Positions 1 through 64,000 of a DNA stretch of 64,000 nt are shown one piece after another. Positions within the stretch are counted from its first letter, which is position 1; every line of letters begins with the position of its first letter. The notes beneath the pieces were generated by a model. It was not told the DNA's origin. It was given only the letters and a program-made list of their open reading frames with translations, and made no database searches. A program made the translations under genes and the position numbers. The stretch is from Novosphingobium sp. (GTDB lineage: Bacteria > Pseudomonadota > Alphaproteobacteria > Sphingomonadales > Sphingomonadaceae). The stretch spans positions 439,249 to 503,248 of the forward strand of contig JACKKY010000004.1 of assembly GCA_024236175.1 (NCBI GenBank), written 5' to 3'.

Positions 1-17
1 GCCATTCGGGCAAGCGG

Positions 18-37
18 TTTTTGCAGTGCAGCAAAAG
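18..37. repeat. 20-nt hairpin-forming repeat TTTTTGC-AGTGCA-GCAAAAG, copy 1 (copy 2 at 5730-5749)
   Basis: 18 of 20 positions are identical to 5730-5749. It has a 7-bp AU-clamped stem and a 6-nt loop. It lies about 20 nt past the porin stop codon on the sense (minus) strand. Confidence 0.6.
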
Positions 38-57
38 ACCGCGCGCCATCCTTTCGC

Positions 58-1278
58 TCAGAACTTGAATTCGGCCTGCAGCCAGAACTTCTCGGTATCG
101 ACCGAGAAGCCGCTGGCATCGTAGTTCGCGTATTTCGCCAGGATGCCGACGGGGCCGAGCTTGAAGCCCAGGCTCGCGTCCCATTCGCTGCCGTAGCTGA
201 TGCTGCCGACGTCGCTGTCGAACTCGTGGTAGACGACCTGCGCGTTCAGGCCGGGAAGCAGATCCAGGCCCTTGAAATTGTAGGATGCGCCGAAATAGAT
301 GTCCTCGATCCCGGCCGGCGGCGTGTTCAGGAAGACGTCGGCCCAGCCGTTGAAGGCATGCAGCGTGGCCATCGGCGTGCGGAAACCGGCGCCATTGTCG
401 CTGCCGAGCAGCTCGTAGCCGGCCTTGAGACCGAAACCGGAGAAGGAGACGCCCGCTTCGCCGTGGATATAGTCGGCCGAGTAATCGAGCGGGCTGTTCT
501 TGTAGTCCTTCTGCTTGGCATAGCTCGCCGCGAGATCGAGCTTGAAACCGGTGCCCAGCGGGAACGAGGCCGTGGCGCGCGCGCCGTAGGTCTGGGTGCT
601 GTTGGCAAGCGCGTCGTCGAAGTCGAGCAGGTAGGCGAAGCCCTTGAGCTTGATCGGCCCGGCATCCACCCCGGCGCCCGCGAAAATGAAGTCGCCCTGG
701 AAATTCTGCCTCGGCCCGGCATCGACGCCGAAGATCGTATGCTGCGCGATCGAATAGGTGGCGTCGAGGCTGACCGGGCCGACCTTGGTCTGGCCACGGA
801 TCGCATCGAAGGTCTGCTCGTTCTGGCGCCAGCCGACGTTTCCGACGAACCGCGCATTGTCGAGAATGATCCGCTGCCGGCCGAGAGTAACCGCGCTGGC
901 GCCCTGCTTGTACATGAGCTGCAGCCGGTTGAGTTCGACATTGTCGGGATCGGCGACGACCGAATAGGGCTCCACGCCGTTGCCGACGTTGGTGTCGTTG
1001 TAGTCGTCGATCATGGCCAGCGTGCCTTCGGCTTCGACCAGCAGCGACAAATTGTTCATCTTGAACTCGGCACCGGCACGCAGACGCATCGTCAGGGCAT
1101 CGGCATTCCTCGCCGCATTGTCCTGATCAACCGTTTCGTAGCGCAGACGGCCGTCGATGATCGGGTCGATCGTCAGGCTGTCGCTGACCACCACGGGGTC
1201 GCCCGATGCCGCATACGCAGGGTGAGCGGCAGCGATCGGCGCCGCAAGCGCGGCCGCCGTTAGCAGTTGTTTCCTCAT
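58..1278 (-). CDS. Outer-membrane beta-barrel porin, alginate-export (AlgE-like) family; terminal gene of the nitrate-uptake operon
   Basis: It has the signal peptide MRKQLLTAAALAAPIAAAHPAYA, the family-typical segment GRQRIILDNARFVGNVGWRQNEQTFDA, alternating beta-strand pattern and a C-terminal Phe (AEFKF). It is co-directional with and 52 nt downstream of the ABC ATPase gene. Confidence 0.75.
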   Translation of the reverse strand: MRKQLLTAAALAAPIAAAHPAYAASGDPVVVSDSLTIDPIIDGRLRYETVDQDNAARNADALTMRLRAGAEFKMNNLSLLVEAEGTLAMIDDYNDTNVGNGVEPYSVVADPDNVELNRLQLMYKQGASAVTLGRQRIILDNARFVGNVGWRQNEQTFDAIRGQTKVGPVSLDATYSIAQHTIFGVDAGPRQNFQGDFIFAGAGVDAGPIKLKGFAYLLDFDDALANSTQTYGARATASFPLGTGFKLDLAASYAKQKDYKNSPLDYSADYIHGEAGVSFSGFGLKAGYELLGSDNGAGFRTPMATLHAFNGWADVFLNTPPAGIEDIYFGASYNFKGLDLLPGLNAQVVYHEFDSDVGSISYGSEWDASLGFKLGPVGILAKYANYDASGFSVDTEKFWLQAEFKF

Positions 1279-1330
1279 TCTTCTATTCCTTCCTGACGTG
1301 AACTCAGCCCAGGTCAGGCATCCTCTCCGC

Positions 1331-3010
1331 CTAGGCCGCCTGCGCTTGCGGCCCGTGATCGTATTCGGCGAGGAAGTGCAGAACCTCCTGCCGGTATTGG
1401 TAGAACTTGGGATGCTCGAGCAGCGCCTTGCGATCCCGTGGACGCGGCAGGTCTACTTCGAGGATCTTGCCGATCGTGGCCCGCGGCCCGTTGGTCATCA
1501 TCACCACGCGGTCAGCCAGCAGGATCGCCTCGTCGACATCGTGGGTGACCATGATCGCCGTCACCTTGGTGCGGTTCCAGACCTCGACCAGCACGTCCTG
1601 CAAGTCCCAACGGGTCAGGCTGTCGAGCATGCCAAAAGGCTCGTCGAGCAGCAGCAGCCGCGGGCTCAGGGCGAATGCCCGGGCGATACCCACGCGCTGG
1701 CGCATGCCGTTGGACATCTCGGACGCGAGCTTGTCCATCGCGGCGCCGAGACCGACGCGGTCGAGATAATATTCGACAATGTCGCGGCGCTCCGAGCGCG
1801 GAGCGTGCGGATAGACCCGCTCGACGCCCAGCGCCACGTTCTGCCGGGCAGTCAGCCACGGCATCAGGCTGGGAGCCTGGAAGACCACGGCCTTGTCGGG
1901 CCCCGCCACGTCGATCTCGCGATTGTCGAGCACGATTCCGCCGCCGCTGATCTCGTTGAGACCCGCCGCCATGGTCAGCACGGTCGACTTGCCGCAGCCC
2001 GAATGGCCGATAAGCGAGACGAACTCGCCCTTGTCCATGAGCAGGTTGAAATCCTCGACCACGGTCAGCGGGCCGTTGGGCGTGGGGTAGACCTTGTCGA
2101 GCTTGTAGAATTCGAGATAGCGGCGCTCGACCGCGCTTTGCGCCGCCTCGCGATAAGCCTGCGGCGGCGGGGCGAGGTCGAGCGGCGTCACATTGGGCAG
2201 GTCGACCAGCGAATCCCCGACGGTGCTGCTCTCGGCATTGAGCGATCCGAGGTAGGAGACGATCTCTCGCCGCAAGTGCTGGAACCCGGCGTCGTCGTTG
2301 ACCGCCTCGCGATCGCGCGGACGCGCGACATCGACATCGAAAATCCGGCCGATCCGCGCTGCCGGTGCAGGGGTCAACACCGCAACGCGGTCGGCCAGAA
2401 GCAGGGCCTCGTCGACATCGTTGGTGACGAGGATGATGGTGCGCCGCTCATCGCCGCGAATGCGCTCGATCTCGTCCTGCAGCTTGGCGCGGGTCAGGGC
2501 ATCGAGGGCGGAAAGCGGCTCGTCGAGCAGCAGGATCTCGGGCTCCATCGCCAGCGCGCGAGCAACCGCCACGCGCTGGCGCATGCCGCCCGATAGCTGG
2601 GCGGGCTTGCGGTCCATCGCATGGCCGAGGCCGACGAGTTCGACCTTCTGCTTCACCAGCGCGGCCCGGTCCGCGGCGCTGCGGTCCTTGTGGACGGCAT
2701 CGACGGCAAGCGCGACATTCTTCTCGACGCTGAGCCAGGGGAACAGCGAATAGGACTGGAACACCAGGCCGCGATCCTTGTCGGGACCGGTGACCGGCTC
2801 GCCGCGAAGCAGGATCTCGCCGGCGTCGGGCTCGACCAGGCCGGCGATCGAGGAGATCAGCGTGGTCTTGCCGGCTCCCGAGAAACCGAGGATCGCGATG
2901 AATTCGCCTTCCTCGACTTCCAGGTCGATACCGCCGAGCACTTCGGTGACGCTGCCGGTCTTGCCGGCATAGGCCTTGGCGACGCCGCGCAGGGAAAGGA
3001 TCGGTTCCAT
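1331..3010 (-). CDS. Nitrate/nitrite (NitT/TauT-type) ABC transporter ATP-binding protein with two fused ATPase domains
   Basis: It carries two Walker A motifs (GFSGAGKTT, GHSGCGKST), two ABC signatures (LSGGMRQRV, MSNGMRQRV) and two Walker B motifs (LLLDEP twice). It sits directly downstream of the nrtB-like permease. Confidence 0.85.
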   Translation of the reverse strand: MEPILSLRGVAKAYAGKTGSVTEVLGGIDLEVEEGEFIAILGFSGAGKTTLISSIAGLVEPDAGEILLRGEPVTGPDKDRGLVFQSYSLFPWLSVEKNVALAVDAVHKDRSAADRAALVKQKVELVGLGHAMDRKPAQLSGGMRQRVAVARALAMEPEILLLDEPLSALDALTRAKLQDEIERIRGDERRTIILVTNDVDEALLLADRVAVLTPAPAARIGRIFDVDVARPRDREAVNDDAGFQHLRREIVSYLGSLNAESSTVGDSLVDLPNVTPLDLAPPPQAYREAAQSAVERRYLEFYKLDKVYPTPNGPLTVVEDFNLLMDKGEFVSLIGHSGCGKSTVLTMAAGLNEISGGGIVLDNREIDVAGPDKAVVFQAPSLMPWLTARQNVALGVERVYPHAPRSERRDIVEYYLDRVGLGAAMDKLASEMSNGMRQRVGIARAFALSPRLLLLDEPFGMLDSLTRWDLQDVLVEVWNRTKVTAIMVTHDVDEAILLADRVVMMTNGPRATIGKILEVDLPRPRDRKALLEHPKFYQYRQEVLHFLAEYDHGPQAQAA

Positions 3011-3024
3011 CGCGCCTTACTCCC

Positions 3025-4077
3025 TCAGACGGTGTGGTTGCGGTTGGCGATCGCCTGCAGACCCATCATCATGCGGTCGAGCAGGAAGCCGATCAGGCCG
3101 ATGACGATGACGGCGAACATGATGCGCGCCAGGCTTTGCGAGCTGCCGTTCTGGAACTCGTCCCAGACGAACTTGCCGAGGCCGGGGTTCTGGGCGAGCA
3201 TTTCCGCCGCGATCAGCACCATCCAGCCCACGCCCAGCGAAAGGCGCATACCGGTGAAGATGTAAGGCAGCGACGAGGGCAGGACGAGCCGGGTCAGCTT
3301 GGCGAACCAGCCGAGGCGCAGCACGCGGCCGACGTTGAGCAGGTCCTTGTCGATCGAGGCGGTTCCCACCGCGGTGTTGATCAGCGTCGGCCAGAGCGAG
3401 CAGAGCATCACGACGATGGCAGAGATAACGAAGCTCTTGGCCAGCAACGGATCCGCGCTGGTGATAGTGGCGGAGACCACCATGGTCACGATCGGCAGCC
3501 AGGCCAGCGGGCTGACCGGCTTCATGATCTGCACCAGCGGGTTGATGGCCGCGTTGAGCGTCGGCGAAAGGCCGCAGGCGAGGCCGATCGGCACGGCGAA
3601 GATGGTCGCGAGCAAAAAGCCGAGCGCCACGGTTTCAAGCGACGTGAAGACCTGGTCGAGGAACGTCGGCGGACCGGAATATTCGAAGGCCTGCGCCTGC
3701 GTTCCGGCCGCAATCCTTGCTTCCTGCGCGGCTTCGAACTCCGCCTTGGCGTCCTGCGACGCCTGCCATTCCCCGAACAGGGTCACGCCCTGCTCGGCGA
3801 CTTCGACCGGCCCCGGAAGGGCCCCGAGCGACGTATCGACCTGCGGCGCCAGCACCGCCCAGAGCCCGATGAACGCCAGAATGCCGAGCATCGGGGCGAA
3901 GAGCGGCTTGCCGAACCTGGCGAGCAGCGCCGGAAGCGCTCCCTCGGAAGCCGAAGGCTTCTTCGGTTCGGGCGCGGCGCCGGGATCGGACGACCCGGCT
4001 TCAGGCGATGCGGCCTTTGTTTCGGTTCCGGTCGCTTCGGCCGGGGCATGGGCGACATCTGCGAATGCGGTTGCCAT
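3025..4077 (-). CDS. nrtB: Nitrate ABC transporter permease
   Basis: It has multiple hydrophobic helices and a BPD-type permease core (KPVSPLAWLPIV...). It lies between the nrtA-like and ATPase genes. It also has a low-complexity N-terminal extension. Confidence 0.8.
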   Translation of the reverse strand: MATAFADVAHAPAEATGTETKAASPEAGSSDPGAAPEPKKPSASEGALPALLARFGKPLFAPMLGILAFIGLWAVLAPQVDTSLGALPGPVEVAEQGVTLFGEWQASQDAKAEFEAAQEARIAAGTQAQAFEYSGPPTFLDQVFTSLETVALGFLLATIFAVPIGLACGLSPTLNAAINPLVQIMKPVSPLAWLPIVTMVVSATITSADPLLAKSFVISAIVVMLCSLWPTLINTAVGTASIDKDLLNVGRVLRLGWFAKLTRLVLPSSLPYIFTGMRLSLGVGWMVLIAAEMLAQNPGLGKFVWDEFQNGSSQSLARIMFAVIVIGLIGFLLDRMMMGLQAIANRNHTV

Positions 4078-4107
4078 GGGATTACTCCTAGCTGGACTTC
4101 GTGCTGC

Positions 4108-5532
4108 CTACTGAACGCCCGCCGGCGTCACCCGCTGGCCTTCCTTCAGGCCGATCGAGAACTTGGCGAGGTAGGCGTTGGGCTTCTTGCCGTCGTAGGT
4201 GATGCCGTCGATGAAACCGCCCTGCGGCTTGCGGTAACCGTCGGTCTCGGGGATCGCTTCCTTGGCGATCGTGCCTTTCTCGGCCAGCGCGTTGGCGGCG
4301 GCGAGATAGAGGTCCGGCCGATAGACCGCCTTGGCGGTGTCGAAATACCACTGGTCCGGATGATCCTCGGGGATCTGGCCCCAGCGGCGCATCTGCGTGA
4401 GGTACCAGATGGCGTCCGAATAGAACGGATAGCCGGCGAACTTGTCGAAGAAGATGTTGAAGCCGGGAGCCGGCCGGGTATCGCCCGGCTCGAAGGTGAA
4501 CTTGCCGGTCATGGAAGCCGCGATAACCTCGTAATCCGCGCCGACGTAGTTCGGCTGCGAGAGGATCTTCACCGCTTCGGGACGGTTCGCGCCGCTGTCG
4601 GCATCGAGCCATTGCTGGGCCTTGATCATTGCCCGCAGGACCGCCGCGGTCGTCGCCGGATACTTCTCGGCGAAATCCTTGCGCAGGCCGAAGACCTTTT
4701 CCGGATTGTCGTCCCAGATCTCGTCGTCGGTGATCACCGGCACGCCGATCTTCTTGAACACCGCGGCCTGGTTCCACGGTTCGCCGACGCAGTAGCCCTC
4801 GATCGTGCCCGCCTCGAGCGTCGCCGGCATCTGCGGCGGCGGCGTGACCGAAAGCTGGACATCGGCATCGACAAGCCCGGTCACGTCACCCGCGGTGTAG
4901 TATCCGGGGTTGAGGCCGCCTGCCGCAAGCCAATAGCGCAGCTCGTAATTGTGCGTGCTGACCGGGAAGACCATGCCCATCTTGAAGGGCTTGCCCTGCT
5001 TTTCGAAGGTGGCGACCACCGGCTTGAGGACCGAGGCGGAGATCGGATGCTTGGGCTTGCCGTCAGGCTGCTTGGGCAAGTCCGGCTTCACCATGTTCCA
5101 GACCTTGTTGGACAGGGTGATGGCATTGCCGTTGAGGTCCATGCTGAGCGGCGCGATCAGCTCGGCCTTGGTGCCGTAGCCGATCGTGGCGGCAATCGGC
5201 TGGCCCGCGAGCATGTGGGCTCCGTCGAGCTGGCCGCCGATCACACCGTCGAGCAGCACTTTCCAGTTGGCCTGCGGCTCGAGCGTGACGTTGAGGCCCT
5301 CCTCGGCGAAGAAGCCCTTTTCCTTGGCGATCGCGAGCGGCGCCATGTCGGTCAGCTTGATGAAACCGAATTTCAGATTCGGTTTCTCGACCGCGCCTTC
5401 CACTGCTGCCGGAGCAACGGCATCGCCCGATGACGAATCCGCACCCTTGCCGCATCCGGCGAGCGCCACACCGGCGAGCAGTGCCGCCGCGAAACCCCGC
5501 CTGTCGAACCGAAATCCACGATCCTTGACCAT
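4108..5532 (-). CDS. nrtA: Nitrate ABC transporter substrate-binding lipoprotein (NrtA/CmpA family) with a Tat-type signal
   Basis: The N-terminus [20 protein letters not shown] combines a twin-Arg motif with a lipobox Cys. The NrtA-like body includes [21 protein letters not shown] and CVGEPWN. It is the first gene after the ANTAR leader. Confidence 0.85.
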
Positions 5533-5566
5533 ATGCTGTTCAATCCCGTCTACGCTTGCGACAATG

Positions 5567-5612
5567 AAAAAAGCCGCCTCGACATGGTCCCCTCGGGACC
5601 AGATCGGGCGGC
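5567..5612 (-). terminator. Intrinsic terminator inside the nrtA leader (target of antitermination)
   Basis: The sense strand reads GCCGCC-cgatct-GGTCC-cgagg-GGACC-atgtcga-GGCGGC followed by TTTTTT. It lies 35 nt upstream of the nrtA ATG. Confidence 0.75.
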
Positions 5613-5675
5613 GCCATTGCCACTCAAATGTAAGTGTTCAGCAGAGCGACTCGCTGCAGCCCATCATTGGGCCGC
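5608..5675 (-). promoter_or_regulatory. ANTAR-type dual hexaloop RNA element (NasT binding site / antiterminator)
   Basis: Sense-strand hairpin 1 is GCGGCCC-AATGAT-GGGCTGC (5656-5675). Hairpin 2 is GTGGC-AATGGC-GCCGC (5608-5623). Both loops are 6 nt with A at position 1 and G at position 4. The 3-prime arm of hairpin 2 is the 5-prime arm of the terminator. Confidence 0.8.
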
Positions 5676-5729
5676 ATCGCCTCTGCTGCCATCGTGAGTA
5701 AGCGATTCGGGGGTGCCGCGTAAACCCTT

Positions 5730-5749
5730 TTTTTGCAGCGCAGCAAAAA
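5730..5749. repeat. 20-nt hairpin-forming repeat TTTTTGC-AGCGCA-GCAAAAA, copy 2
   Basis: It is near-identical to 18-37. It lies 7 nt past the nasS stop codon and upstream of the nrtA leader. Confidence 0.6.
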
Positions 5750-5756
5750 TATCCTG

Positions 5757-6968
5757 TCACGGAAGCTTCGCGAGATAACCTGGAAGGTCGGCCGGATCGA
5801 ATACGAGGCCATCGAAAAAACGGTTATTTGTCATGGTCATATCGCCTTGCTGCATGGACACTGCAAGCGGGCCGGACAAGCTCCCTTCGACTTTCGAACT
5901 GGCCCCCGGCAGCGGCTCCCCGGTCCCCGCCAATGCACTGCGGTATACGTCCGGCCGGAACACCCGGGCGGCCTGCTGGGCTTCTTCGGGGTCGAACGGG
6001 ATGCCGTCCCAGCGCACCATCTGCGTGTAGAACCACTGCGCCTGGCTGACCCACGGAAAGTTGGCAGCTTCCCGGTACTGGAACATGAAATCGGCAAAAT
6101 GCACGGTGTCTTGCCCGCGCGCCATCAGCAGACGATCGGAGATCGCCCGCCGGATCAGGCGCGCATCCCCGTCGAGATATTGCGGGCGCGCCAGGATCGC
6201 TGCGTTCGCATTCCAGTTTTCGGGGTCGACGAAATGCGCCCCGGCCTTGCGCAAGGCGCGAATCAGGGCCTCGACCGAGCCGCGCTGCTGCTCCAGCACC
6301 GGCTCGCGCAAGGCGAGGACCTTCTCGACCCCGCGCCGCCAGATCTGCGCCGTGGCGAGCACGATCACCCCTGCCCCGCGCTCAACCGCAACGCTGTTCC
6401 AGGGCTCGCCGACGCAGATCGCGTCGACTTCACCGGCCGCCAGCGCATCTGCGCAGAACGGCGGCGGCACGGTGGTGATCTCCACGTCCCTGTCCGGCCG
6501 GATGCCGCAGGCGGCAAGCCAGTAGCGCATCATGTAGTTGTGGCTGGAATAACGATGGACAACACCGAACCGCAGCGGCTTTCCGGCCTCGATCCGCTGC
6601 CGGGCGACTTCGGCAAGCGCCGCGCCGACGATCGCCGGATCTCCCAGCCGCCCGGGCGGGCTCACCCGCGCGGCGATTTCCGGCCGCATCGTGATCGCGT
6701 TTCCGTTGAGCCCCAGCACGAACGGCACAGACAGCGGCTGTGCCGGCCGCCCCCGCCCCAGTGTGGTGGCGATGGCGAGCGGCGCGACAAGATGCGCAGC
6801 GTCGCTGTGGCCGTAAAGCAGGCGATCCAGCACCGTCGCCCAGCTCACGTCCTTCACCAGCCGCAGGGTGAGCCCTTCTTCCTCGGCAAAACCATGCTCC
6901 TGCGCAAGGATCGGCAGGCAGGCATCGACCAGCGGCAGGAAACCGATGTTCATCTCGGTTTTCATCAC
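5757..6968 (-). CDS. nasS: Cytoplasmic NrtA-like nitrate/nitrite sensor protein
   Basis: It has an NrtA-family body without any signal peptide (MMKTEMNIGFLPLVDACLPILAQEHGFAEEEGL..., CVGEPWN). Its start overlaps the nasT stop (GTGA/TGATG). Confidence 0.8.
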   Translation of the reverse strand: MMKTEMNIGFLPLVDACLPILAQEHGFAEEEGLTLRLVKDVSWATVLDRLLYGHSDAAHLVAPLAIATTLGRGRPAQPLSVPFVLGLNGNAITMRPEIAARVSPPGRLGDPAIVGAALAEVARQRIEAGKPLRFGVVHRYSSHNYMMRYWLAACGIRPDRDVEITTVPPPFCADALAAGEVDAICVGEPWNSVAVERGAGVIVLATAQIWRRGVEKVLALREPVLEQQRGSVEALIRALRKAGAHFVDPENWNANAAILARPQYLDGDARLIRRAISDRLLMARGQDTVHFADFMFQYREAANFPWVSQAQWFYTQMVRWDGIPFDPEEAQQAARVFRPDVYRSALAGTGEPLPGASSKVEGSLSGPLAVSMQQGDMTMTNNRFFDGLVFDPADLPGYLAKLP

Positions 6969-7543
6969 GTCTTTCCCATCAGTTCATGCGCGGTGATCAC
7001 CGCTTCGGCGATATCGGCGATGCGCCGACCCTGATTCATCGCGGTGCGGCGCAGTTCGCCATAGGCTTCGGGTTCCGGCAGTCCGCGACTGTCCATGAGG
7101 ATGCGCTTCGCCTTGTCGACGGCTTCGCGTTCGGCAAGCTGCCCGCGCGCCTCGGCAAGATCGGACTGGAGGCGCGCAAATGCCCTGAACCGCCGCACGG
7201 CGAGGTCCAGAAGCGGACGGATGCGGTTGGCGGCCAGGCCATCGACCACATAGGCGGACACGCCCGCCTCGACCGAAGCGGCAATGGATTCCTCGTCCGA
7301 TTCGTCGACGAACATGGCGATCGGCCTGTCGAGCACCCGGCTGACGGCGAAATACTCCTCGAGCACGTCGCGCGACGGGTTGCCCAGGTCCATCAGCACG
7401 ATGTCCGGTGCAATCTCGGTAATCCGCGCAAGCAGCCCGTTGCGGTCGGAGACCACGAAAATTTCGCAGTCGTCCAACTCGGCGAGGCCTTCCTGAATTA
7501 CCGAGGCACGCGCTGGACTTTCATCGACGATGGCAATGCGCAT
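6965..7543 (-). CDS. nasT: Response-regulator receiver plus ANTAR RNA-binding antiterminator
   Basis: The sequence MRIAIVDESPARASVIQEGL... is a receiver domain. The C-terminal AVDKAKRILMDSRGLPEPEAYGELRRTAMNQGRRIADIAEAVI is ANTAR-like. I chose the start at 7543 because the 23 upstream codons in the track have low GC3. Confidence 0.85.
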   Translation of the reverse strand: MRIAIVDESPARASVIQEGLAELDDCEIFVVSDRNGLLARITEIAPDIVLMDLGNPSRDVLEEYFAVSRVLDRPIAMFVDESDEESIAASVEAGVSAYVVDGLAANRIRPLLDLAVRRFRAFARLQSDLAEARGQLAEREAVDKAKRILMDSRGLPEPEAYGELRRTAMNQGRRIADIAEAVITAHELMGKT

Positions 7544-7872
7544 GCAGATATTGTGCAGTGCAATATTAGCGGCGGCAAGCAGAAAGCTCAGAATACTCGG
7601 GCTCCGTACCACCCTTCCACTTGTATCGCTGCAATGCGGCGCAAAACCTCATCGCGCACCGCACTATTTCGGCACGGTTGATGCACGCCGGCGTCCGCGC
7701 GAGCATGTCGAGCGGGTGACCGAGGCGCGCGCCCGTATCGGCCGCGACCGGACCGCCGATTCCCGCTGCGCCGACCTGCTTCGCGATCCGAGGGGCTCGA
7801 TGCGCAGGCTCCAAGCGGCACTGGGCAAATAGGAGGTGGAACGGAAAGGCTGACGCGGAGCGGAAGCCCCGC

Positions 7873-7901
7873 AAAAAGAAAGGGGGCCGCAAGGCCCCCT
7901 T
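7873..7901 (-). terminator. Intrinsic terminator after the amidohydrolase gene
   Basis: The sense strand reads AAGGGGGCC-ttgc-GGCCCCCTT followed by TCTTTTT. It starts 22 nt past the stop codon at 7923. Confidence 0.7.
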
Positions 7902-7922
7902 CCCGGTTCATGTTGTGAAGCC

Positions 7923-9263
7923 TCAGGCCGGCTCGGCTTCCTCTTCGGCAGCCTTGGCGTGCTTCATGTACATTTCCATCACATCCTTCGACGTGACGGG
8001 ACGCGGCGCTTCGCCACCTTCCAGCGGAGCGGCGCCGCCCGAAGAAATCAGGGTCGTGTCTACACCGGCTTCCTTCGCCTGCTGGCGCAGCGCACCGACG
8101 GTGAGCTGTTCCTTGGGGATCATGTCGAACATGTCGAACTTGAACACGCGCATGGCGTTGAGGTGCGTGATCTTGTCGATCTGCGAGTCGGTGAGGTGTT
8201 GCGCATCCTTCCAGAGGATTTCCGGCGCATTCGGCCACGGCGCGTCGGAGTGCGGATAGTCCACCTCGTACATGATCGTGTCTTCGCCGATCAGGTCGAT
8301 GTTCTTGAGCCCGTAGCCGTCGTCGATGAAACAGCTGTAGAAGTGCCGCTTCCACACGTCGCTCGGCTTCATGTCGCCGAGGTACTGCTTCGAGTGGGTC
8401 CAGGCGTTGTGCTGCGCGTGGCTGTAGTCGGCGCGTTCCATCAGGTACGGAATCCAGCCGATGCCGCTTTCCGAGAAGCAGACCTTCAGGTCGGGATAGC
8501 GGTGAAGCGCTTCCAGGTTGATCCAGTCCGCGGCACCGAAGGCGACCGCCATCGGCATCGTGGTGATGTTCGCTTCGACGGGCGATTCCGGCGAGCAATG
8601 CGGGGCGACGTTGCCGGTGCCGATGTGCAGGCAGATCGCCGTGCCGCATTCCGCCGCAGCCTTGAAAAGCGGCTCGTAGTAGCCGGTGTGTATGCCCGGC
8701 ATGCCGCCGACGTGCGGGTTCTCGCTCATGGTCACGGCGAAGCAGTTCTTGTCGGCGAGGCGGCGGACTTCCTTGGCGGTCTCGTCCATGTCCCACAGCG
8801 GCAGGATGCCCAGCGGGATGAAGCGGCCAGGATGCGCGCCGCACCATTCGTCGATGTGCCAGTCGTTGTAGGCGCGCATGTGGGTGAGCGCCATTTTCTT
8901 GTCCTCGGCCCGGATGAACAGGCCGCCGTCGATACCCGCGACGGACGGGAAGTTCATCGAAGCGGCGATGCCGTTGACGTTCATGTCGCCAACGCGTGCA
9001 TCGACATCCCAGCAGCCCTTGCGCAGCTGGTCGAGGTGAGTCGGCTCGAAACCGTATTCCTCGCGGACGCGGCCGGTCACGGAATTGAGCGCGACATTGC
9101 GCATCCGCTTGCCCTGGTATTCCCAGAAATTCGCGCCGTCCCTGGCGACTTTCAGCTTGGGCGCGGTCTCATAGTCCTTGCCGGAAAGCTGGTTGTCGAA
9201 AACCGTCGGCGGCTCCGTGATGTGATCGTCGACGCTGACGATCACCATGTCGTTCATCTGCAT
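7923..9263 (-). CDS. Amidohydrolase_2 (ACMSD/LigW-like metal-dependent hydrolase/decarboxylase) family protein
   Basis: The N-terminal VSVDDHITEPPTVF is paralogous to ISVDDHVTEPPDLW at 50737. It also has conserved YNDWHIDEWC, FSESGIGWIPY and VDYPHSD segments. Confidence 0.8.
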   Translation of the reverse strand: MQMNDMVIVSVDDHITEPPTVFDNQLSGKDYETAPKLKVARDGANFWEYQGKRMRNVALNSVTGRVREEYGFEPTHLDQLRKGCWDVDARVGDMNVNGIAASMNFPSVAGIDGGLFIRAEDKKMALTHMRAYNDWHIDEWCGAHPGRFIPLGILPLWDMDETAKEVRRLADKNCFAVTMSENPHVGGMPGIHTGYYEPLFKAAAECGTAICLHIGTGNVAPHCSPESPVEANITTMPMAVAFGAADWINLEALHRYPDLKVCFSESGIGWIPYLMERADYSHAQHNAWTHSKQYLGDMKPSDVWKRHFYSCFIDDGYGLKNIDLIGEDTIMYEVDYPHSDAPWPNAPEILWKDAQHLTDSQIDKITHLNAMRVFKFDMFDMIPKEQLTVGALRQQAKEAGVDTTLISSGGAAPLEGGEAPRPVTSKDVMEMYMKHAKAAEEEAEPA

Positions 9264-9426
9264 GTCTGTTCCTCTTCCCGTGTTGGGTCAGGTTGAACCG
9301 GATGAGAACATTGTTCCCGATCCGGAAGCGGATGGCAATTCAAACAGACATCAACCTACATCGTCACCGCGATTTGTGGAACCCTTACCGGAAAGGCATC
9401 GCTGCGGCGACGGAAGGCGGAATGGC

Positions 9427-10800
9427 TCAGAAGCTTGCGTCCAGCGAGACATAGCTGCCGCGCGGATTTCCAAAGCGGTTGGCGTTGGGCGCCTGCGTCA
9501 GGAACTCTCCGTTCAAGATGAGCACCGCCCCCGCCTCAAGCTGTAGCCGACTCGGGATTATCCAGTAGCGCACACGGCCTTCGATCTGGTGGCCGGCGAA
9601 GTTCCCCGATAGCCCGGCCGGGTCGCGCACTCCGGTGCTGGCGAAAGCGTCGCTGGCGCTTGCCAGCCAGGCCGCCCGGTACATGGAGAAGGCATCCCAG
9701 CGCCTGCCCGGTTTCACTTCCAGCCGCACGCCGGGAGAACTGATGTTGGCGCGGCCCAGCGCGCCGAAGATTCCCGTCGGGCCGAACTCCCCGCGACGGG
9801 CGCCGAACAGCGTATCGAACCTGCCCCAGGACTTTCCCGTCCCGTCTCCCGAAGCCAGATCGTATTGGAGCGCAATTCGCGGCGCCCAGTGTCCGGAGAA
9901 GCGGTAGCCCAGAGAAGCGTGGAGGAAGTAGGCCGAGACATCGAGCTTCGCGGCACCCGGCGCCGTCCCGGCGCTGATGGCGCCGAACTGGTATGCGCCC
10001 TCCAGTTCGAAATCGAGCCTGCCGGTGGCCGGTGCGCGATAGATGCGCACGCCGGGCGTGAAGAGATGGCGGTTGCGGGTGGCGCGACCGGGCCGGTCGC
10101 CTTCTTCCAGCACGAGGAAATAGGCCTCCAGCGCGGTGCTGTCGCCGACCGGCCGGGCGGACAGATGGGCGCCCCAGAAGGCGAGATCGAAACCTTCCCT
10201 GTCCCATCTTACCTTGTTGTCGAGAACCCCCTGCCTATCGCCGGGCAGCCGCTGCTGGGGCAGCGTATAGAACAGCGAGAGCGCGGTACCGTTCCGGCCG
10301 GAAAAGTGCGCGTGAACCCCGGTGAAGGCATTGGTGGTGTTGCGATAATTGTTCCGGGCGACGAGCCGGCGCGAGCCGAGGTCCATGGTGAAGCGGCCAA
10401 GGTCCAGCCGCGTATCTGTCCCCTCGCCCAGCGCATCTCCAAGATCGAAGCCTGCATAGGCCTGGACGAGTTCCAGCGCGTTCACCTCGCCTGTCCCCAC
10501 GGAGCTGCCGCTATCAGTCGACCATGCGCGGGAATCCTGCAGCTCGGCACCGATGCGGACAGGGCCGGTATCATATTCGGCCAGGAGGTCGGTGCGCAGG
10601 GCAACGATGTCGTCGTTGCGGTCGAGGCCCGGACGGAACTGGTTGCCGAGCGCCTCGTACCGGACACGCATGCTGCCGGAGACCGTCAGCCCGTCGGGGT
10701 TGCCCAGCGCCTGCTGCAGTGTCGGGGGAGAGTTGTCACCTTCCTCGGCAACGGCAGTACCCGGGAAGAAGACGCAAGTCGCCAACAGGACCGCGTGCAT
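9427..10800 (-). CDS. Outer-membrane beta-barrel porin, alginate-export (AlgE-like) family, second copy
   Basis: I chose the start at MHAVLLATCVFFPGTAVAEE (signal peptide). It has MRVRYE and GRFTMDLGSRRLVARNNYRNTTNAFTG, which resemble the AlgE-family signature, and a C-terminal Phe (LDASF). Confidence 0.7.
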   Translation of the reverse strand: MHAVLLATCVFFPGTAVAEEGDNSPPTLQQALGNPDGLTVSGSMRVRYEALGNQFRPGLDRNDDIVALRTDLLAEYDTGPVRIGAELQDSRAWSTDSGSSVGTGEVNALELVQAYAGFDLGDALGEGTDTRLDLGRFTMDLGSRRLVARNNYRNTTNAFTGVHAHFSGRNGTALSLFYTLPQQRLPGDRQGVLDNKVRWDREGFDLAFWGAHLSARPVGDSTALEAYFLVLEEGDRPGRATRNRHLFTPGVRIYRAPATGRLDFELEGAYQFGAISAGTAPGAAKLDVSAYFLHASLGYRFSGHWAPRIALQYDLASGDGTGKSWGRFDTLFGARRGEFGPTGIFGALGRANISSPGVRLEVKPGRRWDAFSMYRAAWLASASDAFASTGVRDPAGLSGNFAGHQIEGRVRYWIIPSRLQLEAGAVLILNGEFLTQAPNANRFGNPRGSYVSLDASF

Positions 10801-10885
10801 ACAACAGGAATGTCCGGGGCCTGACTGGCCGAGCCGATTCTGCAAAGTCGATCTTCCTCACGGAATGGCTTCTCAAGCCGGCCTT

Positions 10886-10921
10886 TTCACAATCTATATA
10901 CGATGGAATATAGATTGTGAA
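10886..10921. promoter_or_regulatory. Perfect 14-bp inverted repeat TTCACAATCTATAT-N8-ATATAGATTGTGAA; Mo-box-like operator candidate
   Basis: It has the same TCTATAT-N8-ATATAGA core and spacing as the site in front of modA (45364-45389). It lies 86-121 nt upstream of the porin ATG at 10800. Confidence 0.5.
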
Positions 10922-10961
10922 CCTCAAGTTCACCCTGATCCCATCGGCGGCGGGATCGCGA

Positions 10962-12443
10962 TCAGCGCGGCGAGTAGAGAATCTGGCCCTTCCCGGTCGC
11001 GGCAACGCGCAGGAACAGTCCCGCCCCGGTCACCTGCACCAGGTCGTGATTCACATCGTCGATCGTGGCGGAGAGCCGGAAATCGCCTTCCCTTCGATTG
11101 GCGATCGCCCGCCGTGCCGCTTCGAGCACCTTGTCGTAGTCCTCGCTGAAATCCTCGGTCAGGCTCGTCGCAATCTCCTCCTTGACCTTGTCACTCAGCA
11201 TCAGCTGGATCAGCAGGTCCGCGGCCATGCGGTCCGCCCCGCCGAATATCTCGAGATCGCGGACCCTGATCACCTGCGAATTGGGCGTACTGACCGGAGT
11301 GCCCGTCAGCCAGATACGCCCGTGCGACTTGCCGAAGCGGGTCCCGAAACGCTCTCCCACCGGCTCGACCTGCGCTTCGATCCCGACCGCAAGGCGATTG
11401 TCGGAGGTGGCGTAGATGGTGACCTTCTCGAACTTGGCATCGACGCGGCCGACGCCTTCCAGCCGGATGCCGCGCGCGGCCAGTTTGCGCAGGGCGCGCA
11501 GGACGACAGGCTCGAGCTGGGTATAGTCGGCAACCACCGGAATGAAGAAGCGCAGGCCGGAATTCTGGACGGTCTCCAGTTGGGGCGGAAGCGGCGTCGG
11601 CACCGGCATGGCCGGCTTGTCGCCGACGAAGGTCTCCGTCACCGCTTGCGCCGCGACCACCAGCTCGACGCGGCGCCCCGCGACACGATAGCCCGAAAAG
11701 CCGAGGCCGCTGGGCGTCACCCGCATCCAGGCGGGCGGCTTTTCGCGGTTCAGCTCGATAACCGTGAACCCCTCCTTCCAGGCATCGGCGATGACGGGCC
11801 TGATCCGGACTTTGGCGATTTCCTTCTGGAGATCGCGTTCCAGCCCGGAGACAACTTTCGCGAGTTCCTTGTCGGCGCGCTTCACGAAGCGGATACGCTG
11901 GCCCAGGAAATCGATGCCGGGCGGCTCGGTCCACCCATAGGAGATGTCTACCTTGGCGTGCGGATTCCAGTTGCGGTCGACGCTGAGCCGGACGTCGGCG
12001 CGCACCGTCGCCGATCCATCGGCCGTCTCGCTTTTCAGGACGCCGCCCACGTCGCGTGCGCTCAGGACCGCGTTGACCGGCAGCGTGATGGTGATGCGCT
12101 GTCCCGATCCGGAAAGGCGGATGCGGCCGCGGGTAACCTGTCCGACGATCCGGCAACCGATGTCCGGCGTAACCTTGATGCGGCCGCCGAACGCCTTGAT
12201 CCGCTGCGCCGGCACGCAATTTTCCCGCCGCTCGTCGATAGACCACAGCTTCCGGGGAGTCCTGCGCTCAAGCCCTGCCTGGATTTCATCGAGCGAGAGG
12301 CTGATCGGCACGGCAAGCGTCGAATCCTGGCTCGGGAACTTCGGCGCGGCCGTGACCCGAGGCGGCGCAGGATGGTCGTATTGCGAATTGCATCCGCCAA
12401 GCAGCAGCAGAGAGATCAGCAGGCCGGTCGCGATCCTGACCAC
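10962..12443 (-). CDS. Lipoprotein of unknown function (DUF4403-like by recollection)
   Basis: It has the lipobox LLLLGGC after MVRIATGLLIS, good GC3 and no recognisable catalytic motif. Confidence 0.6.
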   Translation of the reverse strand: MVRIATGLLISLLLLGGCNSQYDHPAPPRVTAAPKFPSQDSTLAVPISLSLDEIQAGLERRTPRKLWSIDERRENCVPAQRIKAFGGRIKVTPDIGCRIVGQVTRGRIRLSGSGQRITITLPVNAVLSARDVGGVLKSETADGSATVRADVRLSVDRNWNPHAKVDISYGWTEPPGIDFLGQRIRFVKRADKELAKVVSGLERDLQKEIAKVRIRPVIADAWKEGFTVIELNREKPPAWMRVTPSGLGFSGYRVAGRRVELVVAAQAVTETFVGDKPAMPVPTPLPPQLETVQNSGLRFFIPVVADYTQLEPVVLRALRKLAARGIRLEGVGRVDAKFEKVTIYATSDNRLAVGIEAQVEPVGERFGTRFGKSHGRIWLTGTPVSTPNSQVIRVRDLEIFGGADRMAADLLIQLMLSDKVKEEIATSLTEDFSEDYDKVLEAARRAIANRREGDFRLSATIDDVNHDLVQVTGAGLFLRVAATGKGQILYSPR

Positions 12444-12525
12444 GGCATTCCCCCGGACGTCCTCAAGCGATGACGTGCTTATGCGGGAATGACCGCCGGT
12501 TCGGCAAGCAGCAGCTTGGCGATGG

Positions 12526-13881
12526 CTATGCGACCCAGCTGTCCAGCACGGTGTGGAACTGCGCGACCTTGGGTTCCTGCCGGGTCAGCGTCATATGCGT
12601 GAGCTTGCTGTTGCGAAGGCCCTTCTGCTGCTCTTCCATCTGGCTGAAGTCCTGCTCGAGCGCGAGGAAATAGGGAACGTGCTCGCCTTCGGGAATCTCG
12701 GTCATTTCGGTGCGCTGGGCCTCGCGCTCCTCCGGCGGAAGCCAGATGTAGTGCGCAACCCGCCAGTAACAGCGGTTGGGATCGCCGTCCGGGTGCGGCC
12801 GGGCGATGATGACGGTGGATTCGCCGGCGCGAAGCTGGATGTAGACATTGGGGAACAGCGACCAGAATTCGAAATCGCTCATCTGGTTGTCGGTGAGCCC
12901 GCTGACGTCCAGTCCCTTGGCGGTCAGGGATTCGCGTACCGCCTGCTGGAACAGCAGACGACCGGAAATCCCTTCCGGGAAAGCCAGCGTGCCATCAGGC
13001 TTGCTGTGGGACGCCACGAGTTCCTCGAACCGCGGGAAGACCTCCGCCAGCCCGGGAAAGTTCGGCTTGGGGATCTGCCTGAACGCCTCGACCTGCTTGC
13101 CGTGATCGGTCTCCTGCTCATCGGTCCCCTGGAAGGGGACGGTCGTCGCGCCGTGATTGCCGAACCGACAGTAGCGCTCCTTCGACAGGTCCATGATCGG
13201 GATGAGTTCGGGGTGGACGGCCTGGACGTGATAGCTTTCGTAGAAAGCGTCCATCACCACTTTCCAGTTGCAGCCGATCGTCTCGCGCACGTTCATCCCG
13301 ACCGGGATCATCTCCTCGAGATGGAAAGCTTCCAGGACCGGACCGGCCTTGCCGAGGAAGTCGGCCAGCGGCGCGGCATCGCGGTCTGGATTGATGAAGA
13401 TGAAACCGGCGAAACATTCCACGGGAACCTCGATCAGCCCCAGTTCCTGCTTGTCGCCGACGAATTCCTCCACCGTGCCGTCGAAGTCCGGCTTGGCCAC
13501 GGCCAGCAACTGCCCGTCCAGCCCGTAGGACCAGTTGTGATAGGGACAGGTGAAACGGGCCGCATGCCCCTTGCCTTCGCAGAAGGAGTTGCCGCGATGC
13601 CGGCAGGCGTTGACGAACCCGCGGATCGTGCCGTCCCGGCCTCGCACCAGCACGAAGGACTGGTCGAATATGCGGTATTCCATCCAGTCGCCGGCTTCCG
13701 GCAATTCGTCCGCGCGCCCGGCAACCTGCCACACCCGCATCCACAGCTGCTCGCGTTCGCGCTCATGGTATTCGGGAGAACTGTAGCGGTCGGTAGTCAC
13801 CCGCATCTTCAGGTCGGAATAGTCGATCTCGTGAATCAGGGGAGCCGTGTCCATGCACTCGCCCGGCCTTGCCGCTTGCAT
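12526..13881 (-). CDS. Rieske [2Fe-2S] aromatic-ring-hydroxylating oxygenase, alpha (catalytic) subunit
   Basis: It has the Rieske motif CRHRGNSF...CPYHNWSY and the mononuclear iron motif NWKVVMDAFYESYHVQAVH. The start is ambiguous (13890, 13881 or 13854); AAGGAG lies 9 nt before the ATG at 13881. Confidence 0.85.
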   Translation of the reverse strand: MQAARPGECMDTAPLIHEIDYSDLKMRVTTDRYSSPEYHEREREQLWMRVWQVAGRADELPEAGDWMEYRIFDQSFVLVRGRDGTIRGFVNACRHRGNSFCEGKGHAARFTCPYHNWSYGLDGQLLAVAKPDFDGTVEEFVGDKQELGLIEVPVECFAGFIFINPDRDAAPLADFLGKAGPVLEAFHLEEMIPVGMNVRETIGCNWKVVMDAFYESYHVQAVHPELIPIMDLSKERYCRFGNHGATTVPFQGTDEQETDHGKQVEAFRQIPKPNFPGLAEVFPRFEELVASHSKPDGTLAFPEGISGRLLFQQAVRESLTAKGLDVSGLTDNQMSDFEFWSLFPNVYIQLRAGESTVIIARPHPDGDPNRCYWRVAHYIWLPPEEREAQRTEMTEIPEGEHVPYFLALEQDFSQMEEQQKGLRNSKLTHMTLTRQEPKVAQFHTVLDSWVA

Positions 13882-14144
13882 CGCATCCATCTCCTTGCCC
13901 GGCGCTTCGCCCTTGGGCAGGCGCCCGTTCGCCCGACGCTCGTGATCGGCGACCGGTTCGCCTGCTTGGTTAGGTCCAAGGCACCGGCGCCGCAACTCCC
14001 AACGCCCGCACGGACTGCTCCGTGCAGCAGCCGCAAATGTCCGGATCGGAAATCAGCGCAATCCGCCGGAAAGTCGCGGCTTTATTTTCGCGGTTCCGGT
14101 GGCATCATGACGGCCGCAGAAAGACAATCCGGGAGAGTGAGCCG

Positions 14145-14642
14145 ATGGAAGAAGAGATGCAGCGCCTGCTTGACGAGGCCGCGATCAAGAAAGTGCACAT
14201 CCGCTATTGCCGGGGCATAGACCGGATGGACTGGGAACTGATCCGGTCCTGCTACCACCCCGATGCGATCGACGATCACGGCGAATATGTCGGCGGCATC
14301 GACGGCTTCATCGAATACTGCAAGGCCGGCTGCCCGACGTTCCTTTCCACCACGCACATGACCGGCAACCAGCTTGTCGAAGTCGACGGCGACACGGCAT
14401 GGGCCGAGCATTATGCCCGCGCCTTCCACCGGGTCGCGGCCGACGACAGCGGCCCGCTCCGGGACCTCGTCGTCAACACCCGCTATGTCGACCGCTTCGA
14501 GCGACGGAACGGCGAGTGGCGGATCGCCCATCGCGTGGTGGTCGTCGACACTGACCGGGTGGACCCCGTCAACGAACGCTGGGTTCCCCAGGAGCAGCTG
14601 CGCAGCAGGCGCGACAGGACCGACCCGTCCTATGCAGACTAG
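14145..14642 (+). CDS. NTF2-fold / SnoaL-like (SnoaL_4 type) protein
   Basis: The segments IKKVHIRYCRGIDRMDWELIRSCYHPDAIDDHG and RYVDRFERRNGEWRIAHR are typical of this family. GGGAGAG lies 7 nt before the ATG at 14145. Confidence 0.75.
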   Translation: MEEEMQRLLDEAAIKKVHIRYCRGIDRMDWELIRSCYHPDAIDDHGEYVGGIDGFIEYCKAGCPTFLSTTHMTGNQLVEVDGDTAWAEHYARAFHRVAADDSGPLRDLVVNTRYVDRFERRNGEWRIAHRVVVVDTDRVDPVNERWVPQEQLRSRRDRTDPSYAD

Positions 14643-14657
14643 ACCGGGCCTGTAGCG

Positions 14658-15809
14658 ATGCACAGGCGGGACGCGCTTTCGCTGATGGCCGCCGGAGCCG
14701 CGTCGGCAGCCTTGCCGAAGCCCACCATGGGACGAAGTGGAACCGCCGCAGCGGGAACACAGATGGAGAATGCGATCATGAAAGGCAGCTTGCCGCTCGA
14801 TGCCGATTACATGCTGGCCGAGGCGCCGCCACCGCCGTTCGACTGGGTTCGCGAAGGCACATCCTACTGGCTGTTCGAGGAAAACGGAGAGTTCGCGATC
14901 CCGCGCATCGGCGTGGAAGCTGAACCCTGGAGCTGGGAAAACCGCAGGTTCCAGTCCAATTTCGCGCTCAGCGACGGGCGCATCCTGATGCGCTCCGGCC
15001 AGGGCCTGATGCCGCCGGTGACGGACAAGGACGGCAATCCCGCCATCCTCGGCGGCGGCCCGATCACTTTCCGGTGCCTGGCTCCGTTCGAGCGCTGGCT
15101 GGTGACTTTCGACGGCATGGTGATCGACACAAGCGTGTCCGACCAGATCGCGAAGTCCGTAGACGACAGTAGGCTCGTGCCGCTGAAATACGAATTCGAG
15201 CTGACCATGGCGGTCCCGCCGAACGAACAGGATATCTCGCCCGGAAAATTCGCCACCTGGGGCAAGGGCAAGCGGCGCGACGCCGTGTCGGTGGGCCTGG
15301 GCTGGCGCTTCGAGCAGATGCTGCGCGGCGAAGGCGAAGTCGAACTCGACGGAACCAGGCGCTCCGCAAAGGTCGTCGGCAGCAGGATCAAGCGCCGCAG
15401 CGTGCGCACCGATGGCCTGTTCCTGCGCGGCCACTGCTGGCAGGCGGTGCTGTTCCCGGACGGCCGCGCCGCGGGTTTCGAAGCGAGGCCCGTCCACGAC
15501 GACGGCGAGGAGCCGTGGAACGAGGGCTTCGTCTACCAGGACGGCAAGATGCACCACGCCAGGGCCACGAAGGTTCCGTGGCTGCGCGACATTGTCGCCA
15601 GCGGCGAGGATGTCTCCTTCGAGCTGGAATCCGAGCTCGGCACCACGCGGATCGAAGGCCGGACCGAGCTAGCGACGTTCCAGCTCGGGAGCGACCATCT
15701 GTGGGGACTGCGCCTGCAGCAAGGCGGTGCCCGCTACAGCTGGGACGGCCAGAGCGCCTACGGCATGATCGAACGGTCCTCCTGGGAGGATATGACCAGG
15801 TTCGAATAG
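14658..15809 (+). CDS. Conserved hypothetical protein with a possible Tat signal
   Basis: MHRRDALSLMAAGAASA-ALP has a twin-Arg, a hydrophobic core and an AxA site. The body has good GC3 and no motif I recognise. Alternative starts are at 14763 and 14778. Confidence 0.6.
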   Translation: MHRRDALSLMAAGAASAALPKPTMGRSGTAAAGTQMENAIMKGSLPLDADYMLAEAPPPPFDWVREGTSYWLFEENGEFAIPRIGVEAEPWSWENRRFQSNFALSDGRILMRSGQGLMPPVTDKDGNPAILGGGPITFRCLAPFERWLVTFDGMVIDTSVSDQIAKSVDDSRLVPLKYEFELTMAVPPNEQDISPGKFATWGKGKRRDAVSVGLGWRFEQMLRGEGEVELDGTRRSAKVVGSRIKRRSVRTDGLFLRGHCWQAVLFPDGRAAGFEARPVHDDGEEPWNEGFVYQDGKMHHARATKVPWLRDIVASGEDVSFELESELGTTRIEGRTELATFQLGSDHLWGLRLQQGGARYSWDGQSAYGMIERSSWEDMTRFE

Positions 15810-15894
15810 CCGGACCGCAGGCGGCGATTGACCGGCACTGGCCACCCCCGCTAACAGATCGACGAACACCATTCCGAGGCACGAGGAGAGGATC

Positions 15895-16455
15895 ATGACC
15901 ATCGAAGAGGAACTGGCGGAACTGAAGGAAACGGTCCGCCACCTGAAGGACCGCCAGGACATTCTCGACTGCATCCAGCGCGAAAGCCGGGCCCGCGACC
16001 GCCAGGACATAGACATGATCGCAAGCTGCTGGTGGGAAGACGGCGTCGACGAGCACGGCGCGGTCGTCACCTTCGCGCCGGATTATCCTGAAAAGGCGAA
16101 TGCCGGCCATAGCGCCAATTTCAACCAGACCAGCCACAACATCACCAACCACCTGTGCGAGATCGACGGCGACAAGGCCTATTGCGAATCCTACGTGATC
16201 GGCGGGTTGTTCTGGCTCAACGGCAAGACCATGTCGTTCGGCATCGGGCGCTACATCGACCAGCTGGAAAATCGCAACGGTGAGTGGCGGATCGCCACCC
16301 GGCGCTGCACCATTGAGATGACCGGTGATTGCGATGCGACCTGGGTGTATTCGCAGGCCGTCAAGGGGTTCCTCAAGGGTCAGTGGAGCAAGGACGACCC
16401 GTCCTACGAACGCCCGATCACCTGGAAGCCGAAGGAAGAAGGTCTGCGCTGGTAG
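15895..16455 (+). CDS. NTF2-fold / SnoaL-like (SnoaL_4 type) protein
   Basis: It has ILDCIQRESRARDRQDIDMIASCWWEDGVDEHG and RYIDQLENRNGEWRIATR. It is a paralogue of 14145-14642. Confidence 0.75.
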   Translation: MTIEEELAELKETVRHLKDRQDILDCIQRESRARDRQDIDMIASCWWEDGVDEHGAVVTFAPDYPEKANAGHSANFNQTSHNITNHLCEIDGDKAYCESYVIGGLFWLNGKTMSFGIGRYIDQLENRNGEWRIATRRCTIEMTGDCDATWVYSQAVKGFLKGQWSKDDPSYERPITWKPKEEGLRW

Positions 16456-16480
16456 CAGGCAAGCGGACCGGTCGCGCCGA

Positions 16481-17476
16481 TCAGCCGTTTCGGCGAAGGG
16501 GCGAGCCGGCCGCGGCTTCGATGACGGTATCGAAACCGAGAGGATCGCGGCTCGCAAGCATGTGGCGAGACGGCCTGGTTCCGGGTGCGAGCCAATCCGG
16601 TTCAGCTTCGATCGCGACCCTGCCTCGCGCATGCTCGAGCGCAACGTCGATATCCTGCGCGGAAAACTCGATCGTCAGGACACCGGGGCCGTATTCGTCC
16701 AGTGCCGCGGCCAGTGCTCCAGTCCGGGAAACCGGTTGGCAATACTCTATCTCGATCCCGCCGAGCGCAACCCGGAAGGCTTGGCCCAGTGCCCCCTCCC
16801 GATAGGCGAATGCCGCGCTGCGGCTGCCCGGATTGAATATCGCAACAAGGTTTTCCCAGGTCTTTTCAATGTCGGGCACAACGATCCTGATGCGGTTCAG
16901 CAAGAGATTGCCATCGCCCGTTTTTGGCCGCGGGTGAACGAAGGCCGGGTACTGAACGGTCTGTTCGCAGAAATGTATGAAGTTGGGCTCCATGATCTCG
17001 AGGTCGAGCCCGATCAAGTGCCGGGTTCCCATGAACAGGAACGGCCGTTCGTCGGCACCGGGGCGCGTGTTCTCCGGTCCATAGTCGGTTAGGGCGTTCG
17101 CAGCCGAACTTGGCCCCTCGATGTGAATCTCCGCGCCCATCGCGCTCAGCAGCGACTTGGCGTGGAAGATATCGTCGACGAAGAAGTTGAGATTGGTCAC
17201 GCTTGGACCGATGCGATCGAGATAGGCCTGGTGGATCGACTTCTGGCCATTGAACAGCATGCCGGCCGCCGGCTGGTTGACCTGAAAAACGGCATCGCCC
17301 AGGCCGATGTGGTCGCAGCCGTAGCCGGGATCGGGTATGATCCGGTCGATCTCCCCTGCCAGTTCCTGCTCGATCGGCCCGGCTCCCAGCGCGTCGACCA
17401 TGAAACTGCGAACTTCGGCCAGATCACGCGCGCTGGTTTCAATCTGGCAACAGCCATGGATCAGCGAGATACTCAT
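16481..17476 (-). CDS. Two-module VOC (glyoxalase/extradiol-dioxygenase fold)-like protein, tentative
   Basis: At 331 aa it has two repeated beta-alpha-beta-like modules (IHGCCQIETS..., NRIRIVVPDIEKT...). It lies 6 nt downstream of the SDR gene. The family call is weak. Confidence 0.5.
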   Translation of the reverse strand: MSISLIHGCCQIETSARDLAEVRSFMVDALGAGPIEQELAGEIDRIIPDPGYGCDHIGLGDAVFQVNQPAAGMLFNGQKSIHQAYLDRIGPSVTNLNFFVDDIFHAKSLLSAMGAEIHIEGPSSAANALTDYGPENTRPGADERPFLFMGTRHLIGLDLEIMEPNFIHFCEQTVQYPAFVHPRPKTGDGNLLLNRIRIVVPDIEKTWENLVAIFNPGSRSAAFAYREGALGQAFRVALGGIEIEYCQPVSRTGALAAALDEYGPGVLTIEFSAQDIDVALEHARGRVAIEAEPDWLAPGTRPSRHMLASRDPLGFDTVIEAAAGSPLRRNG

Positions 17477-17482
17477 CGTCGA

Positions 17483-18310
17483 TCAGTCCGCCGCCTTGCC
17501 GGCGCGGATCCTGTCCATGACCTGCTTGCCGTACATTGCATCCATCGGATCCGGCCCTTTGCCCTGATCCAGCCCGCCGTCGGCCGAGAAGGTCTGCCCG
17601 GTGACCCAACCGGATTCCGGACCGGCGAGAAACCGCACCACCTTGGCAACGTCTTCAGGCAGGCCGACCCGGCCGAGCGGGGTCTCCGCCTCATAGACGG
17701 CGACCATGTCGGCGAGCTCTGGGCTCTCGGCGCGCTCCGGCGGAAGCGTCAGCCCCGGCCTCACCGCATTGACGCGGATACCGGCACCGCCCAACTCGAA
17801 CGCCGCGGCCCTTACGAACCGTTCCAGCCCGGCCTTGGCCGCCGAATAGATGCTCAGGCCCCACCCGGACTGGGTCGCCGCCGCCGAGGAGACACACACG
17901 ATCGCGCCACCACTATGCATCAGCGGAACGCCGTGCCGCACGGCGAGGAAGGCGGAAATGAAGTTCTGGTCCAGTTCTTTCCTGACCTCTTCGAGTTCGC
18001 GCATCAACAAGGGCTTGAACGTCGGCTCGCCGACAACGGCGGCAATGATGTCGAGCCTGCCGCCCAGACCGTGCGCCGCACCCAGCGCAGCCTTGACGTC
18101 GTCCTCTCTGGTGGCGTCGCCGACCGACATCTCGATCCTTGCACCGGAAACCTGATCGCGCAGCTCGTCTCGCGCCTTGCCGAGCGTTTCTTCGCGCCTT
18201 CCCATGATCACGACATCGGCGCCCTCCTGCGCCAGCGCCTTTGCACTGGCGAGGCCAATGCCCTGGCTGGCACCTGTCACCAGCGCGGTCTTGCCTTCAA
18301 GCACTCCCAT
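17483..18310 (-). CDS. Short-chain dehydrogenase/reductase (classical SDR)
   Basis: I chose the start at MGVLEGKTALVTGASQGIGLA (TGxxxGxG motif). It has YSAAKAG (YxxxK), and GGGAGAA lies upstream. The 77 N-terminal codons in the track are spurious. Confidence 0.85.
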   Translation of the reverse strand: MGVLEGKTALVTGASQGIGLASAKALAQEGADVVIMGRREETLGKARDELRDQVSGARIEMSVGDATREDDVKAALGAAHGLGGRLDIIAAVVGEPTFKPLLMRELEEVRKELDQNFISAFLAVRHGVPLMHSGGAIVCVSSAAATQSGWGLSIYSAAKAGLERFVRAAAFELGGAGIRVNAVRPGLTLPPERAESPELADMVAVYEAETPLGRVGLPEDVAKVVRFLAGPESGWVTGQTFSADGGLDQGKGPDPMDAMYGKQVMDRIRAGKAAD

Positions 18311-18405
18311 TGCGTTCTCCCTGTCCGGCTGCTCCAGCCGGATTGCCGGTGAACTATGGGGCGGGTTGGGATACGGCACAAGACGGGGCCGGCGCCGCCG
18401 GTATT

Positions 18406-19695
18406 TCAGGGGGCGGCGGACGTTGCATGGAGCCGGGGCGCCCGGCGCACTTTCCGTTTCTTCCACCAGATGTAGAAACCCGTCACCGCGTGGACGAGCG
18501 TGACGAGGCCAAGCAGGAATACCAGCGCGATCGTGGGCCAACCGGCCACCTGCCCGCTATGGAGCGGATAGAGCACGCGGATCATCACCAGACCGGCGCT
18601 GTCGACATAGGGATCGACACGATGGGCGAACTCGCCGCTCGCCGCGTCGAAATAGAGATAGATCGGACCCAGCGCGCGATAGTTGAGAAGGCCATCATTG
18701 GTGAAGGTGACGCCGTAGATATTGTATCCCGAGTTGTAGAGAGCTGTCGCCGGCTTCCAGGCAAGGCCTTCGCTGGCAGCCTGCTCCCGCGCCAGCCGCA
18801 CCGCGTCGGCATAGTCCAGGCTCGGCCGGGTACCTTGCGGAAAGGGCTCCGGCTGATCGAACAGCCGGTATTTCAGCGGCGCCATCCGGGTGACGGCGGG
18901 TTCATAGAACTCGCCGAAGAAATTGAGCCCCACCGAAGTGGAAGCGAGCGCTGCAATCCCGATGAACAGCCACAAGCCGCTGGCCCGGTGCAAGTCGAGC
19001 ATCTGGCGGGGAAACGGGCTTGATAACCGGAATTTCCAGATGCGCTTCCACTGCCGGAAGAACGGCTTCCGCTTCGGGAACGTGAGGTAGAAGCCGACGA
19101 AATTGCTGATGAACCACACCAGCGCCACCACGCCCATCAGCCAGCGCCCCGGATCGCCCGCCAGCAGGGTGAAGTGAAACTCGGCAATGCCCTCGACGAT
19201 CTGGCGCCGCTCCCAGCCCGGACCGGTCGCGCGCGTTCCGATCACCTGTCCGTCGGCAGGATCGAGGAATACCTGGTTGTACCCCGGCGGTTCTGCTCCC
19301 GCAGCGGCCGAAACGCCGACCGGAATTGTTTCGCCGGGCGCGACGCGCAGCGGAAACGATGTGACCTGAAGGTCGGGCCAGCTCTTCTGGAACGCGGAGA
19401 CCACTTCGACCGGTGGAAGGTCGGCTGCCTGAACAGTCTCGACAGTGAAGAGGTCGCGGTTCAGCGCCCGGTCGAGCGGCTTGGCGAAGCACAGGATACA
19501 GCCGGTGATCGCCGCGATCGCGAGAAAGGCCATCGTGGCCAGCCCGCTCCAGCGATGGATCACCATCCAGAACTCGCGGGTACTCCCGGACGATGAACTC
19601 AAGACGTGTCCTTCCTGCCTGCGCCAATTGCCCACTATTCCCGGCTCGGCAATCATCGGCAAGGGCCAACCCGATGCCGGGCACGGGGCCAGCAC
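18406..19695 (-). CDS. PepSY-associated transmembrane protein (PiuB-like)
   Basis: It has REFWMVIHRWSGLATMAFLAIAAITG, a second HRASGLW helix and LYPLHSG near the C-terminus. The start is either 19695 or 19656. Confidence 0.75.
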   Translation of the reverse strand: MLAPCPASGWPLPMIAEPGIVGNWRRQEGHVLSSSSGSTREFWMVIHRWSGLATMAFLAIAAITGCILCFAKPLDRALNRDLFTVETVQAADLPPVEVVSAFQKSWPDLQVTSFPLRVAPGETIPVGVSAAAGAEPPGYNQVFLDPADGQVIGTRATGPGWERRQIVEGIAEFHFTLLAGDPGRWLMGVVALVWFISNFVGFYLTFPKRKPFFRQWKRIWKFRLSSPFPRQMLDLHRASGLWLFIGIAALASTSVGLNFFGEFYEPAVTRMAPLKYRLFDQPEPFPQGTRPSLDYADAVRLAREQAASEGLAWKPATALYNSGYNIYGVTFTNDGLLNYRALGPIYLYFDAASGEFAHRVDPYVDSAGLVMIRVLYPLHSGQVAGWPTIALVFLLGLVTLVHAVTGFYIWWKKRKVRRAPRLHATSAAP

Positions 19696-19769
19696 AAACC
19701 CGCTGCTTCAGGCCGGGTACTCCAGGATATGGCGCTGCCTACCGGCTTGCCGGAGAGCAGGTATTCAGA

Positions 19770-22700
19770 TCACTTCTTGAGCTTGAACGGCCAGCTGCCG
19801 CTGCCAAGTCGCCATGCAATCTCGTCGGCATGCATGGCCTTGCCGAACAGATAGCCCTGGCCGAGATCGCATCCCGCGTCCCGGAGGGCGTGAAGCTGTT
19901 CCGGCGTTTCGACGCCCTCGGCCACGATTTCGAGCGACAGGCTGGGACCAAGCTTCGTGATCGCCTCGACGATCGCCGACATCGTCCGGTTGGTGAGCAT
20001 CCGGCTCACGAAGGACCGGTCGATCTTGATCACGTCGACGGGGAAATCGCGCAGGTAGGACAGCGAGGAATGGCCGGTGCCGAAATCGTCCAGTGCGATC
20101 CTGATACCCGATTCGCTCAGCATCTGCAGGGCACGGACAACCTGTTCGGACCGGCGATGCAGGAAAACGTGCTCGGTAATCTCCAGCTCGATCTGGGACG
20201 GCGCGATCGCATGTTTCGCGAGGTTGCCGAGCAGCCGCTCGCCATAGTCGTCGCGGGCGAATTCGGCCGGGGCGGCGTTGATCGACACCGGCGGCAGGTC
20301 AAGGCCGGCGTCAAGCCAGCCGGCCATATGCTCGAAGATGCGGTCCTGCATCAGACCGCCGATCTTGGTAGCGAGCTCATAGTCGTTGAAGGCCTCGAAT
20401 ACCGAACTCGGCGGCTGAATGCCGTTCCCCGGGCACCACCACCTCAACAGCGCTTCAAAGCCGGCGACTTCGCCCGTGTCGAGGCGAACCTTCGGCTGGT
20501 AATAGGGCTCGACAGCGTCGTCCTGGACGACGCGACGCGCCAGAGTGAGCTGCGACGCCGAGCGTTCGGCAGCTTCCATCATCTGGCTGGAGAACATCTG
20601 GATGCCGCCGCGACCGCTCGCCTTGAGGTCGTAAAGCGCCGCATCGGCATGCTTGAGAAGATCCTGGGCGTTCTCGGCATCGCGCGGGAAGACCGCGCTA
20701 CCGATGCTCAGGCCGCCGTATATGAGGCGGCCCGCGAACGTCACCGGTTCCTCCATTCTGGCGAGGATCTGGGTGGCACCGTTGATCAGTTCGCTCTCGT
20801 CGCGGATATCATCGAGTATGATCGCGAACTCGTCGCCGCCCAGCCTTGCGACGAAGCCGGGCTCGGAAACGCATTTCTTGAGGCGCCTGGCCAGCATCTG
20901 CAGGAGGTGGTCACCGGCAAGGTGCCCCAGTGTGTCGTTGACATGCTTGAAGTGGTCCAGGTCCAGCAGCATCAGGCCGACGCTCTTTCCGGAGTCTCGC
21001 GCTCTTGCAGTGACCTTCTTGAGGTGCGCTTCGAAGGCACGACGGTTCGGCAGCGACGTCAGGAAGTCGCATTCGCTGGCGATACGCAGCCGCTCGGCCG
21101 TCTTGCGCTGTTCGGTAATGTCGCGCGAAATGCACAGCAGCGACTGAATGGTCCCGTCGGTATCCCTGATCGGCGACACCACGACATCCCACCATGTGGC
21201 GTTCTTGCCGTTGAGCGGATAATTCCCGGTGAAACGTGCGGCCTGCCCGTTGCGCGCCTTCTTGACTGCCCTGCGCGCTGCGAGCCGATATTTCCCGGGC
21301 CACATATCGGCCCAGCGCTTGCCGACCAGAACGGAACGATCAACCGCTCCCTGGGCCGTCATGCCCGGCGTGTTGATCAGCAGGATCGCCCCATCCAGGT
21401 CCATGATCTTGATGCTGTCCGTGCTGGCACCGAGAATGCTGCTCTGGACGATCTGGCTTTCGCGAAGCTTGTGCTCTGCCAGAACCCGCTCGTGGATGTC
21501 AGTCGATGTGCCATACCAACGCACGATGGCACCCTGCTCGTCGCGCTGCGGCTGGGCGCGCGCGAATGCCCAGCGGTATTCCCCCGAACAGTGAAGAACG
21601 CGGAACTCGATTTCGAAGTCGCGTCCCGTCTCGATCGACTGGCGCCAGCATTCCCCGACCAGCTCCCGATCATCGGGATGGAAATATCGTACCGTTAGTT
21701 CGGTAAAGTCGGTGTCGAATTCTTCCTTCGTCAGGCCGACGTATTCGGCCCAGGACTTGTTGAAATAGTCGATTATCCCATCGGCATCGGCCGACCAGAC
21801 CATGTCCGGTATGGAATCGAGCGTTCGCCTGAGATCGTCGGCCTGATCGACCAGTTTCCTTTCGAACCGCTTGCGATGGGTGATGTTCTTGAAAAATATC
21901 GTCAGTCCGTCGCCATCGGGAACCGCGTAGAGTTCATAGCATCTGTCTGTTCCGAGCGGATGGCATTCGGTTCGCACCGGGGTTCTCTCTACCATCGCCC
22001 GTTCGACTTCGGTCCAGCATTCGGCGTCGGCCAACTTGCGGAATATCTTCCTGGCGTTCCTTCCGACGAGCGTTCTGCTCTGCCCTGTCTCCCGCAGCGC
22101 GGCATTGTTCACGAAAACGTAGTTCCACCCGGAATCGAGTGTCACGATGCCGTCGAGAGAACTCTCGACGATGTTGGACATCCGGGCATGCAGCCGCTCG
22201 ATCTCCTGGCGCGATTCCTCTGCCTGTAGCTCAAGCGCCTTCTTTTCGGTGACATCGGATATGAAGCCTTCCAGAAAGAGCGGCCGCCCCTCGGCATCGC
22301 AGACGGCCCTGCCCGTTTCGCTCACCCAGCGCGTTTCGCCCGATTTGTGGCGCAGGCGATAGCAGTCGGTAAAATGCTCTCCCCTGGAAATCGCCTGTTT
22401 AATCCTGACGTCCAGCGCCGGAACGTCCCGGGGGTCGAGAATGTCCTCATAGGAATGTTCGGCGAAGAATTCCGGGGCATAGCCGGTAATCGCCTCCACT
22501 CCCGGGCTGATGAACTCCATCTTCCAGGGACGCGACAACTCGCAGCGGTAGAACGTGCCGGAAACGCAGGACAGAAGGCTCTCGAACTGACGCAGGCTTT
22601 CGCTCAGCGCTTCGAAGACCAGAGTCTGGTCGAAATCCGAGGACGTCAGAAAATCCCGAACGGATTGGGCCGAGAATGCCGTATCCTGGGGCACACCGGC

Positions 22701-22784
22701 TTGCTCGAATCCCAGTAGATTCGAAATAAAACTGTCTCGCTTACGCGAAAGATCCACGTCCCGGGCTCCGGATCGAGTTGCCAA
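19770..22784 (-). CDS. Multi-PAS diguanylate cyclase/phosphodiesterase (GGDEF-EAL) signalling protein
   Basis: It has several PAS/PAC repeats, an intact GGDEF (ARLGGDEFAIIL), an intact EAL (FEALLRW) and DDFGTGHSSL. Confidence 0.9.
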   Translation of the reverse strand: MATRSGARDVDLSRKRDSFISNLLGFEQAGVPQDTAFSAQSVRDFLTSSDFDQTLVFEALSESLRQFESLLSCVSGTFYRCELSRPWKMEFISPGVEAITGYAPEFFAEHSYEDILDPRDVPALDVRIKQAISRGEHFTDCYRLRHKSGETRWVSETGRAVCDAEGRPLFLEGFISDVTEKKALELQAEESRQEIERLHARMSNIVESSLDGIVTLDSGWNYVFVNNAALRETGQSRTLVGRNARKIFRKLADAECWTEVERAMVERTPVRTECHPLGTDRCYELYAVPDGDGLTIFFKNITHRKRFERKLVDQADDLRRTLDSIPDMVWSADADGIIDYFNKSWAEYVGLTKEEFDTDFTELTVRYFHPDDRELVGECWRQSIETGRDFEIEFRVLHCSGEYRWAFARAQPQRDEQGAIVRWYGTSTDIHERVLAEHKLRESQIVQSSILGASTDSIKIMDLDGAILLINTPGMTAQGAVDRSVLVGKRWADMWPGKYRLAARRAVKKARNGQAARFTGNYPLNGKNATWWDVVVSPIRDTDGTIQSLLCISRDITEQRKTAERLRIASECDFLTSLPNRRAFEAHLKKVTARARDSGKSVGLMLLDLDHFKHVNDTLGHLAGDHLLQMLARRLKKCVSEPGFVARLGGDEFAIILDDIRDESELINGATQILARMEEPVTFAGRLIYGGLSIGSAVFPRDAENAQDLLKHADAALYDLKASGRGGIQMFSSQMMEAAERSASQLTLARRVVQDDAVEPYYQPKVRLDTGEVAGFEALLRWWCPGNGIQPPSSVFEAFNDYELATKIGGLMQDRIFEHMAGWLDAGLDLPPVSINAAPAEFARDDYGERLLGNLAKHAIAPSQIELEITEHVFLHRRSEQVVRALQMLSESGIRIALDDFGTGHSSLSYLRDFPVDVIKIDRSFVSRMLTNRTMSAIVEAITKLGPSLSLEIVAEGVETPEQLHALRDAGCDLGQGYLFGKAMHADEIAWRLGSGSWPFKLKK

Positions 22785-22875
22785 AAGCCCTGTGTTCTTA
22801 CGTTTATATTGTTAAGACCGAATTAAGCTTTCCAAAGCGCGGCCAAGTGCTTGTCTGCGCTTGCGGAATAGCACT

Positions 22876-23754
22876 TCAGGCCGGACCGAGCGAATGCACG
22901 TCGTCGACAGTCTCGACACGGCGCATCTCGCGCCGTTCGGAATGGATGAAACGGCGGCCGCGATGCACCGTGCAGCGATTGTCGGCCATAACCACGTCGC
23001 CCGGCTTCCACTTGTGGCTGTAGACATGCTCGCGCTGGCCGATGTGCTCGATCAGCTCATGCGTCAGCGCGCGCCCTTCAGGGATCGACATGCCTTCGAT
23101 GGCGTATACCTTGCTGTCGCACCACAGCACCTTGCGCCCCGAACCGGGATGCGTGCGGACCAGCGGCCATTTCACCTTGGGGAAAGCGGAGCGTTCCTCT
23201 TCCGAGTCCGGGATGTGAAGCCAGTCGCGCGTGTTGTGCGACCAGAATATACCGACCTTTTCGGCAATCAGCTCCCTGGTGACGTCGTCGAGTGAATCGT
23301 AGGCGGCGCGCAGGTCGGCATATTGCGTCTCGCCGCCATAGCCGACCGCGGTCACCGCGTTGAGGATCGAATAGCGGATCGGCAGGTCCTTGTAGGACCC
23401 GTCGCTGTGCCAGAAGCGGTTGCCGACCGTGGTGATCGTCTGCCAGTGCTCGGCACCGGCGACGTTCCCCTCGGCATCGACGTTGGAAATATCCGTGACC
23501 GTATCCATCCCGAGCCGGTTCTGGATCCGGTGCATGAGCTTCTTCTGAAGCGTCGTGTCCACTTCCCCGAAACTGTTGCCGAAAGCGACCAGCTCTTCCT
23601 TGGACAGCAGCTGGTCCGGGAAGACCAGCACGCCATATGTGTCGCAGGCGGCGACGATCGCGTCGCGATCTTCCCCCGAAAGCGGCTCTCGCAGATCGAC
23701 GCCGCGCACGAGCGCGACGAACTTCTCGCTGACGGGCTCGAGCTTCAGGGGCAT
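22876..23754 (-). CDS. TauD/TfdA-family Fe(II)/2-oxoglutarate dioxygenase
   Basis: The start at MPLKLEPVSEKF is preceded by GGAGAGGA. It has the HxD motif FWHSDGSY and a C-terminal MADNRCTVHRGRRF. Confidence 0.85.
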   Translation of the reverse strand: MPLKLEPVSEKFVALVRGVDLREPLSGEDRDAIVAACDTYGVLVFPDQLLSKEELVAFGNSFGEVDTTLQKKLMHRIQNRLGMDTVTDISNVDAEGNVAGAEHWQTITTVGNRFWHSDGSYKDLPIRYSILNAVTAVGYGGETQYADLRAAYDSLDDVTRELIAEKVGIFWSHNTRDWLHIPDSEEERSAFPKVKWPLVRTHPGSGRKVLWCDSKVYAIEGMSIPEGRALTHELIEHIGQREHVYSHKWKPGDVVMADNRCTVHRGRRFIHSERREMRRVETVDDVHSLGPA

Positions 23755-23818
23755 TGGTCCTCTCCGGTTTGGTGCCGAAATGATTGACGCATCAGGCCGC
23801 CGCAAGCAAGCTTGCCCG

Positions 23819-25157
23819 ATGGAGAAGATGGGCCTGACAGGCGAGATTGCGGCATTCGTTGTGGCTGCGGTCAACGCGGAACTTCCGCCAGAGGCAATCA
23901 CTGCGGCCAAGCGGGCCTTCATCGACACCGTCGGCGTGACTCTCGCCGGGCGCGACGAACCGGCGGTCGCCATTATGCAGCAGCTGGTGCGCAGTAGCGA
24001 CGAGGCCTTCGCCTGGCCGGGCGAAGCATGGCTCGGATCCGATGACGCGGCCCTGCTCAACGGTCTTGCCGGTCATGTGTTCGACTACGACGACGTTGCC
24101 CAGCACGGCCATCCGAGCGTGGTGCTCGTCCCTGCGATCCTTGCCGAGGCCCAGCGGATCGACGCCTCGGGAGAGGATGCGCTCAGGGCTTACGCCATCG
24201 GCTACGAAGTCTGGGCCGAGCTCGCCAGCCGCGAGCCCGACGCCTACCATCTGGGAAGCTGGCACCCGACGGCAGTGCTGGGCATTGTCGCCGCGACCGC
24301 CGCGATTACCGCGCTGGACCGGCTGGACAGCGCAACGGCGCGCAATGCGCTTGCGATAGCGGCGAGCATGGCTTCAGGCGTCATCGCCAATTTCGGTACG
24401 CATATGAAGCCGCTTCAGGCCGGGCGGGCCGCCGCCGGCGCGATCGAGGCGGTGCGGATGGCGCGTGCCGGGATAACCGGCGCAGCCGACGCGATCGAGG
24501 GTGCTCACGGCCTGTTGCGCGGCATCTCATCCAGGGGAAGGGTCGATACGCAGAAGCCGGCGGCACTGGCCGCCCCGGGCTGGAGACTGATCAGCGAAGG
24601 ACTGTCGGTGAAGCGCTATCCCGTCTGTTACGCCTCGCACCGGGCCATCGACGGAACGATCGGGCTCGCACAGGAAGCGCAGCTCGCGCCCGGGGAAGTC
24701 GGTTCGGTAACCGTCAGCCTTGGCAAGGCTCCGGCGGAAACCCTGCGCTACTCATCGCCCCGCGACGGGCTTGAGGCCCGCTTCAGCCTCAATCACAACG
24801 TCGCTGCCGCGCTGGTCGACCATGCCGTCGGCTTTGCCCAGCTCGAGGACGGCTTCGTTGCCCGGCCGGACGTGGCGGCGCTCTACCCGCTCACACGGAT
24901 GGAAATCGTCGACCGGGAATGCCCCGAGCAGCCCGGCATGGCCGAGTTCGACCGGGTCGTGATCGAGACGCGTGACGGGCGCGAGTTCGACAGCGGTCCC
25001 ATCCGCTACCCGAGGGGTCATGCGAAGCTGCCGCTGAGCGACGACGAACTCGACGCCAAGTTCCTCGACTGCGCACGTCACGGCGGACTTGCCGAACCCG
25101 CGCGCCTGCTCGAGGCGTTGCATGACCTTGATCGCCTTCCCCGCATCCGAGAGCTCC

Positions 25158-25171
<14 letters not shown>
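23819..25171 (+). CDS. MmgE/PrpD-family protein
   Basis: The segment [34 protein letters not shown] is typical of the family, and the length is about 450 aa. The start is either 23819 or 23828. Confidence 0.8.
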
Positions 25172-25985
<814 letters not shown>

Positions 25986-25988
25986 GCC

Positions 25989-26393
25989 ATGGCCAGAGTG
26001 CGCCTGACAACCGAAGACCAGCAGTCCTGGATCGTCTCGGGCGAGCGCAATATCAGCGAGGACGAGCGCGGCAAGCTGCGCAGCGGCGAGCTGACGAGCG
26101 AGTACCGCCTGCGCGAGCCGGGAAGCGACGATTTCCCGCAACTTGTCGAGCTGCGCTACCAGCCGGATTCCGAAATCCGCCTCCATTCGCACGACGAGGA
26201 CGAGATCATCTACGTTCTGGAAGGCGCGATGCGGATCAACAACCGGACGGTCGGCCCCGGCGCCTGCCTGACGATCCCCGGCGGCGTGTTCTACGGCTTC
26301 CACGCCGGGCCGGAAGGGCTGCGCATCCTGAATTTCCGGCCACGCAACGACACGACTTTCAACCTGCCGCCGAACAACGACAAGGATAGCTGA
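25989..26393 (+). CDS. Cupin-domain protein
   Basis: It has HSHDEDEIIYVLEG ... IPGGVFYGFH, the two cupin motifs. It lies 3 nt after the hydrolase stop. Confidence 0.65.
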   Translation: MARVRLTTEDQQSWIVSGERNISEDERGKLRSGELTSEYRLREPGSDDFPQLVELRYQPDSEIRLHSHDEDEIIYVLEGAMRINNRTVGPGACLTIPGGVFYGFHAGPEGLRILNFRPRNDTTFNLPPNNDKDS

Positions 26394-26396
26394 ACA

Positions 26397-27482
26397 ATGG
26401 CAACCGCTCAGGACGCCCTCGACATGGTGGCAGGCGCGTTTCGCGCCAGCGCCCATATCTACCGGGAAATGGGAACGCCGCTCTATGCCGAATTCTGCGA
26501 AGGCGGAGCGGAGGATGCGGATATCCTCTCGCTGGCCGACCATGGCATGGAAGGCGCGAAACCGTCCCACCTGTTCTCGGCGGTGCACTACCTCCTGCTC
26601 GGCGATCCCTCCGATCCCCTGTCACGCTATTTCGCGACCCTTGCGGACGACCCGCTGCCGCCCGGTGGCGCCTATCCGGAGCTGGCCCGCTTCTGCCGCG
26701 AACACCGCGACGAGCTGCGCCACCTGCTGCAGACCCGCAGCGTGCAAACCACCTATGCCGAGCGCTGCCGGGCTCTCCTTGCGCCGATGTGCGAAGTCGC
26801 GCGTGAAGCGGGCGAGCCGCTCAACCTCGTCGAAATCGGCTGTTCGGCAGGCGTGCTGCTGGTTTTCGACAAGTTCGCCTACAAGCTCAACGATCAGGGC
26901 GTCATCGGATCGCCCGATGCGCCCTTCGTCCTTGAAGGCGAACTGCACGGCGGGCCGGAGCTGTTCATCCCCCGGATCGGGACACGCACCGGCATCGACC
27001 TGCACACCATCGACGCACGCTCTGAAGAGGAACGCCGCTGGCTGCTGTCGCTGTGCTTCCCGGAACTGCGCGACGAGCAGCAACGCCTCGCCAAGGCGCT
27101 CGACATCATCGCCGACACCGACATCACGATGCTCGAAGGCAATGGGCTGGAGCATGTTCCCGATGTGCTCGCCCGGGCAGAGAATCCGCTTTGCATCTTC
27201 CATTCGGCCTGCCTGTTCTACTGGCCTGCCGATGCCAAGGCCGCCCTTGAAGAGATGTTCCTGAAGGCCAGCCGGTCGCGGCAGTTCTGGCGGATCGGCA
27301 TCGAGCCGTCGGACAGTTTCGACGAATGGCACAAGGGCCGCCCCGGACACGAAAGCAACCGCAAGCCGGCCAACCGGCAGTCGGGCGAGATATCCATCAG
27401 CCGCTATGCCGACGGCGCGGTGGAACGTCGCGTGGTCGGCTGGCCGAACGCGGACTACGGCATCATCGACTGGAACGACTAG
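26397..27482 (+). CDS. DUF2332-like protein of unknown function (methyltransferase-like fold suspected)
   Basis: It has LFSAVHYLLLGDP, RSVQTTYAERCRALL and NLVEIGCSAGVLL, which match my recollection of DUF2332. It lies 3 nt after the cupin stop. Confidence 0.65.
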   Translation: MATAQDALDMVAGAFRASAHIYREMGTPLYAEFCEGGAEDADILSLADHGMEGAKPSHLFSAVHYLLLGDPSDPLSRYFATLADDPLPPGGAYPELARFCREHRDELRHLLQTRSVQTTYAERCRALLAPMCEVAREAGEPLNLVEIGCSAGVLLVFDKFAYKLNDQGVIGSPDAPFVLEGELHGGPELFIPRIGTRTGIDLHTIDARSEEERRWLLSLCFPELRDEQQRLAKALDIIADTDITMLEGNGLEHVPDVLARAENPLCIFHSACLFYWPADAKAALEEMFLKASRSRQFWRIGIEPSDSFDEWHKGRPGHESNRKPANRQSGEISISRYADGAVERRVVGWPNADYGIIDWND

Positions 27483-30400
27483 CGGCCGGGCGCCCCGGCC
27501 ATTTCGGCGGGCAGCCAGGTTTCATCGCCCTGCCCGGCGAACCACGGCTGCGGAGCAGGTCCCGGCTCCGGCCAGAGTTCGGCGAGCGTCTCACCGTCAT
27601 ACAGCGTGCCGCCGCGCATCACCGCTACGATCGCCGTGGTATTGCTGATGTCGGCCAGGGGATCGCGATCGAGGATGACGAGATCAGCGAGCTTGCCCGG
27701 TTCCAGCGTCCCGAGATCGTCGAGCCTGCCGATCGTCTCGGCCGAGCCCGCAGTGGCGGCATGGAGCACCGCCATCGGGGCCATGCCGCCAATCGCATGC
27801 GCTTCCATTTCCCAGTGGAAGCCGATTCCCGGCGCTTCGCCGTGCGAGCCCATGCCCACCAGGCCTCCCATCGCCGCCAGGCGGGCAGCGTCGTGGGCCA
27901 CGGCGGGGAAGCGCTGTTCGCGCAGCGACACCCATTCCCGGTCGAGCAGTTTCGAGCGCCTGACCGAAGGCGGCCAGAAGCGGGCCAGCTTGGCATTTTC
28001 GAACGGATTGCGCTTGGCGACGAACCAGTCGACACCGGGCGAACCGCCGTTGGTCACCATCAGCGTCGTCGTGTAGCTGGTCCGCATGTCGGCCAGCAGG
28101 CCGAGCACGTCCGGCTCCAGCGTTGCCGGCAGCGCGTGTTCGTTTCCGGCGAAACCGTCGATGATCTGGGTCAGGTCCAGCTTGAGCGAGAGCGCGCCTT
28201 CCGTCGTCGGCAGCAGGCCCAGTTCCCGGGCCGCCTGCGCGACCCATTGCCGCACGCGGCGATTGCCCGTCCGGTACTGCTTGATGTTGCCGAGCCCGTA
28301 GGCATCGCGATAGCGAAGAAGCACGGCGCGGACTTCGTCGAGTGACGTGAAACGGTTGTAGGAAAAGATCGCCGGCCCGGTGGAACGCAGGCGCGGCCCC
28401 AACACCAGTCCCGCGTCGATCGCGTCCTGATAGGCGATCATGTCGATGCTGAGCGTCGAGGGATCGAATACGGTGGTGACGCCGTAAGCCAGCCGGGCGC
28501 GCAGGCTCCAGTCTTCGAAACTGAGGACTTCCCTGCGGATCGAGCCGATGTGATCGTGCACGTCTACAAAACCGGGCAACACGACCTTGCCCGCCAGTTC
28601 GCGGATGGCTGCCCCCTCGGGTATCGGCACCTCGCCTGTCGGCCCGACCGCAGCGATGCGATCGCCGACGATGACGATGTCGGCATCGGCGATGACCCGG
28701 TCACCGTCCGCCATGGTGAAGGCACGCGCGCCGCGCAGCACGACCGCTCCTTCCGGCACGTCGCGCGGCAGCGAGACGGCAAGGTCGGCAAGACGGCGTG
28801 GCTCGGCATCGACGCTGTCCATCCGCCAGAACTGTGGTCCGACCGACCATTCGATCCCGCCGTCGCGGGTGAATTCGAAGTAGTCGGCGCCGACGCTGGT
28901 CAGCTGGCGGTGCGGCAATTCGGTCGTGAGCAGGTCGACGTTAGTCGAACCGTCGGCGGGCATGGCGACGAGATGCAGCTGCTCCGCGACCTGCCCGAGC
29001 AGCCATTTGCCGTCCGGGCTGATCCGCGCATCGTCGACCGGCGCGGGGCTCTCCTGGAAGTAATATGCCGCGCCTTCCAGCTCCACCACGAGAGTCCGCT
29101 TGCCGCTCGCAAGATCGACCGAGTTCAGGCCGTCGTCGGCAAGCAGGAACGCCTTGCCCATTTGTCTGCCGAAATGGAGCCGGCTGCCGATCCTGCCGTT
29201 GGTGATCAGCGCCGCCTCGCCGCCTTTGGGTGGCAGGGAGACAAGTTCCGCCTCGCGCAGCTTGCCGATCTCGAAACCGCTCTGCTGACGCGCCGCCGCC
29301 GGGGAACGGAAGACAAGGATACGTCCCGTGCCGGGCTCGAACGCCGGATAGGTGTAGAAGGCGCTGAGCCGGTCGGCTCGCCGGGGAGCAGCGCTGCCGT
29401 CCGACGGCACGATCCACACGGCCCCGCCGGTCGCCTCGCTCCAGCTCACAAAGACGATGCGTGAGCCGTCCTCGCTCCAGCTCGGCTGGAATCCGGGATC
29501 GGATGCAGCAGGCAGGGGAATGGCCGGCGCCGATCCGTCGACCGGCTGCACATAAATCCGCCCGAAGGCGGAGAACGCGACGCGCTTTCCGTCCGGGGAC
29601 GTGATCGGGGCCTGCGGCAGGTGCGCCGCGACGGGGCCGGTCCGTTCCCGCAGCCGCGTTCGCGTGCCCGGCCCTACATCGAGCGCCAGCCTTGCCGAGA
29701 AAGGCAGGCGCACCGCCGTGCCATCGAGCGGTCGGCGTTCGAAGCCTCCGTCATGGCTGACGATCAGACCCGCGCTGTCGGGCGTGAAGGCATATCGCGG
29801 CACGAGATCCTGCCAGCTTGAGGCCCGCAGCGTATCGGGCTCCAAGTCGCCAAGCGCGACGTCCTTGCCCGTCGCGAGCGTCCGCACGCGAAGCTCGGTC
29901 ATCCCGGCACGATGCGTCGCATAGGCCAGCAGCCTGCCGTCCGGCGACACTCGGGGGCGGAAGAAAGTTTCCTTCTCGGATCCCCGCCCGCCCATGCCGG
30001 AAATCACGACCTCCTCGTCGCCGGTACGCAGATCGCGCCGCACGATCGTCCATTTGCGCAGCACGTCGAAATCGATCGAGCCGACCCGCCGGGCGTAATA
30101 CAGCCAGCGACCGTCTGCCGACGCCGATGCGCCGAGCGCACTGCGCCAGCTCTGGCGCGGCTCGTCCGGCCCTTCGCGCGTCGCGACAACTGCCTCTCCC
30201 TCGCCGTCGAGCGGCTGGAGCAACAATGCGTAGGCATTGAGATCGGGCCGATAGTGGCTCACGAACACCGCCTTGCCGTCCGCCCGCCATTCCGGCGAGA
30301 CGTAGACAGTCTCGTCGTCGCTGAACGTCAGCTGCCGCGCCTCGGCCCCGTCGGTGCGGGCGACCCAGAGATTGTCCGAGCCCGAACGGTCGCTGACAAA

Positions 30401-30703
30401 GGCAAGCCACTTGCCGTCCGGCGAAAAGGCCGGCTGCGTCTCGAACGCCATGCCGCCCATGATCCGCTTCGCCCGGCCGCCCCCGACGGGCATGGCATAG
30501 AGATCGCCGAGGATGTCGAAGACGACGGTCTTGCCGTCGGGCGAAACGTCGAGCGACATCCAGGTGCCGGAGCTCACTTCGCGCTCCAGCGTCCGGGCCG
30601 GCTGCATGGGCAGTGCCGGGTTGCCCACTGCCTGCGCTGCCGCCGGTGCGGAAAGGAGCAATGCGGCAACTGCGCCCAGCAGACGAGCGACCTGCCCCGT
30701 CAC
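27479..30703 (-). CDS. Secreted TolB/PD40-like beta-propeller fused to an amidohydrolase domain (about 1074 aa)
   Basis: The GTG start at 30703 overlaps the upstream TGA (GTGA). It has the signal VTGQVARLLGAVAALLLSAPAAAQA, repeated SPDGK motifs and a C-terminal LPGFVDVHDH (HxH). The track ORF of 1454 aa is an out-of-frame extension. Confidence 0.8.
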   Translation of the reverse strand: MTGQVARLLGAVAALLLSAPAAAQAVGNPALPMQPARTLEREVSSGTWMSLDVSPDGKTVVFDILGDLYAMPVGGGRAKRIMGGMAFETQPAFSPDGKWLAFVSDRSGSDNLWVARTDGAEARQLTFSDDETVYVSPEWRADGKAVFVSHYRPDLNAYALLLQPLDGEGEAVVATREGPDEPRQSWRSALGASASADGRWLYYARRVGSIDFDVLRKWTIVRRDLRTGDEEVVISGMGGRGSEKETFFRPRVSPDGRLLAYATHRAGMTELRVRTLATGKDVALGDLEPDTLRASSWQDLVPRYAFTPDSAGLIVSHDGGFERRPLDGTAVRLPFSARLALDVGPGTRTRLRERTGPVAAHLPQAPITSPDGKRVAFSAFGRIYVQPVDGSAPAIPLPAASDPGFQPSWSEDGSRIVFVSWSEATGGAVWIVPSDGSAAPRRADRLSAFYTYPAFEPGTGRILVFRSPAAARQQSGFEIGKLREAELVSLPPKGGEAALITNGRIGSRLHFGRQMGKAFLLADDGLNSVDLASGKRTLVVELEGAAYYFQESPAPVDDARISPDGKWLLGQVAEQLHLVAMPADGSTNVDLLTTELPHRQLTSVGADYFEFTRDGGIEWSVGPQFWRMDSVDAEPRRLADLAVSLPRDVPEGAVVLRGARAFTMADGDRVIADADIVIVGDRIAAVGPTGEVPIPEGAAIRELAGKVVLPGFVDVHDHIGSIRREVLSFEDWSLRARLAYGVTTVFDPSTLSIDMIAYQDAIDAGLVLGPRLRSTGPAIFSYNRFTSLDEVRAVLLRYRDAYGLGNIKQYRTGNRRVRQWVAQAARELGLLPTTEGALSLKLDLTQIIDGFAGNEHALPATLEPDVLGLLADMRTSYTTTLMVTNGGSPGVDWFVAKRNPFENAKLARFWPPSVRRSKLLDREWVSLREQRFPAVAHDAARLAAMGGLVGMGSHGEAPGIGFHWEMEAHAIGGMAPMAVLHAATAGSAETIGRLDDLGTLEPGKLADLVILDRDPLADISNTTAIVAVMRGGTLYDGETLAELWPEPGPAPQPWFAGQGDETWLPAEMAGAPGR

Positions 30704-31935
30704 GGCTTGTTGCCGAGATAGCGGCGGGCCAGCGCGGTTTGCCGGTTTTCGAGAGACACGGACCTGCCCTCTACGATCACCGCGACGGCGTTGGTGGAAG
30801 GTTCCAGCGGGTCGCCGTCCCACACGACCATATCGGCCGGATTGCCCGGGACCAGCTTTCCGCCGCCCTGCGCGAAGATCGCGCGTGGCTCCACCGTGAT
30901 TGCGCGAAGGGCCTCCACCCAGGAGAGCCCGTTGACGACCGCGATGCCTGCGCTTTCCCGCAAGGCGATGCCGGCATTGTAGGTAAAACTGATGGGGCCG
31001 CCGACATTGCCGAACGCGATGCGCACGCCCGCACGCCGTAGCAGTGCAGCGCTGTCCTGCCTCGCCCCGAGCCGGTCGAAGGTCGCAGGCAGGTTCTCCA
31101 GGGGATCGAGGATGACGGGGATATCCGCCGCTGCGAGCCTGTCCGCGACCCGCCAGGCCTCGCTGCCGCCCACGAGGATCACCCTTACGTTGTAATCGCC
31201 CGCCAGCCGGATCGCCTGCAGGATATCGGATTCGCGATGCGTCGTGATCGCAAGCGGCAGCGTGCGCGCGAGCACGCGCCGCAGCGCCCCTGCGTCGGCC
31301 ACGCTGACGGTCCTGAGTTCGACCGGCGGCGGATTGCGCACCTCGTCCAGCGCGGCGCGCAGGCTTTGCCACTGAATGGCCCGCGAGCCCTGCCCGGCAT
31401 TGCCCGATCCGCCGATGCTGACGAACAGTGCGACACTGGCCCGGTCGAGAATGTCCACGCCTTCGCGCAGCCTGATCTGGGCGGCCAGCCCGGAAAAGGG
31501 CGCTACGCCGGACAGGCCCGGATAGCTGGTCGCGCCGGTGATGCCGTCGCTGCGCGCGAGGGCGACGGGCTGGGAATGTCCGTTGAGCGCAAGGCTGACA
31601 TCGAAGGCGGCACCGAATTGCTCGCCCCTTGCCCTGCTGTCCACCGTATCGGGCGCGGACGATACTTCCACCAGTCCAAGCTGGGTCGCGGCGTTGAACA
31701 GCCCGGGCGTGACCGGCTGCCCCTTCGCATCGATCACGGGCATGCCTGCCGGGGGCGTTCCCGATGCCATGACAGAGCGAACCCGCCCCTGTTCGACGAC
31801 TATCGTCGCATCCTCGATCGGCCTGTCGCCGGCCAGCGTCCACGCCCGGGCATGGACGACGGCAAGGCTCTGCGCCGCCGCCGGGAATGGCGAAACAAGC
31901 AGCAAGGCGAGAAGCAGGGTGGCGAGCCGGGTCAT
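30700..31935 (-). CDS. Secreted amidohydrolase-like protein lacking the HxH metal motif
   Basis: The ATG at 31935 overlaps the upstream TGA (ATGA). It has the signal MTRLATLLLALLLVSPFPAAAQS. The position where PGxIDxHxH is expected reads PGLFNAATQLG. Confidence 0.7.
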   Translation of the reverse strand: MTRLATLLLALLLVSPFPAAAQSLAVVHARAWTLAGDRPIEDATIVVEQGRVRSVMASGTPPAGMPVIDAKGQPVTPGLFNAATQLGLVEVSSAPDTVDSRARGEQFGAAFDVSLALNGHSQPVALARSDGITGATSYPGLSGVAPFSGLAAQIRLREGVDILDRASVALFVSIGGSGNAGQGSRAIQWQSLRAALDEVRNPPPVELRTVSVADAGALRRVLARTLPLAITTHRESDILQAIRLAGDYNVRVILVGGSEAWRVADRLAAADIPVILDPLENLPATFDRLGARQDSAALLRRAGVRIAFGNVGGPISFTYNAGIALRESAGIAVVNGLSWVEALRAITVEPRAIFAQGGGKLVPGNPADMVVWDGDPLEPSTNAVAVIVEGRSVSLENRQTALARRYLGNKP

Positions 31936-33356
31936 CGCATGCTGCTCATGACCGGCCGTCCGACTTCGAAGTCTGACCCGGGTTCCGGCGGCGCCTTGGC
32001 ATCGAAGCGAACCGCGCCGTCGATCAGCACCAGTTCCGCCTTGCTGTAGATGCTGAAGGGGTCGCCCGACCAGACCACGACATCGGCGTTGTATCCCGGC
32101 GCCAGCGTGCCGATACGGTCTGCAAGGCCGAGCATGCGGGCGGGCGCACTCGTGGTCCAGCGGATCATCTCCTCCGGGGGAATGTCGATGCCTATCCTGC
32201 GGCCAGCAGCTTGCGCCTTGGCTGCCTCGATATTGAGGCGCTGTCCGGAAGCGGGCGAGTCCGAATGCATCGCTACACAGGCGCCTGCCCTGTGCAACAG
32301 GGGGGCGTTCGCGCGTACGGCGTCGAGCGCTTCCATCTTGAAACCCCACCAGTCCCCCCACACGGCGGCGCAGGTTCCGGCAGCGCGCAAAAGCTCCGGC
32401 ACCTTGTAGGCTTCGGTAGCGTGGTGGAACGCAGTGATGCGGAAACCGAATTCGCTGGCGACGGCCAGCGCCGTGGCGAGATCGTCCGCACGATAGCAAT
32501 GCATGTGCACGCGCACGCCGCCTTCGAGGATTCCCGCCAGGGCGTCGCGCTTGAGGTCGCGATCCGGCGGGCGGCCCTTGCCGGCACGGAAGCGCTTCCA
32601 GTCGTGGACATAGTCCTGAGCCTGCAGGAAAGCCCGCCGGGTGAACGCCACCACGCCTTCCCGGCTGGTCGCGCCGCGGCCCTTCTCGGCACCGTGGGAC
32701 TTGGGGTTCTCGCCGCAGGTCATCTTGAAGCCGGGCGGAGCGTCCGGGAACTTCATCGCCGCGACATGGGTTGCCGGGACCGGCTTGACCACCACCGAAT
32801 AGCCCGAAAAGACCGGACTGGAGCCCGGCAGAATCTGGATGGTTGTCACGCCGTTCCGCAAGGCTCGGGAAAACGCCAGGTCTTGGGGATTGACCGCTGT
32901 TTCGATGCGCGTGTCGGCGACGTTGAGGTCGCTGAGTTCCGAGACATCGCCCGCGTCCCAGTCGATCGCGGTCAGCGGCAGGACATAGGTGCCGTCATGG
33001 CTGTGGACGTCGATGACACCGGGCGTGACCCATCGGCCCGTTCCATCGATTTCCGCCACTCCGCCCGGATTGGCGACATCCTCGCCGATGGCGACGACTT
33101 TCCCCTCGGCAAGCAGCACATCGCCATTGTCGATACGTTTGCCCGCGCCATCGAGGATCGTTGCATCGCGAATGAGCAGGTCGGCTGGTGCCGGCGGCAC
33201 ATAGATTCCGGGGAACGGGTTCTCCAGCCAGGGAAAGCCGGAACCACGATCCATTTGCTCATACTCGTCCCGGTCGTCCGGCCTGGCCTGTGCCTGCGCT
33301 CCGGCGAGGACCGCAAGCGCCGTTGCGAGCACAAGTCCGGCCTGCCGGTTCGGCAT
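31932..33356 (-). CDS. Secreted amidohydrolase (imidazolonepropionase/prolidase-like subgroup)
   Basis: The start at MPNRQAGLVLATALAVLAGAQAQA is a signal peptide. It has an intact TPGVIDVHSH motif. Its start overlaps the paiB stop by 1 nt (TGATG). Confidence 0.8.
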   Translation of the reverse strand: MPNRQAGLVLATALAVLAGAQAQARPDDRDEYEQMDRGSGFPWLENPFPGIYVPPAPADLLIRDATILDGAGKRIDNGDVLLAEGKVVAIGEDVANPGGVAEIDGTGRWVTPGVIDVHSHDGTYVLPLTAIDWDAGDVSELSDLNVADTRIETAVNPQDLAFSRALRNGVTTIQILPGSSPVFSGYSVVVKPVPATHVAAMKFPDAPPGFKMTCGENPKSHGAEKGRGATSREGVVAFTRRAFLQAQDYVHDWKRFRAGKGRPPDRDLKRDALAGILEGGVRVHMHCYRADDLATALAVASEFGFRITAFHHATEAYKVPELLRAAGTCAAVWGDWWGFKMEALDAVRANAPLLHRAGACVAMHSDSPASGQRLNIEAAKAQAAGRRIGIDIPPEEMIRWTTSAPARMLGLADRIGTLAPGYNADVVVWSGDPFSIYSKAELVLIDGAVRFDAKAPPEPGSDFEVGRPVMSSMR

Positions 33357-33958
33357 CAGACCCGCCCCTTGTTCATCCGTCGCATCCATTCGACCAACGC
33401 GGCATCGGGATGATTTGCCAGGATGGAACCAAGCACCTCGGGCTGTTCGTCCTGGGCCAGCTTGAAGCGCCCGGAAACCGTTTCGACGCTGGCGCGAAAA
33501 CCGATGATTGATTCACGCATGGCGTCGTAGCGGCTGCCGAGCTCGCATGCGCGCCAGCTGTCCTGCCCTTCCGGTTCCATGATCTCCACCAGCCGCGTAA
33601 TCGCCTCCTCGGTCAACTCCGGCTGCAGCTCGATAACGCACTCGACCGCAAGCTGCGCATAGTTCCAGGTCGGGCCCCAGTCGCGCATACCGGCATGCGC
33701 CGGGGAAACATAGCCTTGCGGCCCCGAGAAGAGAATGGTCGCCTGAGGATCGGCGGAGAGCGGCGCGACGAGCGTGTTGCGCCGGGACATGTGGCCGAGC
33801 AGCGAAACCAGCGAGCCGTCCGGCGCGTATTCGCCGAGCAATGGCAGCATGCAGCCGGCACTTGCGGGCCCGTTTGCAGGCAATATCCAGCCAAGCGGAT
33901 ATTGATCAATCAAGGCGCGCACGTCGTCAGAGGAATAGCGCCCGAAAACCGATGTCAT
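33356..33958 (-). CDS. paiB: PaiB-family FMN-binding protein (annotated family name: negative transcriptional regulator)
   Basis: It has MTSVFGRYSSDDVRALIDQYPLGWIL ... GHMSRRN ... GYVSP ... PTWNY ... FKLAQ, the PaiB-like order of motifs. Confidence 0.75.
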   Translation of the reverse strand: MTSVFGRYSSDDVRALIDQYPLGWILPANGPASAGCMLPLLGEYAPDGSLVSLLGHMSRRNTLVAPLSADPQATILFSGPQGYVSPAHAGMRDWGPTWNYAQLAVECVIELQPELTEEAITRLVEIMEPEGQDSWRACELGSRYDAMRESIIGFRASVETVSGRFKLAQDEQPEVLGSILANHPDAALVEWMRRMNKGRV

Positions 33959-34120
33959 GCCAGCCCCGCAATTTCCCAGACCGCTAAGGTTGTCCATCGG
34001 CATTGGCCTCCTCACAAGCGCCAAAAGGGAAAATCCTTAGGGTCCAAAGCGCACTTGCCGGGATGGCGCTTCGCACTATCATGAGCCGACCTTGTCCGAT
34101 GGAGTACGGCACCGAACCCT

Positions 34121-35578
34121 ATGCTGCGACCGTGGCAACTCACCCTTGGCGAGCGCATCGCCCCCGGACGCGACACGCCGATCTACATGCAGATCATCCA
34201 GGCGCTGATCCGGGATATCGAGCGTGGCCGGCTTGCTTCCGGCACCTACCTGCCGAGCAGCCGTGAACTGGCCGCGACGCTCGGCGTCAACCGCAAGACC
34301 GTGGTGCTGGCCTACGAAGACCTGATCGCGCAGGGCTGGCTCGCCTCGGCCGGAACACGCGGGACCATGGTCTCGGCTTCCCTGCCAGCGCCGCAGCGGT
34401 CCGATCCAGCCGGCCAGAGCGAGCCCCAGCAGGTCGAACCCGACTACGATTACGTGCATCCGCCCGAGCGGCCGCTCGCGCTTCCCGGAGGGCCGGGGCT
34501 CAAGCTAGACGAAGGCGCTCCGGACGGCAGGCTGTTCCCGCCGGAACTGCTGAGCCGCGCCTACCGCACCGCGATCAACCGCGCTTCCCGGGAAAACCGC
34601 CTGCAATATCGAGACCCGCGCGGATCGATGGCCTTGCGCGCAGGCATTGCCAACATGCTCAAGACGCAGCGCGGCCTGCCGGTGACGGTCGACAACATCT
34701 GCATCACCCGGGGCAGCCAGAACGGCATCCTGCTCGCCACGCACGCACTGGTGCGCCCAGGCGACGCGGTAATCGTCGAAGCGCTGACCTACGAACCGGC
34801 CGTCGCCACGTTCCGGGCCTGTGGCGCCAAGATACTGCCGGTCCCGCTGGACGACGGCGGGATCGACGTAGAAGCGGTGGAATACGCAGCGCGCCGCCAC
34901 GCCGTGCGCGCCGTCTTCGTCACTCCGCACCACCAGTTCCCGACCACGGTGTCGCTTCGGCCGGAACGGCGGATGCGCCTGCTCGACCTCTCGCGCCAGT
35001 TCGGCTTCGCGGTGATAGAGGACGACTACGACCACGAATTCCACTTCGAATCCCAGCCATTGCTGCCGATGGCGGCCTATGCCCCGCAGAAGGTCGTCTA
35101 CGTCGGTTCCATGTCGAAGCTGCTGCTGCCGGCGCTCAGGATCGGCTACATCGCGGCGCCTGCGGCGGTGATCGATGCGATCGCGCACATGGTTTCGCTG
35201 ACCGACGGGATGGGCAACACGATCACCGAGGATGCGGCGGCGGACCTCATCGAGAGCGGCGAATTGCGGCGCCACACCCGCAAGGTCCACCAGATCTACG
35301 CGCAGCGGCGGGAGAATTTCGCCGCGGAGATCGACGCAATCCTTGGCGATCAGGTCAGCTACCGCATGCCAGACGGCGGGCTGGCGTTCTGGCTGCGGTT
35401 CAGGGCCGACCTCGACCGGATAGAGGCTCGTGCTGCGGCAAGCGGACTGCGCTTCGCCTCCTCACGCTCGTTCATGACCCGCGAGGATGCCGAACGCGGA
35501 CTCAGGATCGGTTTTGCCAGCCTGAACGAGGGCGAGACTAGGGAAGCCCTCCAAGCGCTCAAGCAGGCAGCGGGCTGA
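34121..35578 (+). CDS. MocR-subfamily GntR regulator (wHTH fused to an aminotransferase-fold domain)
   Basis: It has PIYMQIIQALIRDIERGRLASGTYLPSSRELAATLGVNRKTV followed by an AAT-like domain with SMSKLL. It is divergent from the paiB operon. Confidence 0.85.
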   Translation: MLRPWQLTLGERIAPGRDTPIYMQIIQALIRDIERGRLASGTYLPSSRELAATLGVNRKTVVLAYEDLIAQGWLASAGTRGTMVSASLPAPQRSDPAGQSEPQQVEPDYDYVHPPERPLALPGGPGLKLDEGAPDGRLFPPELLSRAYRTAINRASRENRLQYRDPRGSMALRAGIANMLKTQRGLPVTVDNICITRGSQNGILLATHALVRPGDAVIVEALTYEPAVATFRACGAKILPVPLDDGGIDVEAVEYAARRHAVRAVFVTPHHQFPTTVSLRPERRMRLLDLSRQFGFAVIEDDYDHEFHFESQPLLPMAAYAPQKVVYVGSMSKLLLPALRIGYIAAPAAVIDAIAHMVSLTDGMGNTITEDAAADLIESGELRRHTRKVHQIYAQRRENFAAEIDAILGDQVSYRMPDGGLAFWLRFRADLDRIEARAAASGLRFASSRSFMTREDAERGLRIGFASLNEGETREALQALKQAAG

Positions 35579-35710
35579 GCAAGCCTCATCCGCATCACGA
35601 ACGGGCGTGAATTACTTATCCTATTTTATTGAAAGATATGTATTTTTAAAGAACGGAACGGATCGGATGAGCCAAATACATCACATCGAACCGCCGAAAG
35701 TAACGGCACC

Positions 35711-36634
35711 ATGACTGAACTCGATCCCGAGATTCGGGCGTTCACCGAACTGCTCTCTGCCGGCTGGCGCGAACATCCGCCGCTATCCGAACTGAGCCTG
35801 CCGGAAGCGCGGGCGGTCGCCGAGAAGGTGCGCGAGCGCTGGCGTGCCGGCGGACCAGAGATGGAACGGACCGAAGAGGCTGACTTCCCCACCCCGGCCG
35901 GCCCGATGCGCGTACGCCGCTACGTCCCGGCCGACGCGTCGGACACTGCGAGCATTGTCTACCTGCATGGCGGCGGGTTCACCTTTTTCAGCATCGACAC
36001 GCACGACCGGATCATGCGCGAATATGCCAGCGCAGCGGGCATAGAGGTGTTCGGCCTCGATTATGCCCTGTCGCCCGAACACAAGTTTCCCGTCGCGCTG
36101 GAGCAGGCGCTGGCCTTCGTTCGCGACCTGGCGGACCGGAATGCCGGTGCCGGCCTCATCCTCGCGGGGGATTCGGCGGGCGCCAATCTCGCCCTGTCGG
36201 CGGCCGCGCGCCTGCGCGACGAGGGCAAGAACGGCCTCATATCGGGGCTGGTGCTGAACTACGGCGCTTTCGGCCCCGGGAATTCGGACGAGGCCGAGCG
36301 GCGCTTCGGCGGACCGGACGCCATACTAAACCGCGCGGAAATGGAGTATTTCTGGAACAATTATCTGCAAGGGGAAGAAGATTACCGCAATCCCGCCGCG
36401 AACCTGCTCGAAGCGGATCTGTCGGGCTTGCCGCCGGTTCTCCTGGTGGTGCCCGAATGCGACATCCTCACGGAGCAGAGCCATGCGATCGCCGGAAAAC
36501 TGGGCCCGCAGGCCGAGCTGCGAGTCTATCCCGGTGCCACTCACAGCTTCCTCGAAGCGATGAGCGTTTCCTCACTGGCGAGGCGGGCCATTGCCGAAAC
36601 CGCGCTATGGGTCAGGGAGCGCCTGCCCGAATAG
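35711..36634 (+). CDS. Alpha/beta-fold esterase/lipase, hormone-sensitive-lipase family
   Basis: It has the oxyanion motif HGGGF (YLHGGGFTF), the nucleophile motif GDSAGANL and a C-terminal GATHSF. Confidence 0.85.
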   Translation: MTELDPEIRAFTELLSAGWREHPPLSELSLPEARAVAEKVRERWRAGGPEMERTEEADFPTPAGPMRVRRYVPADASDTASIVYLHGGGFTFFSIDTHDRIMREYASAAGIEVFGLDYALSPEHKFPVALEQALAFVRDLADRNAGAGLILAGDSAGANLALSAAARLRDEGKNGLISGLVLNYGAFGPGNSDEAERRFGGPDAILNRAEMEYFWNNYLQGEEDYRNPAANLLEADLSGLPPVLLVVPECDILTEQSHAIAGKLGPQAELRVYPGATHSFLEAMSVSSLARRAIAETALWVRERLPE

Positions 36635-36785
36635 GCCCATCTCCGACACCGTTGGTCCCCTTCCCTCGGCAAAGTTGGATGTTTCCAAGGCCCAAAAGCA
36701 GAAGATTATCGTGCTAAAGTAATAGAAGTATTGCGAGGATCGTGGGGAGCCGAGGCGAACGTATATCCGGCCAATGGGGGTTAAT

Positions 36786-38966
36786 ATGAAGCAATCCAAT
36801 CTGAGGCAGCTGGGCATCACCGTCAGCGCCATGGCTCTTGCAGTTCCCGCGGTAGCCTGGGCCCAGGCCCCGGAAGCGCGGGATGACACGGACATTGTCG
36901 TCACTGCGCAGCGCCTCAACCAGTCGCAGATCCTGCGCGAGGGCGCCCTGGGCGCGCTTGGCAACCAGGATGCCTTCAATGTGCCATTCGCCGTCAAGTC
37001 CTACGATTCGACGCTGATCCTCAACCAGCAGTCGCAAACGCTGGGCCAGGTGCTCGACAACGATCCCTCGGTGCGCACCACCTACGGCTTCGGCAACGCA
37101 TCGGAACAGTTCGTCGTCCGTGGTTTCCCGTTGTTCGGTGAAGACGTGGCGATCGACGGGCTCTACGGCATCACCCCGCGCCAGCTCGTTTCGCCGGAGC
37201 TCTACGACCAGGTGCAGATCCTGAACGGCGCCAGCGCCTTCCTGTACGGCGCGGCTCCCGGCGGCACCGCGATCGGCGGCACTGTCAACGTGATGCCCAA
37301 GCGGGCTACCGGGCGGCTGATTGCCCGGGTCACCGCCAATTACAATTCGGACCAGCATATCGGCGGTGCTTTCGATATCGGCAAGCGCTTCGGCGACGAC
37401 GAATCCTTCGGCGTGCGCGTCAACGGCGCCGGGCGCTGGGGCGACATTTCGATCGACGACGAATACCGCAGTTCGACCGTCGTCGGCCTCGCCGCCGATT
37501 GGCGCTCCGGCAGCGTGCGCCTTTCCTTCGACTTCGCCTATCAGCGCAGCAAGGTCGAGCATATGCGCCCGATGGTGCAGATCGGCGATTTCTCCGCGCT
37601 TCCCAAGGCGCCGAAGTCCAGCATCAATTTCGGCCAGCCCTGGCAGTTCACGACCCTGCGCGACGTCTTCGGCATCCTGAAGGCCGAGGTCGACGTGACA
37701 GACGACTTCATGCTCTATGCTTCGCTCGGCGCGCGTGACGGAGCCGAGCGCGGCAACTACCAGGGCTTTACGGTGACCAATTCGGCAACCGGCGACGCGA
37801 CCGTCACCGGTTCCAGAATTCCGCGCAACGACAACAACGAGGCCGGCCAGATCGGCCTGCGCGCCAATCTCGACACCGGCCCGTTCAGCCATGAGATCAA
37901 TGCCGGCATTTCCGCGATCCGGCAGGTGAACCGCAATGCCTTCGCCTTCGGCGACTTCGGCGGTTCGCCCACCAATCTCTACAACCCCGTCGACGTCGCG
38001 ACTCCCGATTTCAATTTCTTCATCGGCGGCGATATCGACAACCCATTCCCGATCGGCCGGACTCGCCTTTTCAGCATGTTCGTTTCCGACACGATCACCG
38101 CTTTCGACGAGCGCGTGCTGCTCACGGTCGGACTGCGGCGACAGAAGATGAAGATCCTGTCCTACGGCTATTACGACGGGGGTGCGCTGGGCACGTCCTA
38201 CGACAAGGAAGCGACGACTCCGGTCCTGGGCATCGTGGTCAAGCCGACCGAGAATATCTCACTCTACGCCAACCGGGTGCAGGCCCTGCTGCAAGGGCCG
38301 AGCGTTCCGAACGATCCCAGCCAGTACCTCAATTTCGGCGAGGTTTTCGCCCCGTTCAAGGCGACCCAGTACGAAATCGGCGGCAAGGTGAACTTCGGCC
38401 GCTGGAACGCATCGGTCGCGCTGTTCAAGACCGCGCGTCCCAACCAGCTTGAACGCCGCCTGGACCCGAACGACCCCAACAGCCTGCTTGTCCTCACGCT
38501 GGAAGGCGAGCAGCGCAACCGCGGCATCGAACTCAGCGTCGACGGCGAGCCGGTCGAGGGATTGCGGCTGATCGCCGGACTGTCGGTGATCGATGCGGAA
38601 CTGCGCCGCACGCAGGGTGGTGCGCTCGACGGCAACCAGGCCCTCGGCGTTCCGGAATTCACCGCCAACGCCAATATCGAATGGGATACACCGTTCTTCC
38701 CCGGCTTCACCCTCACGGGGCGGGTGCTGCATACGGACAAGCAGTATTTCGATGCCGCCAACACGTTGAGCATTCCGTCATGGACGCGTTTCGATCTGGG
38801 CGCGCGCTACGTGTTCGCGGCCGGCGACACCCCGGTGACGCTGCGCTTCAACGTGGATAACGTCGCCGACAAGAACTACTGGGCTTCCGCTTTCGGCAGC
38901 TTCGGCGGCCAGCTCGTGATGGGGCTGCCCCGCACGTTCAAGGCTTCGATCACAGCCGATTTCTGA
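36786..38966 (+). CDS. TonB-dependent (siderophore-type) outer-membrane receptor
   Basis: It has the signal MKQSNLRQLGITVSAMALAVPAVAWAQ, a TonB-box-like DIVVTAQR, a plug plus barrel, and a C-terminal Phe. Confidence 0.85.
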   Translation: MKQSNLRQLGITVSAMALAVPAVAWAQAPEARDDTDIVVTAQRLNQSQILREGALGALGNQDAFNVPFAVKSYDSTLILNQQSQTLGQVLDNDPSVRTTYGFGNASEQFVVRGFPLFGEDVAIDGLYGITPRQLVSPELYDQVQILNGASAFLYGAAPGGTAIGGTVNVMPKRATGRLIARVTANYNSDQHIGGAFDIGKRFGDDESFGVRVNGAGRWGDISIDDEYRSSTVVGLAADWRSGSVRLSFDFAYQRSKVEHMRPMVQIGDFSALPKAPKSSINFGQPWQFTTLRDVFGILKAEVDVTDDFMLYASLGARDGAERGNYQGFTVTNSATGDATVTGSRIPRNDNNEAGQIGLRANLDTGPFSHEINAGISAIRQVNRNAFAFGDFGGSPTNLYNPVDVATPDFNFFIGGDIDNPFPIGRTRLFSMFVSDTITAFDERVLLTVGLRRQKMKILSYGYYDGGALGTSYDKEATTPVLGIVVKPTENISLYANRVQALLQGPSVPNDPSQYLNFGEVFAPFKATQYEIGGKVNFGRWNASVALFKTARPNQLERRLDPNDPNSLLVLTLEGEQRNRGIELSVDGEPVEGLRLIAGLSVIDAELRRTQGGALDGNQALGVPEFTANANIEWDTPFFPGFTLTGRVLHTDKQYFDAANTLSIPSWTRFDLGARYVFAAGDTPVTLRFNVDNVADKNYWASAFGSFGGQLVMGLPRTFKASITADF

Positions 38967-38975
38967 TACCTTCCA

Positions 38976-39001
38976 GCCGGGCCGGTGCTGATCGGCCCGG
39001 C
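38976..39001 (+). terminator. Stem-loop after the receptor gene (weak terminator candidate)
   Basis: It reads GCCGGGCCG-gtgctgat-CGGCCCGGC, a perfect 9-bp stem. There is no clear T-tract and the next gene follows. Confidence 0.3.
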
Positions 39002-39052
39002 GAAGTCGGACTTTCGTGCATGTCGTCCGGCTTCCCGTTCGGAGAGGATCGG

Positions 39053-39331
39053 ATGGCCGAGCAGCAAGAGCCCTACAAGACCACGCCCGTGTTCGACGAG
39101 ACGACCCTGCCGGAAGCGATCCGGAACGAGCACCGTACCAAGGCGGGAACATGGGGCTTGCTGAGAGTGATCGAGGGTGAAGTGGACCTCGTCTTCGTCG
39201 ACCCGCCGGCGCGCGTGCACGTAACTCCGGAAAAGCCGGCTCCGATTGCGCCGGAAGCCACCCATTACGTCGAGCTGTGCGGCCCGATGCGCATGCAGGT
39301 CGAATTCTACCGCGAACCGCCCGAGGTCTGA
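39053..39331 (+). CDS. DUF1971-like small protein (TehB C-terminal/YeaR-like)
   Basis: It has YKTTPVFDETTLPEAIRNEHRTKAGTWGLLRVIEGEV. GGAGAGGA lies 4 nt before the ATG at 39053. Confidence 0.6.
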   Translation: MAEQQEPYKTTPVFDETTLPEAIRNEHRTKAGTWGLLRVIEGEVDLVFVDPPARVHVTPEKPAPIAPEATHYVELCGPMRMQVEFYREPPEV

Positions 39332-39352
39332 CGCCTCCTTTCCAATTGGCGT

Positions 39353-40951
39353 TCAGGCGGGGCCGGCTTGTGTCGCCTCCGCATGCGCAGGCCCGCTGCC
39401 CGGCAAGGCCCAGACGCTGTCGCGCGGTCCCGCGCCCGCACGACGACGGGCCGATCGCCAGGCGATGAACAGCGCCGAAGCAATGGCCAAGGCGGTGATA
39501 TCGACAGCCCAGACGCGGAGCGGATGGCTTGCGATCGCCGCGAGAGACGCGATCGGGACCAGCAGCATGGCAACGGCTGCGGCAGGGAGCTGTTCGATCC
39601 CCGCTCGCGCCGCCCCACGCGCCAGAGCCCATAGGACAAAGGCCAGGAACACGCCGTAGTAGATGGCGCTGTGGATGCCCGGAGTTGCCGACAGGCCCAG
39701 CGGCTTGGCCGCGGCCACGGTCGCGGAAATGCCCGCCACGCAGCCGAGCGGCACGCCGACTGTCAGCGCCGCCAGAATCCGCGTCGAACGCGATTGCTCG
39801 ACTGCGCCCGCCTTGCGCTCACGCTTGCGGCGCGATTCCACCCAGAGCAGGTTGCCGGTGTAAAACAGGAACGCTCCCGACAGCCCCAGCAGAAAATAGG
39901 CCCAGCGGATCGGCGTTCCGCCGAAGCTCCCGAAATGCAGGGCGAAGAAACTGGTGATCGCCGCCGACCAACCGTCCTGGTGTCCCGGCAGGTAATCGCT
40001 TTGGGTAATCTCGCCGGTCGCGGGATCGAGCATCGCCGCGCCGAAATCCGGCCCTCGCTGGGCGAAGCGAATGTCACCCCCGAGCACGCGCAGGGCCGCC
40101 TCGCCGCTTGGCGAGCTGCCATACTCCAGCGCGACCGGCGTGAAACCGGGCGCCTGTTCGCGAATGCGCGAGACGACCTGGGCGGGAGGCAGCGAGGGTC
40201 TGGGCGGAGCCTGCTCGACCGCCGCCCCCCGGTCCGGCCGTTCCGGCCCGCCGAAGGCGACCGCCTGCGCCGCGTAGAACTGATCGTGGAAGGCAAAGAC
40301 AATGCTGGTGAGCGCAATCACAATGTGGAACGGCAGGCTGAACAGGCCCAGCACGTTGTGCAGGTCCAGCCACATCCGCTTGACGTTGCGCCCGATACGC
40401 AGCGCGAACAGGTCTTTCACCAGGCTTGGCAGCAGGACCACGAGGCCGGAAACGATCGCGATGAAATAGAGCAGCGCGATCGCTCCCATGATCGGCATCG
40501 CGATTTCGTGGTCGAACGGCAGTCCCACCTGCTGGTGGAGCACATCGACGAAGCGGGCGACCGGCGACGGGCCCTCCGTCTCGACCTGCAGCGAACCGTC
40601 GGGCGCGAGGGATGCGAAATTCATGGTTCCGCCGCCATGTTCCGCTTCCTCGCCCCGCGCGTCGCTCCAGCTCAGCCGGGCCGGATGTGCGGCATCGATC
40701 GACAGGTGGACGGTATAGCCGTGCGCCGCTTCGGGATGCTCGGCGAGCACCCTGGCGACCAGTTCCGGGGTCCGTTGCAGCGATGGCGCCGGAGCCAACC
40801 GGCTGGGCGGGGACGCCCACTCCTGAAGCGGTCCTTCGAACATGGTGATAGCGCCGGCATAGAAGGCGATGAACAGCGCAAGTCCGGACACGATGCCGAC
40901 CCAGCCGTGGATTTCCTTGTACATCTTGACGAGATCGGTCGGCAGCTTCAC
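39353..40951 (-). CDS. PepSY-associated transmembrane protein (PiuB/FoxB-like)
   Basis: The GTG at 40951 overlaps the upstream TGA (GTGA). It has KMYKEIHGWVGIVSGLALFIAFYAG, NVLGLFSLPFHIVIALT and FALHFGSFGG. Confidence 0.75.
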   Translation of the reverse strand: MKLPTDLVKMYKEIHGWVGIVSGLALFIAFYAGAITMFEGPLQEWASPPSRLAPAPSLQRTPELVARVLAEHPEAAHGYTVHLSIDAAHPARLSWSDARGEEAEHGGGTMNFASLAPDGSLQVETEGPSPVARFVDVLHQQVGLPFDHEIAMPIMGAIALLYFIAIVSGLVVLLPSLVKDLFALRIGRNVKRMWLDLHNVLGLFSLPFHIVIALTSIVFAFHDQFYAAQAVAFGGPERPDRGAAVEQAPPRPSLPPAQVVSRIREQAPGFTPVALEYGSSPSGEAALRVLGGDIRFAQRGPDFGAAMLDPATGEITQSDYLPGHQDGWSAAITSFFALHFGSFGGTPIRWAYFLLGLSGAFLFYTGNLLWVESRRKRERKAGAVEQSRSTRILAALTVGVPLGCVAGISATVAAAKPLGLSATPGIHSAIYYGVFLAFVLWALARGAARAGIEQLPAAAVAMLLVPIASLAAIASHPLRVWAVDITALAIASALFIAWRSARRRAGAGPRDSVWALPGSGPAHAEATQAGPA

Positions 40952-41241
40952 GCGGCAAGCCCTCCCAGAAGAGCGATGAGGGACCAGAGCGCGAGATTGG
41001 CGAGAGCCAGCCAACCCCAGGCGCGCAGCCCCGATCGGAACAGGAAACACAACGAAACGGCCAGTGCCCAGACCGGTGCCATCATCCACATGGCCAGCTG
41101 GCCCTTGGTGGAAAAGAACGTCTCGCCCACGCCGGCCAGGATCTTGAACAATCCGGCAGCGCCAAGCGCGAGCAGGAAGCCGAGAACGAGCCCCGCGCTC
41201 GCCTTGCCGAACCAGTCGCGGCTGGAAAGCGGCCTTCTCAC
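40948..41241 (-). CDS. Small integral membrane protein (DUF3649-like?)
   Basis: The GTG at 41241 overlaps the upstream TGA. It has three predicted hydrophobic helices. The longer track ORF has a junk N-terminus. Confidence 0.5.
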   Translation of the reverse strand: MRRPLSSRDWFGKASAGLVLGFLLALGAAGLFKILAGVGETFFSTKGQLAMWMMAPVWALAVSLCFLFRSGLRAWGWLALANLALWSLIALLGGLAA

Positions 41242-41513
41242 GACTTGCCCTCGGGCGCACCGCGCCACCAGGCGACTATGAGCGGCAGCACGGTCCAGGC
41301 CACCATCGCGAGCGTCACGACGATGAAGACCGAAGCGACCGGCCCGGCCCATCGCAGGACCAGCGCCAGGCCCGAGGCAAGCGCTGCAATTCCTGTCCAC
41401 GCGAGCAGGCGGCCCGGCAGACGAGCCTTCGCCAGCCGCTGGTTTGGCGATGCAAGGTAGAGCAGTGTTGCCCCGACCACGACGACAACTCCGCCCAGAA
41501 CCGCGATCATCAT
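41238..41513 (-). CDS. Small integral membrane protein (DUF3325-like?)
   Basis: It is 91 aa with three hydrophobic helices and starts 7 nt after the receptor stop. Confidence 0.55.
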   Translation of the reverse strand: MMIAVLGGVVVVVGATLLYLASPNQRLAKARLPGRLLAWTGIAALASGLALVLRWAGPVASVFIVVTLAMVAWTVLPLIVAWWRGAPEGKS

Positions 41514-41520
41514 GCCGCCC

Positions 41521-43761
41521 CTACCAGCGGAACTGCAGGCGCGCCGTAACCACGCGGCCCTGACCGTAGAAGCAGGAGGCCGAGGTCGAGCAGGTCACGA
41601 CATAGCGCTTGTCGGCGATATTGCGCGCGTTCACGGAGAGCGACAGCCCTTCGAGGCGCGGGTTGGCGACGCCGAACTCATAGCGCATGAACAGGTCGAA
41701 CAGCGTGTAGTCCGAAATCGGGAAGAGGTTGTTGGTGTCGCCGAAGCTCTCGCCGGTGTAGCGGACGCCGCCGCCGAAGCCGAAGCCGGCCAGCGCGCCG
41801 TCGCTGATGCGCTGGTCTACGAACAACGAGGCGAGGTATTTCGGCACCGCCTGCAGCTTGTTGCCGACGATCGGATCGTTGGACTTGGTGACTTCCGCGT
41901 CGAGATGGGAAGCGGATGCGATCAGCGTCGTGCCCGAGGCGAGCGAGGCCCTGCCTTCGAATTCCACGCCGCGAACCTGTGCCTCGCCGGCCTGGACCTG
42001 GCAGACGCGCCTGCCGCACAGGACTCCGTTGGGATCGGCGGTCGGGACGTTCTGCTGCGTGATTTCGAACACGCCCAGCGTCAGGTAGATGTTGCGGCCG
42101 CGCTGGTAGCGCAGCCCGGCTTCGAACTGGTCGCCGGTGGTCGGTTCGAACAACACGCCGCCGAGTGTCTGAGAAGGATCTACGACCTGCGGCAGGAAGG
42201 ATTCGGAATAGCTGACATAGGGAGCAAGCCCGTTGTCGAAGAGGTAGACTGCGCCGGCCCGCCAGGTGAAATCCTTCGCTTCGGTTGCGAACGTCGTGCT
42301 GGTGAGGAGGTTTTCGCTGGTGTCCTTCGCCCAGTCGTACCGGCCGCCGAGGGTGACGCGCAGCCGCCCGATCTCGATCTGGTCCTGCAGGTAGAGCCCC
42401 GTCTGCTTGCTGACCGAAGAACCGTAGATCTGTGGCGCGATATTATCGAGATAGTCGCTCGATCCGCGCGGCACCGGATCGAAGATGTTCCACAGGGGCA
42501 GGACCTGCCCGGGAGCCGGCGCACCGGGCTGGCTCACGAGATCGCGGAAATGCTCCCACTCGGTGTGGAAATAATCGAAGCCGGCCAGCAAGGTGTGAGC
42601 GAGCGCCCCGGTCTCCAGCCGCGCCTCGATTTGCGTATCGACTGCAAAACCGTCGCTCTCGCCGCGACCTTCCACGGCCCTGCGGCCAACCGTCTGGCCG
42701 TCGATACATTCAGGCCCAAGCCCAGCAGCCGCGCAATCGGTAATCGTGTCACCGGAAAGGACGGTCAGCCGGAACAGTGTGTCGATATGCGTGTATCGGG
42801 CGTTGTTGCGGATCGTCAGCGCGTCATTGAAGCGATGCTCGAAGAAGGAGCCGATGAGATACTGGTTGCGATCGAACGTGTTCCACTGCGGCTCGCCGAT
42901 GTTGGCGTCGTTTGCGATGTAGCCGCCGTTGGTCGGCCGGTAGGAGCCGGTCGCCGGCAGGAACTGGAACGTCGATCCGCCCTCGTCGCGCTGGTACTGG
43001 CCAAGCAGCGTCCAGCTCGTGTCGACGCCCGGACGCCAGGTCAGGCTGGGCGAGACGTAGTAGCGTGAATTCTCGTTGTCGTTCACCTGCGTGCCGCCGT
43101 GATGGGCGAGGCCGACCACGCGTGCGGCGAGCGATCCGTCGTCGTTCAGCGGTCCGGTGATGTCGGCACCCGCGCGCCACGACCAGTTGCCGAGATCGGT
43201 GTAGCCCTGCCCCTGCAGCAGGATTTCCCCGGCCAGTTCGGCCTGGGGACGCTTGCTGACGATGTTCACGATGCCGCCCGGCGCGGTCTGGCCATACAGC
43301 ACGCTCGACGGTCCCTTGAGAACCTCGAGTTGCTCGAGCCCGAACGTGTCGAAGCCGAAGCGGGTCCATCCCCCACCCGAGGGCAGCCGCAAGCCGTCCA
43401 CGAAGTTGTTGTTGGACGAATAGCCGCCTGCGCCGAAGCCGCGAACCGAAACCTCGTCGGTGCGACTGTCGATGCCGGAAGGCTCGGCCAGCACGCCGGC
43501 CGTGTACGACAAGGCGTCGGCAATGGTCGACGCCGCCCGGATGTCGATTTCGTCGCGGCTGATCACCGAGATCGTTTGCGGCGATTCGATGATCGGAGCG
43601 TCGGTCTTGGTACTGGAAAGCGCCGACGACAGCCCCGTCGCGGTGACGACGATTTCCCGTTTCTCAGGGCCGGAAGGCGCAGCCGCCGCGGTTTCCTGGG
43701 CGGCCGCATGCGTGCCCGCTCCGATTGCAAGGATTGCCGCCCCGCACGCAAGATATTTCAT
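41521..43761 (-). CDS. TonB-dependent siderophore receptor
   Basis: It has the signal MKYLACGAAILAIGAGTHAAAQE, a TonB-box-like EIVVTATG, a plug motif and a C-terminal RLQFRW. Confidence 0.9.
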   Translation of the reverse strand: MKYLACGAAILAIGAGTHAAAQETAAAAPSGPEKREIVVTATGLSSALSSTKTDAPIIESPQTISVISRDEIDIRAASTIADALSYTAGVLAEPSGIDSRTDEVSVRGFGAGGYSSNNNFVDGLRLPSGGGWTRFGFDTFGLEQLEVLKGPSSVLYGQTAPGGIVNIVSKRPQAELAGEILLQGQGYTDLGNWSWRAGADITGPLNDDGSLAARVVGLAHHGGTQVNDNENSRYYVSPSLTWRPGVDTSWTLLGQYQRDEGGSTFQFLPATGSYRPTNGGYIANDANIGEPQWNTFDRNQYLIGSFFEHRFNDALTIRNNARYTHIDTLFRLTVLSGDTITDCAAAGLGPECIDGQTVGRRAVEGRGESDGFAVDTQIEARLETGALAHTLLAGFDYFHTEWEHFRDLVSQPGAPAPGQVLPLWNIFDPVPRGSSDYLDNIAPQIYGSSVSKQTGLYLQDQIEIGRLRVTLGGRYDWAKDTSENLLTSTTFATEAKDFTWRAGAVYLFDNGLAPYVSYSESFLPQVVDPSQTLGGVLFEPTTGDQFEAGLRYQRGRNIYLTLGVFEITQQNVPTADPNGVLCGRRVCQVQAGEAQVRGVEFEGRASLASGTTLIASASHLDAEVTKSNDPIVGNKLQAVPKYLASLFVDQRISDGALAGFGFGGGVRYTGESFGDTNNLFPISDYTLFDLFMRYEFGVANPRLEGLSLSVNARNIADKRYVVTCSTSASCFYGQGRVVTARLQFRW

Positions 43762-43856
43762 TTCCCGATGCCCCCATTGATCTCAAATCGCCCGTTTTGC
43801 GAGCCAGTAGTGCGAATGATTCGCAGATGCAGCTACGGCGCACTTTGATTTGAGTC

Positions 43857-43875
43857 AATGATAACGATTCTCATT
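43857..43875. promoter_or_regulatory. Fur-box-like site
   Basis: AATGATAACGATTCTCATT matches 13 of 16 aligned positions of the classical GATAATGATAATCATTATC box. It lies about 100 nt upstream of the receptor ATG. Confidence 0.55.
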
Positions 43876-43994
43876 AGCCTGATTGAACGGATCAAGCTGG
43901 GCAGTCAGAATGGGGATATCGGCTCCGGGATCGAGTCAGTGGCTCGCCGACCGAGCCCTTTCCCACAAAGGCGGTGTGCCGGGAATTTCGCGCG

Positions 43995-45248
43995 TCAGGC
44001 GGGCACTGCCGCCACGTCGAACTCCACCGGCAGGCCGCGAAGCCCCCAGGTGCCCGGGAATGGGCGGTAGCCGAGAGGGCCGGAAGTCCGCGGATTGCGG
44101 ATGCGCTGGGCGATCAGGTGAAGCCCTTCGTGGATCTGCGCCCGCGCGATGTACTGGCCGAGGCAGATATGCGCACCCAGGCCGAAGCCGATGTGCGGGT
44201 TCTTCTGTTCGCGTTCCGGATCGAAGCTTTCGAAGTGATCGGCATAGCGCGGATCGTGCGTCGCGATGCTGAGCGGAAACCACACGATCGCATCCTTTTC
44301 CAGCAGCACGTCGCGATAGACGACGTCTTCCTTGAGGACGCGTTGCGAGGAGGTGGTGCTGTGGATGCGGAATGCCTCTTCGACCACGCTGCGGGCGAAA
44401 GCGTGATCTTCGGCACAGCGCCGGTACATCTCCGGGCGTTCCAGCAGTTCCCACATCGTCAGCGTGAGCATGTTCTTCGACGTGTCGTAGCCCGCGACGA
44501 ACAGGAAGATCAGGATATCCGCCAGTTCGCGATCGGTCAGGTCTCCCTTGCTCTGGGTCTCCAGCAACAGGTCGAGCAGGTCGGGCTCCTCGCCGGTGCG
44601 AGGCTTTGCCCTGCGCTCGGCGATCAGGCCGTCGACGAAGTTCTCCATCGTTACCACGCCTTCCTGCATGGCCGGCAGCCAGCGCGGGTCCATGCTGGTG
44701 CTGAGGCCGATGGCTTCCATGGCGGAACGCAAGCCCGGGATGACGTCCGGCGACGCACCGATCAGCCGGCACATCACCGTGATCGGGAAATAGGAGGCGA
44801 ACTCCTCGAAATCGAAGGACCCTTTCGGAGCCCATTCGTCGAGTAGCCCGGAAATGACCTCGCGCATCAGCGGGCGGTGATTGTTTGCCTGCCGCGGCGT
44901 GAAGGACGGCGCCAGGATGTCGCGAATCCGCTTGTGCGGCGCGCCGGACATGTTGAGCATGTGGCGTTGCTGGAAATTGCCCCAGGGCGTGTCTTTGGCG
45001 TCCATGATCTCCACAATGTTGTCATAGAGCATGCCCATCTTGTCCTCGCCCGCGAACAGGTCGCGCATCGCCTTGTAGTCGGTGACGACATAGCCGAGCG
45101 TCCATCGCGCCAGCCAAGGATGCTGCGCCCGCGCGGCGGCGAAGTGCGGAAACGGGTCCGCGGCGAAGGCATCTTCATCCATGGTAAGATAGGGAAGGTC
45201 GAGTTTTGCGGCCTCTTCCATCAGCATGCTCTCCCGGACATCGTCCAT
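43995..45248 (-). CDS. Cytochrome P450
   Basis: It has the heme-thiolate loop FGLGAHICLG, an I-helix-like FVAGYDTS and an ExxR motif. No redox partner is adjacent. Confidence 0.9.
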   Translation of the reverse strand: MDDVRESMLMEEAAKLDLPYLTMDEDAFAADPFPHFAAARAQHPWLARWTLGYVVTDYKAMRDLFAGEDKMGMLYDNIVEIMDAKDTPWGNFQQRHMLNMSGAPHKRIRDILAPSFTPRQANNHRPLMREVISGLLDEWAPKGSFDFEEFASYFPITVMCRLIGASPDVIPGLRSAMEAIGLSTSMDPRWLPAMQEGVVTMENFVDGLIAERRAKPRTGEEPDLLDLLLETQSKGDLTDRELADILIFLFVAGYDTSKNMLTLTMWELLERPEMYRRCAEDHAFARSVVEEAFRIHSTTSSQRVLKEDVVYRDVLLEKDAIVWFPLSIATHDPRYADHFESFDPEREQKNPHIGFGLGAHICLGQYIARAQIHEGLHLIAQRIRNPRTSGPLGYRPFPGTWGLRGLPVEFDVAAVPA

Positions 45249-45363
45249 GCATCAATGACCTTCGCATAGCGCATTTGGCAAGTCCCGGTAACCGCGCACG
45301 CCAATGCTGCAGCGCAGAAGGACAATGCTGCGATGCGCGAATTCCCTCTTCTCAGATACGATG

Positions 45364-45389
45364 TTTCTATATACCGTAAGATATAGAAA
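45364..45389. promoter_or_regulatory. Mo-box-type operator TTTCTATAT-N8-ATATAGAAA
   Basis: It has perfect 9-bp inverted arms and lies 17 nt upstream of the modA ATG. TATAT-type arms are characteristic of ModE-family operators. Confidence 0.6.
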
Positions 45390-45405
45390 CCGGGATTCGA
45401 GCTCT

Positions 45406-46197
45406 ATGGCCCATCCAGTCCGCACAATCGTCGCAGCCCTGGCGATGCTGCTCTTGGCCGCCTGCTCCGGCGTCGCAGAGGATGACGCGAAGACCAAGGG
45501 CCCGGTGGTTCTCGCGGCTGCCAGCCTTCAGGATGCGCTCGAAGATGCGGCTGCGACCTGGACGGCGCGGGGACACCTCCGCCCGGTGCTGTCCTTTGCC
45601 GCAACTTCGGCCCTTGCCAGGCAGATCGAAGCCGGTGCGCCGGCCGACCTGTTCATCTCAGCAGACGAAAAGTGGATGGACGGAGTCGAGAGCAAGGGGC
45701 TGCTGCGCGGCGGAAGCCGGGCCGACTTCCTTGCCAACAGCCTAGTGCTGATCGCGCCGGCCGACAGCGACACCGAACTCACGATAGCACCCGGCTTCGC
45801 ACTGGCCCAGAAGCTGGGATCAGGGCATCTCGCGGTTGCCGACCCCGATGCCGTCCCCGCCGGCCGCTATGCAAGGCAAGCGCTGACCAGGCTTGGTGCC
45901 TGGAGTCCTGTCGAGGGCAAGCTCGCGAGAGCCGAGAACGTGCGCGTTGCGCTGGCGCTGGTCGCGCGAGGCGAAGCGCCGCTCGGCATCGTCTATGCCA
46001 CCGATGCAAAAGCCGAACCAAAGGTCAGGATTGTCGGGCAATTCCCTGCTGACAGCCACTTGCCGATCACCTATCCGCTGGCGGTGCTCGGGACCTCCAA
46101 CCATGCGGACACGGACGATTTCCGTGCCTATCTCGTCTCGGAGGACGGCATGGCCATTTTCCGGAACTACGGCTTTGAGGCTCCTGGGCTGAAATGA
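45406..46197 (+). CDS. modA: Molybdate ABC transporter substrate-binding lipoprotein
   Basis: The start at MAHPVRTIVAALAMLLLAACSG contains a lipobox. It has AAASLQDAL, FSFAATSALARQIEAGAPADLFISAD and PAGRYA. Confidence 0.85.
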   Translation: MAHPVRTIVAALAMLLLAACSGVAEDDAKTKGPVVLAAASLQDALEDAAATWTARGHLRPVLSFAATSALARQIEAGAPADLFISADEKWMDGVESKGLLRGGSRADFLANSLVLIAPADSDTELTIAPGFALAQKLGSGHLAVADPDAVPAGRYARQALTRLGAWSPVEGKLARAENVRVALALVARGEAPLGIVYATDAKAEPKVRIVGQFPADSHLPITYPLAVLGTSNHADTDDFRAYLVSEDGMAIFRNYGFEAPGLK

Positions 46198-46892
46198 TCC
46201 TTTCTCCGGTGGAATGGGAAATTGTCCTGCTCTCGCTGAAAGTCAGCGGGACCGCGATGGCGGCGATCCTGCCGGTCGCTTTCGGCCTCGCCTGGATCCT
46301 CGCGCGCAAGCGTTTCGCCGGGAAGGTGGTGCTCGACGCGCTGATCCACCTGCCGCTGGTCCTGCCTCCGGTGGTGACCGGCTGGCTCCTGCTGATCCTG
46401 TTCGGCATCAACGGACCGGTGGGAAGGTTCCTGGCAGACACGGTGGGCCTGACGTTCATGTTCCGCTGGACCGGGGCCGCGCTTGCCGCCGCCATCATGG
46501 CATTGCCGCTGATGGTGCGCGCGATGCGACTCTCGATCGAGTCGGTGGACCGGCGACTGGAAGGCGCGGCGCGCACGCTGGGCGCGGGGCCGTGGCGCAC
46601 CTTTTTCGAGATAACCCTGCCGCTGGCCCTTCCCGGCGTGCTCGCCGGCATGGTGCTCGGCTTCGCCCGCTCGATCGGCGAGTTCGGAGCGACCATCACC
46701 TTCGTGTCCAACATCCCCGGCGAGACCCGTACGCTGCCGCTCGCGATCTACACGACGCTGCAACTGCCGGGCAGCGAGGCCATCGTCACCCGCCTTGCGA
46801 TCATATCCGTGATCCTGTCGCTGGGCGCACTGGTGGTCTCCGAAGTGCTGGTCCGCCGCAGCGGCCTGGGCCGGGGACGCCATGTCTTTTGA
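46194..46892 (+). CDS. modB: Molybdate ABC transporter permease
   Basis: Its ATG overlaps the modA stop (ATGA). It has the typical ModB core ARTLGAGPWRTFFEITLPLALPG and FGATITFVSNIPGETRTLPLAIY. Confidence 0.9.
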   Translation: MILSPVEWEIVLLSLKVSGTAMAAILPVAFGLAWILARKRFAGKVVLDALIHLPLVLPPVVTGWLLLILFGINGPVGRFLADTVGLTFMFRWTGAALAAAIMALPLMVRAMRLSIESVDRRLEGAARTLGAGPWRTFFEITLPLALPGVLAGMVLGFARSIGEFGATITFVSNIPGETRTLPLAIYTTLQLPGSEAIVTRLAIISVILSLGALVVSEVLVRRSGLGRGRHVF

Positions 46893-47511
46893 GATCGACA
46901 TCCTGATCCGCCGCGGCGGGCGCAAGATTTCGGGCGACTTCAAGGCGCCTGCGGGCCTCACCGCCCTCTTCGGACCTTCCGGCGCCGGCAAGACCAGCGT
47001 GCTGGACGCGATCGCCGGACTGCTCCGGCCCGAACGCGGTCGCATCGTCGTCGGCGGCACGACATTGTTCGACAGCGACAAGGGAGTCGATCTCAAGCCC
47101 GAGCGCAGGGCTTGCGGATACGTCTTCCAGGACAGCCGGCTGTTTCCCCACCGCAGCGTCACCGACAACCTGCTTTACGGCTGGCGCCTGGTGCCCGCCG
47201 AGCGGCGCTGGATCGTGCCCGAGGTGGCGATCGAGTTCCTGGGCATCGAGCATCTGCTGGACCGCATGCCGACAACCCTGTCAGGCGGAGAAGCCCAGCG
47301 CGTCGCCATCGGCCGCGCGCTGTTGAGCAGCCCGCGATTCCTGCTGATGGACGAACCGCTGTCATCGCTCGACCGCAACCGTCGCGAGGAGATCATGGGC
47401 GTGATCGAGCGCATTCGCGACGAATTGCGCCTGCCGATCCTTTACGTCAGCCACGACCGGGCCGAGGTCGAGAGGCTCGCCGACCAGATCATTCCGATCC
47501 ACACGAAATAG
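46882..47511 (+). CDS. modC: Molybdate ABC transporter ATP-binding protein, ATPase domain only
   Basis: It has Walker A GPSGAGKTS, the signature LSGGEAQRV and LLMDEP. It is 209 aa and therefore has no C-terminal TOBE-type domain. Confidence 0.85.
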   Translation: MSFEIDILIRRGGRKISGDFKAPAGLTALFGPSGAGKTSVLDAIAGLLRPERGRIVVGGTTLFDSDKGVDLKPERRACGYVFQDSRLFPHRSVTDNLLYGWRLVPAERRWIVPEVAIEFLGIEHLLDRMPTTLSGGEAQRVAIGRALLSSPRFLLMDEPLSSLDRNRREEIMGVIERIRDELRLPILYVSHDRAEVERLADQIIPIHTK

Positions 47512-47619
47512 GGCCGCGGGACCGCCGCCCGCCAACCTCGCAATCGAAGGACAGGATTTGCCACGGCCGCGAACGGCGATACAGATGCAGGCCGAAAACC
47601 ATAATGCGGGAGAGCGACA

Positions 47620-48036
47620 TTGACGAACCGGCCGCTTCCGGTGCCAGACGAGACTTCGGCCCCCTATTGGGCCGCCTGCGCCGAACATGTCCTGAAACTG
47701 CCGCGCTGTTCGAGCTGCGGCGAATTCACGCTGCCGCCCGATGTCACCTGCCCCCATTGCCAGAGCCCCGAGCCCGACTTCACTTTCGAACCGGTCTCCG
47801 GCCGAGGCAAGGTCAGGACCTGGACGGTGATCCGCCATTCCTTCCTGTCCGGCTTCGAAGTGCCGTTCCTGCTGGTGGACGTCGAACTCGACGACCAGCC
47901 GCACATCCGCATGGTCGGGCGGCTGGTCGACGGACCGGAGACGCCCCTGCGCATCGGGGATCGCGTTGCCGTCGCCTTCGAGGACCTCTCGTCGGACATC
48001 GCGGTTCCCGCATTCACGCTGGCAGGCGCGTCATGA
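47620..48036 (+). CDS. DUF35 protein (zinc-ribbon plus OB-fold, thiolase-associated)
   Basis: It uses a TTG start with GGGAGAG 6 nt upstream. It has the four-Cys ribbon CSSCGEF...CPHC followed by an OB-fold-like segment GRGKVRTWTVI. Confidence 0.8.
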   Translation: MTNRPLPVPDETSAPYWAACAEHVLKLPRCSSCGEFTLPPDVTCPHCQSPEPDFTFEPVSGRGKVRTWTVIRHSFLSGFEVPFLLVDVELDDQPHIRMVGRLVDGPETPLRIGDRVAVAFEDLSSDIAVPAFTLAGAS

Positions 48037-49232
48037 GCGGGTTGTTCGCGGCCCATAACCGCATCGCCGTCGTCGGCTACGCCCACAGCGACGTTGTCAG
48101 GCGCACCGCCGAGCCGCTCGGCATCACCGCGCTGCGCACCGCGCGGGCGGCTATCGAGGATGCCGGCCTGACGCCTGAACAGATCGACGGCTTCACCTCG
48201 TCCTCCCTGCTGCCCTCGTCCGGCGAGCACGAAGCGCAGGACGGCATCAGCGTCGTGACGTCCGACTGGCTGGCCAAGCATCTGGGCGGACATGCCCACT
48301 ACGTCGCCGGCTTCCAGGGCATCGGCCAGCTTACCGGATCGCTGTCGCTGGCGATCAGCACTCTGGCCAGCGGCGCGGCCGACTACGTGCTGCTCCACCG
48401 CGCGCTGCACAACCCGGCCGGCAAGTACAACGACAATCCGATGACCGAGTTCGCGGGCGACCAGCAATGGAGTGCGCCCCAGGGCTTCTTCGGCGCCCTG
48501 CCCGCCATCGCGATGGTCTGCAACGAGTACTGCCAGCGTTACGGCGCGGACCGCGAATCCCTGGCCGATCTGGTGGTCGAAGCGCGCAAGAACGGGGCCC
48601 GTCTGCCGTGGTCCTACTGGCACGACAAACCTCTCACGCGCGAGGCCTATCTCGCCGAGCCGCCGATCAACGACCCGATGTCGCGACTCGACTGCGACAT
48701 CCCGGTCCAGGGCGTCGGCGTGTTCATCCTGACGACGGCGGAGCGCGCCAGGGACCTGCCGAACAAGCCGGTCTATATCTCGGGACAGGGCTTCGGCTAC
48801 CCGCTTCACCACCGCATCCCGCTTCACTGGACGCTCGACGAGATGATGGAAGCGGGTGAAGGCCTCGCGCGGCGATTGTGGGAAAGCTCGGGCCTCGGGC
48901 CGGGCGATATCGACACCGCACAGGTCTACGACGCCTTCTCACCCTTCGTGTATATCTGGCTGGAAGTGCTGGGTTTCTGTCCGGTCGGCGAAGCCCATCG
49001 CTTCGTCAGGGACGGCGGGATCGACAGCGACATACCCGAATCGCTCGGCGCATTGTCTGGCGGTGGCGCGATCGGAAACGGACGGCTCCACGGGCTTCCG
49101 CAGCTGCTCGAATGCTACCTTCAGCTTTCCGGACGGGCGGGAGAACGGCAGCGCCCGACCACCAATGCGGTGATGAGCTATTCGGCGCCGCATTTCGGCG
49201 GGGCGGTGGTCCTCACCAACGATCCGGTCTGA
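48033..49232 (+). CDS. Thiolase-fold protein of the SCP2/Ltp type without a nucleophile cysteine
   Basis: Its ATG overlaps the DUF35 stop (ATGA). It has a thiolase-like layout (IAVVGYA..., LASGAADYVLL, LSGGGAIGNGRLHG). The segment where CxS is expected reads GIGQLTGSLS. Confidence 0.8.
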   Translation: MSGLFAAHNRIAVVGYAHSDVVRRTAEPLGITALRTARAAIEDAGLTPEQIDGFTSSSLLPSSGEHEAQDGISVVTSDWLAKHLGGHAHYVAGFQGIGQLTGSLSLAISTLASGAADYVLLHRALHNPAGKYNDNPMTEFAGDQQWSAPQGFFGALPAIAMVCNEYCQRYGADRESLADLVVEARKNGARLPWSYWHDKPLTREAYLAEPPINDPMSRLDCDIPVQGVGVFILTTAERARDLPNKPVYISGQGFGYPLHHRIPLHWTLDEMMEAGEGLARRLWESSGLGPGDIDTAQVYDAFSPFVYIWLEVLGFCPVGEAHRFVRDGGIDSDIPESLGALSGGGAIGNGRLHGLPQLLECYLQLSGRAGERQRPTTNAVMSYSAPHFGGAVVLTNDPV

Positions 49233-49461
49233 CGCCTGATACGCCCGACAGTCGCATCGGCTTCAATCCAAAAGCCGAATTTTCGTTCTTGATATCGAAT
49301 TGATGTTGTGACCTACTGCGGCTTCGAGTGGACGGACCGGGCGTCGCCGCACGCAATGGGGCAAGCCACGCTATCCTGAAGACAGGAAGCCGGACCTGCG
49401 CCACTCCGACCCCAGGACGGGCATGAAGCGATGCCCGAATGCGAAGCGAGGAGAGACATTG

Positions 49462-50661
49462 ATGTCAGTCGCAGAACTCGAAAGAAATGATGCCGGGGCC
49501 GCCGGCAAGAGCCGCTACCGCATCGTCGACGCGGACCAGCATGTCGATCCGCCGCACACGTTCTGGAAGGATTATCTGCCCGAACACCTGCGCGAGTTTG
49601 CGCCGGAGATCGAGGAAGGCGACGAGCACGACTGGGTCGTATTCGAAGGCAGGAAGCGCCCGCTGAACCTCCTCTCGTTCCTCGCCGGCAAGGAAGAAAT
49701 CAACTTCAAGCAGAAGGGCAAGCTGGCCGACCTGCGCAGCGCAATGTCCGCGCAAAAACGCCTCAAGGATATGGACGACGACCAGATCGACTGCGCCGTG
49801 CTGTTCGGCGGTGGTCCGCTCCCGACGGCGAACAGCGAGCTGCTGATCGAAAGCTATCGCGCCTACAATCGCTGGCTGGCCGATTTCTGCGCGGAAGCGC
49901 CGGACCGGTTCAGGGGCGTTGCCTACCTGCCGATGCGCGATGTCGAGGAATCGGTCGGATTTCTGCGGGAGATCGCCAAGCTGGGCTTCCGCTCGATCAA
50001 CATTCCCGCCTACCCGCAGGCAGCCGACGGGGTGAAGACCTCCGCCGGCATCAAGAACATGAGCAGTTCGCAGGTATCCGCGTTGACCGGCGATCCCAGC
50101 AGCGAGCGCGCCTTCTGGCACAAGGAATTCGAACCGTTCTGGGCCGAAGTCTGCGACCTCGACATCACCTGCACCATGCATCTGGGAGGACGGATCACCC
50201 GCTTCGGCGAGAACGATCATTTCCTGCCCGATCATCTCATGTCCAAGCTGGCGATGGCCGAACCGGTCTGCGTCGCGATCTATGGCGGGCTGTTCGAGCG
50301 TTTCCCGAAACTGCGCTGGGCGATGATCGAAAGCGGCGTGGGCTGGATGGCGTTTGCCGCGCAATACATGGATCACAGCTGGGGCAAGCACCGGCACTGG
50401 GTCGGCAACAAGAACCCGCATCCGCCGAGCTACTACATGGACCAGAACATCTGGGGATCGTTTCTGCGCGACCGGATCGGCATCGAGATGCGCGACCGCC
50501 CCGGCGGCAAGAACATCATGTGGTCCTCGGACTTCCCGCATTCGGAAACGACCTATCCGCATTCGCGCGAATACATCGAGCAGGAATTCGAGGGCATTCC
50601 CGACGCGGACAAGCGCGAGATCGTCGGCGGTATCGCCGGCAGGCTGTTCCAGTTCGACTGA
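49462..50661 (+). CDS. Amidohydrolase_2 family protein
   Basis: It has IVDADQHVDPPHTFW, YNRWLADFC, IESGVGWM and SDFPHSE. GGAGAG lies upstream of the ATG at 49462. Confidence 0.8.
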   Translation: MSVAELERNDAGAAGKSRYRIVDADQHVDPPHTFWKDYLPEHLREFAPEIEEGDEHDWVVFEGRKRPLNLLSFLAGKEEINFKQKGKLADLRSAMSAQKRLKDMDDDQIDCAVLFGGGPLPTANSELLIESYRAYNRWLADFCAEAPDRFRGVAYLPMRDVEESVGFLREIAKLGFRSINIPAYPQAADGVKTSAGIKNMSSSQVSALTGDPSSERAFWHKEFEPFWAEVCDLDITCTMHLGGRITRFGENDHFLPDHLMSKLAMAEPVCVAIYGGLFERFPKLRWAMIESGVGWMAFAAQYMDHSWGKHRHWVGNKNPHPPSYYMDQNIWGSFLRDRIGIEMRDRPGGKNIMWSSDFPHSETTYPHSREYIEQEFEGIPDADKREIVGGIAGRLFQFD

Positions 50662-50736
50662 CCGATCTGCCGGGGCCGGCCTCGCCGGTCCCGGCCCGAA
50701 AATGACAGCGGCGACCACAGCCGCGAAGGAGAGACG

Positions 50737-51999
50737 ATGACCGCCCTGGCAGAAGGTGCGCCCGCCGGCGCAACCGCCACCGAGACCATGCCATGGCTGA
50801 TCTCGGTGGACGATCACGTTACCGAACCGCCCGACCTGTGGACGTCTCGCCTGCCGTCGAAATTGCGCGAGCGCGGCCCGCAGGTGAAGCGCGACCGTAT
50901 CCTTGCCGGGGCCGATGCACGCGAAGGCAACACGCAATATGGGCATCCCGACGGCAAGATCGCCGATTTTTGGGTGTTCGACGGCAAGCCGACGCGTGGC
51001 TTCCTCACCGCCATCACCCATGCGGTGGGCTTCGACGAGAAGAAGATCGGCAACACACCGCTGACCTACGACGAGATCCATCCGGGGGCATGGAAGCAGG
51101 CCGACCGCCTCGCCGACATGACCAGCAACCACGTCGAGGCGTCGCTTTGCTTCTGCAATGCCGTCTCCGGCTATGCCGGACAGCTGTTCTTCCAGCACCC
51201 GGACAAGGAATTGGCCCTCGCCTGCGTTCAGGCCTACAACGACTGGATGATCGACGACTGGTGTTCGGGCGACGGCTACGGACGCCTGATCCCGCTGATT
51301 TTCCTGCCGCTCTGGGATCCGGTGCTTTCGGCAAAGGAAGTGCGCCGCTGCGCGGCAAAGAGCGCGATTGCCGCCTCCTTCCTAGAGAACCCGCACGAGT
51401 ACGATCTGCCTACGGTCTACAGCCGCGACTGGGACCCGCTGTTCCAGGCGTGCGACGAAACCCGGACCAACCTCAGCATGCACATCGGCTCCTCGCCGCG
51501 GATTCCCACGACGTCGAAAGACGCGCCCTACATGATGACGTCGATCATCATGTTCATCGATTCGATGACCTCGGCGCTGGACTTCCTGCTGGCCGGAATT
51601 TTCGAGCGCTTCCCCAACATGAAGATCGCCTATTCCGAAGGCCAGATCGGCTGGCTGCCTTACGCCGTGCGACGCGCCGACAAGGTGTGGCTTGCCAAGG
51701 ACAAGGAAGGGCACGGCTACGAGCGCACACCCAATCCGCCGAGCAGCTATGTCGAGGGGCACGTCTACGGCTGCATTTTCGACGACGACACCGCACTGAT
51801 CTGCCGCGACCTGATCGGCATGGGCCAGATCATGATGGAAGTGGACTACCCCCATTCGGCCTGCTCCTTCCCCAATGTCGTGGAAGTGGCGACCGGCCTG
51901 GCCGACACGGCAGGCCTGAACGCCGAAGAGAGGCACATGTTCTTCCGCGGCAACGCGATAGACGCCTATGGGCTGGAGCGGCTCGGCATCACGAAATGA
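50737..51999 (+). CDS. Amidohydrolase_2 family protein
   Basis: It has ISVDDHVTEPPDLW, YNDWMIDDWC, YSEGQIGWLPY and VDYPHSA. It is a paralogue of 7923-9263. AAGGAGAG lies upstream. Confidence 0.8.
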   Translation: MTALAEGAPAGATATETMPWLISVDDHVTEPPDLWTSRLPSKLRERGPQVKRDRILAGADAREGNTQYGHPDGKIADFWVFDGKPTRGFLTAITHAVGFDEKKIGNTPLTYDEIHPGAWKQADRLADMTSNHVEASLCFCNAVSGYAGQLFFQHPDKELALACVQAYNDWMIDDWCSGDGYGRLIPLIFLPLWDPVLSAKEVRRCAAKSAIAASFLENPHEYDLPTVYSRDWDPLFQACDETRTNLSMHIGSSPRIPTTSKDAPYMMTSIIMFIDSMTSALDFLLAGIFERFPNMKIAYSEGQIGWLPYAVRRADKVWLAKDKEGHGYERTPNPPSSYVEGHVYGCIFDDDTALICRDLIGMGQIMMEVDYPHSACSFPNVVEVATGLADTAGLNAEERHMFFRGNAIDAYGLERLGITK

Positions 52000-52046
52000 A
52001 CAATCCGCGCCTGCGCGGCGACGGCAATCGATAGCGGGGCAAGGGG

Positions 52047-53669
52047 ATGATCGAGGAAGCGGATTTCGTGATCGCGGGAGGCGGCAGCGCCGGCTGCGTT
52101 ATGGCCAACCGGCTTTCCGAAGACAGCGGCAATCGCGTCGTGCTGCTCGAGGCCGGGCAGCCGACCGACAAGCTGCTGATCAATGTCCCCGCCGGCATGC
52201 AGTCGGTCGTCGCCAGCCAGGACACCAACTGGTTCTATACGACAGAGCCGGATTCGAGTGCGAATGGCCGCCGGATATTCCTGTTCTCCGGCAAGGGCCT
52301 CGGCGGCGGATCGTCTATCAACGGCATGGTCTACATCAGGGGCACGCGGTACGACTACGACCAGTGGGCGGCGGCAGGCTGCACCGGCTGGAGCTGGGAC
52401 GAGGTGCTGCCCTTCTTCAAGCGGTCCGAGGATTTCGACGGACCGGATTCGGAATGGCACGGAAAGGGCGGCCCGCTCGGCGTCTCGCAACTGAGGACGA
52501 TCCATCCGCTCGCCTACAGCTTCATGGACGCCTGCCGGGATCTCGGTATGCGGCAGATCGACGACTACTGCTCCGGCGACATCGACGGCACTTTCGTCAA
52601 CTTCGCCACACAGCGCGGCGGCAACCGCTGCAGCACCGCAGAAGGGTTCCTCAAGCCCGCGCTGAAGCGGCCCAATCTGGAGGTTATCACCGGTGCGACG
52701 GTCGACCGGATCCTGTTCGAAGGCACGAGGGCGCGAGGCGTGCGCTTCATCCACGATGGCGCTGTGCGCGAGATCCGGGTGGCGCGTGAGGTCATTGTCA
52801 GCGCCGGGACGATGCAGTCTCCCGGAATACTGATGCGCTCGGGAGTAGGCCCCGGTGCGCATCTTCGCGAACACGGCATCGATGTCATCGCCGGCCGCGA
52901 AGGCGTAGGTAAGAACCTGCACGAGCACCCGAGCCTGCCCAACAGCCGGCAGGTCGACATGGCGACCTACAATGTAAGGAACAATCCGTTCCGTCTGGCG
53001 GCGGAGGGAATGAAATACCTGCTCGCCCGGCGCGGCTGGCTGACCACCTGCGCGGTGCATGCCATGGCCCATGTGCGTTCCTCGCCGGGCCTCGAATATC
53101 CCGATATCAAATACCAGATGCTGCCGTTCTGGAATCACCAGAACGTGCAGGCCTATTTCGGCGCGGACACGCCCGTCCCGGATTCGACCCGCACCTGCGG
53201 CATCACCATCGGCGTGAACCTGATGACGCCCAACAGCCGCGGGCAGATTCTCCTGCGCGACACCAATCCGGCTTCGCGCCCGTTGATCGACTTCCGCCTC
53301 TATGACGACCCTTCGGATCTCGAGCGGATGCGCAAGGGCCTGCAGATCGCCAACGACATCTTCGCCGCGCCGTCTCTGGCAAAACATGTGAGCGGCACGG
53401 CCTACCCGCCGGATCCAAACCAGAGCGACGAGGACTGGGACGACCAGCTCCGAAGCTGCAGCGCGACCGGCCTGCATCCGGTCGGAACCTGCCGGATGGG
53501 CGGCGACGAGGACTCCGTCGTCGATCCCCAGCTCCGCGTGCGCGGCGTCGACGGCCTCAGGGTGGCAGACTGCTCGATCATTCCGGTGCTGCCTTCCGCC
53601 AATACCAACGCACCCGCGATCATGATCGGCGAGCGCTGCGCGGACTTTATCCGGGGAAACCGCCGCTGA
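52047..53669 (+). CDS. GMC-family FAD oxidoreductase (choline-dehydrogenase-like)
   Basis: It has the ADP-binding motif DFVIAGGGSAGCVMANRLSE, GGSSINGMVYIRG, and a C-terminal HPVGTCRMG and PSANTNAP. Confidence 0.9.
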   Translation: MIEEADFVIAGGGSAGCVMANRLSEDSGNRVVLLEAGQPTDKLLINVPAGMQSVVASQDTNWFYTTEPDSSANGRRIFLFSGKGLGGGSSINGMVYIRGTRYDYDQWAAAGCTGWSWDEVLPFFKRSEDFDGPDSEWHGKGGPLGVSQLRTIHPLAYSFMDACRDLGMRQIDDYCSGDIDGTFVNFATQRGGNRCSTAEGFLKPALKRPNLEVITGATVDRILFEGTRARGVRFIHDGAVREIRVAREVIVSAGTMQSPGILMRSGVGPGAHLREHGIDVIAGREGVGKNLHEHPSLPNSRQVDMATYNVRNNPFRLAAEGMKYLLARRGWLTTCAVHAMAHVRSSPGLEYPDIKYQMLPFWNHQNVQAYFGADTPVPDSTRTCGITIGVNLMTPNSRGQILLRDTNPASRPLIDFRLYDDPSDLERMRKGLQIANDIFAAPSLAKHVSGTAYPPDPNQSDEDWDDQLRSCSATGLHPVGTCRMGGDEDSVVDPQLRVRGVDGLRVADCSIIPVLPSANTNAPAIMIGERCADFIRGNRR

Positions 53670-54529
53670 TGGCGCGGACCGGCGAATTCGTCACCAGGGA
53701 CGGTTGCCGCCTCAACTACCGGCTGCGCGGAAACGGCCCGCTGATCGCGCTGACGCCGGGCGGGCGCGAAGCCGGCGAGGCAGTCGCTTCGCTGGCCGAC
53801 GCGCTGGCGCAAGGAGCCACCGTGCTCACATGGGACCGGCGCAATGCCGGGGCCAGCGACCTGTTCTTCGGCGGCGAGCTTTCCGAAGCGGAGCTCTGGG
53901 CCGAAGACCTGGCCGACCTGATCGAGCACCTTGGAAAGGGTCCCGCATGGCTGGCAGGCGGCTCCGCAGGGTGCCGCACTTCGGTGATCTCGGCCCTGCG
54001 GCGACCCGAAACGGCGCGCGGCCTGATCCTGTGGTCGGCTTCCGGCGGCGAATATGCCTGCCAGTTCCTCGGCTTCAGCTATCACGTGCCCTACATCATG
54101 GCGGCGCAGCGCGCGGGCATGGCGGCGGTTGCCGAAACGCCTTTCTTCGCCGACAGGATCGCCGCCAACCCCGCCAATCGAGAACGCCTGCTGTCGCTTG
54201 ATCAGGACGAGTTCGTGGCGGTGATGCGGCGGTGGAACCGCGCCTTTTATTACGACCCCGCCGAGACGCTGACCGGCGCAGCCGACGAAGCGCTCAAGAC
54301 CATCGCCGTGCCGACACTGATCTTCGAGGGGAATGACGACGTCCACGCGCCCGAAGTCGCCCGGCGCATGGCCGAACTGATCCCGGGCAACACCTTCCTC
54401 CCCTCCCCGTGGTCCAACGAGGACTGGCTGGACAAGTTCACCGGAAGGAAAACCGGCTCCGTCTTCGAGCTCTACCCGCTGCTGGCACCTGCCATCCTCG
54501 ATTTCGTGAAGCGCAGCGAGGCGGCCTGA
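53669..54529 (+). CDS. Alpha/beta hydrolase
   Basis: Its ATG shares one nucleotide with the GMC stop (TGATG). It has the nucleophile elbow GGSAGC and a hydrolase-like length. Confidence 0.7.
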   Translation: MARTGEFVTRDGCRLNYRLRGNGPLIALTPGGREAGEAVASLADALAQGATVLTWDRRNAGASDLFFGGELSEAELWAEDLADLIEHLGKGPAWLAGGSAGCRTSVISALRRPETARGLILWSASGGEYACQFLGFSYHVPYIMAAQRAGMAAVAETPFFADRIAANPANRERLLSLDQDEFVAVMRRWNRAFYYDPAETLTGAADEALKTIAVPTLIFEGNDDVHAPEVARRMAELIPGNTFLPSPWSNEDWLDKFTGRKTGSVFELYPLLAPAILDFVKRSEAA

Positions 54530-54633
54530 CCGGGCCCACCATCCGAAAGCGGCTTGACTTCCTCAGCCTGGTCGAGACCTTGCAAGGAACTCGACCGGCC
54601 AATGCAGACCTGTCGAGCGGGAGGAGGCCACCG

Positions 54634-55581
54634 ATGTCGGCAAATAGCAAACGCTTTGACCTGCCGCTGCCGTTCGGCTGGTTTGCAGTCGCGCGCTCCG
54701 ATGAACTCGCTGCGGGCGATATCCGGCCGCTGGAATACTGCGAGAGCGAGTTTGTGCTCTGGCGGGGAGAAGACGGAACCGCTCGCGCTCTGGATGCCTA
54801 CTGCCCTCATCTGGGCGCCCATCTCGGCTACGAAAGCGCCGTTGTCGGCAACGACCTGCGCTGCCCCTTCCATCACTGGCATTTCGCCGGTGACGGCACG
54901 GTCACGGACATTCCCTATGCCAAGGTGATCCCGCCCAAGCTCAAGCGCCCCTGCGACAGGGCATGGCCGGTCTACGAGGACATGGGCATGATCTTTGTGT
55001 GGTGGCATCCGCACAAGGCGGCCCCGCTATGGGAACTGACGCCCGTGACCGAGATCGCGGACGAGAAATGGGAAGCCACCGAATACAAGGAATGGATCGT
55101 CGACATCCCGATCCAGGAGTTGACCGAAAACGGGGCGGACATCGCCCATTTCGCTCCGCTGCACGGCACCAAGTCGCCGCCGGTCCCGGAATTCAAGGCG
55201 GACGGCTACACGCGATACAGCTCGGTCTCGACCAAGATGCCGACCCCGAAAGGCATCGTCGACGGCAAGATCACCGTCCGCGCGCCTGGCCCGGGCGTTT
55301 CGTTCACGCGCTTTCACGGCATCACCGAAATGCTGCTGATGCAGATGCACACGCCGATCGATTCCGGCCACACGCTGCTTCGGCACCAGTATTACATCCC
55401 TTCAGCGCTTGAGGAGAGCAAGGTCAACGTCACCAAGGCACTGGTCCGGGAAACTTCCCGCCAGATCGAGCAGGACATCGCGATCTGGAAGCACAAGAAG
55501 TACCTGAAAGAACCCACGCTGGTGAACGGCGACGGCCCGATCCTCGCCTATCGCGAGTTCTTCAGCCGCTACTATGCGTAG
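54634..55581 (+). CDS. Rieske non-heme iron oxygenase, KshA-like (oxygenase component only)
   Basis: GGGAGGAGG lies upstream of the ATG at 54634. It has the Rieske motif CPHLGAHL...CPFHHWHF, the iron motif ENGADIAHFAPLH and the C-terminal EQDIAIWKHKKY...DGPILAYREFFSRYY. Confidence 0.8.
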   Translation: MSANSKRFDLPLPFGWFAVARSDELAAGDIRPLEYCESEFVLWRGEDGTARALDAYCPHLGAHLGYESAVVGNDLRCPFHHWHFAGDGTVTDIPYAKVIPPKLKRPCDRAWPVYEDMGMIFVWWHPHKAAPLWELTPVTEIADEKWEATEYKEWIVDIPIQELTENGADIAHFAPLHGTKSPPVPEFKADGYTRYSSVSTKMPTPKGIVDGKITVRAPGPGVSFTRFHGITEMLLMQMHTPIDSGHTLLRHQYYIPSALEESKVNVTKALVRETSRQIEQDIAIWKHKKYLKEPTLVNGDGPILAYREFFSRYYA

Positions 55582-55599
55582 GCGCCCCGGACCGCAGCC

Positions 55600-56514
55600 A
55601 TGAAGTTCACCCTCGAGTTTCCCGTCAACGTCGTCGATCCCCCGGGGGAATTCCAGTCGATGCCCGCGATCCGCGAGATGGCCGAAGCGCTGGAGCAGGC
55701 GGGCATCGATGCCTGCTATGTCACCGATCACCCGGCGCCGGATTCAAACTGGCTTAAGGCTGCGTTCGGCCACGATGCGCTGGATCCCTTCGCCGGGCTT
55801 GCCTTCGTTGCCGCGGCAAGCAGCAAGCTGTTGCTCCACACCAACATCGTCGTGCTGCCATATCGCAATCCCTTCGTGACCGCGAAAGCCGCCGCGACCG
55901 TCCACGTGCTTTCGGGCGGGCGGCTGATACTCGGCGTCGGCATCGGCTACCAGAAAGTGGAATTCGAAGCGCTCGGCAGCGACTTTCATCGCCGGGGCAA
56001 GCTCACCGACGAGGCACTTGCGGCAATTCGTGCGGCCTGGACTGGAGGCGGGGTCGAGATAAGCGGATCGGGCTTCAGGGCCCAGGGCGTCGAGCCCCGC
56101 CCCGCCCCGAACCCGCCCCCACCGATCTGGATCGGTGGGGGCAGCGAAAAGGCGCTGGACCGGGCGGCGCAATGGGGCGATGGCTGGTGCCCGTTCTACG
56201 CCGCGCCGGGCATGAACAAGATCAACCAGGATGCCGGTATTCAGTCGATCGAACATCTGCGCGAGCAGATCGCCCGGCTGCAGGAGAAGCGCGCGGCGCT
56301 GGGGAAGACCGCTCCGTTCGACATCGCGCTGGGCCCGCGGATGCGCATCAAGCGGGCCGACGCAGCGAGCGCGCAACGCTTCCTTGACGAAATCGGGCCG
56401 CTGCAGGAAGCCGGCGTCAGCTGGGCGACTGTTGAAATGATCCATCCCAGCCGCGCCGAGTATATCGAACTGGTGCATTGGTTCGGCGAAGAAGTGGTCG
56501 CGAAGACGCGATAG
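55600..56514 (+). CDS. Luciferase-like monooxygenase (LLM) class flavin/deazaflavin-dependent oxidoreductase
   Basis: It has a TIM-barrel LLM pattern: DACYVTDHP, LLLHTNIVVLPYRNP, GGRLILGVGIGY and PPIWIGGGSEKALDRAAQWGDGW. Confidence 0.8.
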   Translation: MKFTLEFPVNVVDPPGEFQSMPAIREMAEALEQAGIDACYVTDHPAPDSNWLKAAFGHDALDPFAGLAFVAAASSKLLLHTNIVVLPYRNPFVTAKAAATVHVLSGGRLILGVGIGYQKVEFEALGSDFHRRGKLTDEALAAIRAAWTGGGVEISGSGFRAQGVEPRPAPNPPPPIWIGGGSEKALDRAAQWGDGWCPFYAAPGMNKINQDAGIQSIEHLREQIARLQEKRAALGKTAPFDIALGPRMRIKRADAASAQRFLDEIGPLQEAGVSWATVEMIHPSRAEYIELVHWFGEEVVAKTR

Positions 56515-56563
56515 TGGTGCGGCGTCCGCCCTTTTCATCCGGGTGGCGCAGGAGGGAGAGAGC

Positions 56564-57367
56564 ATGACCGAACGCCGAGTGGCGCTGTTGCAGAGGGCGG
56601 GGTCGTTCGCCAATCCGTGCCTGGCGCGTCGTCTCGCAAGGGCGGGGCACGATCTTGTGCTTCATGCACCGCGAGAGGGGATGGTGGAGGAACTTCTCGA
56701 TCTTGGCGCTGGTGTCGAAGTGGTCGGCGAAGATGCGGTGCCGCTGGACGGCCCGGAATCCGACACCACGCCGGAAGGCGCGCGGGCGCTCGTCGAACGC
56801 GCGCTGGCGCGATTCGGCAGGCTCGATGCGGCCGCCCTGCTCCCGCCGCGCGGGAAGGAGAGCGAAGTCGGCTCGATCCGGGGCCGGCTGTTGGACGCGC
56901 CGGTCGAGCATATCAACGCGATGGGAAACTATCTTGAAGTCACCTGCCATATCCTGCGCGCCGTGATCCCGGCGATGCAGGAACGCGGCGGGCAGATTCT
57001 CGTGTTCACCAGCGATTCCGGCGCGCGGCCGGAAGCCGGCTGGTCGCTCTACGGCGCGGCGCGGGCCGGTCAGAATTTCCTGATCCGCGCCGTCGCGCTC
57101 GAACATGCGGCTGACGGGATCTGCATCAACGCGATGGGTTCCAAGAACGCGATCTCGGCGGGTTTCCCCTACTGCCCGCCCGGGCACGCCACCGACGAGG
57201 CGGTGATACTCGGCGAATGGTCTAAGCCGCTGGTCGCCGAGACGCCGTTGGGCAGACTTGGGACAATGGAGGAACTCGCGGCTTTCGCCTGCGTGCTGCT
57301 CGACGGCAGCAACCGCTTCCAGACCGCCCAGTATTTCTCCTTTTCCGGCGGCTGGAGCGAGCTCTAG
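56564..57367 (+). CDS. SDR-fold protein with degenerate cofactor and catalytic motifs
   Basis: GGAGGGAGAG lies upstream of the ATG at 56564. The Rossmann glycine motif position reads LLQRAGSFANP, and the YxxxK position reads YGAAR. The C-terminal PLGRLGTMEELA is SDR-typical. Confidence 0.65.
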   Translation: MTERRVALLQRAGSFANPCLARRLARAGHDLVLHAPREGMVEELLDLGAGVEVVGEDAVPLDGPESDTTPEGARALVERALARFGRLDAAALLPPRGKESEVGSIRGRLLDAPVEHINAMGNYLEVTCHILRAVIPAMQERGGQILVFTSDSGARPEAGWSLYGAARAGQNFLIRAVALEHAADGICINAMGSKNAISAGFPYCPPGHATDEAVILGEWSKPLVAETPLGRLGTMEELAAFACVLLDGSNRFQTAQYFSFSGGWSEL

Positions 57368-57409
57368 GGCAGCATCAAACCGGGTTGCCGCCAGCCGGCG
57401 AACCGCTCA

Positions 57410-58981
57410 TCACCCGCCATCGGCGAACATCGCCTCCACATCCACCTTGCGGATCTTGCCCGACGGCGTGAGCGGGAAGCTTTCGACGAAAAGCCAGCGG
57501 CGCGGCACCTTGAAATGCGCGATGCGGCTCGCCGCGTGATTTTCCAGTTCCCCGGCACCGGGCGAAAACCCCTCGCGAAGCTGGACCGCCGCGCCGACCA
57601 CCTGGCCCCAGCGCTCGTCGGCTATCGGTACCACGGCAGCGCCTTGAACGGCGGGATGCTCGAGCAGGCAGTCCTCGACCTCGGCCGGATAGATGTTCTC
57701 GCCGCCGCGAATGATGACTTCGCGGGCTCTGCCGCTGATGCGCAGATAGCCGTTCTCGTCTATCGAACCGAGATCGCCGGTATGCAGGAAGCCTTCGGCA
57801 TCGATCGTCTGGGCAGTGGCTTCGGGCATCCGGTAATAGCCTTCCATGACGACGGGCCCGCGCACGCAGACCTCTCCGGTCTCGCCCACAGCCAAAGTCT
57901 CGCCGTCCTGCAGTCCGCAAATCCTGACTTCGACGTGAGGCGCCGGCCGGCCGACGGTTTCGGAAATCGCCTGCGCACTGTCGTTCGGCATCGTCGCGCT
58001 GATGAGCGGACATTCCGACTGGGCGTAGGTTACGATCACCGGCGCGGCGAATTCGCGCATCAGCCGTTCGATCAGGGGCCGCGGCACCTGCGCACCGCCC
58101 GAGCCGATCGATCGCACCGCGAAGCTGCCGGGCCGCCACTCCGGCTGCTCGGCCAGCGACAGGATCATCGTCGGCACGCCGCCGATCCGCGTCGCACCGC
58201 ATTCGCGCATCATCCGCAGGTATTCGCCGGGGTCGAAGCGATGCATCACCACATAGCAGGCGCCCGTGGTCATCGCGCCAAGAACCATGCTGATCGCGCC
58301 GCCCATGTGATTGAGCGGGATGGGATTGAGCCAGACGTCGCTTTCGTCCCCGCCGGCGAGCTGCGTGCGGAGCCAGCCGCCGTTGAGCGCGGCGCGATGC
58401 GACAGCGCGGCGCCTTTCGCCCTGCCGGTGGTGCCGGACGTGAACTGGATCAGGAACAGGTCGGTGGGCCGGACGGGAGGCGAAGGAACGGGGCTGCACT
58501 GGCTTGCGAGCTTGCGCAGGTTGGCCAGGGGATAGGTCCGTTCCTGTCCGACAATCGCCCTCGCGCGCTCCATCAGAGACACACCGCGGGTATCCCGGTC
58601 CGCCAGCAGCAGGGCCGGCGCGGTGAGGTCCAGCGCATGGCGACATTCATGGTCGGTCCATGCCGGATTCCATGAAGCGACGACCATGCCGGCTTTCGCG
58701 CAGCCATATTCCAGGAGGACCCAGTCGACCGAATTGCGCGACCAGATGCCGACGCGATCGCCGGGCGCGGCGCGCTCGAGCAGCCAGGCGGCAACCCGAT
58801 CGGCTTCATCGAGCAATTGGCGGTAGGACATCGTCTCGATGCCGCCCTCGCCCGACCAGACCAGCGCAGGACGGTCGGCAAAGCGCTCCGCCATCTGCCG
58901 CAGCGTGTCGCCGACAGTGCCATCGATGAGATCGATCGAAGTATCGGGCGGGATGTGCGCCGCACCACGCTCGTTGCTCAT
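57410..58981 (-). CDS. AMP-forming acyl-CoA synthetase/ligase (ANL superfamily)
   Basis: It has the AMP-binding motif IQFTSGTTGRAKGA, GYYRMPEAT, TGDLGSIDENGYL and PSGKIRK. GGAGG lies upstream of the ATG at 58981. Confidence 0.9.
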   Translation of the reverse strand: MSNERGAAHIPPDTSIDLIDGTVGDTLRQMAERFADRPALVWSGEGGIETMSYRQLLDEADRVAAWLLERAAPGDRVGIWSRNSVDWVLLEYGCAKAGMVVASWNPAWTDHECRHALDLTAPALLLADRDTRGVSLMERARAIVGQERTYPLANLRKLASQCSPVPSPPVRPTDLFLIQFTSGTTGRAKGAALSHRAALNGGWLRTQLAGGDESDVWLNPIPLNHMGGAISMVLGAMTTGACYVVMHRFDPGEYLRMMRECGATRIGGVPTMILSLAEQPEWRPGSFAVRSIGSGGAQVPRPLIERLMREFAAPVIVTYAQSECPLISATMPNDSAQAISETVGRPAPHVEVRICGLQDGETLAVGETGEVCVRGPVVMEGYYRMPEATAQTIDAEGFLHTGDLGSIDENGYLRISGRAREVIIRGGENIYPAEVEDCLLEHPAVQGAAVVPIADERWGQVVGAAVQLREGFSPGAGELENHAASRIAHFKVPRRWLFVESFPLTPSGKIRKVDVEAMFADGG

Positions 58982-59051
58982 CCAGCGTTCCTCCCCGGAC
59001 ACGACTGCACGCCGGCATCCTGTTGCGAATGGCGAACGGGCCTTGTCAGCG

Positions 59052-60170
59052 TCACTCGCCAGCCGGCAGATCGACCTTCGCTATGCAATGGCTCCGCACC
59101 GACCCCAGCCACAGCGCATCCTCCGTCCTGAGGCCGATCGTGGCAACGCCGAAATGCCTGGTTCCGGTACCGTCGAAAATCTCCGTGACTTCGTAGGTTA
59201 CCGGGTCGATCTCGGCCGACTTGTAGTCGAGCGCGCAAGCGGGATTGTTGGTCATCACGCAGACGGAGACCGCTTCTTCGCTCGCGGTATGGCCCGTCGC
59301 CACGAGCTTGCCGTTGAACCCGTAGCGGATGTTGTCGGGATGGAAACCGAGCCTGATTTCGTGTGCCTTGCCCAGACCGGGGTCGAGAGGCATGTGCGTC
59401 ACACTCGCGCCGGGCCAGGAATTGACATAGGCCCACTTTCCGTCGGCAGACAGTTCGATGCCGTTGTTCCCCAGCAATGCGCTGTTCGGCACCTTCTTCC
59501 AGCCAGCCCCGGGCGACCAGGTGAAGACCGCACCATATTTCATCGCTTCCCGCACCTGTTCCATATCCCCGGAAGCTTCCGGCATGCCGTTTGCGGCGAT
59601 GTCGGCGAAATTGGGAACCGCGAAGTCGCCGGCATAGGATGCCGACATGACGACGCTCCCGTCCGGCCGGGCGGCCACGGAGTTGGGCATCGATTTCCCG
59701 GGACTGATGATGCAACCGATCCAGCCGACCTGCGGCCCACCGTCGTCCATGGCGATCTCGAACACCTCGATCGATTCGCGGCCGCCGTGGTTGACCACGT
59801 AGAGGTTGTAGGTGCCGTCCGGATTGGATTTCAGGCCGAGGCCGTGAGCCGAGAACTGAACCGGATCGGCGGGCCCGGGACATGCATCGTAGGGGGCTCG
59901 CGCCTCCACCCCGTCGGCCACGTCCAGGACCAGTTTCCGCCCGGTCGCGGTCTCGCGGTGAAACAGGTAGAGGCCGCCTTTCTGGAAGAAGGCGTCGCCG
60001 ATACCCGAGCCGACGATCCATGGGCTGTCCGGCAGGGCCACCATGTCTTCCACGTTCTCGAAGCCGCAAATCAGCCTGTCCGGTTCAGCGGCGGCAACGA
60101 TCTGCGCAGTGCAAAGAGCGGCAGCGCTGGCGACCCAGCCGAGCCTCGCGGCGGTGTTCATTGGCTTCAT
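59052..60170 (-). CDS. Secreted six-bladed beta-propeller, arylesterase/paraoxonase (PON)-like
   Basis: The signal MKPMNTAARLGWVASAAALCTAQIVAAAE is preceded by GGAGGGAG. YNLYVVNHGGRESIEVFEI resembles the PON signature (VVNHPD..VEVF). Confidence 0.6.
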   Translation of the reverse strand: MKPMNTAARLGWVASAAALCTAQIVAAAEPDRLICGFENVEDMVALPDSPWIVGSGIGDAFFQKGGLYLFHRETATGRKLVLDVADGVEARAPYDACPGPADPVQFSAHGLGLKSNPDGTYNLYVVNHGGRESIEVFEIAMDDGGPQVGWIGCIISPGKSMPNSVAARPDGSVVMSASYAGDFAVPNFADIAANGMPEASGDMEQVREAMKYGAVFTWSPGAGWKKVPNSALLGNNGIELSADGKWAYVNSWPGASVTHMPLDPGLGKAHEIRLGFHPDNIRYGFNGKLVATGHTASEEAVSVCVMTNNPACALDYKSAEIDPVTYEVTEIFDGTGTRHFGVATIGLRTEDALWLGSVRSHCIAKVDLPAGE

Positions 60171-60287
60171 GACTGCTCCCTCCAGGCGATCTCTCTCGGT
60201 CCCGGCTTTATCCCGGTTCGCCTTTCCACATAGACCGCGGCTCGGTCGGCTCCAACCCTTCGCCCCCGCCAAGTCGTGCCGGGCGGC

Positions 60288-61862
60288 TCAGTGCATGGCC
60301 GCCGGAGCAGCGCCGGGCGCCAGGGGACGAAGGAAGAGGACCAGCGGCATCGTTACAAGCCCCACCAGGCAAAGCGCCAGATAGAGGTCGTTGAAGGTCA
60401 TGGTCAGCGCCTGGACGAGGATTTGCGCATCCAGCGCCCGGTAGGCTGCCGACAGCCCGTCAAGTCCCCCTCCCAGAAACGCGGCCATCTCGGCCAGCGC
60501 CTGCTGCACATCGAACCCGTTGGCGCCGATCGATTCGTTGAGCCGCCAGTGGTGGAACTCCAGTCTTTGCTCCTGGAAGCTCGCGATGGCGGCAAGCCCG
60601 ATCGACCCTCCGAGATTTCGCGAAACCGAGATCAGGCTGTTGCCTTCCGCCGCATCCTCGACGGACACCGACGAAATGACCGTCTGCTGCAGGGGAATGG
60701 CCGAAAGCGTCGTGCCGATGCCGTAAAGCAACTGGGTGGGAAGGAAGTCGGCGCCGACCCAGTCGGCGGTCAGTCCGCTGGCGAGATAGGCGGCAAAGGA
60801 TACCGAAAGGATCGCACCGGCCACGATGAGCCTCGTATCGATCCGGGCGACCATCAACGGATAGATGAATGCGGCGGGGACGGCGACGAGCCCCGAAATG
60901 AAAGCCACCTGCCCCGCCTGCAATGCATTGTAGCCGGCAAGCGCTGCAAGGAACTGCGGCGTGAGGAAAAGCGTGCTGTAAAGAAGCATGCCGACGACGC
61001 CCATCAGCGCAATGGCAGATCCCAGATTCCTGTCCCGCAAGAGCGACAGTTTGAGCACCGGACGCCGGGAGCGAATCTGGCCGATGGCGACAAGGACGAA
61101 ACCAACCACGCTCGCGATGGCAAGTTGCCAGATGAGCGCAGATTCGAACCAGTGCTTGCGGTGCCCTTCTTCGAGCAGCGTGGTGACCGAGCCCAGCCCG
61201 ATTACCATACCCGCAATCCCGAACCAGTCGGCACTGCGGAGTTCCGACGGATTCGCGGGCGATCGAGGGATGGCTATCATGATGAGCACGATCTGGAGCA
61301 TGCAGATCGGCACGTTCATGAAGAAGGCGAGATGCCAGCTGAAGTTCTCGGTCAGCCAGCCGCCAAGCAGCGGGCCGGCGATCGGACCGAGCAGCGCGGC
61401 CATCGCGGTGATCGCCAGCCCGACGGCCTGTTGCGCGGGAGGCAATCGGGTGGCGACGATCGTCAGGCTGGTGGGGATGAGGATGCCCCCGGCCATGCCC
61501 TGCCCCACCCGGCCGAAAATCATCGTGGCGAGATCCGGAGCAAAACCGCAAACCACCGAGAAGAAGGTGAAAAGGGTCGTGCTGGCAAGCAGCAGACGCC
61601 TCATCCCCAGCAGGCGTTCCAGCCAGGCCGTCAGCGGTATCGTGACGATCTCCGCGATAAGATAGGACGTGCCGACCCAGGTTCCCTCGCTCGGCGTTGC
61701 GCCTATCTCGCCCTGGATGACCGGCAGGGATGCATTGACGATCGAGACGTCCACCAGCGCCATCAGGGCACCGATCGTGCCCGCCGACACCGCAAGCCAG
61801 TCCGAGAAGCTTGCCTTCCTGGAAGTTCCGGACAGAGACGCTTCTGTGGGGACCGTGGCCAC
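60288..61862 (-). CDS. MFS transporter, DHA2 (EmrB/QacA, 14-TMS) type
   Basis: It has MALVDVSIVNASLPVIQGEIG and WVGTSYLIAEIVTIPLTAWL, the typical N-terminal EmrB motifs, and about 14 hydrophobic segments. Confidence 0.85.
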   Translation of the reverse strand: MATVPTEASLSGTSRKASFSDWLAVSAGTIGALMALVDVSIVNASLPVIQGEIGATPSEGTWVGTSYLIAEIVTIPLTAWLERLLGMRRLLLASTTLFTFFSVVCGFAPDLATMIFGRVGQGMAGGILIPTSLTIVATRLPPAQQAVGLAITAMAALLGPIAGPLLGGWLTENFSWHLAFFMNVPICMLQIVLIMIAIPRSPANPSELRSADWFGIAGMVIGLGSVTTLLEEGHRKHWFESALIWQLAIASVVGFVLVAIGQIRSRRPVLKLSLLRDRNLGSAIALMGVVGMLLYSTLFLTPQFLAALAGYNALQAGQVAFISGLVAVPAAFIYPLMVARIDTRLIVAGAILSVSFAAYLASGLTADWVGADFLPTQLLYGIGTTLSAIPLQQTVISSVSVEDAAEGNSLISVSRNLGGSIGLAAIASFQEQRLEFHHWRLNESIGANGFDVQQALAEMAAFLGGGLDGLSAAYRALDAQILVQALTMTFNDLYLALCLVGLVTMPLVLFLRPLAPGAAPAAMH

Positions 61863-61906
61863 CTACGCCGTGCTCCCGGAGTGACGCTGGCGCGCGAGGA
61901 GCACTG

Positions 61907-63010
61907 TCAGAAGCGATCCACGAGGTGTGAGTTCCGCCCGTCCGCATCGAGGCGGCGCGCCACGAGATAGCCCGCCCCCATCCAGCCGCGGCGCGTCCAC
62001 TTGCCGAACGACAGCCGTGTTCCGGGCGAGCCCGAGGCCGCGGGAAGCATCTTGATCCTTTCGAGCGCTTCCTTGACGCCGCGCGGCGTCAGGGGATGGG
62101 CGTCGGCGAAGGCCTGGACCAGAACCGTCGCCAGATCGCGATTGACGACTGGCACGCAGTATTCCGGCCGGCGGCCGAAGGCCTTCTCGAACTCGTCGAG
62201 GAAGCGCTGGCCGAGTTCGTTACCCTCGTCGTACTGGTCGAGTCCGGTCCATCCCAGGATCGCCTGCCACATGACCGGATTGACCCAGGCGTTCTGAAAC
62301 GCTGTTCCCATGAAGCGCGGCGGGTCCCAGCCGAGCGCGGCCAGCGCCGGATTGACGTGGACAACGCCGAACCCGAAACCGCAGTGGACGAGCGCGTCGG
62401 GCTTCGCATCATGGAGCCGGCTCACCGCCTCGCCCACGTCCTGCGCCGTCTGAGCGATGAATTCCTCGCGAACGATCCGGATGCCTTCCGCGCGGCAGGC
62501 CTTGCGGAAATGGCGGATGTAGCTTTCCCCGATGAGCGACTGTTCGATCATCGCGCCGACCGTCTTGTGCCCCTGTCTGGCCAGCAGGCTTGCCCAGAAC
62601 ACCGGCTCGTCCGTCATCGATCCCTGCGGCAGCGCGAAGGTCCATTCCCCAAGCCAGTCGTCGGTGCCGCACACGCTTATGGCGGGCACGTGAAAGCGCG
62701 CCTCGATCGCCTCGCGCACCGGCACTGCGTTGTCGGTAATGGCCGGGCCGAACACCGCGAGGCAGCCCTCGTCGACCAGTTCGCCATAGGCGTCGATCAC
62801 CGCCTTGACGGTGCCTTTGGGCAGGCCCTCGACTTCCTTGAAGACGATCTCGACCGGCCTGTCGATTAGCCCCGATTCCAGCGCCTGCGCGAACACGAGT
62901 TCGAACGTTCCGGTCAGGTCCTGCCGGTTTTCCTCCGGAAAGCCCGGCGGGAGCTTGAAATCGAACAGATAGCCCAGCTTGATGGGCTCGGCGCTGCTTT
63001 CGTATGACAT
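61907..63010 (-). CDS. Type I periplasmic-binding-protein fold (LivK/AmiC-like) protein without signal peptide
   Basis: The start MSYESSAEPIKLGYLFDF is preceded by GGGGGGAGAG. It has the binding-protein pattern (IKLGYL..., VFGPAITDNA, HCGFGFG). It has no hydrophobic N-terminus, and no permease or ATPase is nearby. Confidence 0.7.
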   Translation of the reverse strand: MSYESSAEPIKLGYLFDFKLPPGFPEENRQDLTGTFELVFAQALESGLIDRPVEIVFKEVEGLPKGTVKAVIDAYGELVDEGCLAVFGPAITDNAVPVREAIEARFHVPAISVCGTDDWLGEWTFALPQGSMTDEPVFWASLLARQGHKTVGAMIEQSLIGESYIRHFRKACRAEGIRIVREEFIAQTAQDVGEAVSRLHDAKPDALVHCGFGFGVVHVNPALAALGWDPPRFMGTAFQNAWVNPVMWQAILGWTGLDQYDEGNELGQRFLDEFEKAFGRRPEYCVPVVNRDLATVLVQAFADAHPLTPRGVKEALERIKMLPAASGSPGTRLSFGKWTRRGWMGAGYLVARRLDADGRNSHLVDRF

Positions 63011-63036
63011 CGACCGGCTCTCCCCCCTTGGGTCGG

Positions 63037-64000
63037 CTAGTGGCCCGACCCCGATATGTCGCGGCCCTCGATCACATCCAGGATTTTCGCCGGCGTGAAC
63101 GGCAGGTTGATCTCGATATCGCCGAAGGGCCGGAGCGCATCGACGATGGCATTGACCAGCGTCGGCGGTCCGATAATGGCGCCGCCCTCGCCCACCCCGC
63201 GCATGCCGCCGGTCGTCTTCGACGGCGTGTTGGCGTGGATGTACTCGAAGTCGGGGATGTCGCTGAATGTGGGCATCAGGTAGTCCTTGAAGGTCGCGGC
63301 GAGCGGATTGCCGCGCGCATCGTAGGGCATGTCCTCGAGCAGGACCTGGCCGATACCCTGAGCCAGACCCCCGGCGATCTGGCCCTCGACCACGCCGGGA
63401 TTGATCACCGTCCCGCAATCCTCGCTGGACAGCCAGCGCCGGATCTTCACGAAGCCGGTGTCCGGATCGATCTCGACGATGCAGGCATGCGCGGCGCTGG
63501 TGAAGGTGAACGGCGGCGGCTGGTAGCGGTACTGCGCCTCGAGCCCCGGACCGACCCCTTCGGGCAGGCGGGCGGGCTCACCATAGGCGACCTCCGCGAT
63601 TTCCCTCAGCGAGCGGGACATTTCCGGCGCGCCCTCGATATGCACCTTGCCGTCGGCGATCGTGATCGCGTCGGGATTGGCGTTGTAGAGATGCGCGGCA
63701 ATCTGCTTGACCTTGTCGGCGAGCATTTCCGATGCGGTCCACGAGGCGCCGCCGGCGATCACGGCCTGCCGGCTGCCCGCCGCGCCCGGGCCGAAACCGC
63801 CCAGCGCCGAATCCCCTTCGAAGACGGTGACGTCCTCGTAAGGCACCCCCAAACGCTCTGCGATCACCTGCGCCATGGTGGTGGCGGTCCCGTGGCCCTG
63901 CGAATGGGTACCGAGGGTCGCGGTGACCTTGCCGGTCGGTTCGATGCGGACCGTGGCGAGCTCCCCGGTCATCGGCGCCATCTGGCCGGCTGCCGCCGTC
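63037..64000 (-). CDS. Xanthine-dehydrogenase/CoxL-family molybdopterin-binding large subunit, C-terminal part (gene continues beyond the window)
   Basis: It has GTHSQGHGTATTMAQV, SEDCGTVINPGVVEGQIAGGLAQGIG and GMRGVGEGGAIIGP. The frame stays open to the window edge. Confidence 0.85.
   Translation of the reverse strand, partial: TAAAGQMAPMTGELATVRIEPTGKVTATLGTHSQGHGTATTMAQVIAERLGVPYEDVTVFEGDSALGGFGPGAAGSRQAVIAGGASWTASEMLADKVKQIAAHLYNANPDAITIADGKVHIEGAPEMSRSLREIAEVAYGEPARLPEGVGPGLEAQYRYQPPPFTFTSAAHACIVEIDPDTGFVKIRRWLSSEDCGTVINPGVVEGQIAGGLAQGIGQVLLEDMPYDARGNPLAATFKDYLMPTFSDIPDFEYIHANTPSKTTGGMRGVGEGGAIIGPPTLVNAIVDALRPFGDIEINLPFTPAKILDVIEGRDISGSGH

Follow-up and report, generated by a model that had tools for sequence, protein, structure and literature searches.

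A perfect inverted repeat upstream of an AlgE-like porin gene shares its core with a box at the modABC promoter of the same window (the whole 64-kb stretch of DNA analysed), and the two boxes have the layout of ModE operators. The reading that we favour, with a probability of roughly 0.65, is that the core at 10893-10914 is a ModE-type operator through which the porin gene is co-repressed with modABC by molybdenum, and that the porin passes molybdate across the outer membrane. The product is most likely a molybdate-repressed oxyanion porin, providing the outer-membrane step of molybdate uptake. That the porin belongs to the molybdate regulon had been proposed from the letters of the window without database searches (hereafter, the sequence-only reading). 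Comparative evidence now supports this idea well, and suggests a dedicated molybdate gate made by this bacterium and its relatives under metal scarcity.

The porin-side palindrome, TTCACAATCTATAT-acgatgga-ATATAGATTGTGAA, outranks every other short-range inverted repeat of the window. Re-read from the sequence, it is indeed a perfect 14+14 repeat; its arms, first described as AT-only, are better called AT-rich, with A/T at 11 of 14 positions (79% AT in the stem). The box at modA, TTTCTATAT-accgtaag-ATATAGAAA, ends 16 nt before the modA ATG (45406), its core ~18 nt before. Common to both is TCTATAT-N8-ATATAGA, said at first to occur nowhere else in the 64 kb: the window contains exactly two perfect matches, those of the porin and modA boxes. 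When up to three mismatches were allowed one extra match appeared, as against 0.10 expected by chance, and three core matches were reached in none of 100 shuffles at the same stringency. Since the window is 61-69% G+C, two AT-rich palindromes of such kind are far beyond chance.

Several other features of this DNA were recorded alongside. The second perfect inverted repeat of the window is a GC-rich 13+13 palindrome at 56115-56142, GCCCCCACCGATC-nn-GATCGGTGGGGGC. A small hairpin, GTGAAC-TTGAG-GTTCAC, at 10917-10933, overlaps the upstream arm of the porin-side palindrome, with which three GTGAA/TTCAC copies fall within 50 nt; in the scan it counted as weakly terminator-like, such hairpins being within chance (0.4 expected), and it is kept in neither of the orthologous loci L006 and L086. 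Two independent short-read contigs, L084 and L085, both break off (at their position 1) precisely on the palindrome's outer edge, at window 10921, and the inverted repeat therefore probably breaks assemblies. A simple scan detected no sigma-70-like promoter in the porin or modA promoter region; TTCACA-N17-TATAGA, read by hand within the porin box, is a guess at one.

Table 1. Features of the window bearing on the porin and modABC promoters.
Feature	Coordinates	Strand	Remarks
Alginate_exp (AlgE-like) porin gene	9427..10845	-	PF13372; probable start TTG 10845, alternative ATG 10800
Ribosome-binding site GAGGAAG	10853..10859	-	ahead of TTG 10845; read from sequence; kept in L006 and L086
Perfect inverted repeat	10886..10921		14+14 with 8-nt spacer; upstream of porin gene; putative functional core 10893..10914
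DUF4403 gene	10962..12443	same as porin gene	upstream of porin gene; profile match
Mo-box of modABC promoter	45364..45389		core 45366..45387; 7-N8-7 layout like E. coli modA operator
modA, periplasmic molybdate-binding protein	45406..46197	+	NF007958 257 bits, TIGR01256 188 bits, both above cutoff
modB, molybdate ABC permease	46194..46892	+	NF006939 339 bits
modC, ATPase	46882..47511	+	209 aa; TIGR02142, profile positions 3-203 of 353; without C-terminal TOBE/Mop domain

The sequence-only reading had likened the boxes to operators of the ModE family, and the likeness is close. In MG1655 the modA operator of E. coli reads CGTTATAT-TGTCGCCT-ACATAACG, i.e. GTTATAT-N8-ACATAAC, and both window boxes have the same 7-N8-7 geometry and the same TATAT core. 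They also fit the published ModE-site consensus ATCGCTATATA-N6-TATATAACGAT (PMC2700814) and an archaeal motif tested experimentally, RTTATGT-N8-RCATAAY (PMC12327845); in Rhodobacter, MopA and MopB repress via Mo-boxes (PMC6925177). The two 7-nt half-sites with a TAT(A/G)T core and 8-nt gap that typify a ModE operator are thus found at 10893-10914, and the motif recurs at the modABC promoter of the same genome (45366-45387). Because geometry and core agree with the E. coli operator and with the published motifs, the modA box is, by its sequence, a canonical Mo-box, whose core recurs in the porin box.

The gene downstream of the palindrome had been called an AlgE-like porin, and so it proves: its 9427-10800 frame matches PF13372 with 158.6 bits (cutoff 25.2) over profile positions 3-388 of 395, and an AlphaFold model built on 15 homologues (pLDDT 73.7) is an 18-stranded beta-barrel. 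When this model was searched against PDB folds the top 17 matches were all AlgE (TM 0.59-0.73), the best of them at 0.66-0.73 with ~12% identity; a PDB sequence search with the porin gave no match, the link to the AlgE structures coming from the fold search alone. Seventeen arginines are invariant among 15 porin homologues. Translation probably starts at TTG 10845, because of the GAGGAAG ribosome-binding site ahead of it and because the N-terminus to which it gives rise, MQNRLGQ, is conserved in orthologues (M-x-N-x-x-G in P0002, P0003 and L006). The box, placed at first 86-121 nt upstream of an ATG start at 10800, consequently lies 41-76 nt upstream of this likelier start.

In this genome the porin gene is not adjacent to modABC. 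It is surrounded by aromatic-catabolism-like genes. An amidohydrolase gene lies downstream, the DUF4403 gene upstream and a Rieske oxygenase gene is also among the neighbours, with no alginate or exopolysaccharide biosynthesis cluster around the porin. Profiles confirmed the DUF4403-like gene and modA, both named in the sequence-only reading, and modB and modC as well. Of the Mo-dependent functions that it listed, the Mo-hydroxylase at 63 kb is borne out by a MoCoBD_2 match and the nitrate assimilation unit in part, through a nitrate ABC transporter and NasS/NasT-like genes; nitrate reductase was not confirmed in the window. The operon resembling a nitrate ABC importer, in the region of 1331-5532 and 5757-7612 (both minus strand), encodes an NMT1_2 binding protein, a permease and a double ATPase; the NasS/NasT-like genes (NMT1_2 and ANTAR response regulator) adjoin it, and a distant Alginate_exp-like protein (PF13372, 30.7 bits; 58-1278, minus strand) closes it. 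The second anion importer of the window thus has an AlgE-like porin of its own.

Our comparison drew on 80 genome loci with related porins, and on several metagenomic contigs carrying closer relatives. The sequence-only reading had proposed looking for the box in orthologous promoters, and there it is kept. In the syntenic orthologues L006/L085 (76-83% identity) and L086/L087 (76%) ATCTATAT-N8-ATATAGAT is preserved exactly amid diverged flanks, and in L086 amid a diverged spacer too; the box is the longest invariant block of a three-way promoter alignment. The conserved part is the inner 8+8 nt (ATCTATAT/ATATAGAT). The outer 6 nt of the palindrome are not conserved, its 14-nt extension being strain-specific, which argues that the box is a protein site, not an RNA stem. 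The closest non-syntenic relatives, P0004 (66%, L088) and P0005 (64%, L089), are encoded divergently from modA, and each of the two shared intergenic regions contains two boxes, one near modA and one near the porin gene; in L088 a short modE, for a 127-aa HTH protein, lies beside modC. Within each genome, the bases that flank the porin box vary together with those around the modA box.

The wider family was scanned with a 7-N8-7 matrix, a strong upstream site being one that scores 12 bits or more in the 330 nt before the porin gene. Twelve of the 80 porin loci have such a site; the next best locus scores 5.4 bits, and the distribution is bimodal. Across the related loci, ~0.9 Mb together, sites scoring 18 bits or more are seen only before a porin gene, modA or one TonB-dependent receptor (TBDR) gene, and L097, which was outside the matrix training, has a 23.6-bit site at its modA. 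The sequence-only reading had allowed that the repeat might prove a dispersed element, which, over the window and the related loci, it does not: there are two copies in 64 kb, and the strong sites of the related loci are confined to these three kinds of promoter. Chance as the origin of the box pair is excluded, since the core is unique to two sites in the window, kept in orthologues and confined in the survey.

Linkage to modABC was also scored. The transporter genes adjoin the porin in seven genome loci (L018, L024, L052, L059, L070, L078 and L079), and porin relatives are physically linked to them in nine loci in all. In a neighbour-joining tree of the porins, drawn without bootstrap, the window porin groups with L006, L005 (which has a box) and L018 (modABC-linked), and its sister is a sulfate-linked clade. 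Other box- or mod-linked clades include Stakelama/Sphingomonas, a Novosphingobium group and two genomes of the gammaproteobacterium Steroidobacter, in both of which the box reads CGCTATAT-N8-ATATAGCG. About 48 of the 80 porin loci have neither a box nor an anion-transporter neighbour; because the neighbours of the other clades are unrelated (GDT1, MCP, lipase, EVE), the link to anion importers does not hold family-wide.

Two arrangements among the modABC-linked loci deserve description. In L018, a Sphingomonadaceae MAG, the order at 1051-7296 is a short modE divergent from modA-modB-modC, two adjacent Mo-boxes (3620, 3644), a TBDR gene (3711-5840) and the porin gene. No homologue of this TBDR occurs in the window or in the other loci; its apparent control by ModE hints at uptake of a molybdenum chelate. 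In the Sphingomonas loci L078 (~5840-6000) and L079 (~2265-2376), modCBA is divergent from the porin gene with no canonical Mo-box between them; CTATAGATCGC, perhaps a variant operator or half of one, is common to both intergenic regions.

In the closest large homologue clade (54-64% identity; L001-L004, L007-L013, L016, L022 and L036) the porin gene, at ~6001, lies directly downstream of cysT/W/A-like genes at ~3100-5300, with CysT confirmed in L001 (369 bits), and in L015 and L019 a TauE/SafE anion permease gene is upstream of it. From their gene neighbourhoods these homologues, annotated 'alginate export family protein', look like sulfate-uptake porins. None of the 17 cysTWA-linked porins has a Mo-box before it.

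The proximity of these sulfate-linked sisters bears on the alternative that survives best, which we judge unlikely, though far from negligible. It accepts the box as a true ModE-type operator, and the porin as Mo-regulated, but takes the channel for a general small-oxyanion pore of the sulfate type, Mo control raising the anion permeability of the outer membrane or tuning competition between sulfate and molybdate when Mo is scarce. Only one clade-specific position separates the Mo-linked from the cysTWA-linked porins, which argues against a molybdate-specific pore chemistry, and for a protein nearly indistinguishable from its sulfate-linked sisters the sequence-only reading's 'missing' molybdate entry route is too strong a wording. 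The placement of the sister clade downstream of CysT/CysW/CysA or TauE genes favours a general pore as well, as does the distant family member at the end of the window's nitrate ABC operon. On the other hand, a separate paralogue with its own box, or beside modABC, has been kept in several independent clades, which suggests selection for a Mo-related role; and specificity could sit in loops beyond the resolution of the clade comparison.

Which protein would act at the boxes? No modE came up in the window itself when E. coli ModE and two short ModE proteins served as tblastn queries. A homologue elsewhere in the genome, for which the sequence-only reading had advised looking, is present in a near-identical assembly, GCA_020446565.1: the exact porin and promoter are found there on contig JAGREK010000058.1, which matches the window with 99.99% identity along 11,952 nt, and contig JAGREK010000133.1 encodes P0243, a protein of 127 aa annotated Novosphingobium sp., whose gene is not beside modABC. 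The best family match of P0243 is TIGR00637 ModE_repress (E 1e-22), at 80 bits, below the 98.5-bit cutoff. The alignment covers residues 6-93 of the E. coli ModE model; P0243 comprises the DNA-binding domain only, with no Mop domains. The L006 genome encodes a homologue, P0124, and short ModE-type homologues number more than 5000, many of them, Novosphingobium proteins included, named 'molybdate transport system regulatory protein'. A short ModE of this kind, also with the DNA-binding domain only, has reportedly been studied in Agrobacterium tumefaciens, where it is said to repress modABC. The usual cytoplasmic molybdate-binding modules are absent from both ModC (46882-47511, 209 aa, no TOBE/Mop) and the 127-aa regulator (L099 3001-3384, no Mop).

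Some further occurrences of the motif lie away from molybdate genes. In one Novosphingobium clade the porin gene is divergent from a GDT1/UPF0016 cation-transporter gene, and the region between the two contains a Mo-box-like GCTaTAT-N8-gCATAGC in L038 (~1096) and L054 (~1366), absent in L029, L032, L037 and L046. The bare 14-nt core, searched against metagenomes, matched 120 contigs, mostly low-GC and unrelated, in none of which it is next to modA or a porin gene. In three unrelated, moderately GC-rich contigs (L133, L143 and L173) it is beside genes for an ArsP permease, a GntR/FCD regulator and an ArsR-family regulator; look-alike palindromes may be used by other regulator families. Since its matches fall in unrelated metagenomic contigs, the bare core is not diagnostic outside the lineage, on which this search is silent.

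It could be argued from these occurrences that another regulator, not ModE, recognises the palindrome, whose match to the modA box would then reflect a shared Mo-unrelated regulator or coincidence. The core does lie beside ArsR-family, GntR-family and other genes in the unrelated contigs, and in L038 and L054 the box is between a porin and a cation-transporter gene. Within the lineage, however, modA, the porin and one TBDR gene are the only places with strong sites, the layout equals that of experimentally defined ModE sites, a ModE-family protein is present, and the flanks of the porin and modA boxes co-vary genome by genome. A different regulator is possible but unparsimonious, first for the match to ModE operators, second for the site specificity in the survey and third for the ModE-type protein in the genome; we regard it as improbable.

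An intrinsic terminator was considered and rejected: the stem is AT-rich, there is no U-tract, the outer stem is not conserved, and the terminator scan did not report the 14-nt palindrome. The sequence-only reading had likewise thought the repeat unlikely to be merely the terminator of the DUF4403 gene, and the missing U-tract and unconserved outer stem bear it out. It is most improbable, too, that the repeat serves more generally as an RNA hairpin that terminates or stabilises the DUF4403 transcript at its 3' end and plays no part in porin control: it does lie 41 nt past the DUF4403 stop codon, can form a 14-bp RNA stem (local MFE z-score -2.5) and is overlapped at its edge by the terminator-like hairpin of 10917-10933, but AAAGGCCGG, not a U-tract, follows the stem, L006 and L085 can form only 8 AT pairs, the outer stem of L086 differs in sequence—compensatory changes are lacking, as the core sequence is invariant while the outer stem varies—the motif is also found in places with no gene end before it, divergent modA/porin regions among them, and the hairpin at 10917-10933 is neither conserved nor beyond chance expectation.

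Returning to the molybdate-repressed porin, from the motif, its conservation, the modABC linkage of relatives, the ModE-family protein and the fold we infer binding, the direction of regulation and the substrate as follows. A short ModE-type regulator, consisting of the DNA-binding domain only and encoded elsewhere in the genome, would bind as a dimer to the porin box and to the near-identical modA box. With sufficient Mo both boxes would be occupied, and modABC and the porin gene repressed; when Mo is scarce both would be derepressed. Through the monomeric 18-stranded AlgE-like barrel, rich in conserved arginines, molybdate, and probably also tungstate and sulfate, would diffuse across the outer membrane, to be captured by periplasmic ModA and imported by ModBC.

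More tentatively, at somewhat less than even odds, AlgE-like barrels may form an unrecognised class of outer-membrane gates for nutrient oxyanions in Sphingomonadales and other Proteobacteria, with paralogues wired one-to-one to a cognate ABC importer: for molybdate through a ModE box or a modABC neighbour, for sulfate through a cysTWA operon and for nitrate through an nrt operon. If this is true, high-affinity molybdate uptake would gain its first dedicated outer-membrane component in the Mo paralogue, and the ModE regulon a new member.

Accounts of molybdate uptake usually begin in the periplasm, with ModABC, and take it that the outer membrane is crossed unspecifically. Were a porin switched on together with modABC, the molybdate pathway would gain a step at the outer membrane and the ModE regulon would reach into the cell envelope. 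Such a porin would also offer a concrete gene to knock out in studies of growth at Mo concentrations, nanomolar or picomolar, low enough to limit nitrate use and nitrogen fixation in soils and waters. Many 'alginate export family protein' entries might then be reassigned to small-anion uptake, which bears on annotation and on metagenomics that uses PF13372 as an exopolysaccharide marker.

A search of the full-text literature turned up neither a ModE-regulated porin nor a 'molybdate porin' nor a molybdate-linked Alginate_exp protein. The only dedicated outer-membrane route for molybdate found in the full-text literature is that of P. aeruginosa, Anr-controlled and made up of a T6SS-secreted ModA and the outer-membrane protein IcmP (PMC8602904). 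It addresses the same problem, getting scarce molybdate across the outer membrane, by another mechanism, a secreted binding protein and a receptor; no T6SS components take part here.

ModE/Mo-box control of modABC, as by ModE of E. coli, MopA/MopB of R. capsulatus and short ModE, resembles the present case in its 7-N8-7 repeat with a TATAT-type core near the modA start, and in a regulator with the ModE N-terminal winged-helix domain. Repression under Mo sufficiency is the established logic of these systems. Unlike them, the proposed system has an outer-membrane porin gene as its second target, and its candidate regulator lacks Mop domains and is not encoded beside modABC.

AlgE, the alginate export porin of P. 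aeruginosa, has an electropositive, anion-selective pore. The window porin belongs to the same PF13372 family and is modelled with the same 18-stranded fold as AlgE (PDB 3RBH, 4AFK), and it too has many conserved arginines. It differs from AlgE in most of its sequence, in having no alginate biosynthesis genes nearby and in its genomic partners. Since these partners are anion importers, uptake of small oxyanions is implied, not export of a polymer.

The closest precedent for the logic proposed here is found in phosphate uptake. OprP and OprO of Pseudomonas and PhoE of E. coli are anion-specific porins induced together with the Pst phosphate ABC importer under phosphate starvation. There, as we propose for molybdate, an oxyanion porin and a high-affinity ABC importer are placed under one regulator and derepressed by starvation. 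OprP has an unrelated fold (TM 0.43 against the porin model), and the two cases differ in regulator, PhoB as against ModE, and in anion. By this analogy, the concept of a starvation-induced anion porin paired with an ABC importer is known from OprP and PhoE; what would be new here is the fold, the regulator and the anion.

Follow-up and report, generated by a model that had tools for sequence, protein, structure and literature searches.

In ibuprofen degradation modules of the ipfABDEF type, a CoA ligase and an oxygenase that works on the CoA ester or close to it are combined with an SCP-x-like thiolase-fold protein and a DUF35 protein, which remove the acyl unit. The locus described here has a logic in common with these (the ipf system being likened by description only) and with the BbsAB-type CoA-dependent modules, but its oxygenases are of other kinds, namely KshA types and amidohydrolase-related dinuclear oxygenases (AROs), rather than a two-subunit ring-hydroxylating dioxygenase. 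Among the AROs, PtmU3 (6omp) of platensimycin/platencin biosynthesis is a beta-hydroxylase that takes CoA-ligated diterpenoids (PMC7782822), while DitZ (8uyr) hydroxylates diterpenoid resin acids and was assayed on the free acid, not the CoA ester (PMC13154177). In AibH1H2, the AibH1 subunit is mononuclear and non-catalytic (PMC7782822).

The locus lies in the 4.17-Mb genome of Novosphingobium sp. (GCA_024236175.1, contig JACKKY010000004.1). The window is the 64,000-nt stretch analysed (forward-strand positions 439,249-503,248), and coordinates are given within it. As an earlier note had set out, and as open reading frames and Pfam families bear out, the ten-gene block consists of nine plus-strand genes and one minus-strand ligase:

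47620..48036, plus: DUF35 protein (OB_ChsH2_C PF01796, zf-ChsH2 PF12172)
48033..49232, plus: Cys-less thiolase-fold protein (Thiolase_C_1; Ltp2-related)
49257..49288, plus: terminator-like hairpin with T-rich tail (consensus scan; pattern match only)
49462..50661, plus: Amh1 (Amidohydro_2 PF04909), most likely a PtmU3-type ARO
50737..51999, plus: Amh2 (Amidohydro_2 PF04909), ARO fold, closest to DitZ
52047..53669, plus: GMC flavoprotein, alcohol oxidase or dehydrogenase (PF00732, PF05199)
53669..54529, plus: alpha/beta-fold protein (alpha/beta hydrolase; Pfam)
54634..55581, plus: KshA-like Rieske monooxygenase (PF00355 and KshA_C PF19298)
55600..56514, plus: LLM-class oxidoreductase, F420-type (Bac_luciferase, TIGR03619)
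56564..57367, plus: HheG-type halohydrin-dehalogenase homologue (SDR fold)
57410..59002, minus: acyl-CoA ligase, convergent on the block (AMP-binding PF00501, PF13193)

The intergenic distances given earlier (-4, 229, 75, 47, -1, 104, 18 and 49 nt) were reproduced exactly, and the starts behind them are backed by ribosome-binding sites and orthologues; a GGAGAG site, for example, precedes the Amh1 start at 49462. Eight of the nine genes are tightly packed on the same strand, with gaps of -4 to 104 nt 3′ of Amh1. The hairpin starts 25 nt past the thiolase-fold stop codon and is followed by an AT-rich spacer, and this pattern may mark a transcription-unit boundary between the DUF35/thiolase-fold pair and Amh1. 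From 47.6 to 59 kb we detected neither a reductase nor an acyl-CoA dehydrogenase, and likewise no hydratase and no regulator, so the lack of a KshB-type reductase, acyl-CoA dehydrogenase, enoyl-CoA hydratase and regulator noted previously holds for this interval. Nor is there a ferredoxin gene within the block, and the absence of KshB is normal in sphingomonads (bioRxiv 10.1101/2021.06.24.449856). The ABC genes upstream (45304-47511) resemble a molybdate-type transporter and lie outside the block.

The tandem Amidohydro_2 genes had been read as amidohydrolases; most likely they instead encode oxygenases of the ARO group, whose best solved members here are DitZ and PtmU3. Amh1, judged by its residues, is most likely a PtmU3-type enzyme. 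It carries the complete ARO signature (D25-x-H27, H240, E290 and D357-F-P-H360-S-E362; motif definition in PMC13154177) and matches PtmU3 at 1.3e-27 and DitZ at 6.8e-26. With PtmU3 it shares the PF04909 TIM-barrel fold, a D-x-H at the N-terminal end and, at the C-terminal end, D-x-P-H-x-E with its closing Glu. Across the 45 sequences of alignment A1 its ligand columns do not vary, and the motif ends in E in all 120 homologues among the matches listed. The nearby CoA ligase fits a CoA-bound substrate such as that of PtmU3, although the context is catabolic here and biosynthetic there. Amh2 aligns best with DitZ (2.8e-43) but its motif reads DYPHSA and, unlike that of DitZ, lacks the final acidic ligand. 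The same Ala recurs in 41 homologue clusters, without exception among those listed between 87% and 56% identity, and relatives at 51-55% identity mostly read DYPHAD among the matches listed. A non-oxygenase role for Amh2 is therefore possible on its ligand pattern, for which AibH1 offers a precedent (PMC7782822): Amh1 with the full ligand set and Amh2 without the final acid mirror AibH2 and AibH1, a likeness at the level of sequence. Both proteins are only distantly similar to the solved AROs (phmmer E 1e-25 to 1e-43), and, in contrast to the ARO superfamily (DitZ, AibH1H2, SfbO), no small Rieske ferredoxin or reductase adjoins them.

Upstream, the DUF35 protein (an OB fold with a C4 zinc ribbon, CSSC...CPHC) is presumed to be the partner of the thiolase-fold protein, whose gene overlaps its own by 4 nt; the pair is kept in L003, a second Novosphingobium genome, and in loci L010-L014. 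The nucleophile loop of the thiolase-fold protein indeed has no cysteine, as claimed earlier, its cysteines standing at 163, 167, 221, 316 and 361. The best PDB match is the steroid retro-aldolase TcLtp2 (6ok1, E 1.6e-35), with BbsB a distant one (3.8e-16). The pair thus resembles Ltp2-ChsH2(DUF35) and Sal-Shy(DUF35) in its Cys-less thiolase fold, its catalytic-base Tyr in YDxF, its zinc-ribbon DUF35 partner and its overlapping genes. It differs in that the block protein reads YDAF where Ltp2 has YDHF and Sal YDCY, and has Arg (GRLHG) in place of Ltp2 Tyr344 and Sal Gln352. In terms of residue roles in these enzymes (PMC12329534), both known catalytic acids are absent (Ala replacing Ltp2 His or CtSal Cys, and Arg replacing Tyr344), so that retro-aldol chemistry is an extrapolation for this protein. 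The pattern YD[AG]F plus GRxHG is common to its orthologues, paralogues and ARO-linked metagenome homologues. Unlike the ChsH2 domain, the block DUF35 is a stand-alone gene rather than the C-terminus of a MaoC hydratase, and the block encodes no hydratase.

The GMC protein is closest to 8b7s, a sphingomonad chloramphenicol-oxidising GMC enzyme (5.6e-109), and its gene adjoins Amh2 in L003, L013 and L017. The alpha/beta-fold protein carries GGSAG together with a conserved D-x-x-H, has four further paralogues in the genome and is far from characterised enzymes, with best PDB matches of only ~1e-8. The Rieske protein has the motifs CPH...CPFH and DIAHFAPLH and matches KshA 4qdc at 2.7e-29. The LLM protein scores 226.5 bits against the TIGR03619 cut-off of 166.9, and in the PDB it is matched best by F420-dependent alcohol dehydrogenases; it may truly use F420, since the genome carries fbiC-like, cofD and cofE genes for biosynthesis of this cofactor.

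From these families and motifs, and from the modular synteny described below, we infer a set of chemical steps and a substrate class. Our preferred reading, put forward tentatively and at somewhat less than even confidence, treats the block as a consolidated catabolic island degrading a bulky, hindered alicyclic acid (terpenoid- or steroid-like) as its CoA thioester. The convergent ligase would form the acyl-CoA, and Amh1, as a two-metal oxygenase, would hydroxylate an unactivated C-H, most plausibly at the position beta to the thioester. Such a hydroxylation would replace the acyl-CoA dehydrogenase and hydratase pair, two enzymes that cannot work beside a quaternary or ring carbon; ARO identity thus plausibly explains why neither enzyme is needed. 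The thiolase-fold protein and DUF35 would then split the beta-hydroxyacyl-CoA by a retro-aldol reaction. Amh2, with its AibH1-like ligand set, could serve as an auxiliary subunit or act as a second enzyme whose metal site differs. The GMC enzyme would oxidise the oxygenase-made alcohol, the KshA-like enzyme would add a further hydroxyl, the F420-type LLM protein would interconvert alcohol and ketone, and the HheG-like lyase and alpha/beta-fold protein would process epoxide, ester or lactone intermediates, with electron donors presumably encoded elsewhere in the genome. A CoA-linked, oxygen-dependent set, as the earlier note proposed, is supported, and its guess of an alicyclic or polycyclic carboxylate is reasonable. 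No characterised cluster matches the set gene for gene, and our literature search found no published description of the ARO-aldolase cassette.

The gene arrangement exceeds chance, but the block is not one conserved operon; it comprises at least three conserved modules. The whole-block synteny expected of a single pathway was seen in only one near relative, L003, which carries the whole block at 84-97% protein identity (about 90%); elsewhere the genes fall into separate modules, sometimes on different contigs. Because full synteny is limited in this way, nine genes in one pathway is not established. The first module, DUF35 with the thiolase-fold protein and an ARO, recurs in metagenomes well outside the genus, and with an Amh1-type ARO it is found again in the same genome (C1:588942-591830) and in G228 (L016). 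The second, Amh1 with Amh2 and GMC, occurs together in four genomes in three arrangements. The third is the Rieske-LLM pair (also in L005-L007) with the CoA ligase, whose orthologue keeps its convergent placement in both L003 and L004 and lies 2.4 kb off the pair in L007. Among 44 metagenome loci that encode an Amh1 relative and span 6 kb or more, nine have the DUF35/thiolase-fold pair, usually directly upstream on the same strand, set against only four or five such pairs in the whole 4.17-Mb genome; ten have a CoA ligase. A P450 gene adjoins them more often than the pair does (21/44), and Amh1 relatives may be general hydroxylases rather than beta-hydroxylases.

This modularity gives weight to the leading alternative, which we consider unlikely but a serious contender: that two to four independent catabolic modules for different substrates are simply juxtaposed. 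The units would be the two AROs with GMC (possibly with the DUF35/thiolase-fold pair) and the Rieske-LLM pair with the ligase, while the HheG-like and alpha/beta-fold genes may stand alone. Scattered, reshuffled pathway genes are typical of sphingomonads, and in G223 the block orthologues are spread over four or five contigs. G223 and G312 have the DUF35/thiolase-fold, Amh1, Amh2, GMC and HheG-like set with no Rieske-LLM pair close by, and G292, G236 and L004 have the Rieske-LLM and ligase set without the former. An extra ARO gene sits between the LLM and HheG-like genes in L003, and a terminator-like site lies 3′ of the thiolase-fold gene. Moreover, neighbours from these families are to be expected, because the genome has 40 Rieske-domain, 31 CoA-ligase-like and 18 ARO-like genes. 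A mosaic sits poorly, however, with the tight packing on one strand, with the recurrence of the first module outside the genus, and with retention of the arrangement in L003, where we found no homologues of the window's other minus-strand or downstream neighbours.

A variant of the steroid/bile-salt side-chain pathway proposed for Sphingobium sp. Chol11, likewise a sphingomonad, in which hydroxylation of the side chain or of C17 by a KshA-like oxygenase precedes C-C cleavage, is improbable. The block does pair a KshA-like oxygenase with an Ltp2-like protein and DUF35 partner, and in Chol11 the divergent KshA homologue Nov2c228, which hydroxylates steroids but not at 9-alpha, shares a side-chain cluster with a CoA ligase and has no known cognate KshB. 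In L007 an enoyl-CoA hydratase gene and a FAD_binding_2 gene (KstD-like fold) lie near the Rieske-LLM pair. But acyl-CoA dehydrogenase, essential in Chol11, is missing from the block, whereas the Chol11 cluster (SclA, Scd4AB, Nov2c228 and amidases, compared by description only) lacks aldolase and thiolase homologues according to its authors. Its amidases we take to fall outside the Amidohydro_2 family. Just two KshA_C genes are present in the genome, in which no FadD3 or CasG equivalog reaches its cut-off.

A resin-acid (abietane diterpenoid) pathway akin to the dit cluster, here likened by description, similarly has only a slim chance of being the right reading. Amh2 has DitZ as its closest solved relative, and the dit cluster has P450s and an essential sterol-carrier-like (SCP-x thiolase-like) protein, DitF (PMC13063091; PMC10710418). 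The window also encodes a P450, 2.4 kb upstream of the block, and, at 12526-13995, a ring-hydroxylating alpha subunit. Against this, the last ARO ligand, present in DitZ, is missing from Amh2, and dit signature genes, among them those for a DitA1-type and an extradiol dioxygenase, are absent from the block. Least probable is that Amh1 and Amh2 are true metal-dependent hydrolases or decarboxylases of LigI, LigW or ACMSD type, as the PF04909 match of both and weak PDB matches to ACMSD, gamma-resorcylate and 5-carboxyvanillate decarboxylases (1e-7 to 1e-9) would allow: ARO matches are stronger by 16 to 34 orders of magnitude, and Amh1 has both ARO-specific motifs, which characterised hydrolases and decarboxylases with this fold reportedly lack (PMC13154177).

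Finally, the ninth gene, previously taken for a degenerate SDR, proved on its PDB matches to be a homologue of HheG-type halohydrin dehalogenases, a subgroup that accepts cyclic epoxides such as limonene oxide (PMC6434027). It matches 7wkq at 1.4e-45 and HheG itself (5o30/6i9u-w) at 1e-43, while the first chains labelled only as SDR or oxidoreductase follow at 1e-12 or weaker; its nearest Atlas cluster is annotated "halohydrin dehalogenase". In common with Ilumatobacter coccineus HheG and AbHheG it has full-length similarity, an SDR fold without the Gly-rich nucleotide loop, and the triad Ser-x12-Tyr-x3-Arg. The block neighbours, in contrast, imply no halogenated substrate. Motif 1 also differs, reading Q-x4-F-x-N rather than T-x4-F/Y-x-G, such that the Gly found to be the least mutable position in engineering work is Asn in the block protein.

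Ordinary beta-oxidation is blocked by quaternary or ring carbons, which occur in resin acids, naphthenic acids, terpenoid acids and some drugs; little is understood of how bacteria overcome this obstacle. An earlier note had claimed for this block an undescribed CoA-linked oxygenolytic pathway with steroid-catabolism-like parts. We found here that two of its genes, then labelled amidohydrolases, probably encode oxygenases, since their best PDB matches are DitZ and PtmU3 and one of them (Amh1) carries the complete motifs of the amidohydrolase-related dinuclear oxygenases (AROs). ORF, Pfam and NCBIfam searches returned, for the convergent ligase and for each of the nine ORFs on the plus strand, exactly the domains listed before.

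47620-57367, plus strand: nine genes, in the order DUF35, thiolase-fold, Amh1, Amh2, GMC, alpha/beta-fold, KshA-like Rieske, LLM, HheG-like
48033-49232, plus strand: thiolase-fold protein
49462-50661, plus strand: Amh1
50737-51999, plus strand: Amh2
53669-54529, plus strand: alpha/beta-fold protein
54634 (start), plus strand: KshA-like Rieske protein
56564-57367, plus strand: HheG-like protein
57410-59002, minus strand: acyl-CoA ligase

With supported starts, the gaps of -4, 229, 75, 47, -1, 104, 18 and 49 nt between the nine genes were reproduced. Ribosome-binding sites or orthologues back the starts at 49462 (preceded by GGAGAG), 56564 (preceded by GGAGGGAGAGAG and in agreement with the start in L003, a Novosphingobium metagenome-assembled genome) and 54634, where orthologue matches begin, the gene-start call itself being that of the earlier note. 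The window (G000:C4:439249-503248; G+C 65%) belongs to a 4.17 Mb genome in seven contigs. No regulator gene lies in the block. The 229-nt spacer between the thiolase-fold gene and Amh1 (49233-49461) is AT-rich and contains a terminator-like hairpin with a T-rich tail (49257-49278); it may serve as a promoter or operator inside the block.

The ARO group is defined by DitZ, PtmU3, AibH2 and SfbO (PMC13154177). Its hallmarks are an N-terminal D-x-H and a C-terminal D-x-P-H-x-D/E, both reported to be missing from those hydrolases and decarboxylases of the fold that have been characterised (PMC13154177). Neither Amh1 nor Amh2 matched any NCBIfam model, and the PDB search placed both far closer to the oxygenases than to the decarboxylases.

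PDB matches of Amh1 and Amh2 (E-values)
Protein; DitZ (8uyr); PtmU3 (6omp); same-fold decarboxylases
Amh1; 6.8e-26; 1.3e-27; 1e-7 or weaker
Amh2; 2.8e-43; 3.4e-25; 1e-9 or weaker

As to fold, we looked for a PF04909 TIM-barrel with at least about 200 residues ahead of the C-terminal motif; in Amh1 the Pfam match spans residues 36-411 of a long ORF and the motif begins at residue 357. Its N-terminal D25-Q-H27, in the first strand, is invariant in an alignment of 45 sequences, as are the remaining ligand columns H240 and E290. The C-terminal motif reads DFPHSE and ends in Glu in all 120 of the homologues listed, as does that of PtmU3. Amh1 is thus probably a member of the ARO superfamily, and is predicted to be a dinuclear Fe or Mn/Fe oxygenase. 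Amh2 is a different case: its C-terminal motif, DYPHSA, departs from D-x-P-H-x-D/E, with all other ligands present (D-D-H as D-x-H, H249, E301, D370 and H373). Forty-one homologue clusters keep the Ala, among them all those listed at 87%-56% identity; at 51-55% identity most of the relatives listed have DYPHAD, and the two of these that are identifiable are both Acidimicrobiales. In the AibH1H2 hydroxylase, the alpha-prime subunit AibH1, mononuclear and containing zinc, has the same ligand pattern (PMC7782822), and because Amh2 lacks the final acid we do not file it as a canonical dinuclear ARO. The same likeness makes an Amh1-Amh2 heteromer an attractive idea by analogy with AibH1H2. Complex prediction from alignments A1 and A2 returned 'no answer' (score 0.00), which speaks neither for nor against binding. 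A plasmid search with Amh2 gave as its top match a Rhodococcus sp. WAY2 plasmid (45% identity) with an uninformative neighbourhood.

The thiolase-fold protein does lack the nucleophile-loop Cys, as claimed before, and its closest solved relative is Thermomonospora curvata Ltp2 (1.6e-35). The alignment shows that the base of that enzyme, Tyr294 (Y294DHF), is retained and conserved as YDAF; the position of the catalytic acid, Ltp2 Tyr344, is taken by Arg (GRLHG), and the His/Cys position by Ala. CtSal, by comparison, has YDCY, with Cys as the acid (Sal Cys304), and Gln at the 344 position (PMC12329534). All the Novosphingobium orthologues checked have the combination YD[A/G]F and GR[LMF]HG, as do three paralogues in the host genome and most ARO-linked metagenome homologues, and we therefore regard it as a conserved third active-site variant rather than decay. 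Given Arg and Ala at the acid positions, the protein is placed in a distinct clade and not under Ltp2 or Sal; it probably carries out retro-aldol chemistry. The DUF35 gene adjoins and overlaps the thiolase-fold gene and encodes a zinc ribbon (CSSC...CPHC); its product is the presumed partner.

Ltp2 and Sal cleave beta-hydroxyacyl-CoA substrates, and in steroid pathways the hydroxyl group is installed by an acyl-CoA dehydrogenase (ACAD) and a hydratase. Both enzymes are missing from the block, as had been pointed out, and an ARO stands in their place. We infer a sequence of chemical steps in which CoA activation would be followed by direct C-H hydroxylation by the ARO and then by retro-aldol cleavage, a route that would fit substrates with a quaternary or ring carbon at the alpha or beta position. 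The KshA-like oxygenase, the F420-type LLM, the HheG-like lyase and the alpha/beta-fold protein would act on further oxygenated intermediates. PtmU3 is described as a beta-hydroxylase accepting CoA-ligated diterpenoids (PMC7782822).

The synteny check proposed earlier had a divided outcome. The block is intact in L003, where it shows 84-97% protein identity and still has the convergent ligase and, upstream, the P450 and ABC genes; in other genomes it is split into parts. Homologues of the genes downstream in the window were not found in L003. An extra PtmU3-type ARO (L003:12025-13272; DCH and DYPHNE) lies there exactly between the LLM and HheG-like genes; the corresponding gap in the window is just 49 nt, so the two loci differ by a clean one-gene insertion or deletion. 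We considered whether this ARO is the orthologue of the third Amidohydro_2 gene in L007, another locus, or of the ARO that neighbours the HheG-like gene in genome G233, and rejected both, similarity being non-significant or only 24% identity. Genome G312 (locus L013) has DUF35, thiolase-fold, another ARO, an inverted Amh1, Amh2 and GMC, and G223 (locus L017) has Amh2, GMC, an MFS transporter and Amh1 amid three P450s, a TauD-family dioxygenase and a SnoaL_4 protein, with orthologues of the DUF35 and thiolase-fold pair, HheG-like protein, ligase and alpha/beta-fold protein on other contigs. The Rieske-LLM pair and/or the ligase occur without other block genes in G292, G236 and L004, and Rieske and LLM overlap by 4 nt in L005 and, by match coordinates, L007. 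In the distant, gammaproteobacterial L008, a TetR gene is followed by Rieske (36% identity), CoA ligase, thiolase-fold and DUF35. The block is a lineage-specific consolidation, not a conserved operon.

The DUF35, thiolase-fold and Amh1-like ARO set recurs in the host genome itself (C1:588942-591830). We surveyed 44 metagenome loci, each 6 kb or longer and encoding an Amh1 relative: 9 have the DUF35 and thiolase-fold pair, mostly on the same strand and immediately upstream, 21 a P450, 10 a CoA ligase and 3 a GMC gene. Only four or five such pairs exist in the 4.17 Mb of the host, so the chance of meeting one in a random 20-kb stretch is about 2% (a rough estimate rather than a formal test).

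The gene described before as a 'degenerate SDR' (56564-57367) turned out to encode an HheG-type protein, as shown by PDB and Atlas matches and its triad. Its nearest Atlas cluster is annotated 'halohydrin dehalogenase', and the leading PDB matches are 7wkq, a halohydrin dehalogenase (1.4e-45), HheG (5o30 and 6i9u-w, about 1e-43) and AbHheG (1e-40), against 1e-12 or weaker for the first chains labelled only SDR or oxidoreductase. The S-x12-Y-x3-R triad is kept (region TSDSGARPEAGWSLYGAAR) and there is no Gly-rich nucleotide loop, the N-terminus reading LLQRAGSFANP. At motif 1 of the halohydrin dehalogenases, T-x4-F/Y-x-G (PMC11976700), it has Q-x4-F-x-N, with the aromatic residue kept and Thr and Gly replaced; for this reason we call it an HheG-family homologue and not a proven dehalogenase. 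Cyclic epoxides, cyclohexene oxide and limonene oxide among them, are substrates of the HheG type (PMC6434027). The block gives an enzyme of this type a natural pathway setting. Such enzymes are prized in biocatalysis; for the G-type subgroup, natural substrates have to our knowledge not been established.

The LLM protein passes the TIGR03619 cut-off (226.5 bits vs 166.9), and among solved structures its nearest relatives are alcohol dehydrogenases that depend on F420. The host encodes, all over curated cut-offs and adjacent at C2:620641-624648, a fused cofG/cofH (an fbiC-like, 803-aa open frame), cofD and cofE; F420 production would be unusual for a sphingomonad. Going by these genes the host can probably make the cofactor, which largely resolves the puzzle of an F420-type enzyme in a proteobacterium and presents a sphingomonad with both F420 biosynthesis genes and F420-type enzymes. 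About 15 LLM paralogues are present in the genome. An actinobacterial origin, suggested by the F420-type LLM, was ruled out because the close relatives are all Novosphingobium and a TonB-dependent receptor lies near the block. The GMC protein most resembles an enzyme by which a sphingomonad oxidatively inactivates chloramphenicol. The alpha/beta-fold protein has four paralogues (C1:307991, C2:601744, C3:23619 and C3:120318), a family that shares LTPGGR, WDRxNxGxSD, GGSAG and D-x-x-H, lacks the usual late His and is remote from solved enzymes (PDB E about 1e-8 or weaker).

The Rieske protein has the KshA features (CxH...CxxH, the mononuclear Fe motif and a KshA_C domain) and is distant from solved KshAs (phmmer E about 1e-29). 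The block contains neither a reductase, as had been noted, nor other electron-donor genes. Across the genome, 40 genes with a Rieske domain and 15 with Fer2 were counted; small Rieske ORFs are among them, and one such ORF lies 2.7 kb ahead of the window. Sphingobium Chol11 is a documented case of KshA homologues that lack a KshB of their own (bioRxiv 10.1101/2021.06.24.449856). The FadD3 and CasG models, used as canonical steroid-pathway markers, gave nothing over cut-off, which is weak evidence.

That no characterised cluster corresponds gene for gene was borne out for Chol11, dit and ipf, compared by their descriptions and, of the dit proteins, by the DitZ chain only. The Chol11 cluster has ACADs and is reported without an aldolase, whereas the block has no ACADs; the dit (abietane) cluster requires DitA1, and the ipf cluster has a two-subunit ring-hydroxylating dioxygenase. 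We found no literature linking DUF35, amidohydrolase-fold oxygenases and CoA ligases. What is new is the combination of known kinds: ARO hydroxylases, Ltp2-type aldolases and HheG-type lyases. Our joint reading has three parts and, taken whole, is a speculative one that we think rather unlikely to hold throughout. The cassette of DUF35, YD(G/A)F-type thiolase-fold protein and PtmU3-type ARO would be a widespread, undescribed O2-dependent bypass of blocked beta-oxidation, in which the beta C-H of a hindered acyl-CoA is hydroxylated directly and the product then cleaved in retro-aldol fashion by a new Tyr and Arg catalytic variant of the Ltp2/Sal aldolases; Amh1 and Amh2 would form an AibH1H2-like heteromer in this Novosphingobium; and, in what would be a first natural catabolic setting for such an enzyme, the HheG-type 'halohydrin dehalogenase' of the block would act on an intermediate that is a cyclic epoxide, in the company of a proteobacterial F420-dependent LLM. 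If the pairing of ARO hydroxylase and aldolase-like partner is true, it would give a function to thousands of genes labelled 'amidohydrolase' or 'lipid-transfer protein' and provide a simple three-gene marker for such bypass chemistry.

Several minor observations concern the surroundings. The upstream ABC genes were dismissed as a pathway importer, since their set of SBP_bac_11, permease and ATPase resembles a transporter of the molybdate type. A 406-aa protein without a Pfam match, called PON-like in the earlier note, is encoded at 59052-60272 (minus strand), flanked by the CoA ligase and an MFS transporter; no homologue was found beside the ligase in L003. In G236 the CoA-ligase orthologue (C5:213903-215450) has one in-frame TGA. 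L017 (G223:C3:723000-743000) is a dense oxygenase cluster whose enzyme mix is reminiscent of terpenoid tailoring, and its Amh2 orthologue (L017:9719-10913) matches in two pieces, residues 20-275 and 280-418, with a short break that may be a frameshift or assembly error. Some 40 Rieske-domain, 31 acyl-CoA-ligase-like and 18 ARO-like genes in 4.17 Mb amount to a very large repertoire for oxidative catabolism in the host, which has few genes dedicated to electron transfer. A third ARO in the window (7923-9263, minus strand; DDH and DYPHSD, DitZ type) is 39% identical to Amh2; beside it (9427-15809) are an Alginate_exp-type porin, DUF4403, SnoaL_4 and a ring-hydroxylating oxygenase alpha subunit (12526-13995), and these genes may be another oxidative module. 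Finally, about 2 kb past the window end, C4:505403-508042 carries a second ARO and GMC pair, whose identity is 25% to Amh1 and 30% to the GMC protein of the block, with a Fer2-type ORF at C4:504912-505073.
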